64,000 nt of DNA. Source: Candidatus Moraniibacteriota bacterium (GTDB lineage: Bacteria > Patescibacteriota > Minisyncoccia > Moranbacterales > DUUL01). The notes below the pieces were generated by a model. The model saw only the letters and a list, made by a program, of their open reading frames with translations. It was not told the origin of the DNA and did no database searches. Made by a program: the position numbers and the translations under genes. Positions 1-64,000 of this stretch are shown one piece after another (within the stretch, counting starts at the first letter, position 1; each line of letters starts with the position of its first letter). The stretch is from positions 401,541 to 465,540 of the forward strand of contig JAXHLG010000002.1 in NCBI GenBank assembly GCA_034522495.1, given 5' to 3'.

Positions 1-1638
1 TTCTCGGCAGTGAATTTCAGCGAGTCCACCAGCTATTTCTTCACCTTAGTTTCTACGGTGGGTATCTTGGGAGCCTTGTCTTTCCTGTTCTTGACCGGAA
101 CCGGTTTGGCGCTATTGTTCAAGGGAGTTATCCGGGTTATTTCCAAGAAATCCCAAGAAGGCGTTTCCATGAAAGACCATTTATTAATTGCTTCTGGCAT
201 GGTGTGGCTTTATTCCACTATCGTCCTCTTTTTCTATTTTGCCAACATTACCATTTTGACTATGTGGTGGTTCAGCCTGGCTCTTTATCTAAGCGTCTAT
301 TACCTCAAAACCAGGACTGATGAAGGGGAAGTTGTGGCTACCTCCAAAAATCCCAAGTCGTCTTTTGCTTTGTCATTCGTTTTCGTTTTGGTTATTATCG
401 GATTTATTACCGCTATTTACTTGCACGGTCAGAAATATGTGGCAGCCGCCCAATTCCAAGACGCTTTGCGAGCAAGCAACAACAATGAAAATCCGGAAGA
501 AATTGCTAGGAAAGTGGCAAGCGCCGTAGAATTGGATCCTAACAGGGATATTTATTACAGAAATTTAGCTATGGCTCACTTGGCATCGGCCAGGCAAAAA
601 ATCACTGAAAAAGGCTTGCAAAACTTGACTCCCGAGGAATCCAACACGGTTAGCTCTCGTTTCAGGAAGGCTCTGCAGGCTCTCAATCAAGCCAAAGCCT
701 TGGACAAAAATGATTCTCTCAATTTTGTTTCTATCGCCAATCTCTACAAAGAATTTATCCCCATTCAGGAAGAAGCTGGAGAGAAAGCTCTTGAAAACTA
801 CAGAAAAGCCATTGAATTGGATCCAAAGAACCCGGATCTTTATCAAGGGATAGCTAGTGTGTACGTTACTCTCTCCGACATGGCCCAGCAAAAACAGGCT
901 CAACAGCAGGCTCAAGCGGGCGGTCAAGCTCAGGAGGTGGAACTGCCCCAAAAAAGCAAAGAACACCTCAATATGGCCGAAGAAAACCTGAAAGCGGCTA
1001 CCTCCATTAAGCCCAGTCACCCAGGAGCTAACTTGATGCTGGTGACGGTTTATCAAAGAATGAAAGACACGGACAGAGCCATTGCCAAGGCCGAGGAGAA
1101 TATCAAGAAATTCCCCAACACTCCCGAACTTTATTTCAACCTGGGATTGATCCACTACAATCAAGAAGATTATGAGAACGCCAAAAATCAGCTACTGGAA
1201 GCGGTAAACATGAACGAAAAATACTCCAACGCTAGATACTTCTTGGGACTGGCCTACAGCGAGTTGGGCAACAATCAGCAAGCACTGTCCCAATTTAGGA
1301 AAGTCCAGGAGCTCAACCAAGACAATGAACAGGTTGGAAAAATCATAGAAAATTTGGAAAACGGAAACGATCCTCTGGAGGGGCTTCAGCAGCAACAAAA
1401 TCAGGCGCAACAGCAGCCAGAGCCAACCACTCCTACTCCTCAGGAAGAATTGCCGGCCGGTAGCGAGGCGATAACTCCGGGAGTGGGAGAAGAAACCGAA
1501 GCACCGGAACAGCCGGGCGAGGAACCTCAGCCGGCTGAAGAAGAAAACGAAGAAAATCCTGAAGAAGACAACACAGAAGAAACTCAAGAAGAGGAAATTA
1601 CTGAAGAAGAAACCGTTGACAACACCGAAGAAGAATAA
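1..1638 (+). CDS. TPR-repeat membrane protein; 5' end probably lies outside the window
   Basis: Frame is open from nt 1 (ttc tcg gca gtg...), so the listed GTG at 10 need not be the start. Hydrophobic helices are followed by TPR-like repeats (AIELDPKNPDLYQGIASVY; YFLGLAYSELGNNQQALSQFRKVQELN) and an E-rich acidic tail. Confidence 0.7.
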   Translation, partial: FSAVNFSESTSYFFTLVSTVGILGALSFLFLTGTGLALLFKGVIRVISKKSQEGVSMKDHLLIASGMVWLYSTIVLFFYFANITILTMWWFSLALYLSVYYLKTRTDEGEVVATSKNPKSSFALSFVFVLVIIGFITAIYLHGQKYVAAAQFQDALRASNNNENPEEIARKVASAVELDPNRDIYYRNLAMAHLASARQKITEKGLQNLTPEESNTVSSRFRKALQALNQAKALDKNDSLNFVSIANLYKEFIPIQEEAGEKALENYRKAIELDPKNPDLYQGIASVYVTLSDMAQQKQAQQQAQAGGQAQEVELPQKSKEHLNMAEENLKAATSIKPSHPGANLMLVTVYQRMKDTDRAIAKAEENIKKFPNTPELYFNLGLIHYNQEDYENAKNQLLEAVNMNEKYSNARYFLGLAYSELGNNQQALSQFRKVQELNQDNEQVGKIIENLENGNDPLEGLQQQQNQAQQQPEPTTPTPQEELPAGSEAITPGVGEETEAPEQPGEEPQPAEEENEENPEEDNTEETQEEEITEEETVDNTEEE

Positions 1639-1660
1639 AAACCCTTTCCCCTTCCCAAAA

Positions 1661-1692
1661 AAACGCCTTTGCCAGCCAAAGGCGTTTTTGTT
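1661..1692 (+). terminator. Intrinsic terminator after the TPR gene
   Basis: aaacgcctttg-ccagc-caaaggcgttt hairpin followed by ttgtt. Confidence 0.7.
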
Positions 1693-1789
1693 ATAATGTT
1701 ATTGTTATCCCATCTCTCTATTTTTGATTTTTGAATTAGGATCGTGGAGGCTCTGCCAACTTATGCTGTTTATAAATATTACATAAAAC

Positions 1790-2506
1790 ATGAGAAAAGA
1801 AGGATTTTACAACGGCGAATATTATCATATATACAACAGAGGAGTTGACAAAAGAGAGATATTTTTAAATGAGCAATATTTCAGGAGATTTTTGCTCTAC
1901 ATGAGAAAATTTAACAATAAATATGCGCCAGGGGGTCTTTATGAAGAATACTTAAGAAATAAAAAGAAGGATTCAAGCAATGAAGATGAAGGTGGTAGAG
2001 GGGGTGGTAGAGGTTCAGCCTCCACACTGGAGGCTGAACCTCTACCACCCTCGCAAGACGAAAAAATTGTCGAGATAATCGCCTATTGCCTCAATCCAAA
2101 TCATTTTCACTTATTGCTCAAGCAGAAAGAGGAGGGCGGAATTTCTTCTTATATGCAAAAAATTGGAACTGGCTTTACCATGTTCTTTAATAAGAAAAAC
2201 GACCGCTCTGGCTCACTTTTCCAAGGCAGGTATAAGTCAGTCCACATAGACACTAACGAATATCTCCTATACCTAAGTGCTTACATTAACTGCAATAATT
2301 TTATTCACGGATACAACAACAGCCCCGAAGATTGGCTCTATTCCAGCTACTTGGATTTTATAGGAAGAAGAGAAGGGATACTTCCTAAAAAAAGCATTAT
2401 CCTCGAACAATTTGACAACAGCTTTAAAGACTACAAAAAATTTTGTAAAATGAATATGGAATATCTTAAAGACAGAAAAGAAATGCAAAAGTATTTGCTG
2501 GAGTAA
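1790..2506 (+). CDS. Y1/HUH transposase of the IS200-like superfamily (RAYT-like), carrying an internal low-complexity/palindrome insertion
   Basis: YHIYNRGVDKREIF N-terminus, HUH motif NPNHFHLLL, GSLFQGRYKSVHI, and a Tyr-bearing helix EYLLYLSAYINCNN. Solitary gene with no IS ends recognised around it. Confidence 0.7.
   Translation: MRKEGFYNGEYYHIYNRGVDKREIFLNEQYFRRFLLYMRKFNNKYAPGGLYEEYLRNKKKDSSNEDEGGRGGGRGSASTLEAEPLPPSQDEKIVEIIAYCLNPNHFHLLLKQKEEGGISSYMQKIGTGFTMFFNKKNDRSGSLFQGRYKSVHIDTNEYLLYLSAYINCNNFIHGYNNSPEDWLYSSYLDFIGRREGILPKKSIILEQFDNSFKDYKKFCKMNMEYLKDRKEMQKYLLE
2003..2049. repeat. Perfect 47-bp REP-like palindrome inside the RAYT-like CDS
   Basis: ggtggtagaggttcagcctcca-cac-tggaggctgaacctctaccacc: 22-bp arms with a 3-nt loop. 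Read in frame as GGRGSASTLEAEPLPP. The core GGAGGCTGAACCTCC recurs at 13760-13794. Confidence 0.9.
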
Positions 2507-2535
2507 AAACCCCAAGGTTAAATCTTGGGGTTTGA
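2507..2535 (+). terminator. Intrinsic terminator after the RAYT-like gene
   Basis: aaaccccaag-gttaaat-cttggggttt hairpin directly after the stop codon. Confidence 0.6.
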
Positions 2536-2575
2536 AGAAAACCTTGGCTTGAAGATTTATTTTAGGATTATTTTA

Positions 2576-2603
2576 TTGACATATTTTAACAATTTGGTAT
2601 AGT
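2576..2603 (+). promoter_or_regulatory. Sigma70-like promoter upstream of rplJ
   Basis: TTGACA (2576-2581), 16-nt spacer, extended -10 TGgTATAGT (2595-2603). Confidence 0.45.
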
Positions 2604-2609
2604 TAAGGA

Positions 2610-2750
2610 TGTTGGAAAAAATTTTCCGCAGAAATTGGGCACAGTATAAGTCCCGACGAGGAAATTGTATAAAAATATGCTTGGTTTTGCCTTGCTTGTT
2701 GTGCAATTTTAATCTCTGCGGGAAGCAGGGGTTTTATTTTGGTGTATTGA
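2610..2750 (+). promoter_or_regulatory. Candidate L10 (rplJ) leader/attenuator
   Basis: Long-range pairing of ccgcaga (2626-2632) with tctgcgg (2715-2721). It competes with the terminator-like hairpin ctctgc-gggaa-gcaggg followed by gttttatttt (2714-2750). Sits between the promoter and rplJ. Confidence 0.35.
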
Positions 2751-2757
2751 TAACAAA

Positions 2758-2796
2758 ATTATTCTAATTATTCTAATTGCTCTAATTATTCTAAAA
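2758..2796. repeat. About 40-bp block of ctaattatt-type short repeats, copy 1 (upstream of rplJ)
   Basis: aattattctaattattctaattgctctaattattctaaaa. A near-identical direct copy lies at 3457-3498. Confidence 0.8.
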
Positions 2797-2890
2797 TTTT
2801 GTTTTTTGGAGCTTGTTAATTTATTAGGTCAATTAGTATAATTAGAAATTTTGTTAAAATGTTTGTATGTTAAAATGTTAAAATGATTTT

Positions 2891-3415
2891 ATGTTATCCA
2901 AAGAACAAAAGAAGAAGATAGTTAAAGAATTGGCTGAACAAATCAAGGAAAGCAAATCCACGGCCGTGTTTGATTATAAGGGGCTTTCGGTTTCCGATAT
3001 GGCGGATTTGAGAGGGAAGCTGAGAGAAAATCAGGCCGAGCTGAAAATTGCCAAAAAAACCTTGGCCACTTTGGCATTCAAAGAAGCGGGAATGGATGTT
3101 GATGTCAGGGAATTTGCAGGACAGGTGGCGCTGGCGCTCGGTGGAGAGAACGAGATTTCTGTTCCCAAAGCGCTGGTGGCTTTTGCCAAAGAAAAAGAAC
3201 AGCCGGAGAAAGTTCTGGGAGGCACGCTGGAGGGCAGCGTTATCTCCGGAGACAAGGTGATCGAGCTTTCCAAACTGCCTACCAGGGAAGAATTGCTTGG
3301 CAAGCTGGTCGGCACCATCCAAGGGCCGATTTCCGGATTCGTTGGAGCGCTTTCGGGGAATTTGAGGAATTTGGTTCAGGTGATGGATGGGATTAAGGAG
3401 CAAAAAGAGGGTTAA
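2891..3415 (+). CDS. rplJ: 50S ribosomal protein L10
   Basis: MLSKEQKKKIVKELAEQIKESKSTAVFDYKGLSVSDMADLRGKLREN... is a typical L10 N-terminus. rplL follows. Confidence 0.95.
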   Translation: MLSKEQKKKIVKELAEQIKESKSTAVFDYKGLSVSDMADLRGKLRENQAELKIAKKTLATLAFKEAGMDVDVREFAGQVALALGGENEISVPKALVAFAKEKEQPEKVLGGTLEGSVISGDKVIELSKLPTREELLGKLVGTIQGPISGFVGALSGNLRNLVQVMDGIKEQKEG

Positions 3416-3456
3416 TTGGTGTAATGGTTTATTGGTATATTTGGAAGTTGGGAAAG

Positions 3457-3498
3457 AATTATTCTAATTAATCTAATTACACTAATTATTCTAAAAAA
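3457..3498. repeat. About 40-bp ctaattatt-type repeat block, copy 2 (downstream of rplJ)
   Basis: aattattctaattaatctaattacactaattattctaaaaaa, in direct orientation relative to 2758-2796. Confidence 0.8.
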
Positions 3499-3639
3499 TT
3501 TACAATTCCCAATTCACAACCCTAAGTTAAAACTTGTTATTTGTAATTTTTTCGATTTCTTGATATTTGCTGCTAGAAATTTCTATTGGCTGATGGCTGT
3601 TTCAAGTTTTCACATCTTATAAAGTCAAATGTTTAATAT

Positions 3640-3771
3640 CCATTGTTCAATTGTTCAATTGTTGTGTTACACAGATACTCTATTTTTCTAGGTATTTGAC
3701 TAATTGAAGTTTATTGGGAATCGCAGAGTGTATACAATTAACAATGAAACAATGTAGCAATGGAACAATGA
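3640..3771. mobile_element. MITE-like element, family A (CATTGTT/AACAATG terminal repeat arrays), copy A1
   Basis: Left end ccattgttcaattgttcaattgttg, right end aacaatgaaacaatgtagcaatggaacaatg (its inverse complement). Core resembles 15431-15653 and 16600-16797. Confidence 0.6.
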
Positions 3772-3798
3772 TAACTAACTAATTAATAATATTATTCT

Positions 3799-4302
3799 AT
3801 GACAGAAGAAAAGAAGACTTCCGAGGCCAAAGAGGAGGCCAAAGAAGAAAAAAAGACAGCTGAAGCGGAGGAGAAAAAAGAAGGTGCCGCTGAAGCTAAA
3901 GAAGAATCTCAAGTAGAGGTTCCCGAGAAATTCAAGGGAATTGTTGAGGAGATTGAGAAGATGAGTGTTTTGGATTTATCCGAATTGGTGAAGGTATTGG
4001 AAGACAAATTCGGAGTTAGCGCCGCCGCTCCCGTGGCCGCCGCTCCTGCAGCTGCCGCCGCCGAAGGCGGGGAAGCTGCCGCCGAGGAGAAAAATGAGTT
4101 TGACGTTGAGTTGAGCGCCGCCGGCAACCAAAAGATCGGCGTGATCAAGGTAGTCAAGGAAATCACCGGCAAAGGACTCAAGGACGCCAAAGCTTTGGTG
4201 GACGGAGCTCCCGCGGTAATCAAGGAAAAAGCCGCCAAAGAAGAAGCGGAAGAATTGAAGGGAAAATTGGAAGAAGCGGGCGCAACTGTGGAATTGAAGT
4301 AA
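3799..4302 (+). CDS. rplL: 50S ribosomal protein L7/L12 with a K/E-rich N-terminal extension of about 40 aa
   Basis: [41 protein letters not shown] hinge, then C-terminal domain [38 protein letters not shown]...ATVELK. Confidence 0.95.
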
Positions 4303-4321
4303 GACCCCTTTACGCGTATTT

Positions 4322-4350
4322 GAAGCTGGTCCTTGGCGGGGCCGGCTTTA
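4322..4350 (+). terminator. Intrinsic terminator after rplL
   Basis: aagctggtcc-ttggcg-gggccggctt (two G-U pairs) followed by tatttttttatt. Confidence 0.6.
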
Positions 4351-4395
4351 TTTTTTTATTGTTTGCGTTTAAAATAGAGGACAGTGAAGAAGAGG

Positions 4396-4439
4396 CTCCA
4401 AGGTTCAACCTTCGGCTCGCCGAAGGTTGAACCTTGGAG
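4396..4439. repeat. REP-like palindrome, CCAAGGTTCAACCTTCGG variant
   Basis: ctccaaggttcaaccttcgg-ctcg-ccgaaggttgaaccttggag, with perfect 20-bp arms. Confidence 0.9.
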
Positions 4440-4475
4440 TCTCCTAAGATACTTTGAATAATAACAAAATTTAAA

Positions 4476-5633
4476 ATGCTAAAAGAGTTGATAAAATATT
4501 TTTATTATTTGCTTGATTCTGCGGTAATTTTATTGCGTAAAGGCGATAATGGATTCAAAGCAGCGAAAGAAAACAAAAAAGGGCTTTTCATTGTCAAGAC
4601 GGATTTAATCGGGGATTATATATTGTTTAGAAATTTCTTGGAAGAACTGAGAAAATCGGACAAGTTTAAAGACTGGAGAATAACAGTTTGCGGGAACCCA
4701 TCTTGGAAAGAATTAGCTTTAGAGCATGACAGCAAATGGGCGGATGAATTTATTTGGCTTGAGCCCTCCAAGTACGCCGGAAATGTTCTTTACCGACTGA
4801 AATTTAATTGGCGGTTAAGGGGAGAGAGATTTGATTTGTTGCTAAATCCTATATTTTCTAAGGATTTTATTATCGACGAGGCGGTTTCCAGGGCGGCCCG
4901 CGCAGACAAAAAAATCGGCCAAGAAGGGGATTTGTTGAATTTAAGCGCCAGACAAAAAAGGATCTCAAATAGTTGCTATGATAAGCTGATCGAGAGGCCA
5001 GAAAATACTTTTTTCGAATTTTATTTGAATAAAAATTTTGTAGAAAAAGTTATCGGTGATAAAATAGATATAGAAAAGCCCTATTTGGATACTGGCAAAA
5101 AAAACGGATATGCTTCCAAAAATCCTTATGCGGTTATTTTCCCGGGGGCGGGAGAAAAGTCCAGGCGTTGGAACGCGGTAGGCTTCGCTCGGGTGGCCGA
5201 TTATCTGGTTAAAAAATACGGGTGGGATGTCTATATCGAGGGGGCATCCGGAGATGCGGATTTGGCGCAAAGGGTGATTGATGAATGCCGAGAGAAGGAA
5301 AGGATAATTTCAAGAGCCGGGAGTTCCTTGACCGGATTTGCTAAGGTCTTGCATTCTGCTGAAATTTTGATTTCCAATGAAACCATGGCAGTTCACTTGG
5401 CGGCGACTCTGGATATCAAAACAGTCTGCATATCCAATGGAAAATATTATGGCAAGTGCTGCCCTTATCCGAAAAAGACCGGTTTTAGGGTCGAATATGT
5501 TTATCCAAAGGAAATAAGAAACTATGCCGGCGGTTATCGCGACAGAATAGAGAAGTTCGGCGCGAGCCAGGGATTTGATCTGGAAAGCGTTGGCGCCAAG
5601 ATTGTTGAAAAGGCGGTAGATGCGTTTAATTGA
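4476..5633 (+). CDS. Glycosyltransferase family 9 (heptosyltransferase-like)
   Basis: GT9-like motifs: LIGDYILFRNF, IFPGAGEKSRRW, LISNETMAVHLAATL. Confidence 0.7.
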   Translation: MLKELIKYFYYLLDSAVILLRKGDNGFKAAKENKKGLFIVKTDLIGDYILFRNFLEELRKSDKFKDWRITVCGNPSWKELALEHDSKWADEFIWLEPSKYAGNVLYRLKFNWRLRGERFDLLLNPIFSKDFIIDEAVSRAARADKKIGQEGDLLNLSARQKRISNSCYDKLIERPENTFFEFYLNKNFVEKVIGDKIDIEKPYLDTGKKNGYASKNPYAVIFPGAGEKSRRWNAVGFARVADYLVKKYGWDVYIEGASGDADLAQRVIDECREKERIISRAGSSLTGFAKVLHSAEILISNETMAVHLAATLDIKTVCISNGKYYGKCCPYPKKTGFRVEYVYPKEIRNYAGGYRDRIEKFGASQGFDLESVGAKIVEKAVDAFN

Positions 5634-5769
5634 TGACACTAAAGATATTGCGCACATGCTGCTTAGTGCCGTGTTAAATTAATTTTTACGGCTAGTCGAA
5701 AACCCAAAGTTGTTTTGGTTGATAAAATTTTTATTAACAAGGAGGCAAAATTAATTTATTACGGCGCTA

Positions 5770-5949
5770 GTGAGGGTCTGCCCCCCCTCTGCGGGGAAAA
5801 ATATATAAAATATTTATATTTTTAAAGCGGTGCGAAACCTGAAACCTTTCGGGCAAGAATTTTTATCTTATTTATTGGATTTTGGTTAAAATAATTTTTT
5901 CCCACAGGTCGGAAGTAGCAGTTTTTTTCAAAAATCAGCATCCCCTAGT
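5770..5949. mobile_element. MITE-like element, family C (TTAGGGCCTGCCCCGC...GCAGCCCCTAA), degenerate copy C1
   Basis: gagggtctgccccccctctgcgggg...aaatatttatatttttaaagcggtgcgaaa...tttttttcaaaaatcagcatcccctag aligns by eye with 59233-59392 and 63569-63746. Confidence 0.6.
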
Positions 5950-6097
5950 TAGTCTAATGTGGATATTTCCATCATTTCTCTTTTAAGAGGCTTATCCCCC
6001 TTTAAAGTGAGAAATCTCCGCTCGGTGCAATTAATTTTTACAAGGGGCGTGAAGGGGTGTGTAGCATCAATTAATAAAATGAAGATAAAAGTGGTTT

Positions 6098-7024
6098 ATG
6101 AAAGGAGAAACTTGTATTCATATAGGGTATCCGAAGTGCGGGAGCACTACTCTGCAGAGAAATTTGCTTAACAAGCATTCGGGGATAAATAGCTTTGGCA
6201 TAGTTTATCCTTTTAAAAAACAAGAATTTTTCAATGATGATATTGAATATTTTTCTAATCAAATTAGATATTTCCCAGAGTTGGAATTTCAAGAATGTTT
6301 TGATAGAAAATTCATCGACGAAAAGATAAGGAGTCTGGTTTTGCAAAACAAGACAAACATTTTTTCCAATGAAACTTTTTTGGCTCCTTTTCGAAGCGAC
6401 AACTACTTGAAAGCTCAAAGATTAAAAAAATGTTTTCCAGAAGCGAAAATAATGATTGTTATAAGAAATCAGGCAGATTTTCTGAGGTCGTTTTATGAAA
6501 TGTATCCTTTTTCTGTTTTTGGTCCCGGGAAAACCGGCAAATACAAAACTTTTGATAGATGGCTAAAAGAGGCTTTTGAAGATCCGCATACAAGTATCCT
6601 TTTTGCTCCCAAATATTATCAATTGGCAACTCATTATAAGAATTTATTTGACAAAAAAAATATTGGCATTTTTCTGTTTGAGGAAATGGTTAACGATACG
6701 GAAACTTTCTCCAGAAAAATAGCCAGTTTCCTTGGCATTGATAAGAAGGAAACGCTTCAGCTATTATCTCAAGCGAGTCAGAATCCAGCTTCAGAAGCCT
6801 TCTTGTATGTATTTAAAAAGAGATTTTTACCGGATATTGAGTATAAAAAGTATGTCGATGAAAAGATTTACAATTTTTCTTGCCGGCAAATATCAAAGCT
6901 GAGAAAAAAACCCGAGATGAGCGATTATTGGAAGCAGAAAATTATTGACTACTATAAAGAATCCAATAGGCAGTTGGCTGAGGAATTTAACCTTGACCTA
7001 AGTAAATATAATTATCCACTATGA
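6098..7024 (+). CDS. Sulfotransferase-family protein
   Basis: 5'-PSB-like YPKCGSTTLQRNL and 3'-PB-like IVIRNQADFLRSFY motifs. The stop overlaps the next start (ATGA). Confidence 0.65.
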   Translation: MKGETCIHIGYPKCGSTTLQRNLLNKHSGINSFGIVYPFKKQEFFNDDIEYFSNQIRYFPELEFQECFDRKFIDEKIRSLVLQNKTNIFSNETFLAPFRSDNYLKAQRLKKCFPEAKIMIVIRNQADFLRSFYEMYPFSVFGPGKTGKYKTFDRWLKEAFEDPHTSILFAPKYYQLATHYKNLFDKKNIGIFLFEEMVNDTETFSRKIASFLGIDKKETLQLLSQASQNPASEAFLYVFKKRFLPDIEYKKYVDEKIYNFSCRQISKLRKKPEMSDYWKQKIIDYYKESNRQLAEEFNLDLSKYNYPL

Positions 7025-7950
7025 TCTCTATTGTTATCCCGATTTTTAATGAAGAAAAAAACGTCCGGCCGCTTTTTGAAAGGCTGAAGGCGGTTTTTGA
7101 TAAACAGAGCATCAAGTGGGAGTTGATTTTCGTGGATGACGGCAGCCAAGACGGGAGCGTGATGGAAATAAGTGGTTTAGCCAAGAAAAACAAAAATGTC
7201 AAAGCCGTCTTTTTTTCCCGCAATTTCGGCAAAGAGGTGGCACTGTCGGCCGGCTGCCGGTATGCCCGCGGGGAAGCGGTGATAACTATGGACGGGGATT
7301 TGCAGCACCCGCCGGAGCTGATTCCGGAGATTTTGGAAAAATGGAGAAATGGAGGCGAAGTGGTTTATACTGTCAGGAAAGAAAATCAGGGGGCCGGGGC
7401 CTTGAAAAAATTAACTTCGGGAATTTATTGGTGGCTATTTGGCAAGATATCAACGCTTGACAGCGAGCCTCACTCCACCGATTTTCGATTAATGGACAGG
7501 AGGGTGGTGGATGAGATAAACAGGTTTTCCGAGAGAGGGAGGATTTTCCGAGGGATTGTGGACTGGACGGGATTCAAGAGAGAGAAAATGGAATTTTCCG
7601 CCGAGCAGAGGCGGAATGAAAAAGCGGGGTATTCTTACAAAAAACTTTTTCACCTGGGAGTGAACAGTTTGACCGCTTTTTCGCTCTTGCCTTTGAAGGT
7701 GGCGGGCTTTTTGGGGGTTTTGATAACCTCGGTCAGCAGTCTTTTATTTATTGTGATGATCATTGTCCGTTGGTTTATTGAACCCAAGTTCTTTTCTTCA
7801 CTGTCTTTCGTGGTGGTGATTAACACGGTTTTGATCGGCATCGTTTTGTCTTGTCTGGGAATGATTGCGCTTTACATCGCCCGGATTCATGATGAAGTCA
7901 CGGGGCGGCCGCTTTATATTGTTAGGAAGAAGATTAATATTGACGAGTAG
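7021..7950 (+). CDS. Glycosyltransferase family 2, polyprenyl-phosphate glycosyltransferase type (GtrB/ArnC/DPM1-like)
   Basis: ISIVIPIFNEEKNV, FVDDGSQDGS, TMDGDLQHPPE, plus two C-terminal TM helices. Confidence 0.85.
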   Translation: MISIVIPIFNEEKNVRPLFERLKAVFDKQSIKWELIFVDDGSQDGSVMEISGLAKKNKNVKAVFFSRNFGKEVALSAGCRYARGEAVITMDGDLQHPPELIPEILEKWRNGGEVVYTVRKENQGAGALKKLTSGIYWWLFGKISTLDSEPHSTDFRLMDRRVVDEINRFSERGRIFRGIVDWTGFKREKMEFSAEQRRNEKAGYSYKKLFHLGVNSLTAFSLLPLKVAGFLGVLITSVSSLLFIVMIIVRWFIEPKFFSSLSFVVVINTVLIGIVLSCLGMIALYIARIHDEVTGRPLYIVRKKINIDE

Positions 7951-7973
7951 ATGTCTTTTGATTTTTTTATACT

Positions 7974-8013
7974 CCAAGGTTCAACCTTCGGCCAGCCGAA
8001 GGTTGAACCTTGG
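7974..8013. repeat. REP-like palindrome, CCAAGGTTCAACCTTCGG variant
   Basis: ccaaggttcaaccttcgg-ccag-ccgaaggttgaaccttgg, lying between two GT genes of the same operon. Confidence 0.9.
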
Positions 8014-8030
8014 TCGTTGCCTATATTCAC

Positions 8031-9155
8031 ATGAAAAAAAATGAGAAAAAAAAGATTCTCTGGTTTTCCTGGAAAGACATCAAGAATCCGGCCGCTGGAG
8101 GAGCTGAGAAAATTGCAGATGTGCTGCTTTCAAAAATGGCCGAAGAAGGTTTTGAAGTGGTGCTTCTGACCTCTCGCTTCAAGGGATCCGGAAGCAGGGA
8201 AAGAATAAATGGCTATACGGTTATTCGGCAGGGAAACCGCTTTTTTGTTTATTGGAAAGCTTGGCGTTATTTCAGGAAGCATTTGCGAGATTGGCAGGGT
8301 TTGATAGTAGAGGAAGTCAACACTTTTCCATTTTTCACGCAGTTTTATTCCAATTGCCCCCGATTTTTGTTTTTTCATCAGCTTTGCCGAGAGGTTTGGT
8401 TTTATGAATTGCCACCGCCGCTGGGGTGGCTGGGCTATCGGCTGGAGCCGTGGTATTTGTGGGCGCTTAATAAAAACAAGGTAATAACCGTATCCGATTC
8501 AACAAAAAAAGATTTGGTCAAACTTGGCTTTAGTGAAAACAAGATCAAGACTATTCCCGAGAGCGTGGATTTGAAACCTTTGAAAAACCTGGAAGACGCT
8601 GAAAAATATGAAAATCCGACCTTGTTGTCTCTTGGCTACATGCGCCCCATGAAAAGAGTTTTAGACAAGATTGAAATTTTTGAAAGAGCCAAAAGAGAAA
8701 TTCCCGGGTTAAAGCTTGTCATTGCAGGAGGAGGAAAAGCGGACTACAAGAGAAGGGTGATAAAAAGAGTCAATGATAGCAAGTGGAGAGAGGATATTCA
8801 TTATCTTGGCTCAATCGATAAAAAAAAGAAAGTAGAAATTCTTCAAAAAAGCCATATTATCTTGGAGACATCCGTGAAAGAGGGCTGGGGGCTGACCGTC
8901 ACCGAGGCCGCCGGCCAAGGCACGCCGGCGGTAGTATATGATGTGGATGGATTGCGAGAGAGCGTTGTTGACGGGAAAACGGGATTGGTGGTGGAAAACA
9001 ATTCACCTGGCAAGGCCGCGGAAGCAGCTATTGAATTGTTAAATAATAAAAAAAGATACGAAAAAATGAGAAAAAATGCTTGGCAAGAATCTCATAAATT
9101 TAATTTTGAAAAATCATATAATAATTTTAAGAATATAATTGAAAATAATGAGTAG
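8031..9155 (+). CDS. Glycosyltransferase family 4 (GT-B fold)
   Basis: EGWGLTVTEAAGQGTPAVVYDVDGLRESVVDGKTGLVV (E-x7-E region). I prefer the ATG at 8031 because the TTG at 8010 lies inside the REP palindrome. Confidence 0.85.
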   Translation: MKKNEKKKILWFSWKDIKNPAAGGAEKIADVLLSKMAEEGFEVVLLTSRFKGSGSRERINGYTVIRQGNRFFVYWKAWRYFRKHLRDWQGLIVEEVNTFPFFTQFYSNCPRFLFFHQLCREVWFYELPPPLGWLGYRLEPWYLWALNKNKVITVSDSTKKDLVKLGFSENKIKTIPESVDLKPLKNLEDAEKYENPTLLSLGYMRPMKRVLDKIEIFERAKREIPGLKLVIAGGGKADYKRRVIKRVNDSKWREDIHYLGSIDKKKKVEILQKSHIILETSVKEGWGLTVTEAAGQGTPAVVYDVDGLRESVVDGKTGLVVENNSPGKAAEAAIELLNNKKRYEKMRKNAWQESHKFNFEKSYNNFKNIIENNE

Positions 9156-9963
9156 TGAGCTAGTGAGCATAATTGTTCCTACTAAAAATTCCCAAAATTT
9201 TATCGGGAATTGTTTGGAATCATTGAGCAGGCAAAGCTACTCTAACATCGAAATTATTGTGGTGGACAATTTCAGTTCGGATCGAACCAGGGAGATTGGG
9301 AAGAAATATACCAATAAAGTTTTCCAGAAAGGGCCGGAGAGGAGCGCTCAGAGAAATTTTGGCGCCAGGAAGTCCAAGGGTGATTATTTGCTTTTTGTGG
9401 ACAGCGATATGGTTGTGTTTGAGCAGGTGGTGGAAAAATGCGTGGAGAAAGTCAAAAAAAGCGGTGCCGAAGCTGTCGTAATTCCGGAATTTTCTTTCGG
9501 AAAGGGATTTTGGGCTAAATGCAAACAACTGGAAAAAGCTATTTATATGGGAGACGAATTGATTGAGGCCCCCAGGTTTTTTTCCAAAAAAGCCTTTGAG
9601 AAAGTCGGCGGCTATGACGAGCAGATAATAAGCGGAGAGGATTGGATGCTCAAGGAGAAGATTGAGAAAAAACATGCTATTGGGCGAATTGAAAAGCCTA
9701 TTTACCACAATGAAGGCGGACTTTCCTTTTTCAGGTCTTTGGGGAAGAAATATTACTACGGCAAGCATTTTCATCATTATAGAAAAAAAAGCGCTGAAGC
9801 GGCTGCGAGAATTGACCCCCTGATCCGCTCCAAGATTTTGTTGATGAAGTTTAATTTATATAAAAAACATCCTTTGGTTTTTGCCGGCTTAACAGTTTTG
9901 AAAACCGGAGAATTTTTGGCCGGCCGATGCGGCATGATTATTGCTAAATTTAAAAATAAATGA
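9139..9963 (+). CDS. Glycosyltransferase family 2
   Basis: VSIIVPTKNSQNFIGNCLESLSRQSY..IEIIVVDNFSSDRT, FVDSDM. Confidence 0.85.
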   Translation: MKIMSSELVSIIVPTKNSQNFIGNCLESLSRQSYSNIEIIVVDNFSSDRTREIGKKYTNKVFQKGPERSAQRNFGARKSKGDYLLFVDSDMVVFEQVVEKCVEKVKKSGAEAVVIPEFSFGKGFWAKCKQLEKAIYMGDELIEAPRFFSKKAFEKVGGYDEQIISGEDWMLKEKIEKKHAIGRIEKPIYHNEGGLSFFRSLGKKYYYGKHFHHYRKKSAEAAARIDPLIRSKILLMKFNLYKKHPLVFAGLTVLKTGEFLAGRCGMIIAKFKNK

Positions 9964-11000
9964 AAAAATCTCAGGCCTATTTTAAAAGAAAGCCGTTGAT
10001 CTCAGTGATTGTAGCGAACTACAATGGAAAAAAATGGCTCACGGAATGCTTTGAATCCATCTTTAAGCAAAAATATTCGCCGCTGGAAGTGATTTTAGTT
10101 GACAATGCGTCTTCTGACGGGAGTGTTGAATTTGCCAGAAGCAATTATCCGCAAATCAAGGTGATTCAAGCAAAAGAAAACCTCGGTTTTGCCGGAGGGA
10201 ACAATTTAGGCTTTGAAATGTCTTCGGGAAAATATATTTTGTTTTTGAATAATGATGTTAATTTTTCCGAGAATCTTATTGCGGAGCTCTTCAATGGGAT
10301 GCAAAAAAACAAGGGAGCGGGCTGTTTATGGCCGAAAATAAGGCTGATGGAGGAGCCGGAAAAACTGGATATGTGCGGAAGCTACTGGACTAACTCGACT
10401 CTTCTTTATCATGAGGGCTACAAAAAAAGGCAGGATAAAAAAAATTATAATCAACCAAGAAATTATTTTTCGGCCAAGGGGGCGGCTCTTCTGATGCCAA
10501 GAAGCGTAATTGAGGAGGCGGGTTTGTTTGATGGAGATTTCTGGTGTTTTTATGAAGAGACGGATTTTTGCCACCGGCTATGGCTCTCCGGCTACGAGTG
10601 TCTTTATTGGCCGGAAGCGGAAATCTTTCATGCGGTTGGCGGCACCAGTGTTTTACAGTTGCAATCTTATTTGCAATATCATAATTTCAAAAATAAGCTT
10701 TGCAGTTTTTTGAAAAATTTTGAAGGGAGAACGCTTATTAGAGTTCTGCCAATATTTTTTTTGGTTAACGCTTTTTTGTGGTGCTATTGGATTTTGACTT
10801 TTAAATGGGCAAACTCTTTTGCTTTGTGCCGGGCTTGGTGGTGGAATTTGTCTCATCTAAAAGAAACCTTGAAAAAGAGAAAAGGAGTGCAGCAGTGGAG
10901 AGAGGTTTCAGATAAAGATGTTTTCAGGCAAACTCAAAAAAATCCCCCCTTTAAATATTATTATTATCTTTTAACCGGACTGGAAAAGTATAAAAATTAA
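9960..11000 (+). CDS. Glycosyltransferase family 2
   Basis: ISVIVANYNGKKWLTECFESIFKQKY..VILVDNASSDGS, FLNNDV. ATGA overlap with the upstream gene. Confidence 0.85.
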   Translation: MKKSQAYFKRKPLISVIVANYNGKKWLTECFESIFKQKYSPLEVILVDNASSDGSVEFARSNYPQIKVIQAKENLGFAGGNNLGFEMSSGKYILFLNNDVNFSENLIAELFNGMQKNKGAGCLWPKIRLMEEPEKLDMCGSYWTNSTLLYHEGYKKRQDKKNYNQPRNYFSAKGAALLMPRSVIEEAGLFDGDFWCFYEETDFCHRLWLSGYECLYWPEAEIFHAVGGTSVLQLQSYLQYHNFKNKLCSFLKNFEGRTLIRVLPIFFLVNAFLWCYWILTFKWANSFALCRAWWWNLSHLKETLKKRKGVQQWREVSDKDVFRQTQKNPPFKYYYYLLTGLEKYKN

Positions 11001-11010
11001 TTTTGAAAAA

Positions 11011-11835
11011 GTGTTTGATTACAAAGTGAAGCCGGAAGAGTATGACGAGGAATATTTTCTCGGTGAAGATTATGGAGGCATAGAATTTTACAATTCAGGC
11101 GTCAAGAAGCCCTGTCCTTCAAGCGATAGGATTTTCAGCTTGATAAAAAGAGCTAATGAAGGGACTGCCTTGGATGCCGGTTGCGGAAAAGGGGAGATGC
11201 TTTATTTTTTGAGCAAGAAAGGCTTTGATGTCTATGGAATAGATTATTCCCAGGATGCTATTGCATTGGCAAAAAAAACGCTAAAGGAAAAGAAAGTAAA
11301 TGCTTGGGTGGGAAAGTCGGATGTTAGAAAAACTTCATTTGATGATAATTTTTTCGATGTTGTTGTTTCAACTGATTTGGTGGAGCATCTGGATGACGAT
11401 GATGCCGTAGTGGATTTTTTAAATGAAATGCATCGGGTGCTCAAACCCGGAGGTGTTTTTTATATGCATACTGCTCCCAACAAGCTTTATGTAGATTTTT
11501 TTCAGAGACTCTACAGAAGACAGGTTGATTTAGTTCTTTCTGGTTTGGCTAATTTGTTCCTTTCCCCAAAAAATAAAATTAAAATCAAGACTGAGTTCAG
11601 GGATCACAATGATAAAAAATTTCATATAAACGAGCAAACCTATTTCAGTATGAGAAATAACTTGAGCAGGTCAAAATTTAGTGATTATAAAATTGAAATG
11701 TTTGCGGATCCCTTCCGGTTTGAAATAAAAAAACTGCCCTATTATTTGATAGGCTATCTGTTCCCCTTGAATAAAATTTTCCCGCTGAGCATATTGCTAG
11801 GGAATCATATTTATTGCGTTCTCAAGAAAAGATAA
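11011..11835 (+). CDS. Class I SAM-dependent methyltransferase
   Basis: LDAGCGKGEMLYFLSKKGFDVYGIDYS (motif I), LKPGGVFYMHT. Confidence 0.8.
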   Translation: MFDYKVKPEEYDEEYFLGEDYGGIEFYNSGVKKPCPSSDRIFSLIKRANEGTALDAGCGKGEMLYFLSKKGFDVYGIDYSQDAIALAKKTLKEKKVNAWVGKSDVRKTSFDDNFFDVVVSTDLVEHLDDDDAVVDFLNEMHRVLKPGGVFYMHTAPNKLYVDFFQRLYRRQVDLVLSGLANLFLSPKNKIKIKTEFRDHNDKKFHINEQTYFSMRNNLSRSKFSDYKIEMFADPFRFEIKKLPYYLIGYLFPLNKIFPLSILLGNHIYCVLKKR

Positions 11836-11875
11836 ATTTCCGAGTTTTCTTAATCTCTACTAAGACTTTCTTGAG

Positions 11876-11912
11876 TGGAGGTTGAGCCACCATTATGGAG
11901 GCTCAACCTCCA
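11876..11912. repeat. REP-like palindrome, GGAGGTTGAGCC variant
   Basis: tggaggttgagcc-accattatgga-ggctcaacctcca, between convergent genes. Confidence 0.8.
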
Positions 11913-11967
11913 GGGAAGGAAATGCAGGGAAGGAAATATATATTTTAATCCGGATTTAAATATATAT

Positions 11968-13719
11968 TTATTTTGATTCAGACTTGGATTGGATTGCTTG
12001 GAGGGTTTTTTGGAGCTGTTGGTTTTCCGGGTTGATCTTGAGGGCTTTCTTGATTTCTTCAAGCGCTTTTTGATGATCTCCTTGGTTGAAATAGACGGCG
12101 GCTAACTGTTGGTGGGTTTGCCAAAGATTGGGATTGAACTCTAAAGCTTTTTGGAAATTTTCGATGGCTTTTTGGGTTTCTCCCATTTTGTAGAAAGTAT
12201 TGGCCAAGTTGTGGTAAGCGTCGGCGTAGCCGGGTTTTTGTTCGATGGCTTTTTTGAATTCTTTTACTGCTTTTTCATATTCTTCTCTTCTGGTATAAAC
12301 ATCCCCCAGGTTGTTGTGGATGTTACCGCCTTCTTGGGAGACTTCGGCCGTTGCCATCCAGAGGGTGTCGCGGTTTTTCCAGTCGGTGTTGCGCACGATT
12401 GTCCTGGCGCACAAGGCGATTAGCAGGATGGCCGCAAGGGTGTAGATAATTTGCCGGCCTCTTTGTCCCTTGAATTTGTTCAAAAGATAGTGTGCCAAAA
12501 TGGCGACGGCAGCTGTCAGGCCGATGAGGCCGGGGTAAACGTATCTTTCGGCTACCACCCAGGAGATTCTCAGGGGAGTTAAAGTGGGCAGAAGGGAGAT
12601 AACAAAAAAGGCTAGCCAGAAGAAAATAAACTTGTTTTTCTTGTAAGCTAAGATCAAAACACCTAAAAATGCCAGGAAAACAATCCAAATCAGGAAAAAT
12701 TCCAGTCTCCCGGGGCTTACGTTGGTGTGATAAAGGGTAAGGGATTGAGGCCAGGTGAATAGCTTTAAATAATTCACGATCGCCACCGGGACCTGCACCA
12801 AGGGATTTTCCAGTCCTTGCTGGCTTTGGTAGTGAACCTGCTGCAGGGTTTCTTTTCTTTCCCCTACTTTGCTTATCATCAAGACTCCGATGATTCCCGC
12901 CAAGCTTGCGTAAGGAATCATTTTTTTCCAATGCAGCCTCAAATTGCCGAACAAAAATTCATAGAGAGGAAAAACAAGAATCAGAGCGAAAGCTTTCTGG
13001 GAAGAAGTGACGCAAAGCAGGAAAGCGATGACAGAGAGAATGTAATATTTGCGGTTTTGTTTGCCAAGCAGGTAAAAAATAAAAGAAAAGAGAAAAAAGA
13101 AGGTGTATTGCGCGTAGGTTACCCCCGACATCCAAGTCACGGCCTCGCTTGCCAGCGGATGAACCGCAAAGAGGGAGGCTGCAATAACGGCAATTCTTTT
13201 TTTGGTTAGCAAGCTTAACAAGACAAAAATTCCCAGCACGCTTCCCAGGTGGTAGAAAATATTGAGCAAATGAAACGGCACCGGGCTGCCTTGGCTTATT
13301 TGATAAGCCAAAAAGTAAGTGATTCGAAAGAAATATCCGATCGGGGAAAACTGCAAAAAGATTTCCGGAGAGCGGATGTTTTCGTTTTGGGCGATGGATT
13401 TGATGTCATCGGAAACGTATTCGTTGCCGAGAATGTTTATGTAGCAAGCAAAAACCAAGGCGAAGAGAAGAATTAAAGTGAGCCGATTTTTGTAAAAAAA
13501 GCTTCGCCAGGAGAATGATTTTATTTCCCCGCTTGATTCTGTTGCGGGAGAAGATTTTTTTACTTCCACCACGCGCTTGTATTTTTTCTTGCTCCAGATT
13601 TTTCGGAGGTATTTTTCAATATCTTTTTCCGAGATATTCATTTCTCGCGCCAAATCCGGCAGGCTTCGCTGCCTTATTTCCCGCTTGATTTTCTTTTTTT
13701 GCCTGGAAGATAATGACAT
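11968..13719 (-). CDS. Polytopic membrane protein with C-terminal TPR repeats (possible PMT/ArnT-like glycosyltransferase)
   Basis: Basic N-terminus, about 10 hydrophobic helices, C-terminal TPRs (AYHNLANTFYKMGETQKAIENFQKALEFNPN; AAVYFNQGDHQKALEEIKKALKINPEN). The enzymatic assignment is a guess. Confidence 0.6.
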   Translation of the reverse strand: MSLSSRQKKKIKREIRQRSLPDLAREMNISEKDIEKYLRKIWSKKKYKRVVEVKKSSPATESSGEIKSFSWRSFFYKNRLTLILLFALVFACYINILGNEYVSDDIKSIAQNENIRSPEIFLQFSPIGYFFRITYFLAYQISQGSPVPFHLLNIFYHLGSVLGIFVLLSLLTKKRIAVIAASLFAVHPLASEAVTWMSGVTYAQYTFFFLFSFIFYLLGKQNRKYYILSVIAFLLCVTSSQKAFALILVFPLYEFLFGNLRLHWKKMIPYASLAGIIGVLMISKVGERKETLQQVHYQSQQGLENPLVQVPVAIVNYLKLFTWPQSLTLYHTNVSPGRLEFFLIWIVFLAFLGVLILAYKKNKFIFFWLAFFVISLLPTLTPLRISWVVAERYVYPGLIGLTAAVAILAHYLLNKFKGQRGRQIIYTLAAILLIALCARTIVRNTDWKNRDTLWMATAEVSQEGGNIHNNLGDVYTRREEYEKAVKEFKKAIEQKPGYADAYHNLANTFYKMGETQKAIENFQKALEFNPNLWQTHQQLAAVYFNQGDHQKALEEIKKALKINPENQQLQKTLQAIQSKSESK

Positions 13720-13759
13720 GGTTTGCTGATTGATGTTAGGAAATTATGAGCATTGGAGT

Positions 13760-13794
13760 TGGAGGCTGAACCTCCACTGGAGGTTCAGCCTCCA
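13760..13794. repeat. REP-like palindrome, GGAGGCTGAACCTCC variant
   Basis: tggaggctgaacctcca-c-tggaggttcagcctcca. Same core as the palindrome inside the RAYT-like CDS. Confidence 0.9.
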
Positions 13795-13895
13795 TTTTCG
13801 TAGCATGAAAGGAGAAATATCAAGGTTCAACCTCGAGATTTGTTAACTGTCAATTGTTAACTGTCAAGTGTTGAATAAAATCGCGATCCTGCCGT

Positions 13896-13943
13896 CCAAC
13901 ACACCTTCAAGGTGTGATGCATCACACCTTGAAGGTGTGTTGG
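13896..13943. repeat. Perfect 48-bp nested palindrome
   Basis: ccaacacaccttcaaggtgtgatg|catcacaccttgaaggtgtgttgg. Each arm is itself a hairpin (cacacctt-ca-aggtgtg). Followed by agtcttttttt. Confidence 0.9.
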
Positions 13944-14011
13944 AGTCTTTTTTTGCTTGGAATTTAAGTTGGAGTTAACTGTTAAGTGTCAATTGTTAAT
14001 TGTTGTCTCTG

Positions 14012-14083
14012 AGCCAGGGATGGGAATCGAACCCACAGCCTACGCGTTACGAATGCGTTGCTCTGCCATTGAGCCACCCTGGC
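14012..14083 (-). tRNA. tRNA-Thr (anticodon CGU)
   Basis: Reverse complement folds as GCCAGGG TG GCTC AATGGCA GAGC A ACGCA TTCGTAA CGCGT AGGCT GTGGG TTCGATT CCCAT CCCTGGC T. 72 nt, one A-C mismatch at 31-39, CCA not encoded. Confidence 0.8.
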
Positions 14084-14092
14084 TTATTTTGT

Positions 14093-14187
14093 TGTATTGG
14101 AATTTCAAAAAATCCTATAAGCCACTGATTTTACGCGGATTGCTACGCAGATTTACGCGGGATGCTAAATGTGCGAAGCTTAATTTT
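14093..14187. repeat. Family E element (about 95 bp), copy E1, upstream of prfB
   Basis: tgtattggaatttcaaaaaatcctataagccactgattttacgcggattgctacgcagatttacgcgggatgctaaatgtgcgaagcttaatt is nearly identical to 50101-50193. Confidence 0.85.
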
Positions 14188-14335
14188 TTTCTATGCCTAT
14201 CTCCAGCATCCAATCTCCCGCCTCCCGCTTCTCATTTCCCATCTAATAAATATTGGTTTGAAGAAAACCAATCATATGATAATATATTCTTGCGGAGTTT
14301 TCAAATTTTTTAAGTTGGTATATAATAGAGGCAGT

Positions 14336-15431
14336 ATGAAATTGGAAGAAATCAAAACATCTCTGAGGGAGATTGAAAGCAAATTCGTCCATTTGGACGA
14401 CTGTCTTTGACTGGAGCGGAAAACAAAAAGAAACAGAAAGGCTGGAAAAAGAAAGCCAGAAGGAGGATTTTTGGGACAATCCGCAAGAGGCCGGCAAGGC
14501 TTTGAAAAAATTGGAGAGAATGAAACAGGAAAAGGCCGACTGGAAAAGCCTGCAAGATCAAATGAGGGAGTTAAAAGAGTTTTTAAAGGAATTAAACGAA
14601 GAAAATGCCGGAGAGGAAGACTTGGAACTGGCATCGCAGGAGTTGCAGAAAATAAGCAAAAAACTGAATTATTTCGAGAAGAAAACTTTTTTCCGGGGAA
14701 AGTATGATGAGAATAATGCTATTCTGGAAATACATGCCGGAGCCGGCGGAGCGGATGCGCAGGATTGGTCGGAGATGCTGTTGCGGATGTATTTGCGGTT
14801 TTGTGAAAGAGCGGGATATAGGGCCGGCATAATCAGCAAGTCTTCGGGTTCGGAAGCCGGAATCAAGAGAGCCTCATTGGAAATTCAAGGTGAAAACGCT
14901 TACGGATATTTGAAAGGAGAAAAAGGGATTCATAGATTGGTCAGGCAGTCTCCTTTCAACGCCGATGCCCTGCGCCAGACATCGTTTGCGGCGGTTGAAG
15001 TTTGGCCGGTCTTGGAAAAGAGTCAAGAGGTTGAAATAAATCCCAAAGACTTGAGAGTGGACACCTTCAGAGCCTCGGGCGCCGGAGGGCAGCATGTCAA
15101 CACTACTGATTCGGCCGTCAGGATAACCCACTTGCCTACAAACACCGTGGCCAGCTGCCAAAGCGAAAGGTCTCAGCAACAAAACAGGGAGCAAGCCACG
15201 AAAGTCTTGAAGGCCAAGTTGCATGAACACTTTGAAGAAAAAAGAAAGAGCGAGGAAGAAGCTGTCAAAGGCGAAAAAAAGTCGGCCGAGTGGGGAAACC
15301 AGATTCGCTCCTACGTGTTTCATCCCTATAAAATGGTTAAAGATCACAGAATAAACTTGGAAACCAGCAATGTAGAGGACGTGATGGACGGGGGTATTGA
15401 AGGTTTTTTGGAGGGGTATCTAAGAAAATAA
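14336..15431 (+). CDS. prfB: Peptide chain release factor 2, with programmed +1 frameshift: join(14336..14407,14409..15431)
   Basis: Frame 0 gives MKLEEIKTSLREIESKFVHLDDCL, ending at CTT TGA C (14405-14411). The +1 frame continues DWSGKQKETERLEKE... with SPF (VRQSPFNA) and GGQ (SGAGGQHVN) motifs. Confidence 0.95.
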
Positions 15432-15653
15432 ATTGTTCCATTGCTTCATTGTTAAATTGTTTTATTTTCATTGTTTCATTGATAAATAATAAAATTGTTC
15501 CATTGCTCTATTGCTAAATTGTTATGATACATAAATACTGTGTTTTCTAAATATTTAGCTAGTTGAAGCCTATTGGCAATCGGATAGTGCTTACAATTAG
15601 CAATAAAATAATTTGACAATGTAACAATGAAACAATTGAACAATGAAACAATT
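15431..15653. mobile_element. MITE-like element, family A, copy A2 (upstream of ftsE)
   Basis: cattgtt-type repeats on the left, aacaatg-type on the right. The core ttctaaatatttagctagttgaagcctattggcaatcggatagtgcttacaatt is the inverse complement of the core at about 16600-16720. Confidence 0.7.
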
Positions 15654-15725
15654 AAAAGATTAAAAAATTTAAAGAATAGCAAGTTGTAAAGTTACTGACT
15701 GATAGTTTATTAATAAATATTATCT

Positions 15726-16412
15726 ATGATCGAATACAAAAACGTATCTAAAATATATCCTGGTAATGCTCCGGCCTTGGAGAATGTGAATTTTCATTTG
15801 GGAGGCGGAGAATTTGTTTCCGTGGTGGGGCAGTCCGGAGCAGGGAAGTCAACTCTGATCAAGCTGTTGCACGCCGAGGAAAAGCCGACCTCCGGAGATA
15901 TTGTTTTTAACAAAGAAAGCATTGTGGATTTGAAAAAGCGTCATCTGCCCAAGCACCGCAGGGATATCGGGGTGGTTTTTCAGGATTTCAAATTGCTTTC
16001 CAAGAAAAACTTGTTTGAAAATGTGGCTTTTGCCATGGAGGTGGCCGGAAAGTCCAATGATGAAATCGAGGAGGATGTGCCCCAGGTTTTGGAGATAGTG
16101 GGGCTGGAAAAACAAATGCACAAATATCCCCACGAAGTCTCCGGAGGAGAGCAGCAAAGAGCGGCCATCGCCCGGGCGCTGGTGAATCGGCCCAGGGTCT
16201 TGGTGGCCGATGAGCCTACCGGGAATTTGGATCCGGAAGCCAGCTGGGAGATTGTCCAGGCTTTGCTGAAGATAAACAAATATGGAACGACGGTTATTCT
16301 GGCTACCCATGACAAGGCTATCGTAGACAAGGTATGCAAAAGAGTGGTGGCTTTGAAAGACGGCAAAATTTACCGGGACACCAGTCAAGGGAAGTATTGT
16401 GTGGAAGAATGA
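15726..16412 (+). CDS. ftsE: Cell division ATP-binding protein FtsE
   Basis: Walker A GQSGAGKST, signature VSGGEQQRAAIARAL, Walker B VLVADEPTGNLD. ftsX lies downstream. Confidence 0.9.
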   Translation: MIEYKNVSKIYPGNAPALENVNFHLGGGEFVSVVGQSGAGKSTLIKLLHAEEKPTSGDIVFNKESIVDLKKRHLPKHRRDIGVVFQDFKLLSKKNLFENVAFAMEVAGKSNDEIEEDVPQVLEIVGLEKQMHKYPHEVSGGEQQRAAIARALVNRPRVLVADEPTGNLDPEASWEIVQALLKINKYGTTVILATHDKAIVDKVCKRVVALKDGKIYRDTSQGKYCVEE

Positions 16413-16448
16413 GATGTGAGACATGAGAAGTGAGAAGTTGGATGGTCG

Positions 16449-16797
16449 TTCCATTGTTCCATTGTTCCATTGCTAAATTGTTGTGTTACATATATATCGA
16501 GGCATTTTCTGATTTATAATCTTAAGTCATTTAAACATGCAAACATATAAACATATAAACATTTAAACATTTAAACAAATATTTTTTTAATTGTTCAATT
16601 GTTACATTGTCAAATTATTTTATTGCTAATTGTATTTACTATCCGATTACTGATAGGCTTAAACTAGCTAAATATTTAGAAAACACAGTATTTATGTAAC
16701 ATAACAATTTAACAATTTAACAATGAAACAATTTTATTATTTAACAATAAAACAATGAAAATACAACAATTTAACAATGAAGCAATGAAACAATGAA
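16449..16797. mobile_element. Composite MITE-like region: family A copy A3 inverted relative to A2, plus an 8-mer tract
   Basis: ttccattgttccattgttccattgct..., then a catttaaacat tract, then aattgttcaattgttacattgtcaaattattttattgctaattg...aacaatgaagcaatgaaacaatg. Confidence 0.7.
16528..16577. repeat. Degenerate tandem 8-mers (CATNTAAA)
   Basis: catttaaacatgcaaacatataaacatataaacatttaaacatttaaaca. Confidence 0.8.
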
Positions 16798-16821
16798 GGA
16801 ATTAAATTTTAAGAAACAAAA

Positions 16822-17766
16822 ATGTTTTTAAAGCTAGCCAGAACGTTTAAGACCGGATTTCAGAATTTTTACCGCAATGGGCTTTTGTCGGTTTTGACTA
16901 TCAGTGTGATTGTAATCGCCATATTTATTATCAATATCCAGGCAGGAGTGACTTATTCGGAAAATCTTTTGCTGGAGAACATTAAAAACAGGGTTAGCAT
17001 TTCGGTTTATTTCGATCCTGAAACTCCGGAAGGAAAAATCAAAAGCATCAGAAACGAATTCCAACAATTCGGAGAGGTGGAGTCTGTAGAATATGTTTCC
17101 AAAGAACAAGCCTTAAAAGAATTCAAGGCGGAGAATGAAGACAGTGAAATATTGCAGCAATCCATAGAAGAACTGGATGAAAATCCCTTTGAAGCTTCTT
17201 TGGGCATCAAGGCTTATAATCCTTCAGACTATCAGCTGATCGCCGAAGCCATAAAGCAAGGGCAGTACAGTGATACGATTTCCAGCGTTAATTATGATAA
17301 GTATGAGTCGGTGATTGATAATTTAAGCAGCCAGATTGAATCGAACCGGAAAATAGGCTTCATTCTCGGCGGAACGCTGTCTTTAATCGCGATTTTGATC
17401 ACCTTCAACAGCATCAGGATAACTATGTACGCTTATGGGAAGGAGATTGAAATTATGAAACTGGTAGGGGCTTCCAATAATTACATCAGAATGCCGTTCA
17501 TTTGGGAAGGATTGTTTTACGGGGTTATTTCTTCTTTGATAGCGCTTCCTCTTTCCTACGGGTATTTGAAGTTTGTGGCTACCAACGAGGTTTCCGGTTC
17601 GATCATGCCCTTCTCCAGCGGCATATACTTGAATGAATTTTTAAACGGCTTCTTTATGGAGAACCTGGTTTGGATAATTTTGGCCGAAATCGCGGCCGGC
17701 ATTCTGCTGGGAGTTGTAAGTTCGGTTATCGCTATCAGGAAATATTTGCAAGAGCCGAATAAATAA
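16822..17766 (+). CDS. ftsX: Cell division permease-like protein FtsX
   Basis: N-terminal TM, periplasmic domain, three C-terminal TM helices (MKLVGASNNYIRMPFIWEG). Partner of ftsE. Confidence 0.85.
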   Translation: MFLKLARTFKTGFQNFYRNGLLSVLTISVIVIAIFIINIQAGVTYSENLLLENIKNRVSISVYFDPETPEGKIKSIRNEFQQFGEVESVEYVSKEQALKEFKAENEDSEILQQSIEELDENPFEASLGIKAYNPSDYQLIAEAIKQGQYSDTISSVNYDKYESVIDNLSSQIESNRKIGFILGGTLSLIAILITFNSIRITMYAYGKEIEIMKLVGASNNYIRMPFIWEGLFYGVISSLIALPLSYGYLKFVATNEVSGSIMPFSSGIYLNEFLNGFFMENLVWIILAEIAAGILLGVVSSVIAIRKYLQEPNK

Positions 17767-18054
17767 CATGAGACTCTTTTAATATTTATTCTTTAATTGC
17801 TTGGCTGAATAATTTAAATATGCTAAGTCAATGGAATCGACTTTAAATCCTAAACCTTAAACTCTAAATCCTAAACAATAATCAAATTCCAAATTCAAAT
17901 GTCATAAATAAAAGTTTATTGTTTGTGTTTTTTATGAGTTTTTGTCATTAGAATTTAAAATTTAGTATTTTTGATTAACGGACTTGTTGTTTAGGAAAAA
18001 ATTGTTATAATTATTCTTGGAATAAAGAGTTTTATTATTATTAAGACATATTTT

Positions 18055-18366
18055 ATGGGAATGTTTAATTTTAAGAAGAAGAAAAAGGAAGAAGGAGAGC
18101 AAAAAGGCGATCAGATGGATCAGTTTGACGCTATGCTGAATCAGCTGGATGATTCCAAGATGTCAAGAAAAGAGCGATGGGCTTTGAAGCTGTTCAAGAA
18201 AATGCCGAAATCCAAAAGAGAAAAGGCTCTCAAAGAGGCTATGAATCCGCAAAACTTATACAAGGAAAAAGACAAAATTTTGAAGCAATTGGACGAGATG
18301 GTCAAAGACGGCCAGATGTCCAAAGAAGAGGCCGAGCAGATGAAAAGGCAGTTTGGGTTGAGATAG
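18055..18366 (+). CDS. Small K/E-rich hypothetical protein
   Basis: 103-aa ORF with no recognisable motif. Coding status rests only on ORF length and strand consistency. Confidence 0.4.
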   Translation: MGMFNFKKKKKEEGEQKGDQMDQFDAMLNQLDDSKMSRKERWALKLFKKMPKSKREKALKEAMNPQNLYKEKDKILKQLDEMVKDGQMSKEEAEQMKRQFGLR

Positions 18367-18370
18367 GTTT

Positions 18371-18413
18371 CATCTAAACATCTAAACATTTAAGCATTTA
18401 AACAGTTAAACAT
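18371..18413. repeat. Degenerate tandem 8-mers (CATNTAAA)
   Basis: catctaaacatctaaacatttaagcatttaaacagttaaacat. Confidence 0.75.
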
Positions 18414-18722
18414 CCGTGTTTATAAAGCTGCCATTAGTTGTAAGCAATTGTCTATAGCTTCTAGTAATTGTTAGCGGGGAGGTTATTTGTATTAGGGTGA
18501 TGGTGTATTAGGAGATGAATTTCAGTGTTTTATGGTTGATGTGAAATTTTTTGAAACTCATAGAAACTGATAGAAATTAAGAAATTGGGGAATTTGGAAA
18601 ATTAAACCCGACAAACACAGCTTGTCGGGTTTAGTAAACTCTTCATTGGCCGGTTATTTGAATATAAAGTTGGAATGAATGGTTGTATTTGATATATGAT
18701 AGAAGTTTTTTGAAACTTATTT

Positions 18723-19097
18723 AGGAATTACGCGCTTGCCTCTTTATTGCCTAAAAAAAGAGAGCAAAGCTAGGCTTGGTTTTTGCATTAGGGGACTGTT
18801 TCCAAACACCGTTTTAGTACGAAATTTCTTGTTTTTTAGATAAATTTTTCAAATAATTTTTGTCCCGCATTGCGGGATAGCCTTAGCTAAGGCAAAAAAA
18901 TTTTTGGAAAATTTAGCAAAAAAGGTGGGATTGCAGTAAAAACGGTGCTTGGAAACAGTCCCATTAGTTCGAAAAAATATTTTAGAAGCAAAAAGGGTTT
19001 TCTATTAAAAATATCTTAACAAGCCTGAAAGGCAAGTGCGCATAAAACCAAGCCTTGCTTTGCTCTCGGCATTGCCGGAGAGCAATTGCGTAATTCC
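18723..19097. mobile_element. MITE-like nested palindrome, family B, copy B1
   Basis: Outer arms aggaattacgcg.../...gcgtaattcct, middle arms agagcaaagc.aggcttggttt, inner arms gggactgtttccaaacacc/ggtgcttggaaacagtccc, central hairpin cccgcattgcggg. Confidence 0.75.
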
Positions 19098-19129
19098 TAT
19101 TATAGAAAAAAATTTAAAATTGTTTTTGT

Positions 19130-20797
19130 ATGGCTGGAGATAATCAGGGAGGGGAAAAGAATAAGAAAAATAGAAGAAATCAGTTGAGCTTGACGCCCGG
19201 AGTGGTGGGTTTGTTTGAAACGGCGTACGCGCAGCATAAAGAGAAGCAAAGCAAGAGTGGTGACAACGAGCCGAAAATAAAAGTTTCTACCGCTATCTCC
19301 AAGCTGTCTTTTTACTATGAAAAAATCCGCAACGCGGTGGACTATAAGGATGAGTATCTTCTCAGAAAAACTGCCATTGAAAGAATTTTAAAGAGGCAGA
19401 TTATTATCGAAAGCGTTCTTCAACCGGCCAAGAGCTCCAAGATTGCTCAGCATTTGATGATTGAGCTGATTCGAGGAGAGTATTTGGCAAACAACTCGGT
19501 TCCGGAAAAGAAAATAGATGAGGTTGCCAAGGTTGTTCAAAAGTATATCAAGCTTCACAACAAAGCCATCAGGGGAAGTTTGGCCTCCAAGCGCAACAAA
19601 GAACTGTCCGATTGGATAATAGCCTTGATGGCCAGCGAGATAGAAGAAGAATTGGGAAGAGATAAGGTGGTGGAGAAGGCGATCAGTTTTATGTTTCAGG
19701 TTTTAAGGGACAAGGTTATTTTACCCGATGACGCCGACTATAATCAAAACAAGGATATTCAAATATATGTTAGCATTTATCGAACCTTTCTCAAATTTGA
19801 TACCGATATGGTCAGCTTTATTTTATTTAAATCCGCTGTAGATAGTTGGAAAAACGCGGGCGAGGAGACCATTGAAAAAACAGCAAGAGAGCTGGACTCG
19901 ATCCGAGCCACTATTGAAAATCAAGTTAACAGCCCGATTTCCAATAAGCTAAAGAGAGTTATTTCCAGATACACGGTTTTTTTCGAGATTTTGACGGAGG
20001 TGATCAAAAAAGATCCGGTAAAGGCATATAGCAAGGCCAGCAGAGACCCGGACTCTTTCAGGGAAATGATACGGGAGAGTTGTAGGAAGAAATATGAGAC
20101 TGTCCGAGCTAAAATCTGGAGAGCCAGCTTCAGAAGCATTGTGTATATTTTCATAACCAAAAGCCTGCTGGTGTTTGCGCTTGAAATCCCCGTTATTAAT
20201 CTTTTGGGCGAGTCGGTGAATTATATTTCTTTGGCTGTGAACATCGGTTTTCCTCCGCTTCTTTTGTTTTCCATCATAATGACGACTAAAACGCCTACAA
20301 GCCGCAACACTCAAAAAATCATTGAAGGCATAGAGGGGCTGGTCCATCCCGGCAAGGAGGTTCAAGCGTATCGGCTGAGGACTTCCGCCTTGAGAGGAAA
20401 GACTTTGAACACGGTATTCGGAATTATTTATCTGGGAACTTTTTTGATAACTTTTGGAGGTATTGTTTGGATTTTGAATATGATAGGATTTCACTTTGTC
20501 AGCATCGTAATATTCTTGTTTTTCTTGGCTTTAGTTAGCTTCTTCAGCGCCAGAATCAGAAAAAAAGCTCATGAGCTGATGGTGGTGGAGCCCAAGGAGA
20601 GTATTTTCCGACTTTTCACCGACTTTTTCTACACCCCGGTTCTAGCGGCGGGAAAGTGGCTGAGCGAGAATTTCTCCAAACTGAACGTGTTCGTCATTGT
20701 TCTGGATTTCATCATCGAGGCCCCGTTCAAATTTTTCGTGGAAGCCACAGAGGAATGGTCCAAGTATGTCAAAGAGAGGAGAGAGGAGATAGAGTGA
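19130..20797 (+). CDS. Hypothetical protein with a soluble N-terminal half and a C-terminal multi-TM domain
   Basis: 555-aa ORF with hydrophobic helices from about aa 330 onward. No family recognised. Confidence 0.6.
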   Translation: MAGDNQGGEKNKKNRRNQLSLTPGVVGLFETAYAQHKEKQSKSGDNEPKIKVSTAISKLSFYYEKIRNAVDYKDEYLLRKTAIERILKRQIIIESVLQPAKSSKIAQHLMIELIRGEYLANNSVPEKKIDEVAKVVQKYIKLHNKAIRGSLASKRNKELSDWIIALMASEIEEELGRDKVVEKAISFMFQVLRDKVILPDDADYNQNKDIQIYVSIYRTFLKFDTDMVSFILFKSAVDSWKNAGEETIEKTARELDSIRATIENQVNSPISNKLKRVISRYTVFFEILTEVIKKDPVKAYSKASRDPDSFREMIRESCRKKYETVRAKIWRASFRSIVYIFITKSLLVFALEIPVINLLGESVNYISLAVNIGFPPLLLFSIIMTTKTPTSRNTQKIIEGIEGLVHPGKEVQAYRLRTSALRGKTLNTVFGIIYLGTFLITFGGIVWILNMIGFHFVSIVIFLFFLALVSFFSARIRKKAHELMVVEPKESIFRLFTDFFYTPVLAAGKWLSENFSKLNVFVIVLDFIIEAPFKFFVEATEEWSKYVKERREEIE

Positions 20798-20801
20798 GGT
20801 T

Positions 20802-20842
20802 CATATTATCATATTATCATTTTAACATTTTATCATATTAAC
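20802..20842. repeat. 8-mer tract (CATNTTAN), left part, interrupted by IS copy 1
   Basis: catattatcatattatcattttaacattttatcatattaac continues at 22175-22268 on the other side of the IS. Confidence 0.75.
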
Positions 20843-22174
20843 ATCACTCGTGTCCGGTTCACAAATCCCACAAACAAGCCTGTTTTCCGCCGCTTCTTTT
20901 AAAATTTTGCAATTCAGGATTACTAAACAGCTCAACCATGGGAGTTTTAGTTAGGACTGACACGTTCAAAATTTGTAATATTTCGTAGAGGTTCTTTTCA
21001 ATCTTCCATTGTTTTTTGAAAATGGCTACTACAAGATAAGCGCAAATGGCAATGCAGATTTGGGTTTTTACCGCGTTCTCTGAGCGGCCCCAGAAGGCTT
21101 TGATCTTGAGATGCTGCTTGATCCACTTGAAAAACAATTCAATTTGCCAGCGGTGCTTGTACAGGGCGGCTATTTTCTCAGCAGAAAGATTAAAATCGTT
21201 GCTCAAGTAAGTGAAATACTTTTTGCTTTCTTGATCAAAGAATTTAATCCTCCTTAATTTCTCCGGATACCTCTTAGAGCTTTTCCAATTGCTAAGCTTG
21301 ATTATCTGATCGCAGCAAATCCCTGTTCCTTTTTCCTTCCTGTTGGAATAAATTCTTTCAAATCCCAGACACTCCTTGGCTCTGATAACAAAGAAGGCTC
21401 CTTTTCGGTGAATTTTGTAAAGCCTGCCGTAATCTATGTAGCCCCGGTCCAGAATGTAATGCGCTTCCGGTTCAATTTCGATCGAATCCAGGAATTCCAG
21501 ATCGTGCCTTTTGGCGCTAGTGATTTCAAACATGGCGGGAATATTGCCGTCAAGGTCCATTTGCAGATTCAGCTTCACCCCGGCTCTTACAGTCTTGAGC
21601 TTGGCCCAGGAGAAAAGAGAAAGGCAGAGTTCGATTACCGATGAATCTATAATGTAGCAAGCCCCGTTCAGTTCCAAATTAAAATTGTCATCGCCTGCAT
21701 ACAGCTTTCTGGCTTTATCAATCAATATTCCCGCCAGGTCCCTGTAAATCCTCCAATCCCTTTTTTCGCTGGCATCGGAAAGAGTTGATCTTGAAATAAT
21801 GCTGGAAAAACCCAAGTTGCGGATTTTTCCCTGCTGGGAGCTCAAGCAGTTGACAACGTCCCGGAGACTTTCCCGATGAGAAATCTGCCCAAAAAAGAGA
21901 GCTAGGAATTGATTCCAGCAAGTAAGTTTTTTTACTGCCGAATTGCCCCGGTATCTATCCACGCATCGGTTGAATTCATAACGTGGGATGTGATCTGCAA
22001 GCTGAGAAAGAACATATTTTCCATGATACATTTGAGTAATTGATAATTGCTTAAAAAACAATATCAATTATCCCATTATTTCCGTTCAAGCCAAAAAAAA
22101 TTCTTGTCCCTTGATTTTGGCTCTGGAAAGCCAAAATCAGGAGATGAGAAAAAAATTAACCGGACACGAGTGAT
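20843..22174 (-). mobile_element. IS4-family insertion sequence, copy 1 (1332 bp)
   Basis: Perfect 17-bp terminal inverted repeats ATCACTCGTGTCCGGTT. Flanking direct repeat attaac (6 bp; 10 bp atattaacat if the ends are taken as CACTCG). Single DDE transposase ORF. Confidence 0.9.
20859..22067 (-). CDS. IS4-family DDE transposase
   Basis: 402 aa. DUF4372-like N-terminus (YHGKYVLSQLADHIPRYEFNRCVDRYRGN), D in YIIDSSVIE, D in YILDRGYIDY, and Y(2)R(3)E(6)K in YKHRWQIELFFKWIK. Confidence 0.85.
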   Translation of the reverse strand: MILFFKQLSITQMYHGKYVLSQLADHIPRYEFNRCVDRYRGNSAVKKLTCWNQFLALFFGQISHRESLRDVVNCLSSQQGKIRNLGFSSIISRSTLSDASEKRDWRIYRDLAGILIDKARKLYAGDDNFNLELNGACYIIDSSVIELCLSLFSWAKLKTVRAGVKLNLQMDLDGNIPAMFEITSAKRHDLEFLDSIEIEPEAHYILDRGYIDYGRLYKIHRKGAFFVIRAKECLGFERIYSNRKEKGTGICCDQIIKLSNWKSSKRYPEKLRRIKFFDQESKKYFTYLSNDFNLSAEKIAALYKHRWQIELFFKWIKQHLKIKAFWGRSENAVKTQICIAICAYLVVAIFKKQWKIEKNLYEILQILNVSVLTKTPMVELFSNPELQNFKRSGGKQACLWDL

Positions 22175-22268
22175 ATTAACATATAAACATTTTAACATAT
22201 TATCATATTATCATTTTATCATATGAACATTTAAGCATTCAAACATACAAGCATCTAAACATTTAATC
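22175..22268. repeat. 8-mer tract, right part
   Basis: attaacatataaacattttaacatattatcatattatcattttatcatatgaacatttaagcattcaaacatacaagcatctaaacatttaatc. Confidence 0.75.
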
Positions 22269-22349
22269 AATTTTATTTTTAGGGACTGCTTCCAAACACC
22301 ATTTCGTTACGAAATTTCCAATTATTTCTTGAACTCGGGAACTAAAAAC

Positions 22350-22372
22350 TTGACAGGATTTATTATAGATAT
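22350..22372 (+). promoter_or_regulatory. Orphaned -35 half of the promoter of the 148-aa anchor-protein gene, split by IS copy 2
   Basis: TTGACA (22350-22355) plus 17 nt, then the IS end. The homologous intact promoter is at 32271-32298. Confidence 0.4.
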
Positions 22373-23704
22373 ATCACTCGTGTCCGGTTCACAAATCCCA
22401 CAAACAAGCCTGTTTTCCGCCGCTTCTTTTAAAATTTTGCAATTCAGGATTACTAAACAGCTCAACCATGGGAGTTTTAGTTAGGACTGACACGTTCAAA
22501 ATTTGTAATATTTCGTAGAGGTTCTTTTCAATCTTCCATTGTTTTTTGAAAATGGCTACTACAAGATAAGCGCAAATGGCAATGCAGATTTGGGTTTTTA
22601 CCGCGTTCTCTGAGCGGCCCCAGAAGGCTTTGATCTTGAGATGCTGCTTGATCCACTTGAAAAACAATTCAATTTGCCAGCGGTGCTTGTACAGGGCGGC
22701 TATTTTCTCAGCAGAAAGATTAAAATCGTTGCTCAAGTAAGTGAAATACTTTTTGCTTTCTTGATCAAAGAATTTAATCCTCCTTAATTTCTCCGGATAC
22801 CTCTTAGAGCTTTTCCAATTGCTAAGCTTGATTATCTGATCGCAGCAAATCCCTGTTCCTTTTTCCTTCCTGTTGGAATAAATTCTTTCAAATCCCAGAC
22901 ACTCCTTGGCTCTGATAACAAAGAAGGCTCCTTTTCGGTGAATTTTGTAAAGCCTGCCGTAATCTATGTAGCCCCGGTCCAGAATGTAATGCGCTTCCGG
23001 TTCAATTTCGATCGAATCCAGGAATTCCAGATCGTGCCTTTTGGCGCTAGTGATTTCAAACATGGCGGGAATATTGCCGTCAAGGTCCATTTGCAGATTC
23101 AGCTTCACCCCGGCTCTTACAGTCTTGAGCTTGGCCCAGGAGAAAAGAGAAAGGCAGAGTTCGATTACCGATGAATCTATAATGTAGCAAGCCCCGTTCA
23201 GTTCCAAATTAAAATTGTCATCGCCTGCATACAGCTTTCTGGCTTTATCAATCAATATTCCCGCCAGGTCCCTGTAAATCCTCCAATCCCTTTTTTCGCT
23301 GGCATCGGAAAGAGTTGATCTTGAAATAATGCTGGAAAAACCCAAGTTGCGGATTTTTCCCTGCTGGGAGCTCAAGCAGTTGACAACGTCCCGGAGACTT
23401 TCCCGATGAGAAATCTGCCCAAAAAAGAGAGCTAGGAATTGATTCCAGCAAGTAAGTTTTTTTACTGCCGAATTGCCCCGGTATCTATCCACGCATCGGT
23501 TGAATTCATAACGTGGGATGTGATCTGCAAGCTGAGAAAGAACATATTTTCCATGATACATTTGAGTAATTGATAATTGCTTAAAAAACAATATCAATTA
23601 TCCCATTATTTCCGTTCAAGCCAAAAAAAATTCTTGTCCCTTGATTTTGGCTCTGGAAAGCCAAAATCAGGAGATGAGAAAAAAATTAACCGGACACGAG
23701 TGAT
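22373..23704 (-). mobile_element. IS4-family insertion sequence, copy 2 (1332 bp), same orientation as copy 1
   Basis: Same 17-bp TIRs. Flanking direct repeat agatat (or atagatatat). The transposase and all listed spurious ORFs translate identically to copy 1. Confidence 0.9.
22389..23597 (-). CDS. IS4-family DDE transposase (identical to 20859..22067)
   Basis: 402-aa translation identical to copy 1. Confidence 0.85.
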   Translation of the reverse strand: MILFFKQLSITQMYHGKYVLSQLADHIPRYEFNRCVDRYRGNSAVKKLTCWNQFLALFFGQISHRESLRDVVNCLSSQQGKIRNLGFSSIISRSTLSDASEKRDWRIYRDLAGILIDKARKLYAGDDNFNLELNGACYIIDSSVIELCLSLFSWAKLKTVRAGVKLNLQMDLDGNIPAMFEITSAKRHDLEFLDSIEIEPEAHYILDRGYIDYGRLYKIHRKGAFFVIRAKECLGFERIYSNRKEKGTGICCDQIIKLSNWKSSKRYPEKLRRIKFFDQESKKYFTYLSNDFNLSAEKIAALYKHRWQIELFFKWIKQHLKIKAFWGRSENAVKTQICIAICAYLVVAIFKKQWKIEKNLYEILQILNVSVLTKTPMVELFSNPELQNFKRSGGKQACLWDL

Positions 23705-23749
23705 AGATATATTATAAAGAATAAGTATTGAAATTTTTAAAAAACCAAA

Positions 23750-24196
23750 ATGCAAAATAAAAAGACGGTTATATTGATAGTTTTGATTGTTCTACTCCTT
23801 TCAGGAGTGGGAGTTTTCGGGTATTTGATTTATGCGGAAAAAAACAAACAAGCAAAGGAGATTCAGGGAGAAGTCTCAAAGCAGAAAAATCTTCAAGACA
23901 ACCAAAATCAATCGAAGGTTAAAGAATTAAAAAGTTTCGAGGGCATGGTTAAGGCCAGGGAGGAAAACTTTTTGAGGGTGGAATTTAGTTATGAAGGAAA
24001 AACGTGGCAGTCTAAAGTTGATAAAAACGAGGAAACTTTTATCGGGAAAGCTTCAAGAGATGAAAACTCTTTTCCTCAAGAGTTGGCCATGGAAGAAATT
24101 AAAGAAGGAGACTTGGTAATTGTTAGTTCTCAAGAAAACATATTGGCCAAAGAATCGTTTCCGGCTAGCATGATAATGGTGGCGGAAAAAAAATAG
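23750..24196 (+). CDS. Small N-terminally membrane-anchored protein, paralog family member 1
   Basis: MQNKKTVILIVLIVLLLSGVGVFGYLIYAEK. The N-terminus and 5' UTR are homologous to 32331..32723. Confidence 0.65.
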   Translation: MQNKKTVILIVLIVLLLSGVGVFGYLIYAEKNKQAKEIQGEVSKQKNLQDNQNQSKVKELKSFEGMVKAREENFLRVEFSYEGKTWQSKVDKNEETFIGKASRDENSFPQELAMEEIKEGDLVIVSSQENILAKESFPASMIMVAEKK

Positions 24197-24202
24197 AAAT
24201 TT

Positions 24203-26879
24203 CTTTTCGGCGCGCGCGAAAAAAGCAGTTGAAAAAAGCGGGTCAACAGCCCCATAAAACGCCAAGGCCGTTCATATATATCTTAGGGAAAAAGCTATGA
24301 AATATTTAAATAAATCAAGTCCGATATCCTGTATATTATTATTGGCCTTGTTTTCCCTCCTCTTTTCCTTCTCAACGCTAGGCGGCAATAACGCTTCAGC
24401 TGTTGTTATGATACCCTCGGGAGAAGACGGCGCTGAGGATAAAACAATTGCTGATATTAGCATCAGCCAATTAAAAGTGGTTGAACAAAAAGACCATCAA
24501 GTCAAGCTGTCTTTTGCTGTTTACAATCTTTCCAACAGATTTCAGCCGGATGTTGAATATGGCATAAGATTATTCAGGAAAGAGGCGGTTGAGTCGGAGC
24601 ACGGCACGGAAGAAGAGGGAACAAGCTCCAAAGAGTTTCACCCGGGGGATGTCTTGTATGAGAAAATAGATCCCGAGAGCATGGATTTATCTCCAGGAGA
24701 GAAAATTGACAAGAAAGAGGCCTACGAGATGCCTTCCCATCTGGAAGGAGAATTCCTAATCCAGTTATTTGCCAAGACTTCCTCCGGCCTGTTTTTGGGT
24801 ATGGCCGAAACTGAAGTTGTAAAAATGGAAAAAGGAGAAGACGGCATAGAGCTGGACCACAAAGAATGCCGCCTTCTGAAGAATTCCAATACAGAAGAAG
24901 AATACGCTCTGTCCGATCCGATATACATTAATTCTCAAGAGCAATTAGCCATCAAATGCTTATTGAGCAATGATTCCCCGGAAACAAGAACGATAATGCC
25001 CGCCTTTGATATTTATGAAGAAAGCATTTTCGGGGAAAAAATAGAAACGGAATCAAACCCCGGCAAGATTTCAATTGAACCGAAAGAATCCAGAGAGATA
25101 AGCCTGAATGTACCGAAAACTAAATCCCCCGGTTCGTATTATGCTGCTTTGCATTTAAAGCAGGGGGAAGCGGCGGTTTCTAACAGGATATATTTCAACT
25201 ATGCCGTAGAAGGGTTATCCGCCTCCATTTATGACATCAAGGCGAATCAAGAAGAAAATCAAAACATCTCGGTTTCTTTTTACTGGAGCGGAATCAGGGA
25301 GAATTTTGCTCCCGGGACTCAAGAAAGGCCAAGCCCAAAAAATCAAGACCTTCAACTAAGCCTAAGAATCGTTGACCAGCATGGAAAAGACTGCGCTTCT
25401 CCCGTAACAAAATCTTTAAGCGGCGAAAAGAATTACTCGGAATTTTCTACTTCCGTGATCAAAAGCTGCGCTTCTCCTTACGCGGAAGCCAAGATAAAAA
25501 ACCAAAAAGGCGAGGTTCTCGACGAAATTAAAGTTAGAGCCGCCTCCATGGAAAAGAAAGAAAAGAAAGAAGCTGCTCCCGGGGAAAACGCTTCCGAGGA
25601 CAACGCCCTGATTTTAATTGCCTCAGCTCTGATTGTTTTGTTCTTGATTTTTCTTCTGTGGTGGCTTTTGGTTAAGAAAAAGCTGCTCAAAAAGAGCTTT
25701 CTGGCCTTGTTTGTCTTTTTGTCAGCTTTTGTTTTTCTGGCATGGGATATTGGAGAGGTGAACGCGGGAGGTTGGAAATGGCTTGGTTATCGTATGCTAG
25801 GATATACTAGTCAACCTAACCACTGGGAACCTAAGGATTATTACACATATCATTATTATGAAGATGAAAGCTACCCCGCTCAGGCGGATGATGAGATTAC
25901 CGGTCAAATTTATGGGAAACTTTATGGAAAGCACTGTAGCGGCTGGATGAAGGTTAACGGTGTTACGGTGTGGCGCCTACGGTTTCCAACAGACTTTGGC
26001 AGTGGTTCTGGTCCTGGTACTTATATTAGCGGTCAAAGGAGCTGGCCGCATGGATGTGAAGGTACTTACCGGGTTGAATATGAGTGGATGTTTAATTATG
26101 ATAGTAGTGGTGATGGTGTTTGCAACGAAACAGCTGAAGGAGATAACACTCAGAAGTATAAAATTATTTGCGATGAAGCCGAAGATTATCGCTGCCGCTG
26201 GAATAGCGTGTGGAAATACGACGCCTGCGGCTGCCCCGACGAATATATTGAAAGCTGCCCCACCGGATACTGCGATTACGGAGGCGACGTGGATTATTAT
26301 TGTTCCGGAGACAAGCTGATGGGCGTGTATGATTACGTAAGACAAGGCTGCCGGGCGGGAGCTTGCTATACTGGCAATGTATGGCACAACTCCTGCGGAT
26401 CATTTGTAAAAGAGGATTGCTCTGATCTGCCCAACTATTGCGAAGAGTGGGATGATGACTGGACTTGTAAAGACGAAACCACGAAAATGAAAAGCAGGGA
26501 ATGCTATAATTCCGGCTGTTCTTCCGCCTCTTGCTACGGAGATTCATATACTGAAACTAAAGAAGAGGAATGCTTGAAAGACGGAGTTCAGGGCAGATGC
26601 ATCAACGGCGCTTGTTTCTATCAAGGAGCCTGCGGCAGCGCAAATGACTCGGATCCGACGTGCGAGGCGCCGAAAGACAATTTATGTTTAATTAATTTTT
26701 ATGACGACCCAGTGGTCCGGTACGACAGCGCTGACGGCGATAAGTCAAAAGACAAATACTACTGGACCTGCGAAGGAGCCGATCAAGACAGCGATCAGGA
26801 TGATGCTAATTGCAGCGTGGAAAGAGATTGCCAAGTAACGTCAGAGGGCTGGCGCGAGGCGTCGTTTTGATTGTTCTGC
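24203..26879 (+). repeat. Tandem repeat unit 1 (2677 bp)
   Basis: Starts at cttttcggcgcgcgcgaaaaaagc. The same junction recurs at 26880 and 29560. Confidence 0.95.
24297..26870 (+). CDS. Surface protein, copy 1 (857 aa): signal peptide, about 430-aa N-terminal domain, TM hairpin, Cys-rich C-terminal domain
   Basis: SP LLLALFSLLFSFSTLGGNNASA. TM1 ALILIASALIVLFLIFLLWWLLV, loop KKKLLKKS, TM2 FLALFVFLSAFVFLAW. 28 Cys after TM2 (my count). Terminal CGSAN...LC...YWTC...CSV module. Confidence 0.8.
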   Translation: MKYLNKSSPISCILLLALFSLLFSFSTLGGNNASAVVMIPSGEDGAEDKTIADISISQLKVVEQKDHQVKLSFAVYNLSNRFQPDVEYGIRLFRKEAVESEHGTEEEGTSSKEFHPGDVLYEKIDPESMDLSPGEKIDKKEAYEMPSHLEGEFLIQLFAKTSSGLFLGMAETEVVKMEKGEDGIELDHKECRLLKNSNTEEEYALSDPIYINSQEQLAIKCLLSNDSPETRTIMPAFDIYEESIFGEKIETESNPGKISIEPKESREISLNVPKTKSPGSYYAALHLKQGEAAVSNRIYFNYAVEGLSASIYDIKANQEENQNISVSFYWSGIRENFAPGTQERPSPKNQDLQLSLRIVDQHGKDCASPVTKSLSGEKNYSEFSTSVIKSCASPYAEAKIKNQKGEVLDEIKVRAASMEKKEKKEAAPGENASEDNALILIASALIVLFLIFLLWWLLVKKKLLKKSFLALFVFLSAFVFLAWDIGEVNAGGWKWLGYRMLGYTSQPNHWEPKDYYTYHYYEDESYPAQADDEITGQIYGKLYGKHCSGWMKVNGVTVWRLRFPTDFGSGSGPGTYISGQRSWPHGCEGTYRVEYEWMFNYDSSGDGVCNETAEGDNTQKYKIICDEAEDYRCRWNSVWKYDACGCPDEYIESCPTGYCDYGGDVDYYCSGDKLMGVYDYVRQGCRAGACYTGNVWHNSCGSFVKEDCSDLPNYCEEWDDDWTCKDETTKMKSRECYNSGCSSASCYGDSYTETKEEECLKDGVQGRCINGACFYQGACGSANDSDPTCEAPKDNLCLINFYDDPVVRYDSADGDKSKDKYYWTCEGADQDSDQDDANCSVERDCQVTSEGWREASF

Positions 26880-29559
26880 CTTTTCGGCGCGCGCGAAAAA
26901 AGCAGTTGAAAAAAGCGGGTCAACAGCCCCATAAAACGCCAAGGCCGTTCATATATATCTTAGGGAAAAAGCTATGAAATATTTAAATAAATCAAGTCCG
27001 ATATCCTGTATATTATTATTGGCCTTGTTTTCCCTCCTCTTTTCCTTCTCAACGCTAGGCGGCAATAACGCTTCAGCTGTTGTTATGATACCCTCGGGAG
27101 AAGACGGCGCTGAGGATAAAACAATTGCTGATATTAGCATCAGCCAATTAAAAGTGGTTGAACAAAAAGACCATCAAGTCAAGCTGTCTTTTGCTGTTTA
27201 CAATCTTTCCAACAGATTTCAGCCGGATGTTGAATATGGCATAAGATTATTCAGGAAAGAGGCGGTTGAGTCGGAGCACGGCACGGAAGAAGAGGGAACA
27301 AGCTCCAAAGAGTTTCACCCGGGGGATGTCTTGTATGAGAAAATAGATCCCGAGAGCATGGATTTATCTCCAGGAGAGAAAATTGACAAGAAAGAGGCCT
27401 ACGAGATGCCTTCCCATCTGGAAGGAGAATTCCTAATCCAGTTATTTGCCAAGACTTCCTCCGGCCTGTTTTTGGGTATGGCCGAAACTGAAGTTGTAAA
27501 AATGGAAAAAGGAGAAGACGGCATAGAGCTGGACCACAAAGAATGCCGCCTTCTGAAGAATTCCAATACAGAAGAAGAATACGCTCTGTCCGATCCGATA
27601 TACATTAATTCTCAAGAGCAATTAGCCATCAAATGCTTATTGAGCAATGATTCCCCGGAAACAAGAACGATAATGCCCGCCTTTGATATTTATGAAGAAA
27701 GCATTTTCGGGGAAAAAATAGAAACGGAATCAAACCCCGGCAAGATTTCAATTGAACCGAAAGAATCCAGAGAGATAAGCCTGAATGTACCGAAAACTAA
27801 ATCCCCCGGTTCGTATTATGCTGCTTTGCATTTAAAGCAGGGGGAAGCGGCGGTTTCTAACAGGATATATTTCAACTATGCCGTAGAAGGGTTATCCGCC
27901 TCCATTTATGACATCAAGGCGAATCAAGAAGAAAATCAAAACATCTCGGTTTCTTTTTACTGGAGCGGAATCAGGGAGAATTTTGCTCCCGGGACTCAAG
28001 AAAGGCCAAGCCCAAAAAATCAAGACCTTCAACTAAGCCTAAGAATCGTTGACCAGCATGGAAAAGACTGCGCTTCTCCCGTAACAAAATCTTTAAGCGG
28101 CGAAAAGAATTACTCGGAATTTTCTACTTCCGTGATCAAAAGCTGCGCTTCTCCTTACGCGGAAGCCAAGATAAAAAACCAAAAAGGCGAGGTTCTCGAC
28201 GAAATTAAAGTTAGAGCCGCCTCCATGGAAAAGAAAGAAAAGAAAGAAGCTGCTCCCGGGGAAAACGCTTCCGAGGACAACGCCCTGATTTTAATTGCCT
28301 CAGCTCTGATTGTTTTGTTCTTGATTTTTCTTCTGTGGTGGCTTTTGGTTAAGAAAAAGCTGCTCAAAAAGAGCTTTCTGGCCTTATTTGTCTTTTTGTC
28401 AGCTTTTGTTTTTCTGGCATGGGATATTGGAGAGGTGAACGCGGGAGGTTGGAAATGGCTTGGTTATCAAATGCTAGGATATAGTTATCAGGATGGACAT
28501 ACTTATGTATATCATTATTATAATGATGAAAACTACTCCTGGTCGGTGGATAATTGGCAGGCGGATGATGAGATCACCGGTCGAATTTTTGGGAGACTTT
28601 ATGGAAAGCACTGCAATGGCTGGATGAAGGTTAACGGTGTTACGGTGTGGCGCCTACGGTTTCCAACAGACTTTGGTAGTAGTTCTGGTCCTGGTACTTC
28701 TGTTAGCGGTCAAAGGAGCTGGCCGCATGGATGCGCCGAAGGTACCTATCGGGTTAAATATGAGTGGATGTTTAATTATGATAGTAGTGGTGATGGTGTT
28801 TGCAACGAAACAGCTGAAGGAGATCTCACTCAGAAGTATAAAATTATTTGCGATGAAGCCGAAGATTATCGCTGCCGCCGGAATAGCGTGTGGAAATACG
28901 ACGCCTGCGACTGTCCCGACGAATATATTGAAAGCTGCCCCACCGGATACTGCGATTACGGAGGCGACGTGGATTATTATTGTTCCGGAGACAAGCTGAT
29001 GGGCGTGTATGATTACGTAAGACAAGGCTGCCGGGCGGGAGCTTGCTATACTGGCAATGTATGGCACAACTCCTGCGGATCATTTGTAAAAGAGGATTGC
29101 TCTGATCTGCCCAACTATTGCGAAGAGTGGGATGATGACTGGACTTGTAAAGACGAAACCACGAAAATGAAAAGCAGGGAATGCTATAATTCCGGCTGTT
29201 CTTCCGCCTCTTGCTACGGAGATTCATATACTGAAACTAAAGAAGAGGAATGCTTGAAAGACGGAGTTCAGGGCAGATGCATCAACGGCGCTTGTTTCTA
29301 TCAAGGAGCCTGCGGCAGCGCAAATGAATCGGAGTCGACATGCGAGGCGCCGAAAGACAATTTATGTTTAATTAATTTTTATGACGACCCAGTGGTCCGG
29401 TACGACAGCGCTGACGGCGATAAGTCAAAAGACAAATACTACTGGACCTGCGAAGGAGCCGATCAAGACAGCGATCAGGATGATGCTAATTGCAGCGTGG
29501 AAAGAGATTGCCAAGTAACGTCAGAGGGCTGGCGCGAGGCGTCGTTTTGATTGTTCTGC
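26880..29559 (+). repeat. Tandem repeat unit 2 (2680 bp)
   Basis: ORF start offset 26974-24297 = 2677. Identical upstream 94 nt. Confidence 0.95.
26974..29550 (+). CDS. Surface protein, copy 2 (858 aa)
   Basis: First 498 aa identical to copy 1. Different variable cassette. Private substitutions CRRNS, ACDCP, ANESESTCE. Confidence 0.8.
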   Translation: MKYLNKSSPISCILLLALFSLLFSFSTLGGNNASAVVMIPSGEDGAEDKTIADISISQLKVVEQKDHQVKLSFAVYNLSNRFQPDVEYGIRLFRKEAVESEHGTEEEGTSSKEFHPGDVLYEKIDPESMDLSPGEKIDKKEAYEMPSHLEGEFLIQLFAKTSSGLFLGMAETEVVKMEKGEDGIELDHKECRLLKNSNTEEEYALSDPIYINSQEQLAIKCLLSNDSPETRTIMPAFDIYEESIFGEKIETESNPGKISIEPKESREISLNVPKTKSPGSYYAALHLKQGEAAVSNRIYFNYAVEGLSASIYDIKANQEENQNISVSFYWSGIRENFAPGTQERPSPKNQDLQLSLRIVDQHGKDCASPVTKSLSGEKNYSEFSTSVIKSCASPYAEAKIKNQKGEVLDEIKVRAASMEKKEKKEAAPGENASEDNALILIASALIVLFLIFLLWWLLVKKKLLKKSFLALFVFLSAFVFLAWDIGEVNAGGWKWLGYQMLGYSYQDGHTYVYHYYNDENYSWSVDNWQADDEITGRIFGRLYGKHCNGWMKVNGVTVWRLRFPTDFGSSSGPGTSVSGQRSWPHGCAEGTYRVKYEWMFNYDSSGDGVCNETAEGDLTQKYKIICDEAEDYRCRRNSVWKYDACDCPDEYIESCPTGYCDYGGDVDYYCSGDKLMGVYDYVRQGCRAGACYTGNVWHNSCGSFVKEDCSDLPNYCEEWDDDWTCKDETTKMKSRECYNSGCSSASCYGDSYTETKEEECLKDGVQGRCINGACFYQGACGSANESESTCEAPKDNLCLINFYDDPVVRYDSADGDKSKDKYYWTCEGADQDSDQDDANCSVERDCQVTSEGWREASF

Positions 29560-32235
29560 CTTTTCGGCGCGCGCGAAAAAAGCAGTTGAAAAAAGCGGGT
29601 CAACAGCCCCATAAAACGCCAAGGCCGTTCATATATATCTTAGGGAAAAAGCTATGAAATATTTAAATAAATCAAGTCCGATATCCTGTATATTATTATT
29701 GGCCTTGTTTTCCCTCCTCTTTTCCTTCTCAACGCTAGGCGGCAATAACGCTTCAGCTGTTGTTATGATACCCTCGGGAGAAGACGGCGCTGAGGATAAA
29801 ACAATTGCTGATATTAGCATCAGCCAATTAAAAGTGGTTGAACAAAAAGACCATCAAGTCAAGCTGTCTTTTGCTGTTTACAATCTTTCCAACAGATTTC
29901 AGCCGGATGTTGAATATGGCATAAGATTATTCAGGAAAGAGGCGGTTGAGTCGGAGCACGGCACGGAAGAAGAGGGAACAAGCTCCAAAGAGTTTCACCC
30001 GGGGGATGTCTTGTATGAGAAAATAGATCCCGAGAGCATGGATTTATCTCCAGGAGAGAAAATTGACAAGAAAGAGGCCTACGAGATGCCTTCCCATCTG
30101 GAAGGAGAATTCCTAATCCAGTTATTTGCCAAGACTTCCTCCGGCCTGTTTTTGGGTATGGCCGAAACTGAAGTTGTAAAAATGGAAAAAGGAGAAGACG
30201 GCATAGAGCTGGACCACAAAGAATGCCGCCTTCTGAAGAATTCCAATACAGAAGAAGAATACGCTCTGTCCGATCCGATATACATTAATTCTCAAGAGCA
30301 ATTAGCCATCAAATGCTTATTGAGCAATGATTCCCCGGAAACAAGAACGATAATGCCCGCCTTTGATATTTATGAAGAAAGCATTTTCGGGGAAAAAATA
30401 GAAACGGAATCAAACCCCGGCAAGATTTCAATTGAACCGAAAGAATCCAGAGAGATAAGCCTGAATGTACCGAAAACTAAATCCCCCGGTTCGTATTATG
30501 CTGCTTTGCATTTAAAGCAGGGGGAAGCGGCGGTTTCTAACAGGATATATTTCAACTATGCCGTAGAAGGGTTATCCGCCTCCATTTATGACATCAAGGC
30601 GAATCAAGAAGAAAATCAAAACATCTCGGTTTCTTTTTACTGGAGCGGAATCAGGGAGAATTTTGCTCCCGGGACTCAAGAAAGGCCAAGCCCAAAAAAT
30701 CAAGACCTTCAACTAAGCCTAAGAATCGTTGACCAGCATGGAAAAGACTGCGCTTCTCCCGTAACAAAATCTTTAAGCGGCGAAAAGAATTACTCGGAAT
30801 TTTCTACTTCCGTGATCAAAAGCTGCGCTTCTCCTTACGCGGAAGCCAAGATAAAAAACCAAAAAGGCGAGGTTCTCGACGAAATTAAAGTTAGAGCCGC
30901 CTCCATGGAAAAGAAAGAAAAGAAAGAAGCTGCTCCCGGGGAAAACGCTTCCGAGGACAACGCCCTGATTTTAATTGCCTCAGCTCTGATTGTTTTGTTC
31001 TTGATTTTTCTTCTGTGGTGGCTTTTGGTTAAGAAAAAGCTGCTCAAAAAGAGCTTTCTGGCCTTATTTGTCTTTTTGTCAGCTTTTGTTTTTCTGGCAT
31101 GGGATATTGGAGAGGTGAACGCGGGAGGTTGGAAATGGCTTGGTTATCAAATGCTAGGATATAGTTATCAGGATGGACATACTTATGTATATCATTATTA
31201 TAATGATGAAAACTACTCCTGGTCGGTGGATAATTGGCAGGCGGATGATGAGATCACCGGTCGAATTTTTGGGAGACTTTATGGAAAGCACTGCAATGGC
31301 TGGATGAAGGTTAACGGTGTTACGGTGTGGCGCCTACGGTTTCCAACAGACTTTGGTAGTAGTTCTGGTCCTGGTACTTCTGTTAGCGGTCAAAGGAGCT
31401 GGCCGCATGGATGCGCCGAAGGTACCTATCGGGTTAAATATGAGTGGATGTTTAATTATGATAGTAGTGGTGATGGTGTTTGCAACGAAACAGCTGAAGG
31501 AGATCTCACTCAGAAGTATAAAATTATTTGCGATGAAGCCGAAGATTATCGCTGCCGCTGGAATAGCGTGTGGAAATACGACGCCTGCGGCTGCCCCGAC
31601 GAATATATTGAAAGCTGCCCCACCGGATACTGCGATTACGGAGGCGACGTGGATTATTATTGTTCCGGAGACAAGCTGATGGGCGTGTATGATTACGTAA
31701 GACAAGGCTGCCGGGCGGGAGCTTGCTATACTGGCAATGTATGGCACAACTCCTGCGGATCATTTGTAAAAGAGGATTGCTCTGATCTGCCCAACTATTG
31801 CGAAGAGTGGGATGATGACTGGACTTGTAAAGACGAAACCACGAAAATGAAAAGCAGGGAATGCTATAATTCCGGCTGTTCTTCCGCCTCTTGCTACGGA
31901 GATTCATATACTGAAACTAAAGAAGAGGAATGCTTGAAAGACGGAGTTCAGGGCAGATGCATCAACGGCGCTTGTTTCTATCAAGGAGCCTGCGGCAGCG
32001 CAAATGACTCGGATCCGACGTGCGAGGCGCCGAAAGACAATTTATGTTTAATTAATTTTTATGACGACCCAGTGGTCCGGTACGACAGCGCTGACGGCGA
32101 TAAGTCAAAAGACAAATACTACTGGACCTGCGAAGGAGCCGATCAAGACAGCGATCAGGATGATGCTAATTGCAGCGTGGAAAGAGATTGCCAAGTAACG
32201 TCAGAGGGCTGGCGCGAGGCGTCGTTTTGATTGTT
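29560..32235 (+). repeat. Tandem repeat unit 3 (ends just after the stop codon)
   Basis: ORF start offset 29654-26974 = 2680. Homology ends at tgattgtt|aataaagg. Confidence 0.95.
29654..32230 (+). CDS. Surface protein, copy 3 (858 aa), chimeric between copy 2 (5' part) and copy 1 (3' part)
   Basis: The variable cassette equals copy 2. Downstream sites (CRWNS, ACGCP, ANDSDPTCE) equal copy 1. Confidence 0.8.
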   Translation: MKYLNKSSPISCILLLALFSLLFSFSTLGGNNASAVVMIPSGEDGAEDKTIADISISQLKVVEQKDHQVKLSFAVYNLSNRFQPDVEYGIRLFRKEAVESEHGTEEEGTSSKEFHPGDVLYEKIDPESMDLSPGEKIDKKEAYEMPSHLEGEFLIQLFAKTSSGLFLGMAETEVVKMEKGEDGIELDHKECRLLKNSNTEEEYALSDPIYINSQEQLAIKCLLSNDSPETRTIMPAFDIYEESIFGEKIETESNPGKISIEPKESREISLNVPKTKSPGSYYAALHLKQGEAAVSNRIYFNYAVEGLSASIYDIKANQEENQNISVSFYWSGIRENFAPGTQERPSPKNQDLQLSLRIVDQHGKDCASPVTKSLSGEKNYSEFSTSVIKSCASPYAEAKIKNQKGEVLDEIKVRAASMEKKEKKEAAPGENASEDNALILIASALIVLFLIFLLWWLLVKKKLLKKSFLALFVFLSAFVFLAWDIGEVNAGGWKWLGYQMLGYSYQDGHTYVYHYYNDENYSWSVDNWQADDEITGRIFGRLYGKHCNGWMKVNGVTVWRLRFPTDFGSSSGPGTSVSGQRSWPHGCAEGTYRVKYEWMFNYDSSGDGVCNETAEGDLTQKYKIICDEAEDYRCRWNSVWKYDACGCPDEYIESCPTGYCDYGGDVDYYCSGDKLMGVYDYVRQGCRAGACYTGNVWHNSCGSFVKEDCSDLPNYCEEWDDDWTCKDETTKMKSRECYNSGCSSASCYGDSYTETKEEECLKDGVQGRCINGACFYQGACGSANDSDPTCEAPKDNLCLINFYDDPVVRYDSADGDKSKDKYYWTCEGADQDSDQDDANCSVERDCQVTSEGWREASF

Positions 32236-32270
32236 AATAAAGGAAAAAGATTGATAAGGTAAAAGTTTTA

Positions 32271-32298
32271 TTGACAGGTTTTTCTCGAGATGTATTAT
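32271..32298 (+). promoter_or_regulatory. Sigma70-like promoter of the 130-aa anchor-protein gene
   Basis: TTGACA (32271-32276), 16-nt spacer, TATTAT (32293-32298). Homologous to the split promoter at 22350 / 23705. Confidence 0.45.
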
Positions 32299-32330
32299 AG
32301 GAGATAAGTACTGAAATTAAAAAAACCAAA

Positions 32331-32723
32331 ATGCAAAATAAAAAAATGGTTATATTAATAGTTTTGATTGTTTTAGTCCTCTTGTGTGCAGGAGTTTTTG
32401 GTTATTTGATTTATGCGGAAAAAGCTGAGCAAAAAAAGTCGGGACGAAACAATCAGGATTTGTTAGATCAAGAAAAGGAGGATGAGGGAAAAGAAGAAAA
32501 AAGCTGGGGTGATATGTCGGATGAAGAAAAGGATAAAATTTTGAACGAGAGAGTTCCCTTGGAAGAGTCATCAGGTGGCACTAATGATAATAGTGAAACA
32601 GGTGGCGGGAACACCAAGATTCATTCAGAAGAAGAGGTGCAGGGGTTGCTTCTTAATGAAAGAGAGTCTGCGCCGGAAGGAGGACCCACCAAAGAGGACG
32701 CACTCAAGGTTTTAAATGAATAA
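32331..32723 (+). CDS. Small N-terminally membrane-anchored protein, paralog family member 2
   Basis: MQNKKMVILIVLIVLVLLCAGVFGYLIYAEK followed by an acidic, low-complexity ectodomain. Confidence 0.65.
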   Translation: MQNKKMVILIVLIVLVLLCAGVFGYLIYAEKAEQKKSGRNNQDLLDQEKEDEGKEEKSWGDMSDEEKDKILNERVPLEESSGGTNDNSETGGGNTKIHSEEEVQGLLLNERESAPEGGPTKEDALKVLNE

Positions 32724-32762
32724 TTGCTGTTATCTTAAGATTTTATAATTAAAATAATAATA

Positions 32763-34889
32763 ATGAAAAAAATAGTAAATTTTGCGAATTGGTCGCTGGG
32801 AGTAGCTTTGCTTGGCATGTTCGGAGGTTTGATCCTTCAAAAAGTTGAGGCATGGAGTGAGCCGCCTGATAGTCCACCCAATTCAAATGTTGGAGCGCCT
32901 CTTAATACCGGAGAGCAAGGACAAATGAAACAAGCCAAGTTGATTTTGAACATGCCGGCTGATGATGGCAGTGTCCAAACAAGCGGCTTGCTTGTTCCTT
33001 ACGGGAAAGTAGGATTAGGAACATTGTTTCCGGAGTCCAAGTTGCACATAGAAGAAAGCCTTACAACTGATACCTCTGGATACGGGGATGTCACTATGGA
33101 CGCTACCATTAGAACCGGAGCTGTTAATTATGATGGCGGTTATGGTGACTGGCCGGCCGGATTTTCTGTAAAGGTCAATGATGTCGACACTAATCTTCCC
33201 GGCGGCAGTGCAGGAATAGAGGTTTATAGCGGTATTGACGGTGTTTCCAGAGCTACTATGTTAGTTAATGCAGACTGGCAGGGAAAGACAGGAAAGCCAA
33301 CCTGGGGCGCGCTCTTGGGAGTGGTTCAAGATAGAATCAACACTCGCGGATTTGCATCTTGGATTGAAGATGGTTTGGATAACAAAGTAGATGGAAGCCA
33401 TGCTTATCTAAGCAACAGGGATAGTGACGGAAAGCTATTTTCAGGAAAGTTCGAAGGAGACGTTTATGTAAGAGATGATTTAGGTGTCGGAACAAGAGAT
33501 CCCAATGAAAAGTTGGATGTAAGAGGCAACATTGTTGCTAGCGGAACCATTTGCGATACCAATGGATGTATTGGAGATGGAGGAGGATCTTCTTTGTGGA
33601 ATCAAAACGGGAGTGATATTTATTATAATGGGGGTAACGTTGGCATTGGCAGAAACAATCCGCAGGATGAACTCGATGTTAATGGAGATCTATTGTTAAG
33701 CAAAGAAGATATTTATGCGGATACTTTTAGTTTCGGCAATGCAGCTAAAGTCTATACGGGAAGAAATGACGGATATTTGCTTCTTGCGGGGGGTAATGCC
33801 CAAGGGGACACAACAAATGGATCCGTCTTGGCGTTAACCGGGAAAAATATAAGCGATAGCTTTAGCGGTGTTCAGCCAAGGGATGACGGGGTAATAGCAG
33901 CTGGGATAAAAGGAAACTCTAACGGTTTTTACGTTTATGATTACAATACTTTTCAATGGCGTTTTAGCGTAAACGCCGAAAGAACATATGTTCATGATAA
34001 CCTTGGTGTCGGAACTGAAAATCCGCTGGGTAAGCTCCACGTAGAGGAGGAGAAGGTAACTAACGTAGCTGGAACGGATTATACTATGGATGCCACTATT
34101 CGGACCGGAGCGGTTAATTATACGGGCTATGGAGATTATCCCGCCGGCTTGTCGGTCAAAGTCAATAGTATTAGCAATGATGTGCCTGGAGGGACTGCTG
34201 GAGTAGAAGTTTACAGCGGTAAAGATAATGTTTCAAGGGCTACATTGCTGGTAAATGGGGATTGGGACAACAACGGAAGAGATACCTGGGGAGCTATTTT
34301 GGGAGTAGTGAAAGATGGAAATAATGTTAGAGGCTTGAATACTTGGATAGAGAGTGATTTAGGTGGCAGCAGCAAGTCCGGTGACGCTAAATTAAGTTAT
34401 AAGGATCCAAGCGGAAACCTTTATTCGGCATACTTTAGTGATTATGTATATGTAAACGACGATTTAAGGGTGAATGGGACGGTGCACCATAAAGGATTAA
34501 ATAATTACTCGGATATGAGGTTGAAGCAATCTGTAAATTCAATAGAGGGGTCTTCGTTGGAAAAACTGACCAAGCTTAGAGGAGTTTCTTTTGAATGGAA
34601 AGATAATCCGGGAGAAAAAGAAATTGGATTGATCGCTCAAGAAGTAGAAAAAATATACCCGGAATTAGTTGAGGAGGACAGAGAAGGAATGAAGGGAGTA
34701 CAATATTCTGCATTGGTAGCTCCAATTATAGAGGCTGTTAAAGAGCTAAAAGAAAGCTTTAGCGAAGTTAAAGACAAAATAGCAATTATCTTTGAAAGAC
34801 AAGATCGCCAAGCAGACTTATTAGAGCAACAAAATGAGCGGATTAAAGAGCTGGAAAGCAAAATAGAGGAATTGAAAAAAGCAGAATAA
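32763..34889 (+). CDS. Secreted tail-fibre-like protein with a C-terminal Peptidase_S74 intramolecular chaperone domain
   Basis: Signal/anchor WSLGVALLGMFGGLILQKVEA. Internal duplication of about 165 aa. C-terminus from 34509: SDMRLKQSVNSIEG..LRGVSFEWKD..EIGLIAQEVEKIYPELV..VQYSALVAPIIEAVKEL plus a coiled coil. Confidence 0.8.
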   Translation: MKKIVNFANWSLGVALLGMFGGLILQKVEAWSEPPDSPPNSNVGAPLNTGEQGQMKQAKLILNMPADDGSVQTSGLLVPYGKVGLGTLFPESKLHIEESLTTDTSGYGDVTMDATIRTGAVNYDGGYGDWPAGFSVKVNDVDTNLPGGSAGIEVYSGIDGVSRATMLVNADWQGKTGKPTWGALLGVVQDRINTRGFASWIEDGLDNKVDGSHAYLSNRDSDGKLFSGKFEGDVYVRDDLGVGTRDPNEKLDVRGNIVASGTICDTNGCIGDGGGSSLWNQNGSDIYYNGGNVGIGRNNPQDELDVNGDLLLSKEDIYADTFSFGNAAKVYTGRNDGYLLLAGGNAQGDTTNGSVLALTGKNISDSFSGVQPRDDGVIAAGIKGNSNGFYVYDYNTFQWRFSVNAERTYVHDNLGVGTENPLGKLHVEEEKVTNVAGTDYTMDATIRTGAVNYTGYGDYPAGLSVKVNSISNDVPGGTAGVEVYSGKDNVSRATLLVNGDWDNNGRDTWGAILGVVKDGNNVRGLNTWIESDLGGSSKSGDAKLSYKDPSGNLYSAYFSDYVYVNDDLRVNGTVHHKGLNNYSDMRLKQSVNSIEGSSLEKLTKLRGVSFEWKDNPGEKEIGLIAQEVEKIYPELVEEDREGMKGVQYSALVAPIIEAVKELKESFSEVKDKIAIIFERQDRQADLLEQQNERIKELESKIEELKKAE

Positions 34890-34908
34890 ATAAATCTTAA
34901 AGAAATTT

Positions 34909-35244
34909 ATGAAAAATGTAGTTTTAATTTTAATTGTTATCTTTGTTGTTGCTAGTGGATATTTTGGGTGGATGATTTACAAGGGGGACTCTAATGATAA
35001 AGAGGTGTCAGACAAAAATGTTTCTTCACCTAAAGAATCCCAAAAAGACAACCTTGATTCAACAAGCAATAACACCCAAATAAATACTAAACCGAGCAAT
35101 GGAGAAGATGATCCTGTAGGCACAAAAGATGCTGAATCTAGAACTTTGCCCGGTGGAGCGAACCGTGACACAACAACTGAAGTTGAAAGTAAAGAGGAAA
35201 GTGAAACGTCGAAGCCTTTTCCAAGGGTTCCGCAGGATGGTTAA
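34909..35244 (+). CDS. Small N-terminally membrane-anchored protein, paralog family member 3 (more distant)
   Basis: MKNVVLILIVIFVVASGYFGWMIYKG followed by a low-complexity S/T/D/E-rich tail. Confidence 0.55.
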   Translation: MKNVVLILIVIFVVASGYFGWMIYKGDSNDKEVSDKNVSSPKESQKDNLDSTSNNTQINTKPSNGEDDPVGTKDAESRTLPGGANRDTTTEVESKEESETSKPFPRVPQDG

Positions 35245-35311
35245 TGATTTAGAATAATAAAGATTGCAAAATTTTGTGGAAAAAGTGTGGATAAGTGAAT
35301 AGAGATTTTGG

Positions 35312-35339
35312 AAAAATGGCCTAAAAAGGCCATTTTTTT
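35312..35339 (+). terminator. Intrinsic terminator closing the surface island
   Basis: aaaaatggcc-taaaaa-ggccattttt followed by ttg. Confidence 0.7.
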
Positions 35340-35364
35340 GTGGCTTGAAAATGAATGAAAATGT

Positions 35365-35415
35365 TTGACAAGGGTAACATTGTGGAATATAATGTAATCA
35401 AGTGGTGAGAAGTGG
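35365..35415 (+). promoter_or_regulatory. mraZ/dcw promoter with candidate MraZ operator boxes
   Basis: TTGACA (35365-35370), 17-nt spacer, TATAAT (35388-35393). GTGG boxes at 35382, 35402 and 35412, spaced 20 and 10 nt. Confidence 0.5.
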
Positions 35416-35546
35416 GGAATTGCAAAGAATTTGAAATTTGAAATTTTTAATTTGAAATGCCCCGCAAAAACAGTTGCAAGAGGTTTAAAAATGTTTCTTA
35501 AAGGTTAATTCAAAATTGAAAATTTCGAATTAAAAATTGTTTTATT

Positions 35547-35981
35547 ATGTTCATCGGCGAGTATCAACATTCTATTGACGCGAAAAAGAGGCTGGCTATG
35601 CCTTCCAAGTTCAGGCGGAACTTTAAAAATAAAGCGGTGGTGACGAGGGGTTTGGACAATTGCTTGTTTGTTTACCCGATGAAAGAGTGGGAAAAGATTG
35701 CGGAGAAACTTGGCAATATGCCGGTGGGGGAAAGCGCCACCAGAAGCTTTGTCAGGCTTATGCTTGCCGGAGCGGTGGATGTGGAGCTGGATTCTCAGGG
35801 AAGGGTTTTGGTTCCGGATTATTTGAAAAAATACGCCGGCCTGAACAAAGAAGTGGTTATCGCCGGTTTGTATAATCGGTTGGAAATTTGGGACAAGAAG
35901 AACTGGGAAAAATACAAAGAAAGCGCCGAAAAGAATCAGGACAAAATTGCGGAGGAATTGGGAAAGCTGGGAATATATTGA
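35547..35981 (+). CDS. mraZ: Transcriptional regulator MraZ
   Basis: MFIGEYQHSIDAKKRLAMPSKFR..., a second DxxGR repeat (ELDSQGRVLVPDYL), position upstream of rsmH. Confidence 0.95.
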   Translation: MFIGEYQHSIDAKKRLAMPSKFRRNFKNKAVVTRGLDNCLFVYPMKEWEKIAEKLGNMPVGESATRSFVRLMLAGAVDVELDSQGRVLVPDYLKKYAGLNKEVVIAGLYNRLEIWDKKNWEKYKESAEKNQDKIAEELGKLGIY

Positions 35982-35983
35982 TT

Positions 35984-36009
35984 CATTTAAACATATAAGC
36001 ATTTAAACA
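35984..36009. repeat. Short 8-mer tract (CATNTAAA)
   Basis: catttaaacatataagcatttaaaca. Confidence 0.6.
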
Positions 36010-36092
36010 AGATTTTCTACAAAGTTCATAAAGTTATCGAGATTCTTAACATTGGACGCTAATTACCAATTACCAATCACAATTATAAAAAT

Positions 36093-37154
36093 ATGCATAT
36101 TCCGGTTTTGTTGGGGGAGGCGGTTGAAAAATTAAATTTAAAAAAAGGGGATGCGGTTGTGGACGCCACTCTGGGGGGAGGCGGGCACAGCCGGGAAATA
36201 ATGAATAAAATTGGCAAAAATGGTATATTAGTTGCCTTTGACCTGGATTCAGAAGCTGTCTCTGAATTTGAAAAATCTCTGAAAAAACAAAAAAAGGAGC
36301 CGGAAGTTTTTTTGAAAATTGAAAATTTTGCCAAAATCGACGAAGTTCTTGAATCGGAAAATTTGAGCAAAGTTGATGCGATTCTTGCTGACTTGGGCTG
36401 GCGGTCCGATCAAATGGAGAATGAGAATTATGGAATGAGCTTTCAAAAGGACTCTCCTCTGGATATGCGACTAGCCCCGAACCATACGGTACTGGGCAAG
36501 GCTCAGAACCATGCGGATCGGGGCAAGGTCCAGAACCATGCGGTACGGGGCAACGCCCAGAACCATGCGGTACGGGGCAACGCCCAGAACCATGCGGTAC
36601 TGGGTAAAACAGGAGGGTTGACGGCTGGAGAAATTGTCAATACTTGGAAAGCTGAAGATTTAAAAAGATTGTTCAAGGAATATGGAGAAGAGAAATTTGC
36701 CGGAAGAGCGGCCAAGGCTATTGAAAAACAAAGAAAAATCAAGGAAATAGAGACAACGAAAGAGTTGTCTGAGGTAATTAAAAAAGCTATTGGCGGGCAT
36801 TACAAAACAGCTAAGATTCATCCGGCTACCCGAGTCTTCCAAGCTTTAAGAATTGCAGTTAATAATGAGTTGGAGAATTTGCGGGAATTTTTGGAAGCCA
36901 GTCTGAGGATACTCAAGCCGGGAGGGAGGATTGCAATTATCAGTTTCCACTCGCTGGAGGACAGGACGGTTAAAAAATTCTTTCGGGTAAATGCCGGGGG
37001 ATGTATTTGCCCAAAAGAATTTCCGGTGTGCGTTTGCGGCAAGAAGCCAAAGATTAAAATCATCACCAAAAAGCCGATTACTCCGACTGATGAAGAAATT
37101 AGACGGAACCCGAGGTCTCGGAGCGCCAAGATGCGCGTAGCGGAAAAATTATAA
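36093..37154 (+). CDS. rsmH: 16S rRNA (cytosine1402-N4)-methyltransferase RsmH with an in-frame repeat insertion
   Basis: HIPVLLGEAVEKL, DATLGGGGHS, DLGWRSDQ, PLDMRL, ISFHSLEDRTVKKFF, plus dcw context. Confidence 0.95.
   Translation: MHIPVLLGEAVEKLNLKKGDAVVDATLGGGGHSREIMNKIGKNGILVAFDLDSEAVSEFEKSLKKQKKEPEVFLKIENFAKIDEVLESENLSKVDAILADLGWRSDQMENENYGMSFQKDSPLDMRLAPNHTVLGKAQNHADRGKVQNHAVRGNAQNHAVRGNAQNHAVLGKTGGLTAGEIVNTWKAEDLKRLFKEYGEEKFAGRAAKAIEKQRKIKEIETTKELSEVIKKAIGGHYKTAKIHPATRVFQALRIAVNNELENLREFLEASLRILKPGGRIAIISFHSLEDRTVKKFFRVNAGGCICPKEFPVCVCGKKPKIKIITKKPITPTDEEIRRNPRSRSAKMRVAEKL
36479..36613 (+). repeat. In-frame tandem repeat, 27-bp unit x about 5, inside rsmH
   Basis: Units start at 36479, 36506, 36533, 36560, 36587 (gaaccatgcggtacggggcaacgccca). 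They encode QNHAVRGNA-type nonapeptides. Confidence 0.9.
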
Positions 37155-37545
37155 GAGAGGCATGAAACTATATTTAAACCTCTGGAATTTTTTTGGTTTG
37201 CGGTTTGGAGTGGCTGGTTTTGCAAAATAAATCCAAATGTCCCACCGCCCCGCGGGGTCCCGCTTTCATCAGGTAGATAAAAGTAGCGGGAAAAGCTCAA
37301 ATGACAATTCAAAGTCAAAATTTAAATGACCAATAAAATTTAATGGTGTAAATGTTGCGAGAAAAACACAAATTAAAAAAGTTGCAAGTTTGTTATTTGA
37401 GTTTTGTAATTTGGGAATTGTTTGTAATTTGTAATTTGTGTATTTCCGGACTTTGCTTTAAGAATGGGTTGCGTGACTAAATTATGTATATTATCAGTTG
37501 AATTATTGTAAGAATTAATATTGGGGGGGGGGTGTGTTAAATAAT

Positions 37546-37932
37546 ATGGCAAAATCATTGAATGTTAAAAACTCCGGCAATTATTGCCAAAGGAAAGAAA
37601 AAAACAAACCGGCCAGCGCCGGCAGGGCTGTTTGCGGTGTTTTGAATCCAAGATTTATTTCTTTTGCCCTGCTTTTTATGATTTGCTTATCCGGAATGGC
37701 GTATATTTTCCAAGTTAATAAAATAGCCACTATGGGCTATTTGGTTAACAAGAAACAGGAAAAACTGGACGAATTAAGGGAGGAGAAGAGGGGGCTGGAA
37801 ATCAAGATGGCCAGCTTGAAATCGGCTTATAGATTCAAAGATGAAGAAAATGTCTTTAAAAATAAAATGGTAAAGCCAGATAAGGTCGGCTATATTGAAG
37901 TGGACTCTGTTGAACCGGTAGCTATGAAGTAA
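37546..37932 (+). CDS. ftsL: FtsL-like cell division protein
   Basis: Single TM (FISFALLFMICLSGMAYIF) followed by a coiled-coil-like segment. Lies between rsmH and ftsI. I prefer the ATG at 37546 to the GTG at 37534. Confidence 0.6.
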   Translation: MAKSLNVKNSGNYCQRKEKNKPASAGRAVCGVLNPRFISFALLFMICLSGMAYIFQVNKIATMGYLVNKKQEKLDELREEKRGLEIKMASLKSAYRFKDEENVFKNKMVKPDKVGYIEVDSVEPVAMK

Positions 37933-37948
37933 AACTAAGGTCAATAAC

Positions 37949-39799
37949 ATGGTCAAAAATGCCAACAAAAGCGATGGCGGCGAAAATGTTTTTAGATGGC
38001 GGATAAATCTACTCTCTTTACTGATTATTTTTTTAGGGGGAGTAGTTTTTTTTAGGCTTTATTCCCTCCAGATTCAAGCCCATGACAGTTATAAAGAAAA
38101 AGCCCGGGATCAGTACATGGTAAGCCGGAATTTGGAGCCTAGAAGAGGGGAGATTTTTCTCGCAGAGCAGGAGAATCTATTTCCGGCGGCGGTAAATAAG
38201 AATATGCCGACGGCTTTTGCCATACCCAAAATAATTCAAGACGGGGAAAAGCGGGAAGTTGCCAGATTGGTGGCGGATAAGCTCGAATTGGATTTAGAGG
38301 AAGTGGAGAAGAAAATTTCCAAAAAGGATGATTTATATGAACCTCTAAAAAAAAGGCTTTCCGAAGAAGATATTAAAAAAGTTAAAGATATAGGCCACGA
38401 AGGCATAAAATTAAGAGAAGAAAGCTGGCGTTATTATCCCGGAGGCAGCCTGGCGGCTCAATCCGTTGGGTTTGTCGGCTACAATGATCACAAAAGAGAG
38501 GGCATTTATGGCTTAGAGAAATATTATCAAAAGAAATTAGAAGGTTCGCCGGGATATCTTCATCAAGAAAGAGATGCGGCCAATCGCTGGATGTCCGTGG
38601 GGGAAAGGCTTTTCAAACCCGCGCAAGATGGAAATGATTTGATTTTGGGGCTGGATCATATTGTCCAGCACAAAGCGGAAGAAGCGCTAGAAAACGCTAT
38701 GAAAAAACATGACGCGGATAGCGGAAAAATAGCAATCATGGACCCCTACTCCGGAGAAATTTTGGCTATGGCTCAATATCCCGTTTTCGATTTAAATAAT
38801 TATTCCGAAGTTGAAGATATTTCTGTTTTTAAAAACGCTTTAGTTTCAGATGCTTACGAATGCGGGTCTGTTTTTAAGGCGATTACTATGGCCGCGGCGC
38901 TTGATGACGGAGCGATTGAATATGATGAAACGTACGTCGATACCGGCCAGGTCGAAGAAGGGGGGTATGTGATCAAAAACTCCCAGGAAAAAGTTCACGG
39001 AAAGCAGACTATGAAAGAAGTGATCGAGAAATCAATTAATACGGGAATGATCTACGTGGAAAAAAAGCTGGGCAATAAGAAATTTTATGACTATATAAAG
39101 AAATTCGGCTTTGGCGAAAAAACCGGCATAGACCTGCCAAGCGAAGCCAAGGGCGACCTTTCCAATCTGGACACCAATAGAGACATCGAATATTTCACCG
39201 CTTCTTTCGGACAGGGGATCACGGTAACGCCCATCCAGCTGGTTAGCGCTTACGCGGCGATTGCCAATGGCGGAGAATTGTTCCAGCCCCGGCTGGTGGA
39301 TTATATTTTGGCGTCTTCGGGAAAAAAAGAGGAGCTAAGAAACGAGGTCAGGAGCAAAGTTATATCTCAAGACGCGGCTAACAAAATCAGCTTAATGCTG
39401 GAGAGCAATGTGGATAATGGCCATGGCAAGCCGGCCGCTGTCCCCGGTTACAGGGTGGCGGGAAAGACCGGAACCGCGCAGATAGCTGATAAAGAAAAAG
39501 GCGGTTACTTGGAAGATGCTACCGTGGGATCTTTTGCGGGGTTTGCGCCGGTGGACAACCCCAAGTTTGCAATGCTAGTTGTGGTGGAAAATCCCAAGGA
39601 TGTGGAATGGGCCGAAAACACTGCCGCGCCCATCTTCGGCGAATTGTCCAAGTTCTTGTTTGACTATTACGGCATAGAGCCGAGCAGGGATTTTACCCAA
39701 GAAGAGCTAGACAAATTCGACAAAACCCATAATTATTTAAGAGGACCGAGCGAGGAGGAGAAAGAAGAAGAGGGGGAAGATAACTCTGAAGAAGATTAG
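37949..39799 (+). CDS. ftsI: Class B penicillin-binding protein (FtsI-type transpeptidase)
   Basis: N-terminal TM, SxxK (GSVFK), SxN (SINT), KTGT motifs. Acidic C-terminal tail. Confidence 0.9.
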   Translation: MVKNANKSDGGENVFRWRINLLSLLIIFLGGVVFFRLYSLQIQAHDSYKEKARDQYMVSRNLEPRRGEIFLAEQENLFPAAVNKNMPTAFAIPKIIQDGEKREVARLVADKLELDLEEVEKKISKKDDLYEPLKKRLSEEDIKKVKDIGHEGIKLREESWRYYPGGSLAAQSVGFVGYNDHKREGIYGLEKYYQKKLEGSPGYLHQERDAANRWMSVGERLFKPAQDGNDLILGLDHIVQHKAEEALENAMKKHDADSGKIAIMDPYSGEILAMAQYPVFDLNNYSEVEDISVFKNALVSDAYECGSVFKAITMAAALDDGAIEYDETYVDTGQVEEGGYVIKNSQEKVHGKQTMKEVIEKSINTGMIYVEKKLGNKKFYDYIKKFGFGEKTGIDLPSEAKGDLSNLDTNRDIEYFTASFGQGITVTPIQLVSAYAAIANGGELFQPRLVDYILASSGKKEELRNEVRSKVISQDAANKISLMLESNVDNGHGKPAAVPGYRVAGKTGTAQIADKEKGGYLEDATVGSFAGFAPVDNPKFAMLVVVENPKDVEWAENTAAPIFGELSKFLFDYYGIEPSRDFTQEELDKFDKTHNYLRGPSEEEKEEEGEDNSEED

Positions 39800-39819
39800 G
39801 AGAAAAAGAATTATTTAAT

Positions 39820-39970
39820 TCCATTGTTTCATTGTTTCATTGTTCCATTGTTGAATTGTTATGTTACACAAGAAAACACTATTTCTCTTTTATGCTTTAA
39901 AGGTTAAATAAATCAATGATTTATATGTATGTAGCATAACAATGAAGCAATTGAGCAATGGAACAATGAA
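39820..39970. mobile_element. MITE-like element, family A-related, copy A4 (between ftsI and murF)
   Basis: tccattgtttcattgtttcattgttccattgttgaattgtt...cataacaatgaagcaattgagcaatggaacaatgaag. Confidence 0.6.
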
Positions 39971-40046
39971 GATAAACTATTCAACCGTAATTAGTGACAA
40001 GTGGCTGAACTATCGCTTATAATTAATGTTTTAACGAAAACACCTT

Positions 40047-41315
40047 ATGAAAAAAAGAATTTTGGAGAAAATGCTGAGGATGATGGCCGGGAGGGTGCTT
40101 AAGAAATATAAGCCGGAAGTTATTGCTATTACCGGGAGCGTGGGGAAAACTACGACCAAAGAGATGGCCGGCAGGATGCTTTCGGATTACAAAAACGTAA
40201 GATTCAGCAAAAAAAACTATAACAACGAAGTCGGAGTCCCGCTGGGAATTATTGGAGTCAATATCGAGCCGGAAAGGTCAAAACTGATTCAATACGGCAA
40301 AGTTTTTCTTGTTTGGGCGGCGCTGGCTTTGTTTAAAAGCAAAAACTATCCGGAGGTGATTGTTTTGGAATTCGGGGCGGATCATCCGGGAGATATTAAA
40401 TATTTATGTGATTTTGTGCCTGTTTCGGTTGGTATTCTCACCGATATCGGCATTTCCCATCTGGAGAATTTCGACTCCAAGGATGCCATTGCAAGAGAAA
40501 AAGGAACTTTGCTAAGAAGCTTGTCTTCGGGCGCATTGGCAGTTTATAATATTGATAATGAGCGAGTTAAAGAAGTCGGAGAGAAGGTAAGCGCCAACTC
40601 TTTAAGCTATGGATTCAGCCGGGATGCTAAGCTGAAAGCATCCGATTTTTATTATGATTACAGGGAAAGCGAGGCCGGAAATGCAAAAATTTTAGACGGA
40701 GTTGGGTTTAAACTCGCTTACCAAGGCAAATTGATGCCTATGAAGCTGAACCATTGCATCGGAAAGGGAAGCGTTTACGCGGCTCTGGCCGCGCTTGGCG
40801 CGGGAATTTATTTTGATTTGAACATGGTGGAAATGGCTCGGTCATTGAAAAAAGCCAGACCCGCGCCGGGGAGAATGAATCTTCTGAGGGGAATAAAAAA
40901 AACCAATATCATTGATGACACCTACAACAGCGCGCCGTCCAGCTTAAAAGTTGCCCTGGAAACCATGCAAGACTTAAAAGCCAAGAGAAAAATCTTGGCG
41001 CTGGGAGACATGCTGGAGCTTGGCGAAGAAGAAGAGAATGCGCACAAGCAAGCTCTGCGCGATGCCTTGGAAATAAACCCGGAAGCGGTGCTCTTGGCGG
41101 GAAAAAGATTCAAGAAGGCGGCAGATAGCTTGAAGAAAGAACAAAAAGAAAGGGTAGAGTGTTTCAATAATTCTATTGAAGCCGGCAATTATTTGCAGAA
41201 ATTTATGGAGCCGGGCGATTTGATTTTAGTAAAAGGATCCAGGGGAATGGAAATGGAGAAGGCGGTTAAAGAGGTAATGAGGCATCCGGAGAGAGCGGAA
41301 GAATTGTTGGTTTGA
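40047..41315 (+). CDS. murF: UDP-N-acetylmuramoyl-tripeptide--D-alanyl-D-alanine ligase
   Basis: Mur ligase P-loop ITGSVGKTTTKEM, DTYNSAPSS, and a C-terminal LVKGSRGMEMEK motif. Confidence 0.85.
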   Translation: MKKRILEKMLRMMAGRVLKKYKPEVIAITGSVGKTTTKEMAGRMLSDYKNVRFSKKNYNNEVGVPLGIIGVNIEPERSKLIQYGKVFLVWAALALFKSKNYPEVIVLEFGADHPGDIKYLCDFVPVSVGILTDIGISHLENFDSKDAIAREKGTLLRSLSSGALAVYNIDNERVKEVGEKVSANSLSYGFSRDAKLKASDFYYDYRESEAGNAKILDGVGFKLAYQGKLMPMKLNHCIGKGSVYAALAALGAGIYFDLNMVEMARSLKKARPAPGRMNLLRGIKKTNIIDDTYNSAPSSLKVALETMQDLKAKRKILALGDMLELGEEEENAHKQALRDALEINPEAVLLAGKRFKKAADSLKKEQKERVECFNNSIEAGNYLQKFMEPGDLILVKGSRGMEMEKAVKEVMRHPERAEELLV

Positions 41316-41344
41316 TATTATATTTCAACCCAAGGGGCGCTTCG

Positions 41345-41465
41345 CATTTCATTGTTTAATTGAAATAGGAATTACACGCTTTGCTCTCGGCATTGCCGGA
41401 GAGTAATCGCGTAATTCTATTAAAGATTATTTCATTGTTTCATTGCTCCATTGTTTAAAATGAAA
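41345..41465. repeat. Composite repeat: cattgtt-type arms around a short family-B outer-arm palindrome
   Basis: aggaattacacgctttgctctcggcattgccggagagtaatcgcgtaattct flanked by tttcattgtttaattgaaat and tttcattgtttcattgctccattgttt. Confidence 0.6.
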
Positions 41466-41602
41466 TGACCTGCAATTTTCCACTGGGTCGAAATTGGCAG
41501 AAATTTGTAGAAATTGAGAAATTTTTTTCCACCGCATTTGTGAGTCTCAATGGAAGCGGCTAACACAACGGCCGGTGATTAACGACCAACTTCAAGGCTT
41601 CT

Positions 41603-42859
41603 ATGAAAAATATATCAGTTGCCATAAAATTGGCTCTCAAGAATCTGGCCGGAAATAAGGCGCGGACATTTTTTTCGTTGCTCGGGGTGATAATCGGCGT
41701 GATGCTGGTGATTGTTGTTTTGTCTTTGGGGGCGGGAATGAAAGAGTATATAACGAATCAGCTGGAATCCTTCGGGACGGATATCATCGAAGTAGAGATA
41801 AAGACGCCGGGGAAGAGCGCTGTTTCTGCCGGGAATATGGGCGGAATTGCCACGGGTATCTCTATTACCACTTTCAAGCTGCATGAAGCTGAAAGGATCG
41901 CGGGATTGGAGGGCATCGGTCCTTGGTATGCGGGATTGATGCATCAAGATGTGATTAGCTACAAGGAGGAGAATCAAAGCGCGATGATTATGGGCGTAAC
42001 GGCGAGAGTGAAGGAAGTGGATCAAAAGTTTGGAATCGCTGCGGGAGAGATGTTTACCGACGAGGACGACAAGAACCTGAAAAATTTTATCATCATGGGA
42101 AGCAAAATAGCCAAGGACTTTTTCGGCTCGGAGAAAGAAGCTGTGGGAAAAAGAGTTAAAATGGGCAATCAGCGCTTTATGGTCAAGGGAGTTTTGCAAG
42201 AGAGAGGCGGCGCCGGTTTTTTTGATTTTGACGAATTGATTTATATGCCGGCTCAAACGCTGCAGAAGAAAGTTCTGGGAGCGGATCATATTCAGTTTGC
42301 CATGTTTAAATATAAGGACGAGGAACAAGAGGATTTGCTGGTGGAGAATATAAATGCCATTTTGAAGGAAGAGCATAATATAAATAGCCCGGATGAGCAG
42401 GATTTTGCGGTAATTTCTATGTCGGAGGCGGCGGATATTATAGACGATGTCTTTCGAGTGCTTAATTTTCTGTTGATTGGGCTGACTTCCATTTCTTTGA
42501 TTGTGGGAGGGGTGGGTATTATGAATGTAATGTATGTGGCCGTTACGGAAAGGACTTTTGAAATCGGGTTAAGAAAGTCCCTCGGAGCCAAAGAGGGGGA
42601 TATCTTGAAACAGTTTTTGTTTGAAGCGCTGTTTTTAACTTTGTTCGGTGGTGTTTTGGGAATTTTAGCCGGTTTTATATTTACCAAGTTAGCTGAGTTA
42701 GCGGCTTTGCGGTTTGACTTTTTCCTCACATTTCCCGTAACTCCATTTTCCATATTATTAGCTCTGGGATTTTCGATTATAGTAGGAGTAGTGTTCGGCT
42801 ACAAGCCGGCAAAAAAAGCGGCGAAACTTTCTCCCATGGAAGCTATGCGGGATGAATAA
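41603..42859 (+). CDS. ABC transporter permease, MacB/FtsX family
   Basis: N-terminal TM, large extracytoplasmic domain, C-terminal FtsX-type 3-TM bundle (ERTFEIGLRKSLGAKEGDILKQFLFEAL). No adjacent ATPase gene. Confidence 0.8.
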   Translation: MKNISVAIKLALKNLAGNKARTFFSLLGVIIGVMLVIVVLSLGAGMKEYITNQLESFGTDIIEVEIKTPGKSAVSAGNMGGIATGISITTFKLHEAERIAGLEGIGPWYAGLMHQDVISYKEENQSAMIMGVTARVKEVDQKFGIAAGEMFTDEDDKNLKNFIIMGSKIAKDFFGSEKEAVGKRVKMGNQRFMVKGVLQERGGAGFFDFDELIYMPAQTLQKKVLGADHIQFAMFKYKDEEQEDLLVENINAILKEEHNINSPDEQDFAVISMSEAADIIDDVFRVLNFLLIGLTSISLIVGGVGIMNVMYVAVTERTFEIGLRKSLGAKEGDILKQFLFEALFLTLFGGVLGILAGFIFTKLAELAALRFDFFLTFPVTPFSILLALGFSIIVGVVFGYKPAKKAAKLSPMEAMRDE

Positions 42860-42983
42860 AGGAAAAGCAAATTCCAGCCCTAAAAAGCAAAATTCATAAT
42901 ACAGAATTCATAATACAATTTTTGTTGATTTAATTTCATCTTATTGTTATTATGTAAACAGTATCTAAGAAAGCTTTAAAAAT

Positions 42984-44036
42984 ATGGAAGAGAATCAAGA
43001 GCGGAAAAAAAATAGAATATTCACAAAGAAAAGACTAGCCTTGCTTGCATTGGCGGTTTTGGTTTTATTGGCGGGCTCGGGCATTGCCTTGTATTGCTTT
43101 GGCTGTCTTAACTCTTGGATGAGACCGATTGCCGGGACTGTTCCGTATCCGGCGGTTATTGTTGAAGGTAAAAATGTTATAACCACCAAGGAGCTGATTT
43201 CCAATACGGACGCTATGAAGAAATTTTATGAAGAAAATGATTTGTCCGAAGTCGGCATGAGAGTTGATTTTAGCACTGAAGACGGAAAAATGAGGCTAAG
43301 GATAAAAGAGAAAGATGTTTTGAACAAACTAGTGGAAAACGAGTTGATTAAATCAGCCGCTGAAAAGAGGGGTATTTCGGTCAGCCAAAAAGAGGCCGGC
43401 GAGGAAATAGCTTCCAAGGCAAAAAAATCCGGCAATCTGAATAATTTAGCAGCCAATTTGCGGAGATTGTACGGGTGGGAGCTGGAAGATTTTCAAGACA
43501 AGGTGGTTATTCCCCAGATGTACATGGAAAAGATGATGCGGCGCCACCGGGAAGAAATTGCCGGCAAGAATAAATTGAAAAAAATCAACGAAGCGAAGAA
43601 ACTGTTGGATGAAGATGGAGATTTTTCCGAAATCGCGAAAAAATATTCCGAAGGAGAGGCGGCTGAACAGGGGGGCAATCTCGGATGGCTCAAAGAAAAG
43701 CATATGGCGCCGGCTGTGGCGGAGAAGATTGCCGGCATGGAAAAAGAGACTTATTCTGATATCATAAAAAGCTCGCTTGGCAATCATATTGTTTATTTGG
43801 AAGACACTCGGGAAAAAAATGGAGAAAAGGAAGTTAAGATAAAACAAGTTTTCACCCGGGAAGGAAATTTTTTGTCATGGCTGAACGAGCTAAAGGCAAG
43901 CTCTTCCGTAAGAGTTCTATTGCATGAATATAAGTGGGACAAGGAAGAGGCGAAAATCAAGTTTAGCGATCCTGGACTTGAAAAAAAAGAAGAGCAAATA
44001 CGTATGAAGTCTGAGGGCGATCCCAGCGTGAATTAA
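42984..44036 (+). CDS. Membrane-anchored parvulin-type peptidyl-prolyl isomerase (PrsA/SurA-like)
   Basis: N-terminal TM. Rotamase region DFSEIAKKYSEGEAAEQGGNLGWLKEKHMAPAVAEKI...GNHIVYLED. Confidence 0.75.
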   Translation: MEENQERKKNRIFTKKRLALLALAVLVLLAGSGIALYCFGCLNSWMRPIAGTVPYPAVIVEGKNVITTKELISNTDAMKKFYEENDLSEVGMRVDFSTEDGKMRLRIKEKDVLNKLVENELIKSAAEKRGISVSQKEAGEEIASKAKKSGNLNNLAANLRRLYGWELEDFQDKVVIPQMYMEKMMRRHREEIAGKNKLKKINEAKKLLDEDGDFSEIAKKYSEGEAAEQGGNLGWLKEKHMAPAVAEKIAGMEKETYSDIIKSSLGNHIVYLEDTREKNGEKEVKIKQVFTREGNFLSWLNELKASSSVRVLLHEYKWDKEEAKIKFSDPGLEKKEEQIRMKSEGDPSVN

Positions 44037-44090
44037 TCGTATGGGATTTTTAAAAAATCCCATACTCCACTAAAAATTAATGATAAGACA

Positions 44091-44288
44091 ATGAATATCA
44101 GCATAGATGAAGATAAATGTATCGGATGCGGTGTTTGCCAGTCTCTTTGCCCGGAATGTTTTGAATTGAAAGGCAATACAGCACAGGTGATTAAAGAAGA
44201 ATGCGAAGAATGCGCCGTGGAGGATGTAGCGAAAAGCTGCCCCACGGAAGCGATTGTTGTTTCCCGCGGACAAGAGAAGGAGGATTAA
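44091..44288 (+). CDS. Small 4Fe-4S ferredoxin
   Basis: 65 aa with CIGCGVCQSLCP, C-terminal cysteines and a ...SCP motif. Confidence 0.75.
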   Translation: MNISIDEDKCIGCGVCQSLCPECFELKGNTAQVIKEECEECAVEDVAKSCPTEAIVVSRGQEKED

Positions 44289-44305
44289 TATTAACCTTTA
44301 AATAT

Positions 44306-45625
44306 ATGAATAACAATTCAAGCCGGGAAAAAATGGACAAAGAACAGAGCCAAAATAGCGTCAAAGGAGAATTAAATCCGCAAGGATTTAAAAAAATTTT
44401 TGTTCTGTCTGTAGTTTTTGTAGTTTTATTGAGTGCCATTTTTGGCGGTATAGCCGGATTTTTGGCCGGCGGAAGCCTGGGCGGAGAGATAGATGAATAT
44501 TTCAGCCAAAACGGCCGGAAAATTCAAGAAAACCAGGAACAGCCGGACCCGGAACAGAAAGCCCAACTATCTTTGAGGGAAGAAGATTCGGCGGTGGTTG
44601 ATGCCGTCAAACAAGCTTCGCCTGCGGTGGTAAGCATAATTGTTACCAAGGATGTTCCGAAGCTTGATGATTTTTTCAACGACCCTTTTTCCAACGATCC
44701 CTTTTTTAACCCCTTCGGTTCAAGGCAGGAGAGGCAGCAACCGGAGACCGAAAGGCGGGAAATCGGCGGCGGAACAGGTTTCATTATTGACAAAAACGGA
44801 CATATTCTGACCAATCGACACGTGGTAAGCGATGAACAGGCCGACTATACGGTTATGACCAATGATGGGGAAGAGCTGAAGGCGGAAGTTTTAGCCCGGG
44901 ATCAGTTTCTGGACATGGCGTTCTTGAAAGTAGAAGCAAAGGAAGATTTGCCAACAATCGAAATGGGAGATTCGGATAAGCTGGAAATCGGCCAAACGGT
45001 CATCGCTATCGGAAACTCGCTGGGAGAATTTAGAAACACCGTATCCAAGGGGATTGTTTCCGGTCTGAAAAGAAATATCGAAGCCGGAAATCAACTTGGC
45101 AGAACAGAAGCGCTTGAAGAGGTGATTCAAACAGATGCGGCTATTAATCCGGGAAATTCCGGAGGGCCTTTGCTGGACTTGAGCGGTCAAGCGGTGGGCG
45201 TAAATGTAGCTATGGCTCAGGGGGCAGAGAATATCGGTTTTTCCATTCCCATCAATCAAGTGAAAGATATATACCAAAGCGTGAAAGAAGAAGGCAGAAT
45301 CATAAGGCCGTATTTGGGTGTTAGATACGTGTTGATCAATGAAAAAATTCAGGAGGCCAATAACTTGCCCGTAGATCACGGAGCGCTGGTAATCAGAGGC
45401 GAGCAAGTGGGCCAGCTGGCCGTGGTTCCGGGGAGCCCGGCCGACAAAGCCGGTATCGAGGAGAATAACATAATTCTTGAAGTGGACGGCCGGAAGATCA
45501 CAGAGAAAAACGGACTGGCGGACATTATCAGGAAAAAAGATGTAGGGGATAAAGTTAAGCTAAAAGTTTGGCAAAAAGGAGAAACGCAAGAAATGGAAGC
45601 GACACTGGAAGAGTCAAATTTGTGA
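44306..45625 (+). CDS. htrA: HtrA/DegP-family serine protease with a PDZ domain
   Basis: N-terminal TM; catalytic H (LTNRHVV), D, and S in GNSGGPL; C-terminal PDZ (VVPGSPADKAGIEENNIILEVDG). The ATG at 44306 avoids overlap with the ferredoxin gene. Confidence 0.9.
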   Translation: MNNNSSREKMDKEQSQNSVKGELNPQGFKKIFVLSVVFVVLLSAIFGGIAGFLAGGSLGGEIDEYFSQNGRKIQENQEQPDPEQKAQLSLREEDSAVVDAVKQASPAVVSIIVTKDVPKLDDFFNDPFSNDPFFNPFGSRQERQQPETERREIGGGTGFIIDKNGHILTNRHVVSDEQADYTVMTNDGEELKAEVLARDQFLDMAFLKVEAKEDLPTIEMGDSDKLEIGQTVIAIGNSLGEFRNTVSKGIVSGLKRNIEAGNQLGRTEALEEVIQTDAAINPGNSGGPLLDLSGQAVGVNVAMAQGAENIGFSIPINQVKDIYQSVKEEGRIIRPYLGVRYVLINEKIQEANNLPVDHGALVIRGEQVGQLAVVPGSPADKAGIEENNIILEVDGRKITEKNGLADIIRKKDVGDKVKLKVWQKGETQEMEATLEESNL

Positions 45626-45840
45626 TAAACATTATTTCGTATTTATCAGGGTTTTTGTTGTTTCCTGGTTCAGGAGAGTGGAATTGGTTAATTTTATATC
45701 CTAAAGCCCAAACGGTAAATCCTAAATAAATTCAAAATAGAAAAATCAAATAAGAAAACACGATTTGTCATTTGAAATAGAGGATTTGATATAGTTTAGG
45801 ATTTAGTGCTTTGAATTTAGTGTTTTGATCTAATTAGCAC

Positions 45841-46216
45841 AGGAATTACGCGATTGCGCTTCTATGGCACCGAGAGCAAAGCAAGGCTTGGTTTTATGCG
45901 CACATTCCTTTTCGTCTTATGAAGATACACTTGAAAGAAAAACAATTTGCTTCTAAAGGGACTGTTTCCAAACACCATTTCGTTACGAAATTTCTAATTT
46001 TTTAGATAAATTTTTCAAACAATTTTTGAAGCTTTAGCAGAGTTAAGGCAAAAAAATTTTTGGAAAATTTAGCAAAAAAGGTGGAATTGCAGTAGGAATG
46101 GTGTTTGGAAACAGTCCCCTAGAATCTTTTTTCGAACGAATGCAAAAACCAAGCCTTGCTTTGCTCTCTTTAATATAAATAATTTGGCAAACAAGAAGCT
46201 TAACCGCATAATTACT
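45841..46216. mobile_element. MITE-like nested palindrome, family B, copy B2
   Basis: aggaattacgcgattgcg...gagagcaaagcaaggcttggtttt...gggactgtttccaaacacc...ggtgtttggaaacagtccc...aaaccaagccttgctttgctctc...gcataattac. Confidence 0.75.
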
Positions 46217-46291
46217 ATAGCATTTAATTTGGAAAACAGTCCTTATAAAATTAATGAGCTTAAAAAACTTCAATAAGTATTATTTATTATC

Positions 46292-48937
46292 ATGGATTTT
46301 CAAAAATTTACTTACAAATCTCAAGAAGCGGTCAAAAACGCCCAAGGTATTGCCACCGAAAACAGCCAGCAGCAAGTGGATGTCTGGCATCTGGCTTACG
46401 CGCTTGCCGCCCAAGAAGAGTCTATTGTTCCGGACATAATGAAGCAATTGAGTGTTTCTGCGGAGGAGCTGAAGAACAAGCTGAGGGAAGGGATAAACAA
46501 AATGCCGAAAGTTCAGCAGCCCGGAGGCGGAGCCGGGAATATATATGCTACCAGAGACTTGGCCGGGGTTTTGTCCCAAGCGGAAAAAGAAGCGGGAAAT
46601 ATGAAGGATGAGTATGTTTCTACTGAGCATCTTCTGCTGGCTGTCTTAAGGTCGGGCCACGAGGCGGCGAAGGTTTTGTCCGAAGCCGGAGCTTCCGAGG
46701 AAAAAGTTTTGAATGTGCTGAAAGATGTCAGAGGGTCTCAATCGGTGGACAGTCCCGAGCCGGAAGGAAAATACAAAACTTTGGAAAAATATACTTTGAA
46801 TCTCACCCAAAGAGCTAAAGAGGGCAAGATGGATCCCATCATCGGCCGGGACAACGAAATCCGCAGGGTTATTCAAGTGCTCTCCAGGAGAACCAAAAAC
46901 AATCCGGTGCTGCTGGGAGAGCCGGGTACCGGAAAAACAGCTATAGCGGAAGGACTGGCCCAAAGGATTGTTAGCGGGGACGTGCCGGAGACGCTAAAAA
47001 ACAGAGAATTGATTTCCTTGGATATGGGCTCTCTGCTGGCCGGCACCAAGTTCCGGGGTGAATTTGAAGAGCGGTTGAGGGCAATAGTAAAAGAAATCGA
47101 AAGCTCTGACGGCAAATACGTTACCTTTATCGACGAATTGCACACTTTGGCCGGAGCCGGAGCCACCGAAGGAGCCATGGACGCCTCCAATATGCTTAAG
47201 CCCGCCTTGGCCAGGGGAACGCTGAGGATGATCGGCGCCACCACCTTGCAGGAATATCAAAAATATATCGAAAAAGACGCCGCCCTGGAGAGAAGATTTC
47301 AGCCGGTGCAGGTGCAGGAACCGTCTGAGGAAGACGCGGTCGCCATTTTAAGGGGAGTGAAAGAAAAATACGAATTGCATCACGGAGTCAAGATAACCGA
47401 CGAGGCTATTATGGAAGCGGTTAACTTGTCCAACCGGTACATAACGGACAGATTTCTTCCCGACAAAGCCATTGATTTAGTGGATGAAGCGGCTTCCACC
47501 CTGAGGATGGAAATTGAGTCTATGCCGACTGAAATTGATAAAATGGAAAGAGAGAAGAGAAAGCTGGAAATTGAAGAGAAGGCTCTCAAAAAAGAAAAAG
47601 ATGGAAAAAACAAGCAAAAGCTGGATGAAATTAAAAAACAAAAGGCTGAAATTGAGGAAAAATTGAAAAAGAGCAGGCTGCAATGGAGAAAGGAGAAAGA
47701 ACTGATTACCAAGATAAGAGACTATAAAAAGGAAATTGACGATTTGCGCGGCCAAGCGGAGCAAAAAGAGCGCGACGGCCAGCTGGACAAAGTGGCCGAG
47801 ATTAGATATGGAAAAATACCCGAATTAAAAAAATCCATCAAAGAGGAAGAAAAAAAGTTAAATCAAATTCAAGGGGATGATCCAGTTTTGAAGGAAGAAG
47901 TTACCAAGGAGGATATTGCCAGGGTGGTCGCGGGATGGACGGGCATTGCCGTTTCCAGAATCGTGGAAGAAGAGGCGGAAAAACTAACTCGCATGGAAGA
48001 GGAGTTGGCCGGCAGAGTGATTGGCCAAAAGGAGGCCATTGAAGCGGTTTCCAACGCGGTTCGCCGCTCCAGGGCCGGCATTTCCGAAGAGAGCCGCCCC
48101 ATCGGGTCGTTTATGTTTCTCGGACCGACGGGAGTGGGTAAAACGGAACTAGCCAAAGCGTTGGCGGAATTTTTGTTTAATGAAGAGGAAGCGATGGTAA
48201 GACTGGATATGAGTGAATTTATGGAATCCCATAGCATATCCAAAATTATAGGATCTCCTCCCGGTTATGTAGGATATGAAGAGGGCGGCCAATTAACCGA
48301 GAAAATAAGAAGGCGGCCGTACAGCGTTATTTTGTTTGACGAAATCGAAAAAGCGCATCCGGATATTTTCAACACTCTTTTGCAAGTGTTGGATGACGGG
48401 AGACTGACTGACGCCAAAGGCAGGACAGTTAATTTTAAAAACGCGGTCATCATTTTGACTTCCAACGTGGGCAGCGAAATTATAAACGAAATGCAGAGCA
48501 TCGGGTTTGAAAATCAGGAAAACAAAACCGGCAATAAATTTGATGAAAAAGAGATGCAGAGAAAAGTAATGAACGAGATAAGAACCAGGTTCCGTCCGGA
48601 GTTTTTAAACCGCTTGGACGATATAATAATTTTTCACCCGCTTAGAGAATCCCAAATAAAAAAGATTATCGAGCTTCAAATCAAAGAAGTGAATCAAAGA
48701 ATGAAAGAAAAAAACATCGAGTTGGCGTTGACTGACAAGGCCAAGAATTTCTTAATGAAAAAAGGCTTTGATCCGGTTTACGGAGCCCGTCCGCTGAAAA
48801 GAGTAATTCAAAAAAGCATTTTGAACGAACTGGCGATGAAGGTAATTCAAAATGAAGTCCGGGAAGGAGAAATTGAAGTGGATTTAAGCGGCCAGAAATT
48901 AGTTTTTAACAGTAAAAAGAATGCTTCAAGCAAATAA
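46292..48937 (+). CDS. clpB: ATP-dependent chaperone ClpB
   Basis: Clp N-domain, two AAA+ modules ([15 protein letters not shown]; [15 protein letters not shown]) and a long middle coiled coil typical of ClpB. Confidence 0.95.
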
Positions 48938-49667
48938 TTTGACTATCTCGTCAAAAAACGGCGAGGCCAGGCTTTTGAAGGAAGTTAACCTGGAAGTAAA
49001 AGAGAAGGAAATCCATTGTCTTTTGGGAAGGAACGGCAGCGGAAAAACTACTTTGGCATACGCTATTTTAGGCTTGGGCGACTATAAAAAAGAGGGAGGC
49101 CAAATATTTTTTTATGGCGAGGATATTTCCGATTTGCCTACTTTTGAGCGGGCAAGGAAAGGGATAACGCTTGCTTTCCAGGAGCCGGCCAGATTTGACG
49201 GCCTCTCGGTGGAAGAGTTTATTAAGGCGGGGAATCCGTCTATTAAAGAAGAGGAGCTGGAAGAAATCATCAACACAGTTGGAATTAATAAGGAGATATT
49301 ATCCAGAAATATAGATGAAAAACTAAGCGGCGGGGAGAGGAAGAGGATAGAATTGGCTTCTGTAGTTGCTATGCGGCCGAAGCTGATGATTTTGGATGAG
49401 CCGGATGCGTCTCTGGATATTATTGTTTACAATGAATTATATGATATACTTTTAAATATAAAAGAAAAATTTCACAGCTCGATATTGTTGATAACTCATC
49501 GGGAAGAAGCTGGTATGATAGCCGACAAAGCAACGCTTATAGAGAAAGGCGAACAAGTCGCCGCCGGTACGTTTAGGCATGTGATGAGGAAGTATTGCGA
49601 CTTGACCGGGAGGCGGGACAGATGCATGGCCGGGCGGAAAGCGGGGTATAAAGGCAAAAAATCCTAA
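48921..49667 (+). CDS. ABC transporter ATP-binding protein (SufC-like)
   Basis: [36 protein letters not shown]. No sufB/sufD nearby. Confidence 0.7.
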
Positions 49668-49967
49668 ATCATAAATCTGAAAGTTCGAACAAGCTTGACC
49701 GCGGAATCTCAAAGACTTTTAAAATTAACAGTATCGCGCTGGGGCGGGTCTCCGGCCCGGCCCGCTGTTTAAAGTTCAACGGAAGCGAATCAAGATTAAA
49801 TCTTTGGAAATCCAAAGGTTGAACCTTGGGGTTATAAGCATAATACTTGCTTCGTGATATGCGGCCCTAAACACTGGGGGCCCACCCTTTTCCCTCAATA
49901 AGAGCGCGCAGGGTCAATTTCAATGGAATTATTATAATTTTGTGATATAATTAGGGCAGCTGTCTTG

Positions 49968-50097
49968 AAACCACTAAAGAATGTCATTCTGAACTTGTTT
50001 GTCCGTCTCTGCCTGGATTCAGAATCTATAAATTTGCAAAAATGGCTTGTTCAGGAGATCCTGATTTTCATCAGGATGACAAAATCTTAAAATAATT
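49968..50097. mobile_element. MITE-like element, family D (TGTCATTCTGA...TCAGRATGACA), copy D1
   Basis: gaaaccactaaagaatgtcattctgaac...ctgattttcatcaggatgacaaaatcttaaaataatt matches 59083-59232 at both ends. Confidence 0.75.
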
Positions 50098-50100
50098 CAT

Positions 50101-50193
50101 TGTATAGGAATTTCAAAAAATCCTATACTCCGCTGATTTTACGCGGATTACAACGCAGATTTATGCGGGATGCTAAATGTGCGAAGCTTAATT
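50101..50193. repeat. Family E element, copy E2, upstream of ftsA
   Basis: tgtataggaatttcaaaaaatcctatactccgctgattttacgcggattacaacgcagatttatgcgggatgctaaatgtgcgaagcttaatt. Confidence 0.85.
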
Positions 50194-50253
50194 TATTATC
50201 CGGCGGTTTCTGCCTTATTGTTGAAATAAAAAAAGTAAAAAAGCAAAAATAAA

Positions 50254-51528
50254 ATGAAAAAATTCAATCTTATGTTCAGCAAGAGCAAGAAAGAGTCCGA
50301 AGTGGTTTTGGCTTTGGATATCGGGACAGAGTTTGTCAAAAGCATTATTTTCAAGCCCATAGACAACAACCAGAAAGGAATAATTATCGGCGTGGGTACG
50401 GCCAGGCAAAAGGTGGGCAACATGACTTCTGGCGCGGTAAGCGATATCAACGGCGTAATAAAAACCTGCTCCAAATCGATTGAAAAAGCCAAAAATCAGG
50501 CCGGCATAGAAGAAGTGAAAGATTGCATAGTCGGAATTGCCGGAGAATTCGTCAAAGGAACCACCACCACGGTTCATTACGAAAGAGCCAAGCCGGAAGT
50601 AAGAATTGATATGCCGGAGCTGAAAAACATTGTTCAAAAAATCCAATGGAAGGCTCTGGAAAGAATCAGAAAGCAGTTTTCTTATGAAACCGGCCACAGC
50701 GATATTGATGTTAAATTAATCAATGCTTCCATCGTGGGAGTAAAAATCGACGGCTACCGCGTAACCAATCCGATGGGATTCCAAGGGAAAGACGTTTCCA
50801 TCGGAATTTTCAACGCTTACGCGCCGATGATTCACTTGGGGGCGATCGAGGCTATTGTCAAAGAGCTCGGGCTGAAGCTGCATTCAATCGCCGCTGAACC
50901 GTATGCTGTAGTTCAAGGCACCGGCTTGAAAGAAAGCCCGGATTTCGGAGGAATTTTTATTGATATCGGCGGTGGGACCACGGATGTTGCGGTGGTTAAA
51001 AACGGAGGACTTGAAGGAACTTCCATGTTTGCCCTGGGCGGCCGGGCATTCACCAAAAGATTAGTGTCCGAATACGGGTTGACTTTTAATCAAGCGGAGG
51101 AGTTGAAACTAATGTATGCCAAAAATGAGCTGAAGGACGATGAAGCCGAAGATGTGCACAAAGTATTGAGAAATGATTGCAAGGTTTGGCTGTCCGGCGT
51201 AGAAATAGCTCTGGAAAATTTCTGTTCTTCCAACTTGGATGTTCTGCCGTCTCGAATTTTTCTTTGCGGAGGAGGAAGCGGATTGCCGGGAATTTATGAG
51301 CAATTAAGCTCCGCCGATTGGGTTGGCAATCTTCCTTTTGCAAGCAAGCCGAAAATAAGCTTTGTTCAGCCCAGGGACATGGTTTATATGGTTGATCAAA
51401 CCAAGTCTTTGACCAATCCCCAGGATGTAACGCCAATGGGCTTGGCTACGCTTACTCTTGACTTGGACGATAAAGACAACGTGATGTCGAGTGTTTTGAA
51501 AAGGGCTGTTAAAATAATTCAAAATTAA
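50254..51528 (+). CDS. ftsA: Cell division protein FtsA (actin-like ATPase)
   Basis: VLALDIGTEFVK (phosphate 1), IDIGGGTTDVAV (phosphate 2), LCGGGSGLPGI (adenosine). Confidence 0.8.
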   Translation: MKKFNLMFSKSKKESEVVLALDIGTEFVKSIIFKPIDNNQKGIIIGVGTARQKVGNMTSGAVSDINGVIKTCSKSIEKAKNQAGIEEVKDCIVGIAGEFVKGTTTTVHYERAKPEVRIDMPELKNIVQKIQWKALERIRKQFSYETGHSDIDVKLINASIVGVKIDGYRVTNPMGFQGKDVSIGIFNAYAPMIHLGAIEAIVKELGLKLHSIAAEPYAVVQGTGLKESPDFGGIFIDIGGGTTDVAVVKNGGLEGTSMFALGGRAFTKRLVSEYGLTFNQAEELKLMYAKNELKDDEAEDVHKVLRNDCKVWLSGVEIALENFCSSNLDVLPSRIFLCGGGSGLPGIYEQLSSADWVGNLPFASKPKISFVQPRDMVYMVDQTKSLTNPQDVTPMGLATLTLDLDDKDNVMSSVLKRAVKIIQN

Positions 51529-51537
51529 TTCATTTTT

Positions 51538-53535
51538 ATGCACAAGACCATCTATATTGACGCAGACGAGGAGATTACCAGTATTATAGAAAAAATTGAG
51601 ATCGAAGAGTCGAGAGAAATTTTTTTAGTGGTTCCCAAAGACGCTATGCTTGTTCAAGGAGTTGTAAACTTGAAGCTGCTAAAAAAGGAAGCGGAAAAGC
51701 TGGGTAAAAAGATAGTGTTGGTTACTTCGGATAAATATGCCAAAAGAGTGATAAAAAGCGTTGGCTTCCAAACCAAGGACAAAACTTCGCAAGATTTTTC
51801 TTCTCAACAAGAAAAGCCTGTTCCGGCAAAAAAAGCAAAGATTAAAGAAGAAGAAGCCCCTTCACGGCAATCCGAAGAAGATGAAAAAAAACCAGCCAAG
51901 CGAACCATAGGCAGTCCGAATTTTTTTGATGGCGACCCGGATGATAATGAAGACATTGAAGAAGATCGGGCGGGAGAAACCAGTCCAAGCGAAGAAGAGG
52001 AGAGGCCGGCCGGCCAAAGAAGTCCAAGCGCCAGAAACGCCAGCTTTTCAAAAAGGCGAACTAGAAAACTGCCGGTCCGGGGAGGGTTCATTGCCGACAA
52101 AGAAGAGGAGAAAGAAAGAGAAAGAAATGAAGAATCAAGAAGACGAAACAGGGAGGAGACCGAGCATTCAGAGAGTTTAAGTCAAACAGAGAATTCAGAG
52201 GCCCATCTTTTTAACAAAAAACCCGAAAAGAGAGAAGCCGGCACCGGGAAAACCGAATTTATTGATGAAAGCAAGTTGGAAAGTTTTTACAATGGGCATG
52301 AGAACTCATCAGGGAGAATGAATAATCGTGGGAGCCTGTTTTCGAAAAACAATAGAAAAGATAAGCACAGCAAGCCTTCCGCGGCGAGTCTCTTGTATGG
52401 AATTGGAGGATTGGTTTTGCTGGCCGTTTTTTCCTTTGCCGGGTATTGGCTGTACTTCAAATTGCCGAGAGTGGACATAGAGATCCATCCCCGATTCAAG
52501 GAAGCTTCCGGTAAATTGGAATTGAAAGCCAAGGAGGCCGGGGCGGTTTCTTCTTCGGACAAAGCTGTTATTCAAGGGCATTTAAACGACTTTGAAGTAA
52601 CGCAATCTCAAACATTTCAAGCTACCGGTGAAAAATTCAGCTCGGATAAAGGAAAAGCCAGGGGAAGAGTTAAAATTTACAATCGCTACTCCGGCCAGAA
52701 TCAGCCTTTGGTGGCCACCACGAGAGTGCTGTCCGAGGAAGGAAAGCTTTTCAGGCTGACCGAGGGGGTGACTGTTCCCGGCATGAAAGGTGAAGAGCCG
52801 GGAGTGGTCGAGGCTAAAGTAATTGCCGACGAGCCGGGGGATGAATACAACATTGAACCTTCTAAATTTACTATTGAGGGATTCAAGGGAGGCCCCAAGT
52901 ACGAAAAATTCGAAGTTGAATCCGAACAAAAAATGCAAGGAGGGGAAGAAAGCGTGGAAAATCAGAAAGTCAAAGCAGTGACAGAGCAAGACATTGACAA
53001 AGCCAGGGAAGAAACAGTGGATAAGCTCAAGTCTTCTTTGGCAAGCAAAATAAGATCAAAAGCGGGCCAAGGGATGATTTTCTTGGAAGGTTCGGCCGAG
53101 AAGGAAATTATTGAGAACACTTCCAGCCACCAAGCGGGGGATATCGCTCAAGAGTTTGAATATACGGTAAAAGAAAAAGTTAAAATCATCACTTTTAGTG
53201 AAAATGAGCTGAACGAACAAATCAAGAAAAGCTTGGGCGCGAAAATGGAAGAAGGCTATGCTTTTGATAAAATTATTGAAATCGAATATGTCAAAGATAT
53301 CGCCGATTACGAAAATAAAGAGCTTGACTTAACCGTGGAGGCTCGGGCCGCTTATCGCCCCCTCATAGAAAAAGAAAAAATAAAAAGCGAACTTAACGGA
53401 GAAAAAAGCGAAGAGATAAAACAATATTTATCCACTTTGGACAAAATAGAAAAAGCCGTAATAACCTACGACCCGGCTTGGCTGAGCAGCTTTTCTGTAA
53501 GGAAGGAAAACATCTCCATCCGGGGGCGCCAGTAG
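51538..53535 (+). CDS. Hypothetical bitopic protein downstream of ftsA
   Basis: 665 aa: conserved-looking N-terminal about 80 aa, a charged disordered region of about 200 aa, one TM (LLYGIGGLVLLAVFSFAGYWLYF), and a beta-rich C-terminal half. No family recognised with confidence. Confidence 0.6.
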   Translation: MHKTIYIDADEEITSIIEKIEIEESREIFLVVPKDAMLVQGVVNLKLLKKEAEKLGKKIVLVTSDKYAKRVIKSVGFQTKDKTSQDFSSQQEKPVPAKKAKIKEEEAPSRQSEEDEKKPAKRTIGSPNFFDGDPDDNEDIEEDRAGETSPSEEEERPAGQRSPSARNASFSKRRTRKLPVRGGFIADKEEEKERERNEESRRRNREETEHSESLSQTENSEAHLFNKKPEKREAGTGKTEFIDESKLESFYNGHENSSGRMNNRGSLFSKNNRKDKHSKPSAASLLYGIGGLVLLAVFSFAGYWLYFKLPRVDIEIHPRFKEASGKLELKAKEAGAVSSSDKAVIQGHLNDFEVTQSQTFQATGEKFSSDKGKARGRVKIYNRYSGQNQPLVATTRVLSEEGKLFRLTEGVTVPGMKGEEPGVVEAKVIADEPGDEYNIEPSKFTIEGFKGGPKYEKFEVESEQKMQGGEESVENQKVKAVTEQDIDKAREETVDKLKSSLASKIRSKAGQGMIFLEGSAEKEIIENTSSHQAGDIAQEFEYTVKEKVKIITFSENELNEQIKKSLGAKMEEGYAFDKIIEIEYVKDIADYENKELDLTVEARAAYRPLIEKEKIKSELNGEKSEEIKQYLSTLDKIEKAVITYDPAWLSSFSVRKENISIRGRQ

Positions 53536-53830
53536 TAGCAAGGGGCAAATATCAAGGGTTAAGGGAGAAAACAGTAATTCTCTCTTACTAGTTGTAACGT
53601 TTTCTCCCGGCTGAGGGCCTCTCTAAACCCGTCATACTGCCGTTTGTCGTATTTAGGAGAAGGTTTTGGCTATTAGTTGGAAAAACTGCCTCTCCGGCGC
53701 GTAAGGCAAAAGAAGGCCTGTTCTAGCCTTGAGAATGACAAATTTTCTATTTTTCTGCATTAGGACTTGATTTGAAATTTGAGCTTTTAGTGTATACTGA
53801 ATATATTGAATATAAATATACTGAATATAC

Positions 53831-53859
53831 TTGACAAGAAAAAAATAATGGATTAGTAT
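53831..53859 (+). promoter_or_regulatory. Sigma70-like promoter upstream of infA
   Basis: TTGACA (53831-53836), 17-nt spacer, TAGTAT (53854-53859). Preceded by direct repeats atactgaatata. Confidence 0.4.
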
Positions 53860-53946
53860 TCATTTCAGGCTTGGAATGAGCTTAAAATAATCATTTACCG
53901 ACTGGTTTTCGGGAAGATTTTTTTTATTGTAGCGATATAAATTATC

Positions 53947-54159
53947 ATGGCTAAAGAAATTGTCAAATTAGAAGGAGAGATTGTGGAGCTTCTGCCGAGC
54001 ACCATGTTTCGGGTAAAGCTTGAAAATGGGCATATCATACTGGCTCATATTTCCGGCAAGATGAGAATAAATTTTATAAAATTGATGCCCGGAGACAAAG
54101 TGGAGATCGAAATGAGCCCCTACGATTTGACCAAAGGAAGAATAATTAAAAGATTGTAA
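53947..54159 (+). CDS. infA: Translation initiation factor IF-1
   Basis: [40 protein letters not shown]... Confidence 0.95.
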
Positions 54160-54160
54160 T

Positions 54161-54274
54161 ATGAAGGTTCAAGCATCCGTTAAAAAAAGATGCGATAAGT
54201 GCAAGGTGGTTAAAAGAAAGGGGAGAGTATATGTAGTCTGCAAAAACCCCAGGCACAAGCAAAGACAAGGTTAA
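54161..54274 (+). CDS. rpmJ: 50S ribosomal protein L36 (absent from the supplied ORF track)
   Basis: Manual translation: [37 protein letters not shown], stop TAA at 54272-54274. Canonical position between infA and rpsM. Confidence 0.9.
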
Positions 54275-54334
54275 GGCCTTTTTAAAAACATTTAAGGCTA
54301 TTTTTTTGTCACTTAATTATAATTATCGAAACTT

Positions 54335-54688
54335 ATGGCTGTTAGAATTGCGCGGGTAACTATTCCAAACGAAAAGAGAATAGAAATTGCTCTAACATAT
54401 ATTTACGGAATAGGGCTATCCAGGTCTCAAAAAATTCTGGAGAAGCTTTCCGTTGATGGAAACAAGAGAACGAAAGACTTGACGGCAGAGGAGATTAACA
54501 AGCTCAGAGAAGAACTTGAAAATAGATACACCCTGGAAGGAGAATTGAAAAGGCAGGTTCAAATGAACGTGAAAAGATTGAAAGAGAACAGTTCCTACAG
54601 GGGCAAAAGGCACGTTGCCGGGCTTCCCTCCAGAGGCCAGAGAACCAAAACAAACACCAGGACGGCCAAAAGGTTTAGGAAAAGATAA
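54335..54688 (+). CDS. rpsM: 30S ribosomal protein S13
   Basis: [35 protein letters not shown]... Confidence 0.95.
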
Positions 54689-54728
54689 TATCGGCATAAA
54701 TTAGTAAACAATAATTTTTTGAATAATT

Positions 54729-55361
54729 ATGACTGAAAAAAAGAAGAAAAAAGCGGAAACGGCGGAAAACAAGAAGGAAGAAAAGCAAGAATCCGCCAAA
54801 AAAGAGCAGAACAAAGAACAATCCGATAGAAAAGAAGAAAAGGCGGAGAAAAGCAAGAGCGCCAAAAGCGAGGAAGGAAAAAAGACGCAAGACGCTGCAG
54901 CTCAGGCTGATCAGCAACAGGACGAGAAGGGAAGCGACCAAGTAAGTGAAGAATCGGAACAAAAGGCGGATGCTGTAAAGGTCAAGAGAAAAAAGAAAAG
55001 AAGAATTCGAAGACAAGTGCAGAAAGGGCAAGCATTTGTTAAGTCCACCTATAATAATACCATGGTGACATTGTGTGATTTGCACGGAAATACGCTGGCA
55101 TGGTCTTCCTCCGGATTGCTGGGCTTCAAGGGCGCCAAAAAAGCCACCACCTACGCGGCTTCCCAGGTTGTGAACGATGTGACGGAAAAAGTTCAGAAAT
55201 ACGGGCTGAAAGATTTGGAAGTTTTTGTCAAAGGAGTGGGTTCAGGCAGGGAATCAGCCATAAGAACCTTGGCTCAAAAAGGCTTCAATCTGAACATGAT
55301 CAAGGACAGGACTCCGATTCCTCATAATGGATGCAGACCGCCGAAACCCAGAAGAGTTTAA
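54729..55361 (+). CDS. rpsK: 30S ribosomal protein S11 with a K/E-rich N-terminal extension of about 85 aa
   Basis: Core GQAFVKSTYNNTMVTLCDLHGNTLAWSSSG...PIPHNGCRPPKPRRV. Confidence 0.95.
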   Translation: MTEKKKKKAETAENKKEEKQESAKKEQNKEQSDRKEEKAEKSKSAKSEEGKKTQDAAAQADQQQDEKGSDQVSEESEQKADAVKVKRKKKRRIRRQVQKGQAFVKSTYNNTMVTLCDLHGNTLAWSSSGLLGFKGAKKATTYAASQVVNDVTEKVQKYGLKDLEVFVKGVGSGRESAIRTLAQKGFNLNMIKDRTPIPHNGCRPPKPRRV

Positions 55362-55402
55362 GTTCATAAAATTTAGTAATTTTTAACAGAATATTTTAAA
55401 AA

Positions 55403-56038
55403 ATGGCAACAAACGGAGAATCAAAATGCAAATTGTGCAGGAGAGCGGGAGAAAAACTTTTTCTTAAGGGAGAGAAGTGCGCTACTCCGAAATGCCCCGT
55501 AGTAAGAAAACCCTACGCTCCGGGCGTTCATGGCGGCAAAGGCAGGCAAAAAAGCTTAAGCGAATACGGGAAGCAGCTATTGCAGAAGCAGAAAGTGCGC
55601 AGGATTTACGGGGTAAGCGAAAAACAGTTCAGAAAACATCTCAAGGAGGCGACAAGCAAAAAAGGCGTGGCCGGGGATAATTTGGTGGGAAGACTCGAAT
55701 TGAGGCTTGACAACGTCGTTTTTCGGCTTGGGTTGGCCGACTCCAGGGCCAGAGCCAGGCAAATTGTGAAGCACGGTCATTTTATAATAAACGGCAAGAA
55801 GCTTGACATTCCATCCGCGTGCTTGAAAGTGGGCGATGAAATTTCCATTAAACAAACCAAGCTAGAAAAAAAATATTTTGCGGATAAAAAAATGATATTG
55901 GGCAAAAATGCAGGTACTCCCAGCTGGCTGAGCCTGGACCCGAAAAAGATGACTGGAAAAATATTGGCTGCTCCGGTGAAAGACGAAACTGAAGTAAGCG
56001 TGGATATGCAGGAAGTGGTTGAGTTTTATTCCAGGTAA
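55403..56038 (+). CDS. rpsD: 30S ribosomal protein S4
   Basis: CKLCRRAGEKLFLKGEKC zinc-ribbon-like N-terminus and an S4 domain RLDNVVFRLGLADSRARARQIVKHGHFIING. Confidence 0.95.
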   Translation: MATNGESKCKLCRRAGEKLFLKGEKCATPKCPVVRKPYAPGVHGGKGRQKSLSEYGKQLLQKQKVRRIYGVSEKQFRKHLKEATSKKGVAGDNLVGRLELRLDNVVFRLGLADSRARARQIVKHGHFIINGKKLDIPSACLKVGDEISIKQTKLEKKYFADKKMILGKNAGTPSWLSLDPKKMTGKILAAPVKDETEVSVDMQEVVEFYSR

Positions 56039-56110
56039 TTAGAAGTATTAAATTTATTTGCCGGCGCAATATTTGTTCGGCTAAAGTTTTTTAAAGATTA
56101 ACAATAAAAA

Positions 56111-57046
56111 ATGTTATCAGTTACACTTCCAGAGTCTCCCAAGTTTGAAAAAATAGACAACAACAAAAGCAAGTTTATTGTAGAATCTTGCTACCCGGGC
56201 TATGGCATCACCCTGGGAAACGCTCTCAGGAGAGTTTTGTTGTCTTCTTTGGGGGGCAGCGCCGTAACCGAAGTTAAGATTAAAGGGGTTACGCACGAAT
56301 TTACCACTTTAAAAAATGTCAAAGAAGACGTAGTGCAGATTGTGCTGAATCTTAAAGATATCAGATTCAAGCTGCACGACTCGGACAACGCCGAAGTGAA
56401 ACTCAAGGCGAAAGGTCAGAAAGAGGTTACCGCCAAAGACATAAAGTTGCCCGCCGGAATCGAAATTGCCAATCCCGAGCAGCACATTGCCACTCTGACA
56501 TCCAAAACGGCCGACTTGGAAATTGATATCAAAGTGGAAAAAGGAGTCGGATATGTGGCCGTGGAACAGCAAGAAAAAGAAGAAAAAGAATTGGGGGCTA
56601 TAGCGCTGGATGCGGCTTTCAGTCCCATAAAAAGGGTTAATTTTAGTGTTGACAATATGCGCGTGGGCAAGAGGACTGATTATGACAAGATTACCTTGGA
56701 GGTGGAGACAGACGGAACCATTACGCCGGAGGAGGCTTACGGAGAGGCTGTCGAGGCCTTGATGTCCCAATTTAATGCTTTGATTGACTTTAAGGAAACA
56801 AGCGCTGTCGAAGAAGAGGACGAGGCGGAAGAAGAAAAAGAAGTCAAGCAAAATAAGACCGAAATATCAGCTCTGGAGCTTTCCACCCGCATTCACAACG
56901 TTTTAGAAAGCAACGGCATTAGAACGGTGGAAGATATTTCTTCCATGGCGGAGAAGGAGCTCAAAGACCTGAGCGGAATGGGAGCCAAGGGAGTGGAGGA
57001 AATTAAGAGCGCTATGAAAAGGCTGGGGTATAATTTGGAAGCCTAA
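56111..57046 (+). CDS. rpoA: DNA-directed RNA polymerase alpha subunit
   Basis: GYGITLGNALRRVLLSSLGGSAV and C-terminal domain LELSTRIHNVLESNGIRTVEDI. Confidence 0.95.
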   Translation: MLSVTLPESPKFEKIDNNKSKFIVESCYPGYGITLGNALRRVLLSSLGGSAVTEVKIKGVTHEFTTLKNVKEDVVQIVLNLKDIRFKLHDSDNAEVKLKAKGQKEVTAKDIKLPAGIEIANPEQHIATLTSKTADLEIDIKVEKGVGYVAVEQQEKEEKELGAIALDAAFSPIKRVNFSVDNMRVGKRTDYDKITLEVETDGTITPEEAYGEAVEALMSQFNALIDFKETSAVEEEDEAEEEKEVKQNKTEISALELSTRIHNVLESNGIRTVEDISSMAEKELKDLSGMGAKGVEEIKSAMKRLGYNLEA

Positions 57047-57159
57047 TTAGGGCCTGCCCCGCTGCGGGCAAAATATGTAAAATATTTATATTATTAAAGT
57101 GGTGCGAAAAATAATTTTTCAGGGGCAGCAGATTTTTTTCAAAAATCAGCAGCCCCTAA
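57047..57159. mobile_element. MITE-like element, family C, short copy C2, abutting the rpoA stop codon
   Basis: ttagggcctgccccgctgcgggcaaaatatgtaaaatatttatatt...tttttttcaaaaatcagcagcccctaa. Confidence 0.7.
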
Positions 57160-57208
57160 TTACATTGCCCGCCGGGCAAACATAATAAACGATGGTTAAA
57201 CCTAAATT

Positions 57209-57763
57209 ATGAGAAAAAGAACTAAAGGAAAAAAACTGCAAAGGCAAAAGGGGCAGAGAGTCGCTTTGCTAAGAACTCTCTTAGTTAGCTTGATTGAAAA
57301 CAAGAGCATTGTTACCACCTTGCCCAAGGCCAAAGAACTAAAGCCTTTTGCTGAAAAGAAAGTGACGATTGCCAAAAGAGGCTTAGCCGGAGATGCTCTA
57401 ACCAAGTTAGCCAAGTTGAGACTTCTGAAAGAAGACTTGCCAAATCAGGAAACAGTGAAGAAATTATTCGAAATAGCCGAAAGATCCAAGAATAGAAACG
57501 GAGGATATGTTCGCATTCTAAAATTAATGCCCAGAAAAAGCGACTCCACCGACTTAGCTTTAGTTGAATGGGTGGATGGCGGCAAGCGGGAAGAAACTGA
57601 AAAGAAAACCAAGGAAAGCAAGAAAAAAGAGGATAAAACCAGGGAAGGCGGCCCAAGCCGGAAGAAGGCCGAAGAGCAGGGAGGCAAAAAAGAAGAAGCC
57701 TCTGGCAAAGCGAAGGAATCCGAGAAGAATAAAACCGGCCAAGAGAAAACCGAAGAAAAATAA
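57209..57763 (+). CDS. rplQ: 50S ribosomal protein L17 with a K/E-rich C-terminal extension of about 60 aa
   Basis: RALLRTLLVSLIENKSIVTTLPKAKELKPFAEK...NGGYVRILKL. Confidence 0.9.
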   Translation: MRKRTKGKKLQRQKGQRVALLRTLLVSLIENKSIVTTLPKAKELKPFAEKKVTIAKRGLAGDALTKLAKLRLLKEDLPNQETVKKLFEIAERSKNRNGGYVRILKLMPRKSDSTDLALVEWVDGGKREETEKKTKESKKKEDKTREGGPSRKKAEEQGGKKEEASGKAKESEKNKTGQEKTEEK

Positions 57764-57782
57764 CATTTAGAGATGATAAACT

Positions 57783-58187
57783 ATGAATAAGCAAATCAAC
57801 AATAAGGAAAAATTTGTTTTATACGATGCCAAGGGAGAGATTTTGGGCAGAATAGCGACTCGTATCGCCAAGGATTTATCCGGAAAAAATGAAGTTAATT
57901 ATGACCCGAGAATCGGCGGAGATACGCGAGTGGTGGTGATTAATTCAAGCAAGGTAAGGTTGAGCGGAGAAAAGGACAAGAAAAAAATTTACTGGCGCCA
58001 CTCCGGCTTTCCGGGAGGAATATACGCCAGGAGTTTTGAAGAAATGAAAGAAAAAGATTCACGGGAGATAATACATAAAGCGGTAAAGGGGATGATGCCG
58101 AAGAACAAAATATCCAAAGAAGCAATGAAAAGGCTGCGGGTGTTTGAAAGCGAAGAGCATCCCTATAAAGATAAGTTTTCCGCATAG
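57783..58187 (+). CDS. rplM: 50S ribosomal protein L13
   Basis: ILGRIATRIAKDLSGK...VVVINSSKVRLSG.KDKKKIYWRHSGFPGG. Confidence 0.9.
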   Translation: MNKQINNKEKFVLYDAKGEILGRIATRIAKDLSGKNEVNYDPRIGGDTRVVVINSSKVRLSGEKDKKKIYWRHSGFPGGIYARSFEEMKEKDSREIIHKAVKGMMPKNKISKEAMKRLRVFESEEHPYKDKFSA

Positions 58188-58244
58188 AGAAGTTTTGTCT
58201 GATCTAAGCGCCGATAAAGAAGATAAGTAAACTATTTTAAATTT

Positions 58245-58652
58245 ATGGCAAAAAAAGATAAGAAATTTTTTGAAGGCTTGGGGAGAAGAAAAGAAAGCGT
58301 GGCCAGAGTTAGGCTGACTGAAACCGAAAAAGATCCCGGCATTTCCATCAATGAGAAAGATCTTGAGGTATTTCTGCCTATTCTGGAATTAAAGGAAACG
58401 GTTACGGCTCCTCTTAGGGCTACCGGCATGGATAAAAAGTTCGATATTACCGTTCGAGCCAAGGGAGGCGGAGTGCGAGGCCAAGCGGAAGCTATCAAAA
58501 TGGGATTGTCCAGGGCTCTGGTCAAATATAATGGCGAATTTCACCAAACTTTAAAAGATTTGGACTACTTGAAACGCGATTCCAGGCGAAAAGAGCGAAA
58601 AAAACCCGGACTCAAAAAAGCCCGAAGGGCCGCCCAGTGGAGAAAAAGATAA
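58245..58652 (+). CDS. rpsI: 30S ribosomal protein S9
   Basis: GLGRRKESVARVRL...GGGVRGQAEAIKMGLSRAL...RDSRRKERKKPGLKKARRAAQWRKR. Confidence 0.95.
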   Translation: MAKKDKKFFEGLGRRKESVARVRLTETEKDPGISINEKDLEVFLPILELKETVTAPLRATGMDKKFDITVRAKGGGVRGQAEAIKMGLSRALVKYNGEFHQTLKDLDYLKRDSRRKERKKPGLKKARRAAQWRKR

Positions 58653-58678
58653 TACTCATGAATGCAAATTTACGAACT

Positions 58679-58705
58679 AACAGCCCCGTTCAAGGGCTGT
58701 TTTTG
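58679..58705 (+). terminator. Intrinsic terminator after rpsI
   Basis: aacagccc-cgttcaa-gggctgtt followed by tttg. Confidence 0.7.
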
Positions 58706-58791
58706 ATAAATTTTATAACGTTCTAAGAAAAATTATCAAATTTGTTAAGATGTTTATGTGAGATTCGCCAGCATTATTTACAGTTTTACTT

Positions 58792-58965
58792 CGCTCGGGA
58801 ATATAAAATTTGAAAGAAAAATCTAGCTCGTCGCGTCGTTCGCGAACGACGTGACTCGCTTTCTGATTTTCTAACTAAATTTTCTTCCAAGGCTTCAGAA
58901 AATTTAGAGAAAATTCCGAACCGCTCAAACAGACGATTTTGTCTTCAAATTTTATATCCCCTCGC
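58792..58965. repeat. Palindromic element, single copy in this window
   Basis: Arms cgctcgggaatataaaatttgaaag / cttcaaattttatatcccctcgc around the perfect 18-bp palindrome cgtcgttcgcgaacgacg (58834-58851). Confidence 0.6.
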
Positions 58966-59082
58966 TCTTGTGATGTGTAAACAACGCTCTGGGTTCTAAC
59001 AGTTAATATGCTAAAATGTTAAAATGAAAATAACTTGATTTTACAAATTTCGGATATTGGTTTATTCTATGTTAGAGAAAAG

Positions 59083-59232
59083 AAACCACTAAAGAATGTC
59101 ATTCTGAACTTGCTTGTCCGGCTTTGACGAGCCGCGTCCGCCTCTGGCGGGACATCAAAATCCAATGAATACCAAAAAAGGCCTTGTAAAGAGACTCTGA
59201 TTTTCATCAGAATGACAAAATTTTCAAAATAA
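59083..59232. mobile_element. MITE-like element, family D, copy D2
   Basis: gaaaccactaaagaatgtcattctgaac...ctgattttcatcagaatgacaaaattttcaaaataa. Directly abuts C3. Confidence 0.75.
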
Positions 59233-59392
59233 TTAGGGCCTGCCCCGCATTGCGGGGCAAATAAGGTAAAATATTTATATTTTTAAAGCGGTGGGAAAAA
59301 TTATTTTGCCTTATTTGTGAGATTTTAGTTAAAATAATTTTTTCCCGCAAAGCGGGAGCAGCAGATTTTTTTCAAAAATCAGCAGCCCCTAA
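59233..59392. mobile_element. MITE-like element, family C, copy C3 (full length, about 160 bp)
   Basis: ttagggcctgccccgcattgcggggcaaat...atatttatatttttaaagcggtgggaaaa...cccgcaaagcggg...tttttttcaaaaatcagcagcccctaa. Imperfect TIR TTAGGG(C/G)CTGC. Confidence 0.8.
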
Positions 59393-59442
59393 TCAATTCT
59401 TCAGTGATTTCAGAAATACAAACCAATTAAATTAAATGAAAA

Positions 59443-60504
59443 ATGGCCGGATTTATCAAAAAAAAGATTCAATCCTTTACTTTGGGGGAAAAATTAAAAA
59501 AAATAAGGGAGAAAAGAGGGGTTTCTTTGGCGGAAATCTCTAATTTTACCAAAGTAAAGCAAGACCATCTGCAAAAAATCGAGGATGGAGACTTTGAAAA
59601 ATTGCCTCCCGATGTATATGTTAAAGGATTTTTGAAAAGTTATGCCAAATTCTTCAATCTTGATCCAGACGAGATTATAAGTTATTACGAAAAAGAAATC
59701 GGCATTAGAAATAACATCAAAAAATACCAAAACCCTATCCAAAGAAAAAAAAGGGAGCTTTTTCCTAATATTGCCATAACGCCCAAGGTGTTCACCGCAT
59801 TATTTTCCGCTCTTGTCGTGATTGGAGGTTTTGCGTATTTTTATCTTGAAATCGAAAAATTTTCCAAAGATCCGAGACTGGTTATTTTGCAGCCATCAAG
59901 CCAGTCATCGGTGGATAAAAGCTCGGTCGAGATTATTGGTTTGACCGACGAAGAGAATAAGGTGACGATCAACGGGCAGCCCATTAGAATTAACAATCAA
60001 GGGGAATTTAAGGAAAACTTAGGTCTTCACAAAGGAGTAAACAAAGTTGTAATTCAGGCTAAGAATAAATTTGGAGCTGCAACAGAGAGGGAATTGAATA
60101 TATCCGCCGACTTCAAAGTAGCCTCGGTTCGGGGAGTGGAAGACGGACAGGACGGGGAAACAAAAGAAGAAAAAGAGGGAGGCCAGAAAAAAGAATTCAG
60201 TTTTTCCATAGAAGCCAGGGATGATCCTGTCTGGATAGCAGTTGAAGTCGACGGCGAGAAGAAGCAGGACGGAACTATGCTTCCCGGATCGGTGCAAGCC
60301 TTCAAAGTAAAAGAAAAAATCAAAGTTACCTCCGGAAAGGCGGACAAGACTTATGTAAAAATTGACGGAAAAGAGCCAGTTAAACTGGCAGATCATCCCG
60401 GAGTGGAGAGGGGAGCGGTGTTTGACAAAAACGGAAAGATAAAAGAGAATGAAGAGAATGAAAATCAATCGGAAAAGGAAAAGGAGGGGGATAGTGCCGA
60501 TTAA
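59443..60504 (+). CDS. rodZ: RodZ-like cytoskeleton protein (XRE HTH, TM, DUF4115-like C-terminus)
   Basis: LGEKLKKIREKRGVSLAEISNFTKVKQDHLQKIEDGDFEKLPPDVYVKGFLKSYAKFFNLD, TM FTALFSALVVIGGFAYFYL, C-terminal VWIAVEVDGEK... Confidence 0.7.
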   Translation: MAGFIKKKIQSFTLGEKLKKIREKRGVSLAEISNFTKVKQDHLQKIEDGDFEKLPPDVYVKGFLKSYAKFFNLDPDEIISYYEKEIGIRNNIKKYQNPIQRKKRELFPNIAITPKVFTALFSALVVIGGFAYFYLEIEKFSKDPRLVILQPSSQSSVDKSSVEIIGLTDEENKVTINGQPIRINNQGEFKENLGLHKGVNKVVIQAKNKFGAATERELNISADFKVASVRGVEDGQDGETKEEKEGGQKKEFSFSIEARDDPVWIAVEVDGEKKQDGTMLPGSVQAFKVKEKIKVTSGKADKTYVKIDGKEPVKLADHPGVERGAVFDKNGKIKENEENENQSEKEKEGDSAD

Positions 60505-60598
60505 AATTAAAAAATTTAACATAATTTGATTCATATTTCGCTAAGCGATATGAATTATGCAGTTTAGGAGGGATAATAAGCAATTAATATAAAGAAAA

Positions 60599-61630
60599 AT
60601 GGCGAATAAGAAAAAAACTCAAAAAAAGTCTCCGGAAAAAGAAGGGAAAAAGAACGCGGAAGAAGTTATAAGCGAAATACAATCCAAATTTGGAGAGGGA
60701 TCTATTATGAAGCTGGGTGAGGCAAAGAAGGTGGATGTTGCTTCCATCTCCAGCGGATCGCCTTCTTTGGATATCGCTTTGGGAATCGGAGGAGTTCCCA
60801 GGGGCCGAGTGATTGAAATTTACGGTCCAGAATCTTCCGGAAAAACTACTCTGGCTCTTCATATCGCCGCCAACGCTCAGAACGACGGAGGATCGGTGGC
60901 CTTCGTGGATGCTGAACATGCTCTCGACCCCGCTTACGCCAAAAGACTGGGAGTAAACACGGACGAATTGCTAGTTTCTCAGCCGGATGCCGGAGAGCAA
61001 GCGCTTGATATTGTGGAAACCTTGGTGAGATCCAATTCGGTGGATGTTATCGTGGTGGACTCTGTGGCCGCGTTAACTCCCAAAGCGGAAATCGAAGGAG
61101 AGATGGGAGATAAGCACGTGGGTCTTCAGGCCAGATTGATGTCCCAAGCTTTGAGAAAACTTACCAGTATTGTTTCCAAGACGAATGTAGCGGTGATATT
61201 TATAAACCAAATAAGAATGAAGATAGGAGTGATGTTTGGCAATCCCGAAACGACTACCGGAGGCAACGCTTTGAAGTTTTATTCCTCGGTTAGGATTGAA
61301 GTAAGGCGGGCCGCTCAGATAAAGCAAGGAGAGCAAATTATCGGCAACCGGGTTAAAGCGAAAGTGGTTAAAAACAAGGTGGCGCCGCCGTTTCAGACTT
61401 CCGAATTCGATGTTATGTACAACAAGGGCATTTCCAAGGAAGGAGACGTGCTTGACTTGGGAGAAAAATTCGGAGTCGTTTCCAAAACGGGGTCCTGGTA
61501 TAATTATCAAGACGAAAAGATCGGCCAAGGCCGGGAAGCTGCCAAAAAGTATTTGCAAGAAAACCCCGAGAGCTATAACAAAATATTGAAGGAAGTCAAA
61601 GAAAAGGCCAAGGAAGAAAACGACTGGTAA
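60599..61630 (+). CDS. recA: Recombinase RecA
   Basis: [11 protein letters not shown], Walker [61 protein letters not shown]. Confidence 0.97.
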
Positions 61631-61637
61631 ACCTTGC

Positions 61638-62185
61638 AAGGGACTGTTTCCAAACCCCGTTCCTATTTAGAGCCTGCCCCGCTCTGCGGGACAAAATAAT
61701 AGTAATTACGCGGTTAAGTTTCTTGCTTGCCAAATTATTTATATTAAAGAGAGCAAAGCAAGGCTTGGTTTTTGCATTCGTATCGAAAAAAGATCTTAGG
61801 GGACCGTTTCCAAACACCATTCCTACTGCAATTCCACCTTTTTTGCTAAATTTTCCAAAAATTTTTTTGCCTTAACTCTGCTATCCCGCAATGCGGGACA
61901 AAAATTGTTTGAAAAATTTATCTAAAAAATTAGAAATTTCGTAACGAAATGGTGTTTGGAAACAGTCCCTTAAGAAGCAAATTGTTTTTCTTTCAAGCGT
62001 ATCTTCACAAGATGAAAAGGAATGTGCGCATAAAACCAAGCCTTGCTTTGCTCTCGGCGCTGTAGAAGCGCAATCGCGTAATTCCTGAATATGTAAAATA
62101 TTTATATCTTTAAAGCAGCGCTGTTCCGTTTCAGCGGGGCCGTGTTAAATTTAGCAATGAAATAGTGTTTGGAAACAGTCCCTGT
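61638..62185. mobile_element. Nested repeat region: family B copy B3 (61701-62086, inverted relative to B2) inside another GGGACTGTTTCCAAAC-armed element
   Basis: Outer pair gggactgtttccaaacccc (61640) / gtgtttggaaacagtccc (62165). Inner element agtaattacgcgg...cgcgtaattcct is the reverse complement of 45841-46216. Confidence 0.75.
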
Positions 62186-62212
62186 AAATAAACTATAAAA
62201 ATTAATTGTCGT

Positions 62213-63154
62213 ATGAGCAAGAAAAAGATTGTTCAAGTGTTGGTATTAGTGTTGCTGGGAGCTTCTATGCCCGGATATATTTTTTGGAAAAACATTTTTC
62301 CGGATTTTGAATATTATTTAAATGAAGATACTTATTTCGGAGTGAAGATTTTCAAGAAAGAGGCGGGCGAAAAAGATTTTTTAGTCCTGCCCGAGCTGGA
62401 AAATTATTTTTTTGATAAAGTGAAAATAACCGGAAGGATAGATCCGCCGGCGGAAAAGGATTTCCAAGTAAAAGCGTTCAAGGGCTACCAAGCCTTTTAC
62501 TACCAAGAAGGGGAAGCAATCAAAACAAAAGAAGAACTTGAAGAAATTATCAACAACAATCCGGTGGATGTTCCCAATGGCGCGCTTTTTGCCTACAATG
62601 ACTCAGTCAATGTTGTTTCCGGGGAATATTTTTACCCGGTGTTCTCCGAGGAGCTGTTTGGCAAGCTGGGGTATAGTTGGGAGGAGGTGGCAGAAAAGGG
62701 TGGCGATTTTACGGGAAAATTAACTGAAGGAGATAGATTGCACTATGGCGGCCCGCATCCGGATGGAACAATTCTTAAATCTTTTTCCGGCGATTATTAT
62801 CTGATTTCCCGGGAAGCAAAAAGAAGACTGTCTTTCCCCGGCGCAGAAGAATTTATTCAAAAACAAAATTATACTGTCATAGAGACCTCGGAAGAAAATA
62901 GCAAAGAATTTGGCAAGTGCTCTTCGGGCGCAGGCGCCTCGAGCATCAACTGTCAATTTAATAAAAAAGCCTCTATAGAAGGAATGGATTATGTTTTCCA
63001 ATTAGAAAATCTGGATATAAAGAAAGTAACGGATGCGCAGGTTGAATTGTCCGCCACTCCATCCTTGAAGGGAGCCAAGCGAAATATAAGAGTCTTTTAT
63101 TGGAATTTAAGAGATAATTTAGCGCAAAGATATAAGGGTCATCTATTCAATTAA
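62213..63154 (+). CDS. Hypothetical N-terminally anchored/secreted protein
   Basis: 313-aa ORF with the signal-anchor IVQVLVLVLLGASMPGYIFW. No family recognised. Confidence 0.55.
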   Translation: MSKKKIVQVLVLVLLGASMPGYIFWKNIFPDFEYYLNEDTYFGVKIFKKEAGEKDFLVLPELENYFFDKVKITGRIDPPAEKDFQVKAFKGYQAFYYQEGEAIKTKEELEEIINNNPVDVPNGALFAYNDSVNVVSGEYFYPVFSEELFGKLGYSWEEVAEKGGDFTGKLTEGDRLHYGGPHPDGTILKSFSGDYYLISREAKRRLSFPGAEEFIQKQNYTVIETSEENSKEFGKCSSGAGASSINCQFNKKASIEGMDYVFQLENLDIKKVTDAQVELSATPSLKGAKRNIRVFYWNLRDNLAQRYKGHLFN

Positions 63155-63163
63155 ATTTTTAGT

Positions 63164-63571
63164 ATGGAAAAAAGTGTTAAAAAAGCTCAGGAATTAATAG
63201 AAAGAAAACTGAATGATAATTACAAGTTTGCCCTGTGGCTTTTAATAGTTCTTACCTTTGATTATATGGGGCTTTTTGTCCTTGAAACCATTTTGCCCGG
63301 ATTTGTAATGAATTTTTTTAATTTAAACCTATTGCTGTTCGTTGTTTTGGCAGGATGGCTTTTTCTGGCTTTTTTTACGGAGGATCAAAAAAAAGCGGAA
63401 ATTGGAAGCAAGGTCTCGGCCTTTTTGCTGACGGCCTTTCTGGCCTTGCTAGCGCTGGGACTGTTGTTTTCTCTTTATAAGGCGGCCGCCTTGGAGTTTA
63501 CTGTCTATTTTGTCTTGGCCGCTATCGCCGGGAAGCTTCTTTTTGACCATTGGGCTGAAAATAATAAATAG
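63164..63571 (+). CDS. Hypothetical small integral membrane protein
   Basis: 135 aa with four hydrophobic helices. The stop codon TAG lies within the end of MITE C4. Confidence 0.5.
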   Translation: MEKSVKKAQELIERKLNDNYKFALWLLIVLTFDYMGLFVLETILPGFVMNFFNLNLLLFVVLAGWLFLAFFTEDQKKAEIGSKVSAFLLTAFLALLALGLLFSLYKAAALEFTVYFVLAAIAGKLLFDHWAENNK

Positions 63572-63746
63572 GGGCTGCTGGTTTTTGAAAAAATCTATCG
63601 CTCTCGCTTTGCGGGAAAAAATTATTTTAACTAAAATCCCACAAATAAGGCAAAATAATTTTTGCCCGGAGAATTTCGGGTTTCGTACCGCTTTTAAAAT
63701 ATAAATATTTTACATATTTTGCCCCGCAGAGCGGGGCAGGCCCTAA
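63569..63746. mobile_element. MITE-like element, family C, copy C4 (inverted relative to C3)
   Basis: taggggctgctggtttttgaaaaaat...cgctttgcggg...ccgcttttaaaatataaatattttacatattttgccccgcagagcggggcaggccctaa. Confidence 0.8.
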
Positions 63747-63816
63747 ATAGTGAAACCAAAATAATCCTTTCTTCCTCCTTTTTGAAAGGAGTTTTTTTAA
63801 TCAGTGATTCAAGCCG

Positions 63817-64000
63817 ATGCGGCGAGAGGAGAACAAGAAAATAAAAAGCTATTCATTGGGATGCAAAGTTAACCAGTATGACGGCAATTATTTAGCGGGA
63901 GTAATTTCCTCCCGGTTCGGCCTGGCAAAACTGGCCAAGGAAAACCGGGAAAAAGCGGACTTTGTTATTATTAACACCTGTGCGGTAACTTGCTCGGCTG
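63817..64000 (+). CDS. Radical-SAM methylthiotransferase (MiaB/MtaB/RimO family), N-terminal fragment running off the window
   Basis: Manual translation: MRREENKKIKSYSLGCKVNQYDGNYLAGVISSRFGLAKLAKENREKADFVIINTCAVTCSA. This is the UPF0004 N-terminal domain pattern GC.(V/L)NQ.D....ADvvvINTCaV. Confidence 0.7.
   Translation, partial: MRREENKKIKSYSLGCKVNQYDGNYLAGVISSRFGLAKLAKENREKADFVIINTCAVTCSA

Follow-up and report, generated by a model that had tools for sequence, protein, structure and literature searches.

Patchy divergence among three tandem copies of an uncharacterised CPR envelope protein gene, probably the product of gene conversion or DNA import

The differences among three tandem gene copies found in the window (i.e., the whole stretch of DNA analyzed here, 64 kb in length) probably represent an ordinary mosaic of gene conversion or DNA import, formed in a recently amplified or homogenised tandem triplication that encodes an uncharacterised CPR envelope protein. 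We hypothesize that this triplication in the Candidatus Moranbacteria chromosome is recent, or is continually homogenised, and that a few homologous-recombination events (gene conversion or DNA import) would have produced the differences between copies. These would comprise one ~440-nt tract in the middle module of the protein, for which copy 1 would carry an older, diverged allele (allele A) and copies 2 and 3 would carry allele B, as well as two micro-tracts private to copy 2. Recent duplication, or conversion among the copies, would have kept all else identical, including spacers and synonymous sites. On this explanation two variants of what is probably an exposed loop or module coexist in the cell on an otherwise identical scaffold, i.e., standing paralog diversity; we infer both the recombination mechanism and any adaptive value.

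The array consists of three units in direct orientation, with a period of 2677 or 2680 nt and a repeat of 2673 or 2676 nt per unit, and it is flanked on both sides by genes for small membrane-anchored proteins that are paralogs of each other. Its components are as follows.

Positions 23750 to 24196, plus strand: small membrane-anchored protein of 148 aa, located 5' of the array and paralogous to the 130-aa ORF on its 3' side
Positions 24203 to 32235, plus strand: tandem array of three units (24203-26879, 26880-29559 and 29560-32235)
Positions 24297 to 26870, plus strand: copy 1 ORF, 857 aa (MDZ7611493.1 / U5L10_01910), allele A of the middle module
Positions 26974 to 29550, plus strand: copy 2 ORF, 858 aa (U5L10_01915), allele B and 7 private substitutions
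Positions 29654 to 32230, plus strand: copy 3 ORF, 858 aa (U5L10_01920), allele B and no private change ("median" sequence)
Positions 32331 to 32723, plus strand: small membrane-anchored protein of 130 aa, 3' flank of the array

Both inter-unit junctions are identical and clean, each with a 4-nt CTGC filler, and all three units contain a full ORF (857 or 858 aa). The 5' spacers of 94 nt are identical in all three copies, as is the RBS context, and a nucleotide alignment showed 0 differences among the three copies over the first 1506 nt of the unit, this spacer included. Overall identity between units ranges from 97.0 to 99.7%, and copies 1 and 3 show 0 differences 3' of position 26146. The inter-unit spacer showed no significant RNA structure (z = +1.3), and a search of it for a strong sigma-70-like promoter found none. 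recA is located inside the window.

Copy 1 differs from copies 2 and 3 by 41 substitutions and three indels, all of which fall inside positions 25709 to 26146. The diverged patch and the other features needed below are listed here.

Positions 25602 to 25745, plus strand: TM hairpin, aa 436-483 (TM1, KKKLLKK loop and TM2), predicted from hydropathy and also present in copies 2 and 3
Positions 25709 to 26146, plus strand: diverged patch in copy 1, allele A (codon 471, silent; codons 499-617)
Positions 28386 to 28826, plus strand: patch in copy 2, allele B, identical to the version in copy 3
Positions 31066 to 31506, plus strand: patch in copy 3, allele B
Positions 25792 to 25880, plus strand: Tyr/aromatic-rich hypervariable core in copy 1 (equivalents at 28469-28557 and 31149-31237)
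Positions 26163 to 26867, plus strand: Cys-rich C-terminal module, aa ~623-857 with 25 Cys, with relatives elsewhere and an AF2 model
Positions 28879 to 28914, plus strand: first cluster private to copy 2, 3 substitutions in 36 nt (sites 28879, 28910 and 28914; W>R, G>D and one silent)
Positions 29328 to 29340, plus strand: second cluster private to copy 2, 4 substitutions in 13 nt (sites 29328, 29334, 29335 and 29340; DSDP>ESES)

An earlier note on this DNA had reported most of these differences, and the nucleotide alignment reproduced all seven copy-2-private sites as well as the quoted peptides, including ANDSDPTCE versus ANESESTCE. The patch was correctly taken to end at 26146 (25792-26146 corresponds to 28469-28826 and 31149-31506), but it starts 83 nt earlier than had been proposed, with a copy-1-private site at 25709. 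As this change affects the third position of codon 471 without altering the residue, and codon 471 belongs to TM2, nearly all of the divergence, but not all of it, lies past the membrane anchor. Likewise, the reported 1-codon length change exists but is not in the core, where both strings are 32 aa long; it lies ~180 nt downstream of the core, where copy 1 is without the GCC-type Ala codon found at 28734-28736. This 3-nt indel is accompanied by two offsetting 15-nt indels in the core. Nucleotide identity is 83.8% across the patch and 49% in the core when gaps are counted; rather than being completely replaced, as had been thought, the core is homologous but diverged, with identical residues at 16 of the 27 positions that align once gaps are allowed. 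Tyr, His, Asn, Asp and Ser are abundant in the core. Across the three copies the patch is represented by two alleles. Copy 3 is identical to copy 2 through position 31506 and identical to copy 1 from position 31559 on, with zero private substitutions, so that the alignment agrees with the earlier description of copy 3 as a copy-2 cassette followed by copy-1 downstream sites.

The distribution of these differences along the unit is patchy and not uniform, as the earlier note had anticipated. All 41 copy-1 substitutions lie within 456 of the 2690 alignment columns (analytic P ~6e-30; 0 of 200,000 simulations), each copy-1 site precedes all 7 copy-2 sites in the 5'-to-3' direction (P = 1.4e-8), and the copy-2 sites are also clustered among themselves (P = 0.003). 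With a patch clustering of P ~1e-30, uniform point mutation cannot be the source of these differences. Moreover, dS is 0.16 in the patch (0.46 in the core and 0.14 in the shoulder) as compared to 0 in the flanks, which points to an older coalescence of the patch and not to recent selected point mutations; as synonymous divergence is raised in the patch while the flanks are homogenised, the patch would be older or imported DNA. The dN/dS ratio is 0.58 for the patch, 0.36 for the shoulder and ~0.84 for the core. Complete paralogs that are identical at synonymous and spacer sites, together with significant patches of raised dS, are thus found here, as they are under concerted evolution. The idea of a recombination or gene-conversion mosaic holds up, as every history requires at least one event other than point mutation. 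In itself the mosaic is what gene conversion between repeats ordinarily leaves behind, and it raises no new mechanistic question. Neither allele A nor the copy-2 micro-tracts had a donor in the 64-kb window, where blastn-short (word size 7) and tblastn searches for the silent donor cassettes that had been envisaged returned only the three copies, and no relative close enough to be a donor was found in the genome and metagenome collections searched. As a separate observation, a core dN/dS near 1 together with compensating in-frame indels leaves room for diversifying selection on the core loop.

The earlier note had concluded that copy 3 is a recombinant, i.e., that copies 1 and 2 diverged first and that copy 3 was then made or overwritten as a hybrid of a copy-2 5' part and a copy-1 3' part with a breakpoint between 31506 and 31559. 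This order of events does not follow from the data, and we consider it unlikely. Consistent with a hybrid, copy 3 matches copy 2 at the 41 substitutions and the indels in the 5' part and copy 1 at the 7 sites in the 3' part, with no private change, and a 3SEQ-like maximum-descent test on the three sequences gave P = 5.7e-7 under a uniform-rate null that is violated by the patchiness itself. With three sequences only, however, each variable site is private to one copy and carries no topology, and a star tree centred on copy 3 fits the same data. In this star history copy 3 would be the unmodified median, copy 1 would have received or retained the diverged tract and copy 2 would have received the two micro-tracts; it fits the data exactly, a recombinant copy 3 is only one among several histories that are equally good, and copy 3 may be no more than the unmodified copy. 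In addition, unequal crossing-over of [1][2] predicts the order [1][2/1][2], whereas the order observed is [1][2][2/1], with the hybrid-looking copy at the end, and polarisation of the copy-2 sites by outgroups gave a hint at one site only (G645D), where the copy 2 state would be the derived one. We also regard as rather improbable an assembly or polishing artefact, by which strain variants would have been spread over identical copies so that no single genome would have this mosaic, or perhaps even this copy number. The source is a MAG, the 1.5 to 2 kb of perfect identity between copies invites mis-phasing, and the tight SNP clusters in copy 2 are of the kind that cross-mapped reads could introduce. 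Against such an artefact, the same 1.31-Mb contig also holds two 100%-identical 1333-bp IS copies, which implies that the assembly bridged repeats, presumably with long reads; furthermore, both alleles are intact and in frame with dN/dS <1 and compensating indels, and the two junctions between units agree with each other and are clean.

Programmed variation, in which expressed tandem copies would exchange the cassette of the middle module among themselves or with silent donors that lie outside the window and so vary a host- or receptor-binding loop, seems very improbable to us. Its appeal is that the patch is a discrete, Tyr/aromatic-rich and probably exposed module just past the membrane anchor, that family members have lineage-specific sequence at this position, and that the dN/dS of ~0.84 in the core is combined with in-frame indels. 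However, the number of alleles is limited to two, the 64 kb contain no partial copy, each copy is full-length and has the same 5' region, and the patch shoulder is under purifying selection. A reverse transcriptase, an invertase and a site-specific recombinase were all absent from the Pfam results for 39 ORFs of the window (larger plus-strand ORFs and IS ORFs), in which the only transposases were of the DDE and Y1 types. Neither a G4 motif nor simple-sequence repeats were found in the array (23500-32800 examined; the only two A8 runs of this region are upstream of unit 1), and no significant inverted repeats were found in or around the units. The analogy with antigenic or receptor-binding cassettes drawn in the earlier note therefore fails on the defining features tested (alleles, donors, recombinase, cis elements and dN/dS <1). 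A DGR, in-situ hypermutation or positive selection on point mutations, i.e., an origin in which recombination is uninvolved, has a practically negligible probability. The composition of the core resembles that of DGR variable regions, but adenines are not singled out in the substitution spectrum of the patch (8 G>A, 7 A>G and 6 C>T, among others), and neither a template repeat in the window nor a reverse transcriptase among the 39 ORFs was found. The 15-nt and 3-nt indels, synonymous sites that have diverged as much as non-synonymous ones, and a patch of 440 nt with shoulders of low divergence also argue against such an origin. Ordinary gene conversion or DNA import thus remains our preferred explanation.

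Ectopic gene conversion among paralogs for outer-surface proteins and adhesins is known from other bacteria, e.g., the babA/babB chimeras of Helicobacter pylori, the opa genes of Neisseria and the tandem emm-like genes of Streptococcus pyogenes. The present array resembles these systems in having several complete paralogs of the expressed type, long identical tracts that include silent sites, and differences in patches of the probably exposed part, with mosaics found by breakpoint statistics; by analogy, the mechanism would plausibly be RecA-dependent. It differs from them in that the protein belongs to an unrelated family without a match in Pfam, NCBIfam or the PDB, and in that it is strictly tandem, with three copies and two alleles, in a CPR host with a small genome of ~1.3 Mb. 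With pilE/pilS of N. gonorrhoeae, vlsE/vls of Borrelia and msp2 of Anaplasma it shares a conserved scaffold, a local variable segment and identical flanks that could guide conversion. Unlike in those systems, a lone expression site served by truncated or promoterless donors was not seen in the window (the copies look equally expressible from their sequences), two alleles take the place of a cassette library, and no G4 or other cis element was found. A short Tyr-rich variable segment in an extracytoplasmic domain is also found in DGRs; here, on the other hand, no template repeat was found in the window and no reverse transcriptase among the scanned ORFs, the pattern is not adenine-specific, indels occur, and the segment is not C-terminal in a CLec or Ig fold. 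Three classes of switch were considered and rejected, i.e., a shufflon-type or invertible switch (direct orientation, no inverted repeats, no invertase among the scanned ORFs), silent-cassette variation (three of three copies full-length, no further copy in 64 kb, no G4) and SSR phase variation (no simple-sequence repeats in the array).

It is tempting to speculate that tandem expressed paralogs of a protein with two ectodomains constitute a small recombination-driven variation system in CPR bacteria (Moranbacteria), in which the Tyr-rich loop next to the membrane is exchanged among copies or replaced by imported DNA and host-attachment specificity is changed, and in which cleavage at TM2 might release the variable half; we give this reading a low probability. 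If the array is real, three copies, i.e., ~8 kb or 0.6% of an ultra-small CPR genome, are devoted to one envelope protein, and the two alleles of one probably exposed module would make that module a candidate for what sets specificity in attachment to other cells or to a host, in a lineage about whose surface biology next to nothing is known. More usefully, the analysis also delineates an uncharacterised CPR family that is built in an unusual way, with a TM hairpin connecting two extracytoplasmic halves and with a second hairpin helix similar to an internal signal peptide.

In order along the protein, this architecture consists of a signal peptide, an N-domain of ~400 aa, the TM hairpin, a Tyr/Trp-rich middle module and the Cys-rich C-terminal module, with a motif resembling a signal-peptidase site (VNA/GG) after TM2. 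The patch, whose core starts 16 residues past TM2 and which ends at codon 617, coincides with the orphan middle module (aa ~484-617) between the TM hairpin and the Cys-rich module. As a signal-like N-terminus and the TM hairpin, whose loop reads KKKLLKK, are followed by a Cys-rich region, the patch is very probably on the extracytoplasmic side, where the earlier note had also placed it. Relatives of the C-terminal half, which are other CPR proteins with 45 to 47% identity, cover the Cys-rich module only. When 1.8 billion representative proteins were scanned, all 11 matches besides the protein itself started at query residues 152 to 289 (aa ~622 or later) and none of the 11 covered aa 484-617, i.e., the middle module had no detectable relative among them. 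In agreement with this, AF2 with 13 sequences gave a confident prediction only for aa ~625-776 (pLDDT 65-88), with a pLDDT of ~30-40 for the variable module, and a single-sequence model of the C-terminal half had a pLDDT of 33. Foldseek against the PDB gave no match at E <= 0.001, and Pfam, NCBIfam and PDB sequence searches gave no match for the protein or its relatives.

A word-index protein search returned only the protein's own cluster and the family member P0002, and further protein searches gave no match. Neither protein-based scans of genome and metagenome contigs nor a profile-based metagenome scan found a close relative or a further allele; a further genome scan found two distant loci only, L006 (the same locus as L003) and L007 (encoding P0011, cut by the contig end). 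Nothing informative on this protein family was found in the literature. By BLASTP, the N-domain shows 24 to 26% identity over ~380-420 aa to P0002, L5_741 and L2_395 (E 2e-26 to 5e-36). Signal peptide, N-domain and TM hairpin are shared with P0002 (Paceibacterota MDD3662713.1) and with P0005, P0007 and P0011 (Moraniibacteriota), and 5 members retain the hydropathy pattern of an N-domain and, after it, a hairpin of two helices around a basic loop. Family members resemble the present protein in having a basic hairpin loop and a small-x-small motif after TM2, followed by a lineage-specific region, and several of them also carry the Cys-rich C-terminal module, with 45 to 53% identity. The near-identical tandem triplication, on the other hand, occurs in this genome only and not with the other family members. 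The same scaffold is combined with a different C-terminal part in P0002, L5_741, P0007 and the 395- and 570-aa pair of locus L002, and adjacent paralogs in L005 also have a common scaffold with different C-termini. The placement of small anchored paralogs on both sides of the gene is a synteny that was also seen in L002.

The three open reading frames of the tandem array matched MDZ7611493-95 (U5L10_01910/15/20) exactly, on a 1,308,268-bp contig from the MAG of a Candidatus Moranbacteria (CPR/Patescibacteria) bacterium. The window is chromosomal, and the array has ordinary housekeeping neighbours (L10/L12, glycosyltransferases, prfB, ftsE/ftsX, mraW, ftsI, murE, clpB, S11/S4/rpoA/L17 and recA). 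Each unit comprises a 94-nt spacer and the ORF, whose stop codon is overlapped by a short hairpin resembling a terminator. Both inter-unit junctions are identical (..TGATTGTT-CTGC-CTTTTCGG..), which is consistent with a single junction origin and later amplification.

Layout of the array (window positions)
24203-32235, tandem array of three head-to-tail units, start-to-start 2677 and 2680 nt
24297-26870, copy 1 ORF, 857 aa
26974-29550, copy 2 ORF, 858 aa
29654-32230, copy 3 ORF, 858 aa

When the three units were aligned at the nucleotide level with MAFFT, copy 1 alone carried 41 substituted columns, two 15-nt indels that offset each other and one 3-nt indel, all within 25709-26146. Seven substitutions were private to copy 2, in two micro-clusters of 3 changes in 36 nt (28879, 28910 and 28914) and 4 changes in 13 nt (29328, 29334, 29335 and 29340), and copy 3 showed zero private differences. 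All three copies agreed over the unit's first 1506 nt, and copies 1 and 3 were identical from past 26146 to the unit end. We refer to the diverged tract of copy 1 as the patch (allele A; copies 2 and 3 carry allele B) and to the aromatic-rich segment within it as the core. The coordinates and peptide strings of the earlier note agreed with this alignment, and its observation is real, with minor corrections. Most copy-1 sites lie, as it proposed, behind the membrane anchor, with an additional silent difference at 25709 (codon 471) inside the second transmembrane helix (TM2). The one-codon length change that it placed in the core exists and sits outside it, at an Ala codon (28734-28736); the core itself contains two compensating 5-codon indels. 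Nor was the core "completely replaced": the two alleles are homologous and diverged there, with 16 of 27 aligned residues identical.

The differences were patchy rather than uniform, as the earlier note had described them, and this distribution is statistically non-random, with all tests far from chance (span of copy-1 sites, P about 6e-30; order of copy-1 versus copy-2 sites, P = 1.4e-8; 3SEQ-like test, P = 5.7e-7; clustering of the 7 copy-2 sites, P = 0.003). Nei-Gojobori counts showed that synonymous divergence was raised within the patch, and the entire patch is thus older than the sequence around it. Point mutations under recent positive selection would lift dN only and do not account for the raised dS.

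Divergence between the patch alleles and in the flanks
Whole patch: dS 0.16, dN/dS 0.58
Core: dS 0.46, dN/dS 0.84
3' shoulder: dS 0.14, dN/dS 0.36
All flanks: dS 0, dN/dS not defined

The window protein had no match in Pfam, NCBIfam or PDB sequences. Hydropathy indicated a signal-like N-terminal segment followed by a domain of approx. 400 aa, then TM1 (aa 436-459), a KKKLLKK loop, TM2 (aa 467-483) and the sequence VNA|GG. The segment behind TM2 (aa 484-623) is Trp/Tyr-rich (3 Cys, 15 Tyr and 7 Trp) and precedes a Cys-rich module (25 Cys in 234 aa). Both large halves are probably extracytoplasmic, judging from their cysteine content and the positive-inside rule. When 1.84 billion representative proteins were scanned exhaustively with HMMER, aa 471-857 matched 12 of them, including the window protein itself; none of the 11 others covered aa 484-617, all aligning from aa about 622 or later. 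The patch (codons 499-617) thus maps to a middle module that is an orphan, and ends at the edge of the conserved Cys-rich part; the module to which the diverged tract is confined is probably exposed. The AF2 confidence profile, computed with a 13-sequence alignment, agrees with this boundary (pLDDT 65-88 and beta-hairpin repeats at aa about 625-776; about 30-40 in the middle module). The single-sequence AF2 model was uninformative, and Foldseek found no match for the AF2 model in the PDB.

Overall, these data are best explained by a gene-conversion/concerted-evolution mosaic with one diverged tract; the gene concerned is triplicated in tandem and belongs to an uncharacterised family of CPR envelope proteins. 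Copy 1 would have received the patch from a diverged homolog or, alternatively, three old copies would have been homogenised everywhere but in the patch; both readings amount to gene conversion or concerted evolution, and the mosaic proposed in the earlier note therefore stands. Its "chimeric third copy" is not forced by the data, since among three sequences any site that varies sets one copy apart from the other two. The differences amount to a star tree with branches of 41 substitutions plus indels (copy 1), 7 (copy 2) and 0 (copy 3): copy 3 may never have been altered, copy 1 may have received or kept one diverged tract, and copy 2 may have received two micro-tracts. When C-terminal homologs were used as outgroups for the copy-2 sites, only G645D (G in 8 of 10 outgroups) suggested that copy 2 is derived. 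If a [1][2] array underwent simple unequal crossing-over, the 2/1 hybrid would come to lie in the middle and not at the end, where copy 3 sits. Mis-phasing of a mixed population across near-identical copies could be allowed by the 1.5-2 kb of perfect identity between copies in a MAG, but we consider such an artefact unlikely, as the contig spans 1.3 Mb, two 100%-identical 1333-bp insertion sequence (IS) copies were resolved beside the array, the junctions between units are clean, and both patch alleles are intact and evolutionarily sensible.

The likeness to antigenic-variation cassette systems drawn in the earlier note failed on the defining features that could be tested. The 64 kb contained no extra copies or fragments, whether of the unit, the two patch alleles or the variant segments of copy 2, and thus held none of the silent donor cassettes that the earlier note had suggested looking for. 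A Pfam scan of the 39 larger ORFs found only DDE and IS200-like transposases, and no reverse transcriptase, invertase or other site-specific recombinase. A DGR signature was excluded, as the substitutions are not adenine-specific and indels are present. Inverted repeats were absent around the units, G4 motifs and simple-sequence repeats were absent within the array, and the spacer showed no significant structure. Whereas such systems carry silent cassettes, this array has three complete copies with identical upstream sequence, so that no copy represents a silent cassette, and only two patch alleles. That CPR bacteria vary a host-attachment loop by recombination is a residual novel reading and appears unlikely.

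The N-domain and transmembrane hairpin recurred at 24-26% identity in four places: the Paceibacterota protein P0002 (MDD3662713.1), its 741-aa neighbour, P0007 and a pair of ORFs (395 and 570 aa) at locus L002. A small-x-small motif follows the second helix in 4 of 5 members examined (VNA|G, VKA|D, AQA|G and AEA|K); the 741-aa protein showed no obvious motif. TM2 of the window protein, P0002, P0005 and P0007 resembles an internal signal peptide (basic n-region, hydrophobic core and small-x-small motif, the latter at aa 484-490 in the copies; nt 25746-25766 in copy 1), and the C-terminal half might thus be cleaved from the anchored N-terminal half. Sequence past the hairpin varies between members, and the post-anchor region is thus the evolutionarily plastic part of the family. 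On the Paceibacterota contig L005 (1515-8965), two adjacent paralogs (741 and 925 aa), preceded by a 730-aa Flg_new-domain protein, have the scaffold in common (38% identity over 571 aa). Their similarity covers the N-domain and hairpin and extends some 100 aa further, after which they diverge completely into unrelated C-termini. The patch location fits this plasticity, but ordinary domain and paralog turnover explains the latter.

The array is bracketed by small N-terminally anchored paralogs of 148 aa (23750-24196) and 130 aa (32331-32723), with 5' ends 82% identical. This small-big-small order also surrounds the single-copy large gene in L002 and L003, where the paralogous flanking proteins (165 and 149 aa; L002 8273-8770 and 11822-12271) are homologous to the 148-aa protein (37-45% identity). 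In L002 (8789-11713; CPR-like MAG), L003 and L004, the large gene is cut by one in-frame TAA into 395 aa, 8 codons and 570 aa; the TAA is present in three independent assemblies. The gene could be genuinely split or a pseudogene, or the stop could be read through or recoded.

Directly upstream of the array lie the two IS copies (20843-22175 and 22373-23705; 197 nt between them), each with a minus-strand 402-aa transposase (DDE_Tnp_1 and DUF4372) and terminal inverted repeats CACTCGTGTCCGGTT...AACCGGACACGAGTG; these twin copies indicate recent transposition and a plastic region. A further mobile element is represented by a 238-aa ORF (1790-2506) whose IS200-like Y1 transposase domain matched with E = 1e-8. 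The stretch 32763-34889, immediately downstream of the array and upstream of mraW/ftsI, encodes a chromosomal protein of 708 aa that is internally duplicated and ends in a Peptidase_S74 domain (E = 5e-16), the intramolecular chaperone of endosialidases and tail fibres. Intergenic, non-coding repeats of one family (80-94% identical, up to 389 nt, many inverted) also occur in the window, at 45840-46218/61699-62087, 15432-15643/16583-16794, 18788-19116/61800-62104, 59293-59391/63569-63667 and 14092-14186/50100-50194. These repeats had no Rfam match and could be MITE-like elements or regulatory repeats; one pair brackets ftsE.

What the first reader, a model, noticed from the sequence alone, without database searches (positions are those of the whole stretch)
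24297..26870. Unrecognised protein architecture: signal peptide, large ectodomain, TM hairpin, then a 28-cysteine ectodomain
A cleavable-looking signal peptide (...STLGGNNASA) precedes a beta-rich domain of about 430 aa. Two hydrophobic helices follow, separated by the basic loop KKKLLKKS. By the positive-inside rule, both large domains should be outside the cell. The C-terminal 370 aa or so contains 28 Cys by my count. A G-C-x3-4-(A/S)-C-(Y/F) motif recurs three times (QGCRAGACYTG, SGCSSASCYGD, GRCINGACFYQG). The terminal module ACGSAN...TCEAP.DNLC......YYWTCEG......NCSV resembles, from memory, a small disulfide module reiterated in uncultivated-bacteria surface proteins. An even Cys number suggests a fully disulfide-bonded adhesin- or toxin-like head. 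A mid-protein membrane hairpin tethering two ectodomains is uncommon.
Basis: inference. Interest (0 to 1): 0.65.

Follow-up and report, generated by a model that had tools for sequence, protein, structure and literature searches.

The report
Anchor-plus-cargo surface protein precursor
This gene, present as three tandem copies in a tiny uncultivated (CPR) bacterium, belongs to a large undescribed family in which a membrane-anchored stalk and a variable, here cysteine-rich, surface module are made as one chain, joined by what looks like a second, internal export signal that is probably cut to separate them.

Summary
ORF 24297-26870 (857 aa) has an N-terminal signal peptide, a ~380-aa beta-rich domain, two hydrophobic helices flanking KKKLLKKS, and a C-terminal region with exactly 28 Cys and three C-x4-[AS]-C-[YF] motifs. 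The source is a Candidatus Moranbacteria genome.

It is not a one-off. Exhaustive HMMER finds 1,032 clusters sharing residues ~1-485, with highly variable C-terminal parts. No Pfam, NCBIfam or PDB sequence match exists for either half.

The second helix behaves as an internal signal peptide:
- A-x-A follows it in 63% of members (11-12% in controls).
- The -1 Ala is at least 90% conserved.
- Split-gene versions exist in which this helix is the N-terminal signal peptide of a separate downstream gene, colinear with a fused relative.
- The Cys-rich module also occurs as stand-alone secreted proteins.

About half of the family ends in a conserved W-[KR]-E-V-x-P tag (window: WREASF).

Best reading: a polyprotein-like precursor, with a three-domain Ig-like stalk anchored by helix 1 and the cargo released by signal peptidase I. 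Cleavage, disulfides and function are inferred. This is a new variant of a known kind; interest is moderately high.

The parts
23750..24196 (+). Small single-pass membrane protein (148 aa), a recurrent neighbour of the family and of stand-alone Cys-rich cargo genes; likely partner of unknown role
   Evidence: A paralog lies directly upstream of the stand-alone Cys-rich protein P0005 in the same genome (52% identity over 91 aa, E 2e-29). phmmer also finds homologs next to family or cargo genes in L003 and L010. jackhmmer adds L009, L018, L023, L025, L033 and L035.
24297..26870 (+). Copy 1 of the precursor gene (857 aa), the finding itself
   Evidence: The NCBI relative is P0001, 'hypothetical protein U5L10_01920, Candidatus Moranbacteria'.
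24297..24401 (+). N-terminal signal peptide (residues 1-35), predicted cut ASA|VV
   Evidence: Read from the sequence. No signal-peptide predictor was available.
24402..25541 (+). Conserved N-module: three tandem Ig/FN3-like beta-sandwich domains (about residues 50-178, 184-305, 310-415) with four conserved Cys (191, 221, 366, 391)
   Evidence: AF2 model with pLDDT 82. Foldseek returns only generic FN3, macroglobulin-domain and RbmA arrays at TM 0.14-0.23. Conserved in 1,032 clusters. Invariant C191, C221 and C391.
25605..25673 (+). Helix 1 (residues 437-459): stop-transfer membrane anchor of the N-module
   Evidence: Hydropathy. In 15 of 147 members the protein ends 4-22 residues after this helix.
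25674..25697 (+). Cytoplasmic basic loop KKKLLKKS (460-467), which also serves as the n-region of the internal signal peptide
   Evidence: Family loop median 6 aa, mean net charge +3.7. Gene fission in L036 and L037 falls exactly here.
25698..25766 (+). Helix 2 plus c-region (468-490: FLALFVFLSAFVFLAW-DIGEVNA): internal signal peptide, predicted signal peptidase I cut after A490
   Evidence: A-x-A follows helix 2 in 83 of 132 members, against 11% of random windows and 12% after helix 1. The -1 Ala is at least 90% conserved in 54 members. Spacing and helix-breaker match true signal peptides. Homologous to the N-terminal signal peptide of separate cargo genes.
25767..26246 (+). Cargo, N-terminal subdomain (about 491-650): the only part that differs between the tandem copies
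   Evidence: pS 0.13 and pN 0.085 between copy 1 and copies 2/3, against pS <=0.003 over codons 1-490. Copy 3 is a mosaic.
26214..26621 (+). Cargo, Cys-rich repeat region (about 640-775) containing the three C-x4-[AS]-C-[YF] motifs
   Evidence: All Cys are invariant in P0003 and P0005. The same repeats occur in stand-alone secreted Patescibacteria proteins P0152-P0158. The AF2 model is unreliable (pLDDT 39.7).
26622..26867 (+). Cargo, terminal 'G-x-CG...LC...W-x-C-x-G...C' module (776-851) plus the extreme C-terminal tag WREASF (852-857; DNA 26850-26867)
   Evidence: HMM match of 24.1 bits against at most 7.7 bits in 500 shuffles. A W-x-E tail occurs in 63 of 132 members against 0.7% background.
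26974..29550 (+). Copy 2 (858 aa)
29654..32230 (+). Copy 3 (858 aa). It resembles copy 2 at the 5' end of the cargo and copy 1 at the 3' end, and is identical to database protein P0001
32763..34889 (+). Downstream fibre-like protein with a C-terminal Peptidase_S74 intramolecular-chaperone domain; possibly associated, membership uncertain
   Evidence: Pfam PF13884, E 5e-16. An S74-domain gene also lies immediately upstream of the stand-alone Cys-rich gene P0152 in L003.

Best explanation
The gene encodes a polyprotein-like surface-protein precursor of a large, uncharacterised family that appears restricted to Patescibacteria (CPR).

Proposed steps:
1. The N-terminal signal peptide sends the chain through Sec.
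2. Three Ig/FN3-like beta-sandwich domains are exported.
3. Helix 1 stops transfer and anchors this 'stalk' in the membrane.
4. The short basic loop stays in the cytoplasm.
5. Helix 2 re-initiates export as an internal signal peptide.
6. Signal peptidase I cuts after V-N-A490 and frees the C-terminal cargo on the outside.

In this genome the cargo is a 367-aa, 28-Cys module that is presumably disulfide-bonded. In other family members the cargo is built from adhesin-type modules such as TSP1, PKD or InlB B-repeats. The cargo ends in a family-wide C-terminal tag (W-[KR]-E-V-x-P; here WREASF). This tag probably keeps the cargo at the cell surface, possibly by docking to the conserved stalk. The three tandem copies share an identical anchor module and differ only at the start of the cargo, which gives the cell variants of one surface ligand, most plausibly for attachment to a host cell or substrate.

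Shown here: the architecture, its conservation, the signal-peptide-like features of helix 2, the fused/split gene equivalence, the stand-alone secreted versions of the cargo, and the tag.

Inferred: the cleavage itself, disulfide bonding, retention through the tag, and an adhesive function.
For: 1. Family size and shape. There are 1,032 clusters at E<=1e-3 and 822 at <=1e-10. The conserved part is query residues ~1-485, and total lengths run from 405 to 3,817 aa.
2. Hairpin frequency. 132 of 147 analysable members have helix 1, a basic loop and helix 2.
3. Cleavage motif. A-x-A follows helix 2 in 63% of members. The figure is 11% for random windows, 12% after helix 1, and 49% at the same proteins' N-terminal signal peptides. 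The -1 Ala is at least 90% conserved in a 54-sequence alignment (A462) and invariant in A6.
4. Signal-peptide geometry. The distance from the last loop charge to the site has a median of 23 residues, against 20 for the N-terminal signal peptides. A Gly/Pro/Ser helix-breaker lies at -8..-4 in 71 of 83.
5. Split genes. In L036 and L037 the N-module gene stops just after helix 1. A separate gene, 25 nt downstream in L036 and overlapping by ATGA in L037, starts with a signal peptide ending SKA|ETF or ANA|KTF. The L037 pair is colinear with fused L007, and the cargo's signal peptide aligns onto helix 2.
6. Stand-alone N-modules. 15 of 147 members end 4-22 residues after helix 1.
7. Tandem N-modules. 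In P0004 and P0006 a second N-module follows helix 2 just as the first follows the N-terminal signal peptide.
8. Stand-alone cargo. The Cys-rich module occurs as small secreted proteins with ordinary N-terminal signal peptides (P0152, P0154, P0156, P0158). One (P0005) is in the same genome, next to a paralog of the window's small membrane protein.
9. Cargo content. Where Pfam recognises the cargo it finds TSP_1, PKD, Flg_new_2, DUF4215 and Big_7.
10. C-terminal tag. A W-x-E tail occurs in 63 of 132 members against 0.7% background.
11. Copy divergence. The anchor module is identical in the three copies and divergence is confined to the cargo.
12. Disulfide capacity. An MdbA-like disulfide oxidoreductase family is enriched in CPR (PMC6744442).
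Against: - No cleavage has been observed, and no dedicated signal-peptide or topology predictor could be run.
- The window's site (V-N-A|G-G) is an acceptable but not the commonest form (A-x-A|D-T-F).
- Helix 2 is long enough to span the membrane (uncharged run median 19 residues), so it could stay uncleaved.
- 37% of members lack a strict A-x-A.
- The C-domain could not be modelled (pLDDT 39.7), so neither its fold nor its disulfide pattern is known.
- Nothing tested here shows that the tag binds the stalk.
- The window's tag (WREASF) departs from the consensus.
- No disulfide-forming enzyme or signal peptidase gene lies in the window.
Confidence: 0.65

Rival explanations
1. One reading: helix 2 is a permanent transmembrane helix. 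The mature protein is one chain with a membrane hairpin that tethers two ectodomains side by side on the cell surface.
For: Helix 2 is hydrophobic and about 16-19 residues long, enough to span a membrane. The fused form is the commonest (132 of 147). Signal-peptide-like segments are not always cleaved. The topology, with both domains outside, is the same as in the best explanation.
Against: This model does not explain why the -1 Ala and the -3 small residue after helix 2 are conserved as strongly as the structural cysteines. It also does not explain why the same segment serves as the N-terminal signal peptide of a separate gene in L036 and L037, or why the cargo occurs as free secreted proteins.
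Confidence: 0.2
2. A polymorphic toxin or effector system: the conserved N-terminal part is a delivery or presentation module, and the variable C-terminal part is a toxin aimed at host or competitor cells.
For: A constant N-terminal part combined with a variable C-terminal part is the hallmark of polymorphic toxins, and tandem arrays are common in such systems. Small disulfide-rich secreted proteins can be toxins.
Against: There is no ORF for an immunity protein between the copies; the spacers are 103 nt and identical. The recognisable cargo domains in the family are adhesin or Ig-type, and none is an enzyme or toxin. No toxin family hit appears in Pfam or NCBIfam. Whole genes are repeated rather than orphan C-terminal cassettes.
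Confidence: 0.1
3. An artefact: two adjacent genes (anchor and secreted protein) were fused by a sequencing or assembly error that removed a stop codon, or the three copies are an assembly duplication.
For: Split two-gene versions do exist in other genomes. The source is a metagenome-assembled genome.
Against: The fused reading frame is intact in all three copies, which differ from one another at 60-plus positions, so they are not one collapsed or duplicated read set. 132 independent fused members come from many lineages and assemblies.
Confidence: 0.02

Closest known systems
Viral envelope glycoprotein polyproteins with internal signal peptides (for example the bunyavirus M-segment Gn-Gc precursor or alphavirus E2-6K-E1), from my own knowledge
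   Same: The order of elements is the same: signal peptide, ectodomain 1, transmembrane anchor, short cytoplasmic segment, second hydrophobic segment acting as the signal peptide for ectodomain 2, with the cut made by the cell's signal peptidase. The two products often stay associated on the surface.
   Different: Those are viral proteins processed in the eukaryotic ER, with a second anchor after ectodomain 2. Here the gene is chromosomal and bacterial, the second product has no membrane anchor, and there is no sequence or fold relationship. The comparison concerns mechanism only, not membership.
Bradyrhizobium japonicum FbcH cytochrome b/c1 precursor, a bacterial polyprotein split at an internal signal peptide (from my own knowledge; the literature search did not retrieve the primary papers)
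   Same: It is a bacterial membrane protein followed in the same chain by an internal signal sequence, whose cleavage releases a second, exported protein.
   Different: It is a respiratory complex rather than a surface protein. It is a single case rather than a family with interchangeable cargo, and it is unrelated in sequence.
Modular Gram-positive and CPR surface adhesins built from Ig-like, PKD, TSP1 or InlB B-repeat modules
   Same: They have tandem beta-sandwich stalks and variable distal modules, are exported through Sec, and occur as tandem paralog arrays.
   Different: Known adhesins are anchored by a C-terminal LPXTG/sortase signal, a lipobox, or one terminal helix. This family has no conserved motif before helix 1. 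The anchor sits in the middle of the chain and is followed by a signal peptide. The N-module matches no Pfam or NCBIfam model.
Porphyromonas gingivalis gingipain (RgpA/Kgp) polyproteins, from my own knowledge
   Same: One precursor is processed into several pieces, which remain together on the cell surface as an adhesin complex.
   Different: Processing there is carried out by the proteases themselves after type IX secretion, not by signal peptidase at an internal signal peptide. The proteins are unrelated in sequence.

Membership tests
Sec-type (signal peptidase I) signal peptide, applied to helix 2 | A positively charged n-region directly before the hydrophobic core | tested here: met
   The window has KKKLLKKS. 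The family loop has a median length of 6 aa and a mean net charge of +3.7.
Sec-type (signal peptidase I) signal peptide, applied to helix 2 | A hydrophobic h-region followed by a helix-breaking, more polar c-region of about 5-7 residues | tested here: met
   The window has FLALFVFLSAFVFLAW followed by DIGEVNA. G, P or S lies at -8..-4 in 71 of 83 members. The n-to-site distance has a median of 23, against 20 for the proteins' own N-terminal signal peptides.
Sec-type (signal peptidase I) signal peptide, applied to helix 2 | Small uncharged residues at -3 and -1 (the A-x-A rule) | tested here: met
   The window has V-N-A|G. A-x-A occurs in 83 of 132 members, against 11-12% in controls. The -1 Ala is at least 90% conserved and invariant in A6.
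Sec-type (signal peptidase I) signal peptide, applied to helix 2 | The segment can function as an N-terminal signal peptide | tested here: met
   In L036 and L037 the homologous segment is the N-terminus of a separate gene. The alignment of L037 cargo residues 12-264 to L007 423-616 begins inside helix 2. This is comparative evidence, not experimental.
Sec-type (signal peptidase I) signal peptide, applied to helix 2 | Actual cleavage by signal peptidase I | not testable with these tools
   This needs protein chemistry or proteomics. No SignalP or DeepTMHMM was available.
Sortase (LPXTG) or exosortase/archaeosortase-type C-terminal sorting signals, applied to helix 1 plus the basic tail | A conserved signature motif (LPXTG, PEP, PGF and similar) immediately before the helix | tested here: not met
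   There is no conserved column between the last beta-sandwich domain and helix 1 in A1, A3 or A6. The sequences before helix 1 vary freely.
Polymorphic toxin systems | A variable C-terminal toxin domain paired with a downstream immunity gene | tested here: not met
   The 103-nt identical spacers between copies hold no ORF. The cargo domains recognised in the family are adhesin or Ig-type.
Known Pfam/NCBIfam domain families, for either half of the window protein | A profile-HMM match at or near the curated threshold | tested here: not met
   No Pfam hit at E<=1 for the whole protein or either half. No NCBIfam hit at E<=0.1. PDB sequence profiles give only noise, at E 0.39 and 0.13.
The uncharacterised CPR 'stalk-hairpin-cargo' family defined in this report | Signal peptide, three-beta-sandwich N-module with conserved Cys pairs, helix 1, basic loop, helix 2 with a small-x-small site | tested here: met
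   phmmer E-values down to 1e-47 over query residues ~10-490. Invariant C191, C221 and C391. Hairpin features as listed above.
The uncharacterised CPR 'stalk-hairpin-cargo' family defined in this report | An aromatic-x-E tag at the extreme C-terminus (consensus W-[KR]-E-V-x-P) | tested here: met
   The window ends in GWREASF, which contains W-R-E. It is a variant, with A-S-F instead of V-x-P. The terminal module and tag match the family HMM at 24.1 bits.

The most novel reading that the evidence does not exclude
The family may be a self-contained 'anchor-and-cargo' surface display system peculiar to CPR bacteria. One precursor would be cut at an internal signal peptide. The freed, highly variable cargo would then be recaptured on the cell surface by its conserved C-terminal W-[KR]-E-V-x-P tag docking onto the conserved three-domain stalk, or onto the small co-located membrane protein. 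That would give these minimal episymbionts a plug-in way to swap host-binding heads on a constant membrane base. Tandem arrays like the one in this window would supply antigenic or host-range variants.
Probability: 0.25. Interest if true: 0.8.

Novelty: new variant of a known kind. Interest (0 to 1): 0.62.

Why it matters
CPR/Patescibacteria make up a large share of bacterial diversity and mostly live attached to other cells, yet almost nothing is known about the proteins that mediate attachment.

This locus points to a family of more than 1,000 sequence clusters with no annotation, no Pfam model and no solved structure. Its architecture of constant anchor, internal export signal, interchangeable cargo and conserved end tag suggests a lineage-specific way of building and varying the cell surface.

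Internal signal peptides that split a precursor are textbook for enveloped viruses but rare in bacteria. A whole bacterial family built on the principle would be a useful addition to what is known about protein export.

The hypothesis is directly testable: a predicted cleavage site, a predicted tag, and genetically tractable Saccharibacteria that appear to carry family members (loci L019, L027, L029-L034).

Tried and rejected
- **Profile search for the N-module.** The word-indexed search with alignment A1 returned only the query's own cluster, so names, sources and Pfam pre-annotations for the wider family were not obtained.
- **Locus retrieval with A1.** The search for related loci failed because A1 has no sufficiently conserved stretch. 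It worked with the tighter alignment A6, which biases the 34 loci towards one subgroup.
- **C-domain structure.** AlphaFold2 with 11 sequences gave pLDDT 39.7. I did not run a fold search on it because the matches would be meaningless. The C-domain fold and disulfide map remain unknown.
- **Broad tail HMM.** An HMM of the last 85 residues of 62 members had no discriminating power. Only the narrower 10-member module HMM worked.
- **N-module fold search.** Foldseek against PDB gave only generic tandem beta-sandwich matches (TM 0.14-0.23), with no functional lead.
- **Literature.** Searches for bacterial internal-signal-peptide polyproteins and for CPR cysteine-rich surface proteins found nothing relevant.
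- **Rejected ideas.** A diversity-generating retroelement was rejected: the copy differences include indels and all base types and form a recombination mosaic, and no reverse transcriptase lies in the window. A sortase-type sorting signal at helix 1 was rejected because there is no conserved motif. Giardia-VSP-like CxxC proteins were rejected because the motif here is C-x4-C. A lipoprotein signal was rejected because there is no lipobox Cys.
- **Disulfide system.** No Dsb, VKOR, MdbA, sortase or LepB gene is in the 64-kb window. The rest of the genome could not be inspected.
Full report
**1. What is in the sequence**

ORF 24297..26870 (+) is open and encodes 857 aa. Features read directly from the translation:
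- Residues 1-35 form a signal-peptide-like start (…STLGGNNASA|VV).
- Residues 437-459 are a strongly hydrophobic helix.
- Residues 460-467 are KKKLLKKS.
- Residues 468-483 are a second hydrophobic stretch, followed by DIGEVNA|GG.
- The remaining 367 residues hold 28 of the protein's 33 cysteines.

The neighbourhood is ordinary chromosome: ftsEX, mraW, a PBP, a Mur ligase, ribosomal proteins, rpoA and recA. The best database match names the source as a Candidatus Moranbacteria MAG with a 1.31-Mb contig.

**2. Neither half is a known family**

Pfam gives no hit at E<=1 for the whole protein or for either half. NCBIfam gives none at E<=0.1. Profile searches of PDB sequences return only noise.

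AlphaFold2 with 24 family sequences models residues ~50-415 as three consecutive beta-sandwich domains, followed by two helices (pLDDT 82, pTM 0.71). Foldseek against PDB finds only generic FN3, macroglobulin-domain and RbmA tandem arrays at TM-scores of 0.14-0.23. The N-module is thus an Ig-like stalk with no specific relative.

The C-domain could not be modelled (pLDDT 39.7 with 11 sequences).

**3. It belongs to a large family with a constant front and a variable back**

An exhaustive phmmer search of 1.84 billion representatives finds 1,032 clusters at E<=1e-3 and 822 at <=1e-10. In almost all of the listed hits the match covers query residues ~10-490, while total lengths range from 405 to 3,817 aa.

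Of the 147 listed members that could be analysed, 132 have the same layout: signal peptide, ~390-aa domain, helix 1, short basic loop (median 6 aa, mean net charge +3.7), helix 2. Four cysteines of the N-module are conserved; C191, C221 and C391 are invariant. That fits two disulfides and an extracytoplasmic location.

Where Pfam recognises anything in the variable parts, it is adhesin-type: TSP_1, PKD, InlB B-repeats, DUF4215, Big_7.

A scan of one genome per GTDB species returned 34 loci. Nearly all are from Patescibacteria lineages (Campbell-, Parcu-, Pacei-, Morani-, Sacchari-, Nomura- and Kaiserbacteria). Two are labelled Alphaproteobacteria or Micavibrio MAGs, which I could not verify.

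**4. Helix 2 is an internal signal peptide**

Four independent lines support this.

(a) Sequence features:
- A-x-A follows helix 2 in 83 of 132 members (63%). The figure is 11% for random windows of the same proteins, 12% after helix 1, and 49% at the same proteins' own N-terminal signal peptides.
- The -1 Ala is at least 90% conserved in a 54-sequence alignment and invariant in an 8-sequence subset. It is as conserved as the structural cysteines.
- The distance from the last loop charge to the site has a median of 23 residues, against 20 at the N-terminal signal peptides.
- A Gly/Pro/Ser helix-breaker precedes the site in 71 of 83.
- The window's V-N-A|G-G fits the -3/-1 rule.

(b) Gene fission:
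- In L036 the N-module gene stops after helix 1 and a basic tail. A separate gene starts 25 nt downstream with MKKINISKIILVLIPVLFIFSGVSKA|ETF.
- In L037 the two genes overlap by ATGA, and the second starts MKFLIRISLGGLVVALFFAVKVPAANA|KTF.
- The L037 pair is colinear with the fused protein of L007. The N-module gene aligns to L007 residues 89-436. The cargo gene's residues 12-264 align to 423-616, so its signal peptide lies on helix 2. The break falls in the cytoplasmic loop.
- Fifteen of 147 representatives likewise end 4-22 residues after helix 1.

(c) Repeated N-modules. In P0004 and P0006 a second N-module follows a helix 2 just as the first follows the N-terminal signal peptide.

(d) Stand-alone cargo:
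- The window's own cargo type exists as stand-alone secreted proteins with ordinary N-terminal signal peptides in other Patescibacteria (P0152, P0154, P0156, P0158).
- It also exists elsewhere in the same genome as P0005 (U5L10_01335), whose true start is probably an upstream TTG that gives a normal signal peptide.

The most economical reading is a polyprotein-like precursor. Helix 1 is the stop-transfer anchor of the stalk, and helix 2 re-initiates export and is removed from the cargo by signal peptidase I. Cleavage itself is inferred, not shown.

**5. The cargo in this window**

It has three parts.
- **Residues 491-~650** are unique to this lineage. This is the only region that differs among the three copies: pS 0.13 and pN 0.085 between copy 1 and copies 2/3, against pS <=0.003 over the first 490 codons. 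Copy 3 is a recombinant of the other two. The anchor module is therefore being homogenised while an older divergent patch at the start of the cargo persists. pN/pS of about 0.6 is raised but does not prove positive selection.
- **Residues ~640-775** hold the Cys-rich repeats (…YCD-x-GGDV-x-x-YCSG…GC-x-x-G-x-CY…). Every Cys here is invariant in P0003 and P0005 at about 40-47% identity.
- **Residues 776-854** match an HMM of the 'G-x-CG…LC…W-x-C-x-G…C' module that ends many family members. The score is 24.1 bits, against at most 7.7 bits in 500 shuffles.

**6. A conserved C-terminal tag (not part of the original finding)**

Of 132 members, 63 end in W-x-E within the last 14 residues, against 0.7% for background windows. 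The typical ending is …NW[KR]EV[AST]P-COOH. Others end in related aromatic-x-E tails such as YKEVSP, FREVRP, MIETRP, PGYIEN and SFEEF.

The window protein ends GWREASF and P0005 ends RWMETSP. A stand-alone signal-peptide-plus-cargo gene ending CAWKEVAP sits beside an N-module gene in L008.

A short tag kept at the extreme end of otherwise unrelated cargos implies a common recognition partner. The conserved stalk is the obvious candidate, but I could not test this. It is speculation.

**7. Conserved neighbours**

The 148-aa single-pass membrane protein just upstream (23750..24196) has a paralog directly upstream of P0005 in the same genome (52% identity, E 2e-29). It also has homologs beside family or cargo genes in other loci. 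phmmer finds L003 and L010. jackhmmer finds six more, with the caveat that iteration ran on a small database.

A Peptidase_S74-chaperone fibre protein follows the array here and precedes the stand-alone cargo gene in L003.

**8. Disulfide capacity**

No Dsb, VKOR or MdbA gene is in the window, and the rest of the genome could not be read. Méheust et al. 2019 report an MdbA-like thiol-disulfide oxidoreductase family enriched in CPR (PMC6744442). Extracytoplasmic disulfide formation is therefore plausible.

**9. Comparison with what is known**

In mechanism, the closest analogues are viral glycoprotein polyproteins with internal signal peptides, and among bacteria the FbcH cytochrome b/c1 precursor. 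Both comparisons rest on my own knowledge. They show how the protein may work, not what it belongs to.

As a surface protein it resembles modular Ig-like adhesins. It lacks their anchoring signals, since there is no conserved motif before helix 1.

The polymorphic-toxin reading fails on the absence of immunity genes and of toxin domains.

An assembly artefact is excluded by three non-identical intact copies and 132 independent fused members.

**10. Verdict**

The protein is a member of a large, unannotated, CPR-restricted family whose organising principle has not, as far as my searches show, been described. That principle is a constant anchor, an internal signal peptide, an interchangeable cargo and a C-terminal tag.

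I rate it a new variant of a known kind (Sec-exported modular surface proteins or polyprotein precursors) and of moderately high interest. Key steps remain inferred: cleavage, retention through the tag, and function.

Noticed in passing
window 20843-22175 and 22373-23705 (- strand ORFs 20859-22067 and 22389-23597): Two 100% identical 1,333-bp copies of an IS4-type insertion sequence (DDE_Tnp_1 plus DUF4372 transposase, 402 aa; terminal inverted repeats TCACTCGTG…ACGAGTGA). They sit 197 bp apart, immediately upstream of the small membrane protein and the tandem array. They may have contributed to the local duplications.
   Followed up: partly
Family-wide (P0007-P0151); window 26850-26867: About half of the family members end in a conserved extreme C-terminal tag, W-[KR]-E-V-x-P (63 of 132 against 0.7% background). 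Others end in related aromatic-x-E tails. No known sorting signal that I am aware of has this form, and its recognition partner is unknown.
   Followed up: partly
window 23750-24196; L002 455-925; L003 56-487; L010 9954-10385: A small single-pass membrane protein with a conserved ~90-aa C-terminal domain recurs next to family genes and next to stand-alone Cys-rich cargo genes, including a second locus in the same genome. It has no Pfam or NCBIfam family above threshold.
   Followed up: partly
window 32763-34889; L003 516-1112: A 708-aa protein with internal duplication and a C-terminal Peptidase_S74 intramolecular-chaperone domain plus coiled coil (like a phage tail fibre or endosialidase) follows the array. 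An S74-domain gene also directly precedes the stand-alone Cys-rich gene P0152 in an unrelated metagenome contig.
   Followed up: no
window 26871-26973, 29551-29653 and 24197-24296: Each copy is preceded by the same ~100-nt spacer, which contains a GC-rich palindrome (TTTTCGGCGCGCGCGAAAAAA). This could be a terminator or attenuator between copies, or a regulatory hairpin.
   Followed up: no
P0004 (1,887 aa) and P0006 (869 aa): Some family members carry two complete N-modules in series (signal peptide, stalk, hairpin, stalk, hairpin or anchor). If each helix 2 is cleaved, these would be precursors of three products.
   Followed up: partly
L021 and L024: Two family loci come from MAGs labelled 'uncultured Alphaproteobacteria' and 'Micavibrio sp.'. 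This is either mis-binning of CPR contigs or rare occurrence outside Patescibacteria. Micavibrio is itself an epibiotic predator.
   Followed up: no
window 19130-20797, 51538-53535, 62213-63154: Three sizeable ORFs (555, 665 and 313 aa) have no Pfam hit at E<=0.01. The 665-aa ORF follows an FtsA/PilM-like gene.
   Followed up: no
window 1-64000: Nearly all genes are on the + strand, and GC skew is positive throughout (cumulative skew rises monotonically). This is consistent with one replichore of a small CPR genome.
   Followed up: no

Follow-up and report, generated by a model that had tools for sequence, protein, structure and literature searches.

The gene at positions 32763..34889 of the forward strand, encoding a 708-aa protein, probably specifies a chromosomal cellular fibre built like a phage tail fibre, with a proposed mechanism of self-processing and contact. 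It lies in a 64,000-nucleotide stretch of Candidatus Moraniibacteriota DNA, referred to here as the window. The organism, an uncultured, tiny-genome member of the CPR/Patescibacteria, is ultra-small and probably episymbiotic. Contact with another cell or surface is the most likely role, as would be expected of such a bacterium, and the protein is a candidate attachment fibre because its design is that by which a predatory bacterium grips its prey. The features of the locus, all on the forward strand (+), are as follows.

24297..32230, +: three tandem surface-protein genes (857/858 aa) with a Cys-rich C-terminal part (ORF, homology)
32271..32298, +: promoter-like TTGACA-16-TATTAT (11/12), upstream of the small membrane-protein gene (pattern scan)
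32331..32723, +: small bitopic membrane protein, 130 aa (ORF, homologue loci)
32763..34889, +: fibre gene, 708 aa (ORF call)
32763..32852, +: leader, aa 1-30, with MKK, a hydrophobic helix and VEA|W (family alignment; AF2 helix 2-27)
32853..32948, +: Pro-rich N-module, aa 31-62, WSEPPDSPPNSNVGAPLNTGEQGQMKQAKLIL (family alignment, profile)
33000..33053, +: capping motif 1, GKVGLGTLFPESKLHI (motif search; pLDDT 73-78)
33054..33467, +: domain A copy 1, aa 98-235, rare and all-beta (self-alignment, homologue comparison)
33468..33686, +: capping motif 2, Cys loop and capping motif 3 (motif search, homologue alignment)
33687..33986, +: middle region, aa 309-408, shared with the Patescibacteria protein P0102 (homologue comparison)
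33987..34046, +: capping motif 4, DNLGVGTENPLGKLHV (motif search; pLDDT 74-76)
34047..34457, +: domain A copy 2, aa 429-565, directly before the predicted cleavage site (self-alignment, homologue comparison)
34458..34508, +: pre-S74 strand, DDLRVNGTVHHKGLNNY (alignments to 8jov, 6f45 and MyRF 7dc3)
34509..34886, +: Peptidase_S74 chaperone (aa 583-636, Pfam) and C-terminal coiled coil (aa 648-708) (Pfam, alignments, AF2, Foldseek)
34909..35244, +: second small TM protein, 111 aa (ORF, comparison)
35314..35341, +: terminator-like hairpin aatggcc-taaaaa-ggccatt with T run (direct reading; not listed by the pattern scan)
35365-35393, +: consensus dcw promoter, after the hairpin (pattern scan)

S74 chaperone end and shaft

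The C-terminus of the fibre corresponds to the Peptidase_S74 family PF13884, which Pfam places at aa 583-636, equivalent to nt 34509-34670 (E 5e-16; score 59.2 bits with the threshold at 22; alignment to profile positions 1-57 of 58). A scan of the whole genome with the same profile gives the fibre 63.6 bits. The original prediction of an S74 domain starting at 34509 is thus borne out to the residue by a strongly significant match. The catalytic motif S-D-x-x-x-K is intact (SDMRLK, aa 583-588), and in an alignment of 55 sequences S583, D584 and K588 are each conserved to at least 90%. The motif aligns, at a matched catalytic Ser position, with SDERLK (8jov), SDRRIK (6f45) and ADLRAK (7dc3), the last of which is presumably MyRF crystallised with its Ser changed to Ala. 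In the AF2 monomer model, aa 580-708 reach pLDDT values of 91-97, and the coiled coil expected after the domain appears as a single long helix (aa 648-707, pLDDT 94-97). Foldseek with this C-terminal model returned the MyRF ICA (7dc3; E 1e-4, TM 0.64) as the best match, followed by 3gw6 and 3gud. In the S74 family, the C-terminal chaperone nucleates the trimer and then releases itself, and folding of the shaft from the C- to the N-terminal end is established.

Four capping motifs of the type V-G-x-G/N-T-x-x-P-x-x-x-L are present at aa 81, 238, 291 and 412. Their spacing is that of MyRF and exceeds by one residue that of the consensus V-G-G/N-pi-x-x-P-x-x-x-L printed in the paper on the Bdellovibrio mosaic adhesive trimer (MAT) fibres. 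Capping motif 3 aligns to the MyRF motif, capping motif 2 aligns weakly to the MAT structure 8ol4 (E 0.11), and a profile built from domain A and the motifs on either side of it matches Bd2133 (8ond, E 0.004). The fibre's only two Cys residues, 264 and 269, are held in the Cys loop ICDTNGCIG...SLW, and the unit of motif 2, Cys loop and motif 3 shows 57% identity to a repeat in the Patescibacteria protein P0002.

Domain A is duplicated, with aa 83-242 and 413-569 sharing 56% identity over 160 aa (E 4e-51), or about nt 33009-33488 and 33999-34469. The internal duplication originally described is therefore real and its coordinates lay within about 60 nt of these, while the second copy had been overrun into the start of the S74 domain. 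Because the DNA common to the two copies amounts to one 46-nt stretch at 80% identity, DGR activity and cassette switching were rejected as sources of the duplication. As copy 2 directly precedes the cleavage site, it is predicted to form the distal tip after processing; domain A also lies directly N-terminal of the S74 region in P0102 and in a further homologue, P0122. The domain is rare, with four other representatives among 1.84 billion, and it was also observed on an archaeal-looking contig. Neither domain A nor the middle region has a Pfam match at E 10, and copy 2 has no phmmer match among PDB sequences. A six-sequence alignment gave domain A an AF2 pLDDT of 39 and no usable fold, and in the full-length monomer the shaft, both copies and the middle region were left unmodelled (pLDDT <45).

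Leader, N-module and gene neighbourhood

The N-terminus of the fibre comprises a basic stretch (MKK) and a hydrophobic leader ending in VEA|W, conserved in the family, in agreement with the signal or anchor originally proposed there. Ala at position -1 is at least 90% conserved across the N-module family and a small residue occupies -3; the leader probably acts as a Sec signal peptide that signal peptidase I removes. It may instead remain as a membrane anchor or act as a special sorting signal, since its hydrophobic core is itself conserved. In the following N-module, W31, P34, P39, N42, Q54 and K56 are invariant across 25 family members and all six are present in the fibre, which scores 93 bits against the family profile. 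The pattern of this family, which is defined here and had not been described, is ...YW.GV..G..LG.S.QF..A for the leader, followed by W-x-x-P-x4-P-x2-N-x3-P-x-N/T-x5-Q-x-K for the module. Leader and 32-aa module (residues 1 to about 80) are matched in 17 of 60 related genomes and also occur on numerous cellular proteins of the order that lack an S74 domain. The module has no Pfam match even at E 10 and was modelled by AF2 at low confidence. Both this conserved, lineage-specific module and its conserved small membrane-protein partner were absent from the original prediction.

S74 domains are found in 23 of 61 related genomes. Both genomes of the same genus encode a mini-fibre of 194-198 aa, composed of N-module and S74 domain, which aligns to the two ends of the 708-aa fibre with 47% and 50% identity; a word-based homologue search with its N-terminus recovered the query itself only. 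In each of the two, this sole S74 gene is directly upstream of a gene for a Cys-rich secreted protein homologous to the C-terminal part of the 858-aa proteins of the window, an adjacency that the original prediction had raised.

The promoter-like site at 32271..32298 is likely to be the start of a three-gene unit, and the gaps of 39 and 19 nt that separate its genes hold no comparably good promoter site. The 130-aa protein encoded first, whose gene ends 39 nt 5' of the fibre gene on the same strand, has an N-terminal TM helix, an acidic/Lys-rich tail and the C-terminal motif ...PTKEDALKVLNE, and matches no Pfam or NCBIfam family above cut-off. Of about 22 N-module loci, 15 have a gene for a one-helix membrane protein 10-85 bp upstream, whereas the background frequency is 2 in 866 genes (0.2%). 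The 111-aa TM protein is a weak paralogue of the 130-aa protein that lacks the C-terminal motif. On the basis of this gene order, the N-module possibly docks on the small membrane protein. A downstream partner motif of four related loci, F/Y-V/I-P-T-x-T-x-x-E-W-x-x-F, does not occur in this genome.

The 64-kb window has a housekeeping character throughout, encoding glycosyltransferases, RF, FtsX, the mraZ-rsmH-ftsI dcw cluster, ClpB, RpoA and RecA. With 32 kb of such sequence on each side of the fibre gene instead of a prophage, the proposed cellular setting holds. As had been claimed, no capsid, terminase, portal or integrase gene was detected among the 34 larger window ORFs scanned, and neither Phage_sheath_1 nor Phage_capsid (HK97 capsid) has a match in the whole genome. 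Matches to PHROGs in the window are limited to the S74 end of the fibre (24 tail-fibre families). When the fibre was compared by tblastn with 50,697 phage records, 644 matched, all within aa ~450-680 and with at most 31% coverage. Two IS4 copies are located 9-12 kb upstream. The position of the cassette varies, being after mraY in the genome G002 and beside ugd/aspS in G001. A link with cell division was rejected, as G001, G002 and G003 differ in the DNA that precedes mraZ.

Proposed mechanism and alternative explanations

The 30-residue leader would carry the chain across the membrane and would probably be cut after VEA. Three chains would then be aligned by the S74 chaperone and coiled coil, which would nucleate the intertwined shaft so that it folds backwards from its C-terminus. 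Ser583, together with Lys588, is predicted to cut between Y582 and S583, whereupon the 126-residue chaperone piece would leave the fibre. The mature fibre would span residues 31-582, with four capping motifs, a disulfide loop and two beta domains of ~135 residues. Domain A copy 2 would become the distal tip and is likely to bind the ligand, while the proximal Pro-rich N-module would most likely dock the fibre to the cell, possibly, as gene linkage suggests, through the one-helix membrane protein encoded upstream. Trimerisation, cleavage and adhesion are in this way proposed by analogy.

A phage derivation of the gene, as a tail-fibre remnant left behind by a decayed prophage or as a phage receptor-binding protein captured recently and without a cellular role, could explain why the S74 end matches so many PHROG families and phage records. 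It would also suit the fibre location upstream of mraZ, which is not conserved among relatives, and the two IS4 copies, which suggest that the region is recombinationally active. It is nevertheless highly improbable, since no phage gene was found in the window or genome by the scans, no part of the fibre outside aa ~450-680 matches phages, and the gene resembles its surroundings in GC. Furthermore, the leader and N-module are common to many cellular proteins of the order without an S74 domain, and related genomes share a conserved cassette with cellular partner genes. A place at the tip of a type IV pilus (as an adhesin) or in a contractile apparatus (eCIS/tailocin) is suggested by the nearest homologue, P0002, whose gene adjoins a prepilin peptidase gene and three pilin genes, and by P0102, whose gene adjoins that of a FlaI/TadA-type ATPase. 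The fibre, however, lacks the class III signal G|FTLxE, which a regex found in 12 pilin-like ORFs elsewhere in the genome, and the pilin clusters are situated about 300 kb and >800 kb from it. These remote clusters, and about 20 other N-module loci without a pilin-like ORF, rule out the pilus link as a general feature. The genome encodes no sheath and has no capsid match, which led to the rejection of eCIS, tailocin and prophage readings alike, and a pilus or contractile association of this fibre is extremely unlikely.

Two further explanations concern processing and retention. The S74 domain could stay uncleaved as a permanent C-terminal trimerisation knob on a coiled-coil stalk, resembling a trimeric coiled-coil adhesin, with the leader helix kept as an uncleaved membrane anchor. 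The coiled coil is long (60 aa), and the unusually conserved hydrophobic leader suggests more than a disposable signal peptide. This is judged unlikely, however, given the intact and conserved S-D-x-x-x-K motif and the Ala at -1 and small residue at -3, which fit signal peptidase I; all experimentally tested S74 proteins with the motif cleave, including the cellular MAT Bd3182 (PMC10769870). Alternatively, the fibre could leave the cell as a soluble trimeric lectin or bacteriocin-like factor and act at a distance, in keeping with the lack of a recognisable membrane, lipid or cell-wall anchor once the leader has been cut. Docking is favoured instead by the strict conservation of the N-module and by its tight linkage to the small membrane protein, and MAT fibres of similar layout are surface-located (PMC10769870), making release very improbable. 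The surface-attached, self-processed cellular fibre is the preferred reading.

On a broader and more tentative view, somewhat doubtful on present evidence, the fibre would be one instance of a hitherto undescribed modular surface-fibre system of Moranbacteria-type Patescibacteria. The one-helix membrane protein, with repeated S-x-E-E-hydrophobic-x3-hydrophobic motifs in its tail, would serve as the dock, into which leader/N-module proteins would plug with exchangeable shafts and tips, many of them folded and trimmed by S74 domains. If so, the cassette of a single genus would yield mature products as different as a 50-residue stub and this 552-residue fibre, and the rare tip domain would set which partner cell the episymbiont grips.

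Significance and comparison with known systems

Apart from a handful of Saccharibacteria in culture, little is known of the way in which ultra-small Patescibacteria recognise partner cells and keep hold of them. A phage-fibre-like protein that is encoded on the chromosome, processes itself and bears a swappable tip could act as a determinant of host recognition, paralleling the prey-recognition fibres of Bdellovibrio. An S583A exchange is predicted to block cleavage, domain A could serve as a binding probe, the N-module and small membrane protein are a predicted interaction pair, and the leader/N-module signature finds related surface proteins in other Patescibacteria genomes. As the general design has already been described and similar genes are common in the phylum, the finding alone is incremental. 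The N-module family, the same-genus mini-fibre, the upstream membrane-protein partner and the rarity of the duplicated domain go beyond the original prediction.

Patescibacteria entries that bear the automatic NCBI annotation name "tail fiber domain-containing protein" (P0002, MEA3344507.1; P0100), on which no study was found in the literature searched, resemble the fibre in leader/N-module, capping motifs, Cys-loop unit and S74 end. None has the duplicated domain A, and the nearest shares 35% identity over 40% of the length. The best structural match, the MyRF ICA (7DC3), has in common with the fibre the S74 core and the preceding G-x-V-G-I-x-x-x-x-P-x-x-x-L-x-V-x-G motif, whereas MyRF is a eukaryotic membrane-bound transcription factor whose cleavage frees a nuclear fragment, a role unrelated to that of the fibre. 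Phage fibres and tailspikes (K1F endosialidase 3GW6, GA-1 neck appendage 3GUD, T5 pb1 and S16 gp37 6F45) share the S74 domain, catalytic motif and predicted fold, and their C-terminal trimer nucleation followed by self-release is the logic that would also apply to the fibre. In contrast to them, the fibre has a Sec-type leader and no virion context, and nothing N-terminal of about aa 450 is phage-related.

The closest described analogue is the S74 subgroup, including Bd3182, of the MAT fibre family of Bdellovibrio bacteriovorus (Caulton et al. 2024, PMC10769870). MAT fibres are cellular proteins with a signal peptide, an S74 end with SDxxxK and a capping-loop motif that is also present in MyRF, and their self-cleavage and surface location have been demonstrated experimentally (PMC10769870). 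The reading of the gene product as a cellular trimeric fibre fits this precedent. Differences lie in the length (708 aa against about 1,000 aa for MATs), the two copies of a rare globular domain where MATs have a long beta-helix, the conserved small membrane-protein partner gene, which is not reported for MATs, and the host, a member of the Patescibacteria with a monoderm-like envelope as opposed to a Gram-negative predator. MATs carry, immediately after the signal peptide, a conserved beta-rich N-terminal domain of ~130 aa, where the fibre has its 30-aa leader and 32-aa Pro-rich module. To judge by its short length, Pro-rich composition and low-confidence model, the N-module is probably a different module, the MAT entries in the PDB covering tips, and for this reason the fibre is not filed as a member of the MAT family. 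Motif regions of the fibre match the MAT structures 8ond, 8ojn and 8ol4 weakly by sequence. Both are encoded by chromosomal non-phage genes, with a signal peptide (predicted in the fibre) preceding a conserved N-terminal region, a shaft punctuated by capping motifs, modular exchangeable tips and a C-terminal S74 domain with SDxxxK, and the MAT host lives by contact with other bacteria, a probable likeness to the organism of the fibre.

The fibre chain, its chaperone end and its duplicated domain

The open reading frame at 32763..34889 on the plus strand encodes a 708-aa fibre with, as originally predicted, a C-terminal Peptidase_S74 intramolecular chaperone. PF13884, the sole significant Pfam family in the protein, matches residues 583-636 (E 5e-16, 59 bits against a cut-off of 22), and the predicted domain start at nt 34509 corresponds to residue 583 of this match. 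Within the cleavage motif, SDMRLK, residues S583, D584 and K588 are each at least 90% conserved in an alignment of 55 relatives. Matches to the tail-fibre protein 8jov, the phage S16 distal fibre (6f45) and the MyRF ICA domain (7dc3) were obtained by phmmer against PDB sequences, with the SDMRLK motif aligned in all three. The AF2 model of the full-length fibre, built with the 55-sequence alignment, was poor overall (mean pLDDT 56); aa 580-708 were modelled at pLDDT 91-97 and include a terminal helix of 60 residues. In Foldseek searches with this chaperone end, MyRF ICA was the best match (E 1e-4, TM 0.64), followed by the K1F endosialidase and GA-1 chaperones (3gw6 and 3gud). S74 domains of this family trimerise the preceding chain and then cleave themselves. 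Both activities have been demonstrated for the cellular protein Bd3182 with an S782A mutant (PMC10769870), and the S74 domain of the fibre may act in the same way.

Order of elements along the fibre (N- to C-terminus)
aa 1-30: leader
aa 31-62: Pro-rich N-module
capping motif 1
domain A, copy 1
capping motif 2
Cys loop, ICDTNGCIG...SLW, with the sole two cysteines of the fibre
capping motif 3
middle region, ~100 aa
capping motif 4
domain A, copy 2
short strand, then the S74 site

The four capping motifs follow the consensus G-[VIL]-G-[TR]-x-x-P-x-x-x-L-x-[VI] and reach a pLDDT of 66-79 in the AF2 model, in which the intervening segments are not modelled. They are the same element as the capping loop described in the mosaic adhesive trimer (MAT) fibres of Bdellovibrio, which is common to MyRF (PMC10769870). 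Motif 3 aligns with the MyRF copy, motif 2 aligns with the MAT structure 8ol4 at an E-value (0.11) that is not significant by itself, and a profile that combines domain A and the motifs on either side of it matches Bd2133 (8ond; E 0.004).

The predicted internal duplication was recovered between aa 83-242 and aa 413-569 (56% identity over 160 aa, E 4e-51). Only a 46-nt stretch of the copies remains 80% identical in DNA, so the duplication is old and an origin as a cassette or DGR pair is ruled out. Outside the fibre, domain A, a beta domain of ~135 residues, was detected in only four of the 1.84 billion representatives scanned in full with HMMER (P0102, P0119, P0122 and P0134), the other ~59 matches covering the capping motif alone. 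No matches to it were found in Pfam and PDB sequence searches, and AF2 gave no usable fold. Domain A directly precedes the S74 site in P0102 and P0122, as copy 2 does in the fibre, a position which fits a distal tip after the predicted cleavage. P0102 is the closest relative of both domain A and the middle region. Its contig (ENA k141_18128, 1-13701) is archaeal rather than bacterial in appearance, carrying genes for a FlaI/TadA-type ATPase and for a neighbour whose class III signal is of archaeal style (KRGLSEIIVILILIALVIV), as well as an intein-containing gyrB, which hints that the tip domain is common to small symbionts from different domains of life.

The N-module family and its genetic partners

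Among 61 genomes from the same genus, family or order, 23 encode S74 domains, with at most five per genome and ORFs reaching 4,025 aa; the domain is thus a regular feature of such small genomes. The nearest homologue of the fibre among 5.8 billion proteins, P0002 (35% identity over 40% of the length), is a Patescibacteria entry automatically named 'tail fiber domain-containing protein'. Residues 1 to ~80 find matches in 17 of 60 relatives. The matching proteins are mostly small (104-461 aa) and frequently encoded as tandem pairs; some have an S74 end and others lack one. Across 25 aligned N-termini the hydrophobic leader is conserved (A at -1 in at least 90%), and W31, P34, P39, N42, Q54 and K56 of the mature part are invariant. 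Neither Pfam nor NCBIfam holds a model for the leader and N-module, and the latter is patchy across the phylum (13 of 301 evenly sampled genomes).

The only S74 gene in each of two same-genus genomes encodes a mini-fibre of 194/198 aa, comprising the leader, N-module, one degenerate motif, S74 and coiled coil. It aligns with both ends of the 708-aa fibre (47% identity over aa 1-56 and 50% over aa 572-690), which therefore looks like a mini-fibre into which a shaft and tip of ~510 residues have been introduced. After loss of the leader and S74 cleavage, the predicted mature mini-fibre has just ~50 residues, so few that a role other than that of a stub or adaptor is difficult to envisage.

Three-gene mini-fibre cassettes (small TM/acidic-tail protein, mini S74 fibre, then directly a Cys-rich secreted protein)
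L020 (G001:C25), 7891-9898
L021 (G002:C71), 9319-11333

The Cys-rich protein and the C-terminal part of the window's 858-aa proteins are homologues (39% identity, E 3e-21); the adjacency of S74 homologues to the Cys-rich gene raised in the original prediction thus holds in both genomes.

The small upstream membrane protein is a more general partner than the Cys-rich protein. In 15 of ~22 distinct N-module loci, a same-strand ORF of 95-149 aa, whose product has a TM helix at the N-terminus and then a charged tail, stops 10-85 bp before the N-module gene, against 2 of 866 gene-like ORFs of the source genome under the same heuristic; a binomial figure for this contrast is indicative only, as the loci are not phylogenetically independent. 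Near the C-terminus these proteins have in common a short motif that frequently recurs within one tail, S-x-(E/D)-(E/D)-[ILV]-x3-[LIM]; examples from the window (32331-32723) and related loci are PTKEDALKVLNE, DYEEEVNKIINQ and PEIIKSLTAP. The motif is absent from the 111-aa protein 3' of the fibre (34909-35244). A near-consensus promoter (32271-32298) lies upstream of the 130-aa gene, gaps of 39 nt and 19 nt separate this gene from the fibre and the fibre from the 111-aa paralogue, and a hairpin with a T-run follows (35314-35341); the three genes are probably transcribed together.

Genes directly 3' of N-module/S74 fibres in four loci
L004, 360-1346 (-)
L009, 1837-2793 (+)
L011, 1796-2422 (+)
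L047, 5851-7800 (+)

Their products begin with a signal or TM segment and have in common the motif C..V.N......[FY][VI]PT.T..EW..F, beyond which their bodies are unrelated (Cys-rich, or made of GLUG repeats). This motif has no Pfam family and is absent from the genome of the window.

Genomic setting and alternative associations

The remainder of the window is cellular housekeeping. Upstream lie TPR proteins, glycosyltransferases, a release factor, FtsX and two identical IS4-type transposases, then three tandem 857/858-aa surface-protein genes before mraZ. The latter opens mraZ-rsmH-ftsI-mur, followed by a MacB/FtsX permease, PpiC, HtrA and ClpB, and further on by an FtsA-like protein, S11, RpoA, a RodZ-like protein and RecA. 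The transposase genes (20859-23597; DDE_Tnp_1 + DUF4372, 401/402 aa) point the same way and immediately precede the surface-protein island. RsmH contains, in its ORF translation, a series of nearly identical in-frame nonapeptides (KAQNHADRG / KVQNHAVRG ...) between conserved blocks (36479-36613), and the FtsA/PilM-like protein (424 aa) precedes a 665-aa protein without a Pfam or PHROG family (50254-53535).

Near the fibre gene, PHROGs matched nothing besides the fibre's own S74 end, and the 1.33-Mb genome contains a single S74 domain and no match to a phage sheath or HK97 capsid. The non-phage context of the original prediction is thereby borne out, and with the PF13884 match (E 5e-16) neither of its grounds for refutation, a missing S74 domain or a prophage setting, applies. 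Relatives do not conserve the location next to the dcw cluster, so that a link of the fibre to cell division is not supported. A link to type IV pili is suggested by the surroundings of P0102, which adjoins the FlaI/TadA-type ATPase of its contig, and of P0002, but is opposed by the lack of a class III signal in the fibre, by the pilin clusters of the source genome lying hundreds of kb from its gene, and by the absence of any pilin-like ORF from ~20 other N-module loci. At L047 (a contig of GCA_034717615.1), the genes immediately upstream of P0002 encode a prepilin peptidase, three N_methyl pilins and a TM protein of 104 aa in which EVMDSLTAP is repeated (1-3065), an adjacency absent from the other loci examined.

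Relation to the MAT fibres

The S74 chaperone and the non-phage setting support the cellular fibre that had been proposed, which may trimerise, be cleaved, be displayed on the surface and serve in adhesion. Our literature search found no paper tying proteins of the S74 or tail-fibre-like type to the biology of Patescibacteria, and the closest described system is the MAT fibres of Bdellovibrio (PMC10769870). These are likewise cellular, with a signal peptide, a conserved N-terminal region, capping loops and S74 or other tips, and have a role in contact with another bacterium (PMC10769870). The MAT family is, however, defined by an N-terminal domain of ~130 aa, which in the fibre is probably replaced by a different, much shorter module; the fibre is therefore not assigned to this family. 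It is a cellular, S74-chaperoned fibre of a general kind that is already known, in which the lineage-specific N-module, the conserved small membrane partner and the rare duplicated tip domain are new.
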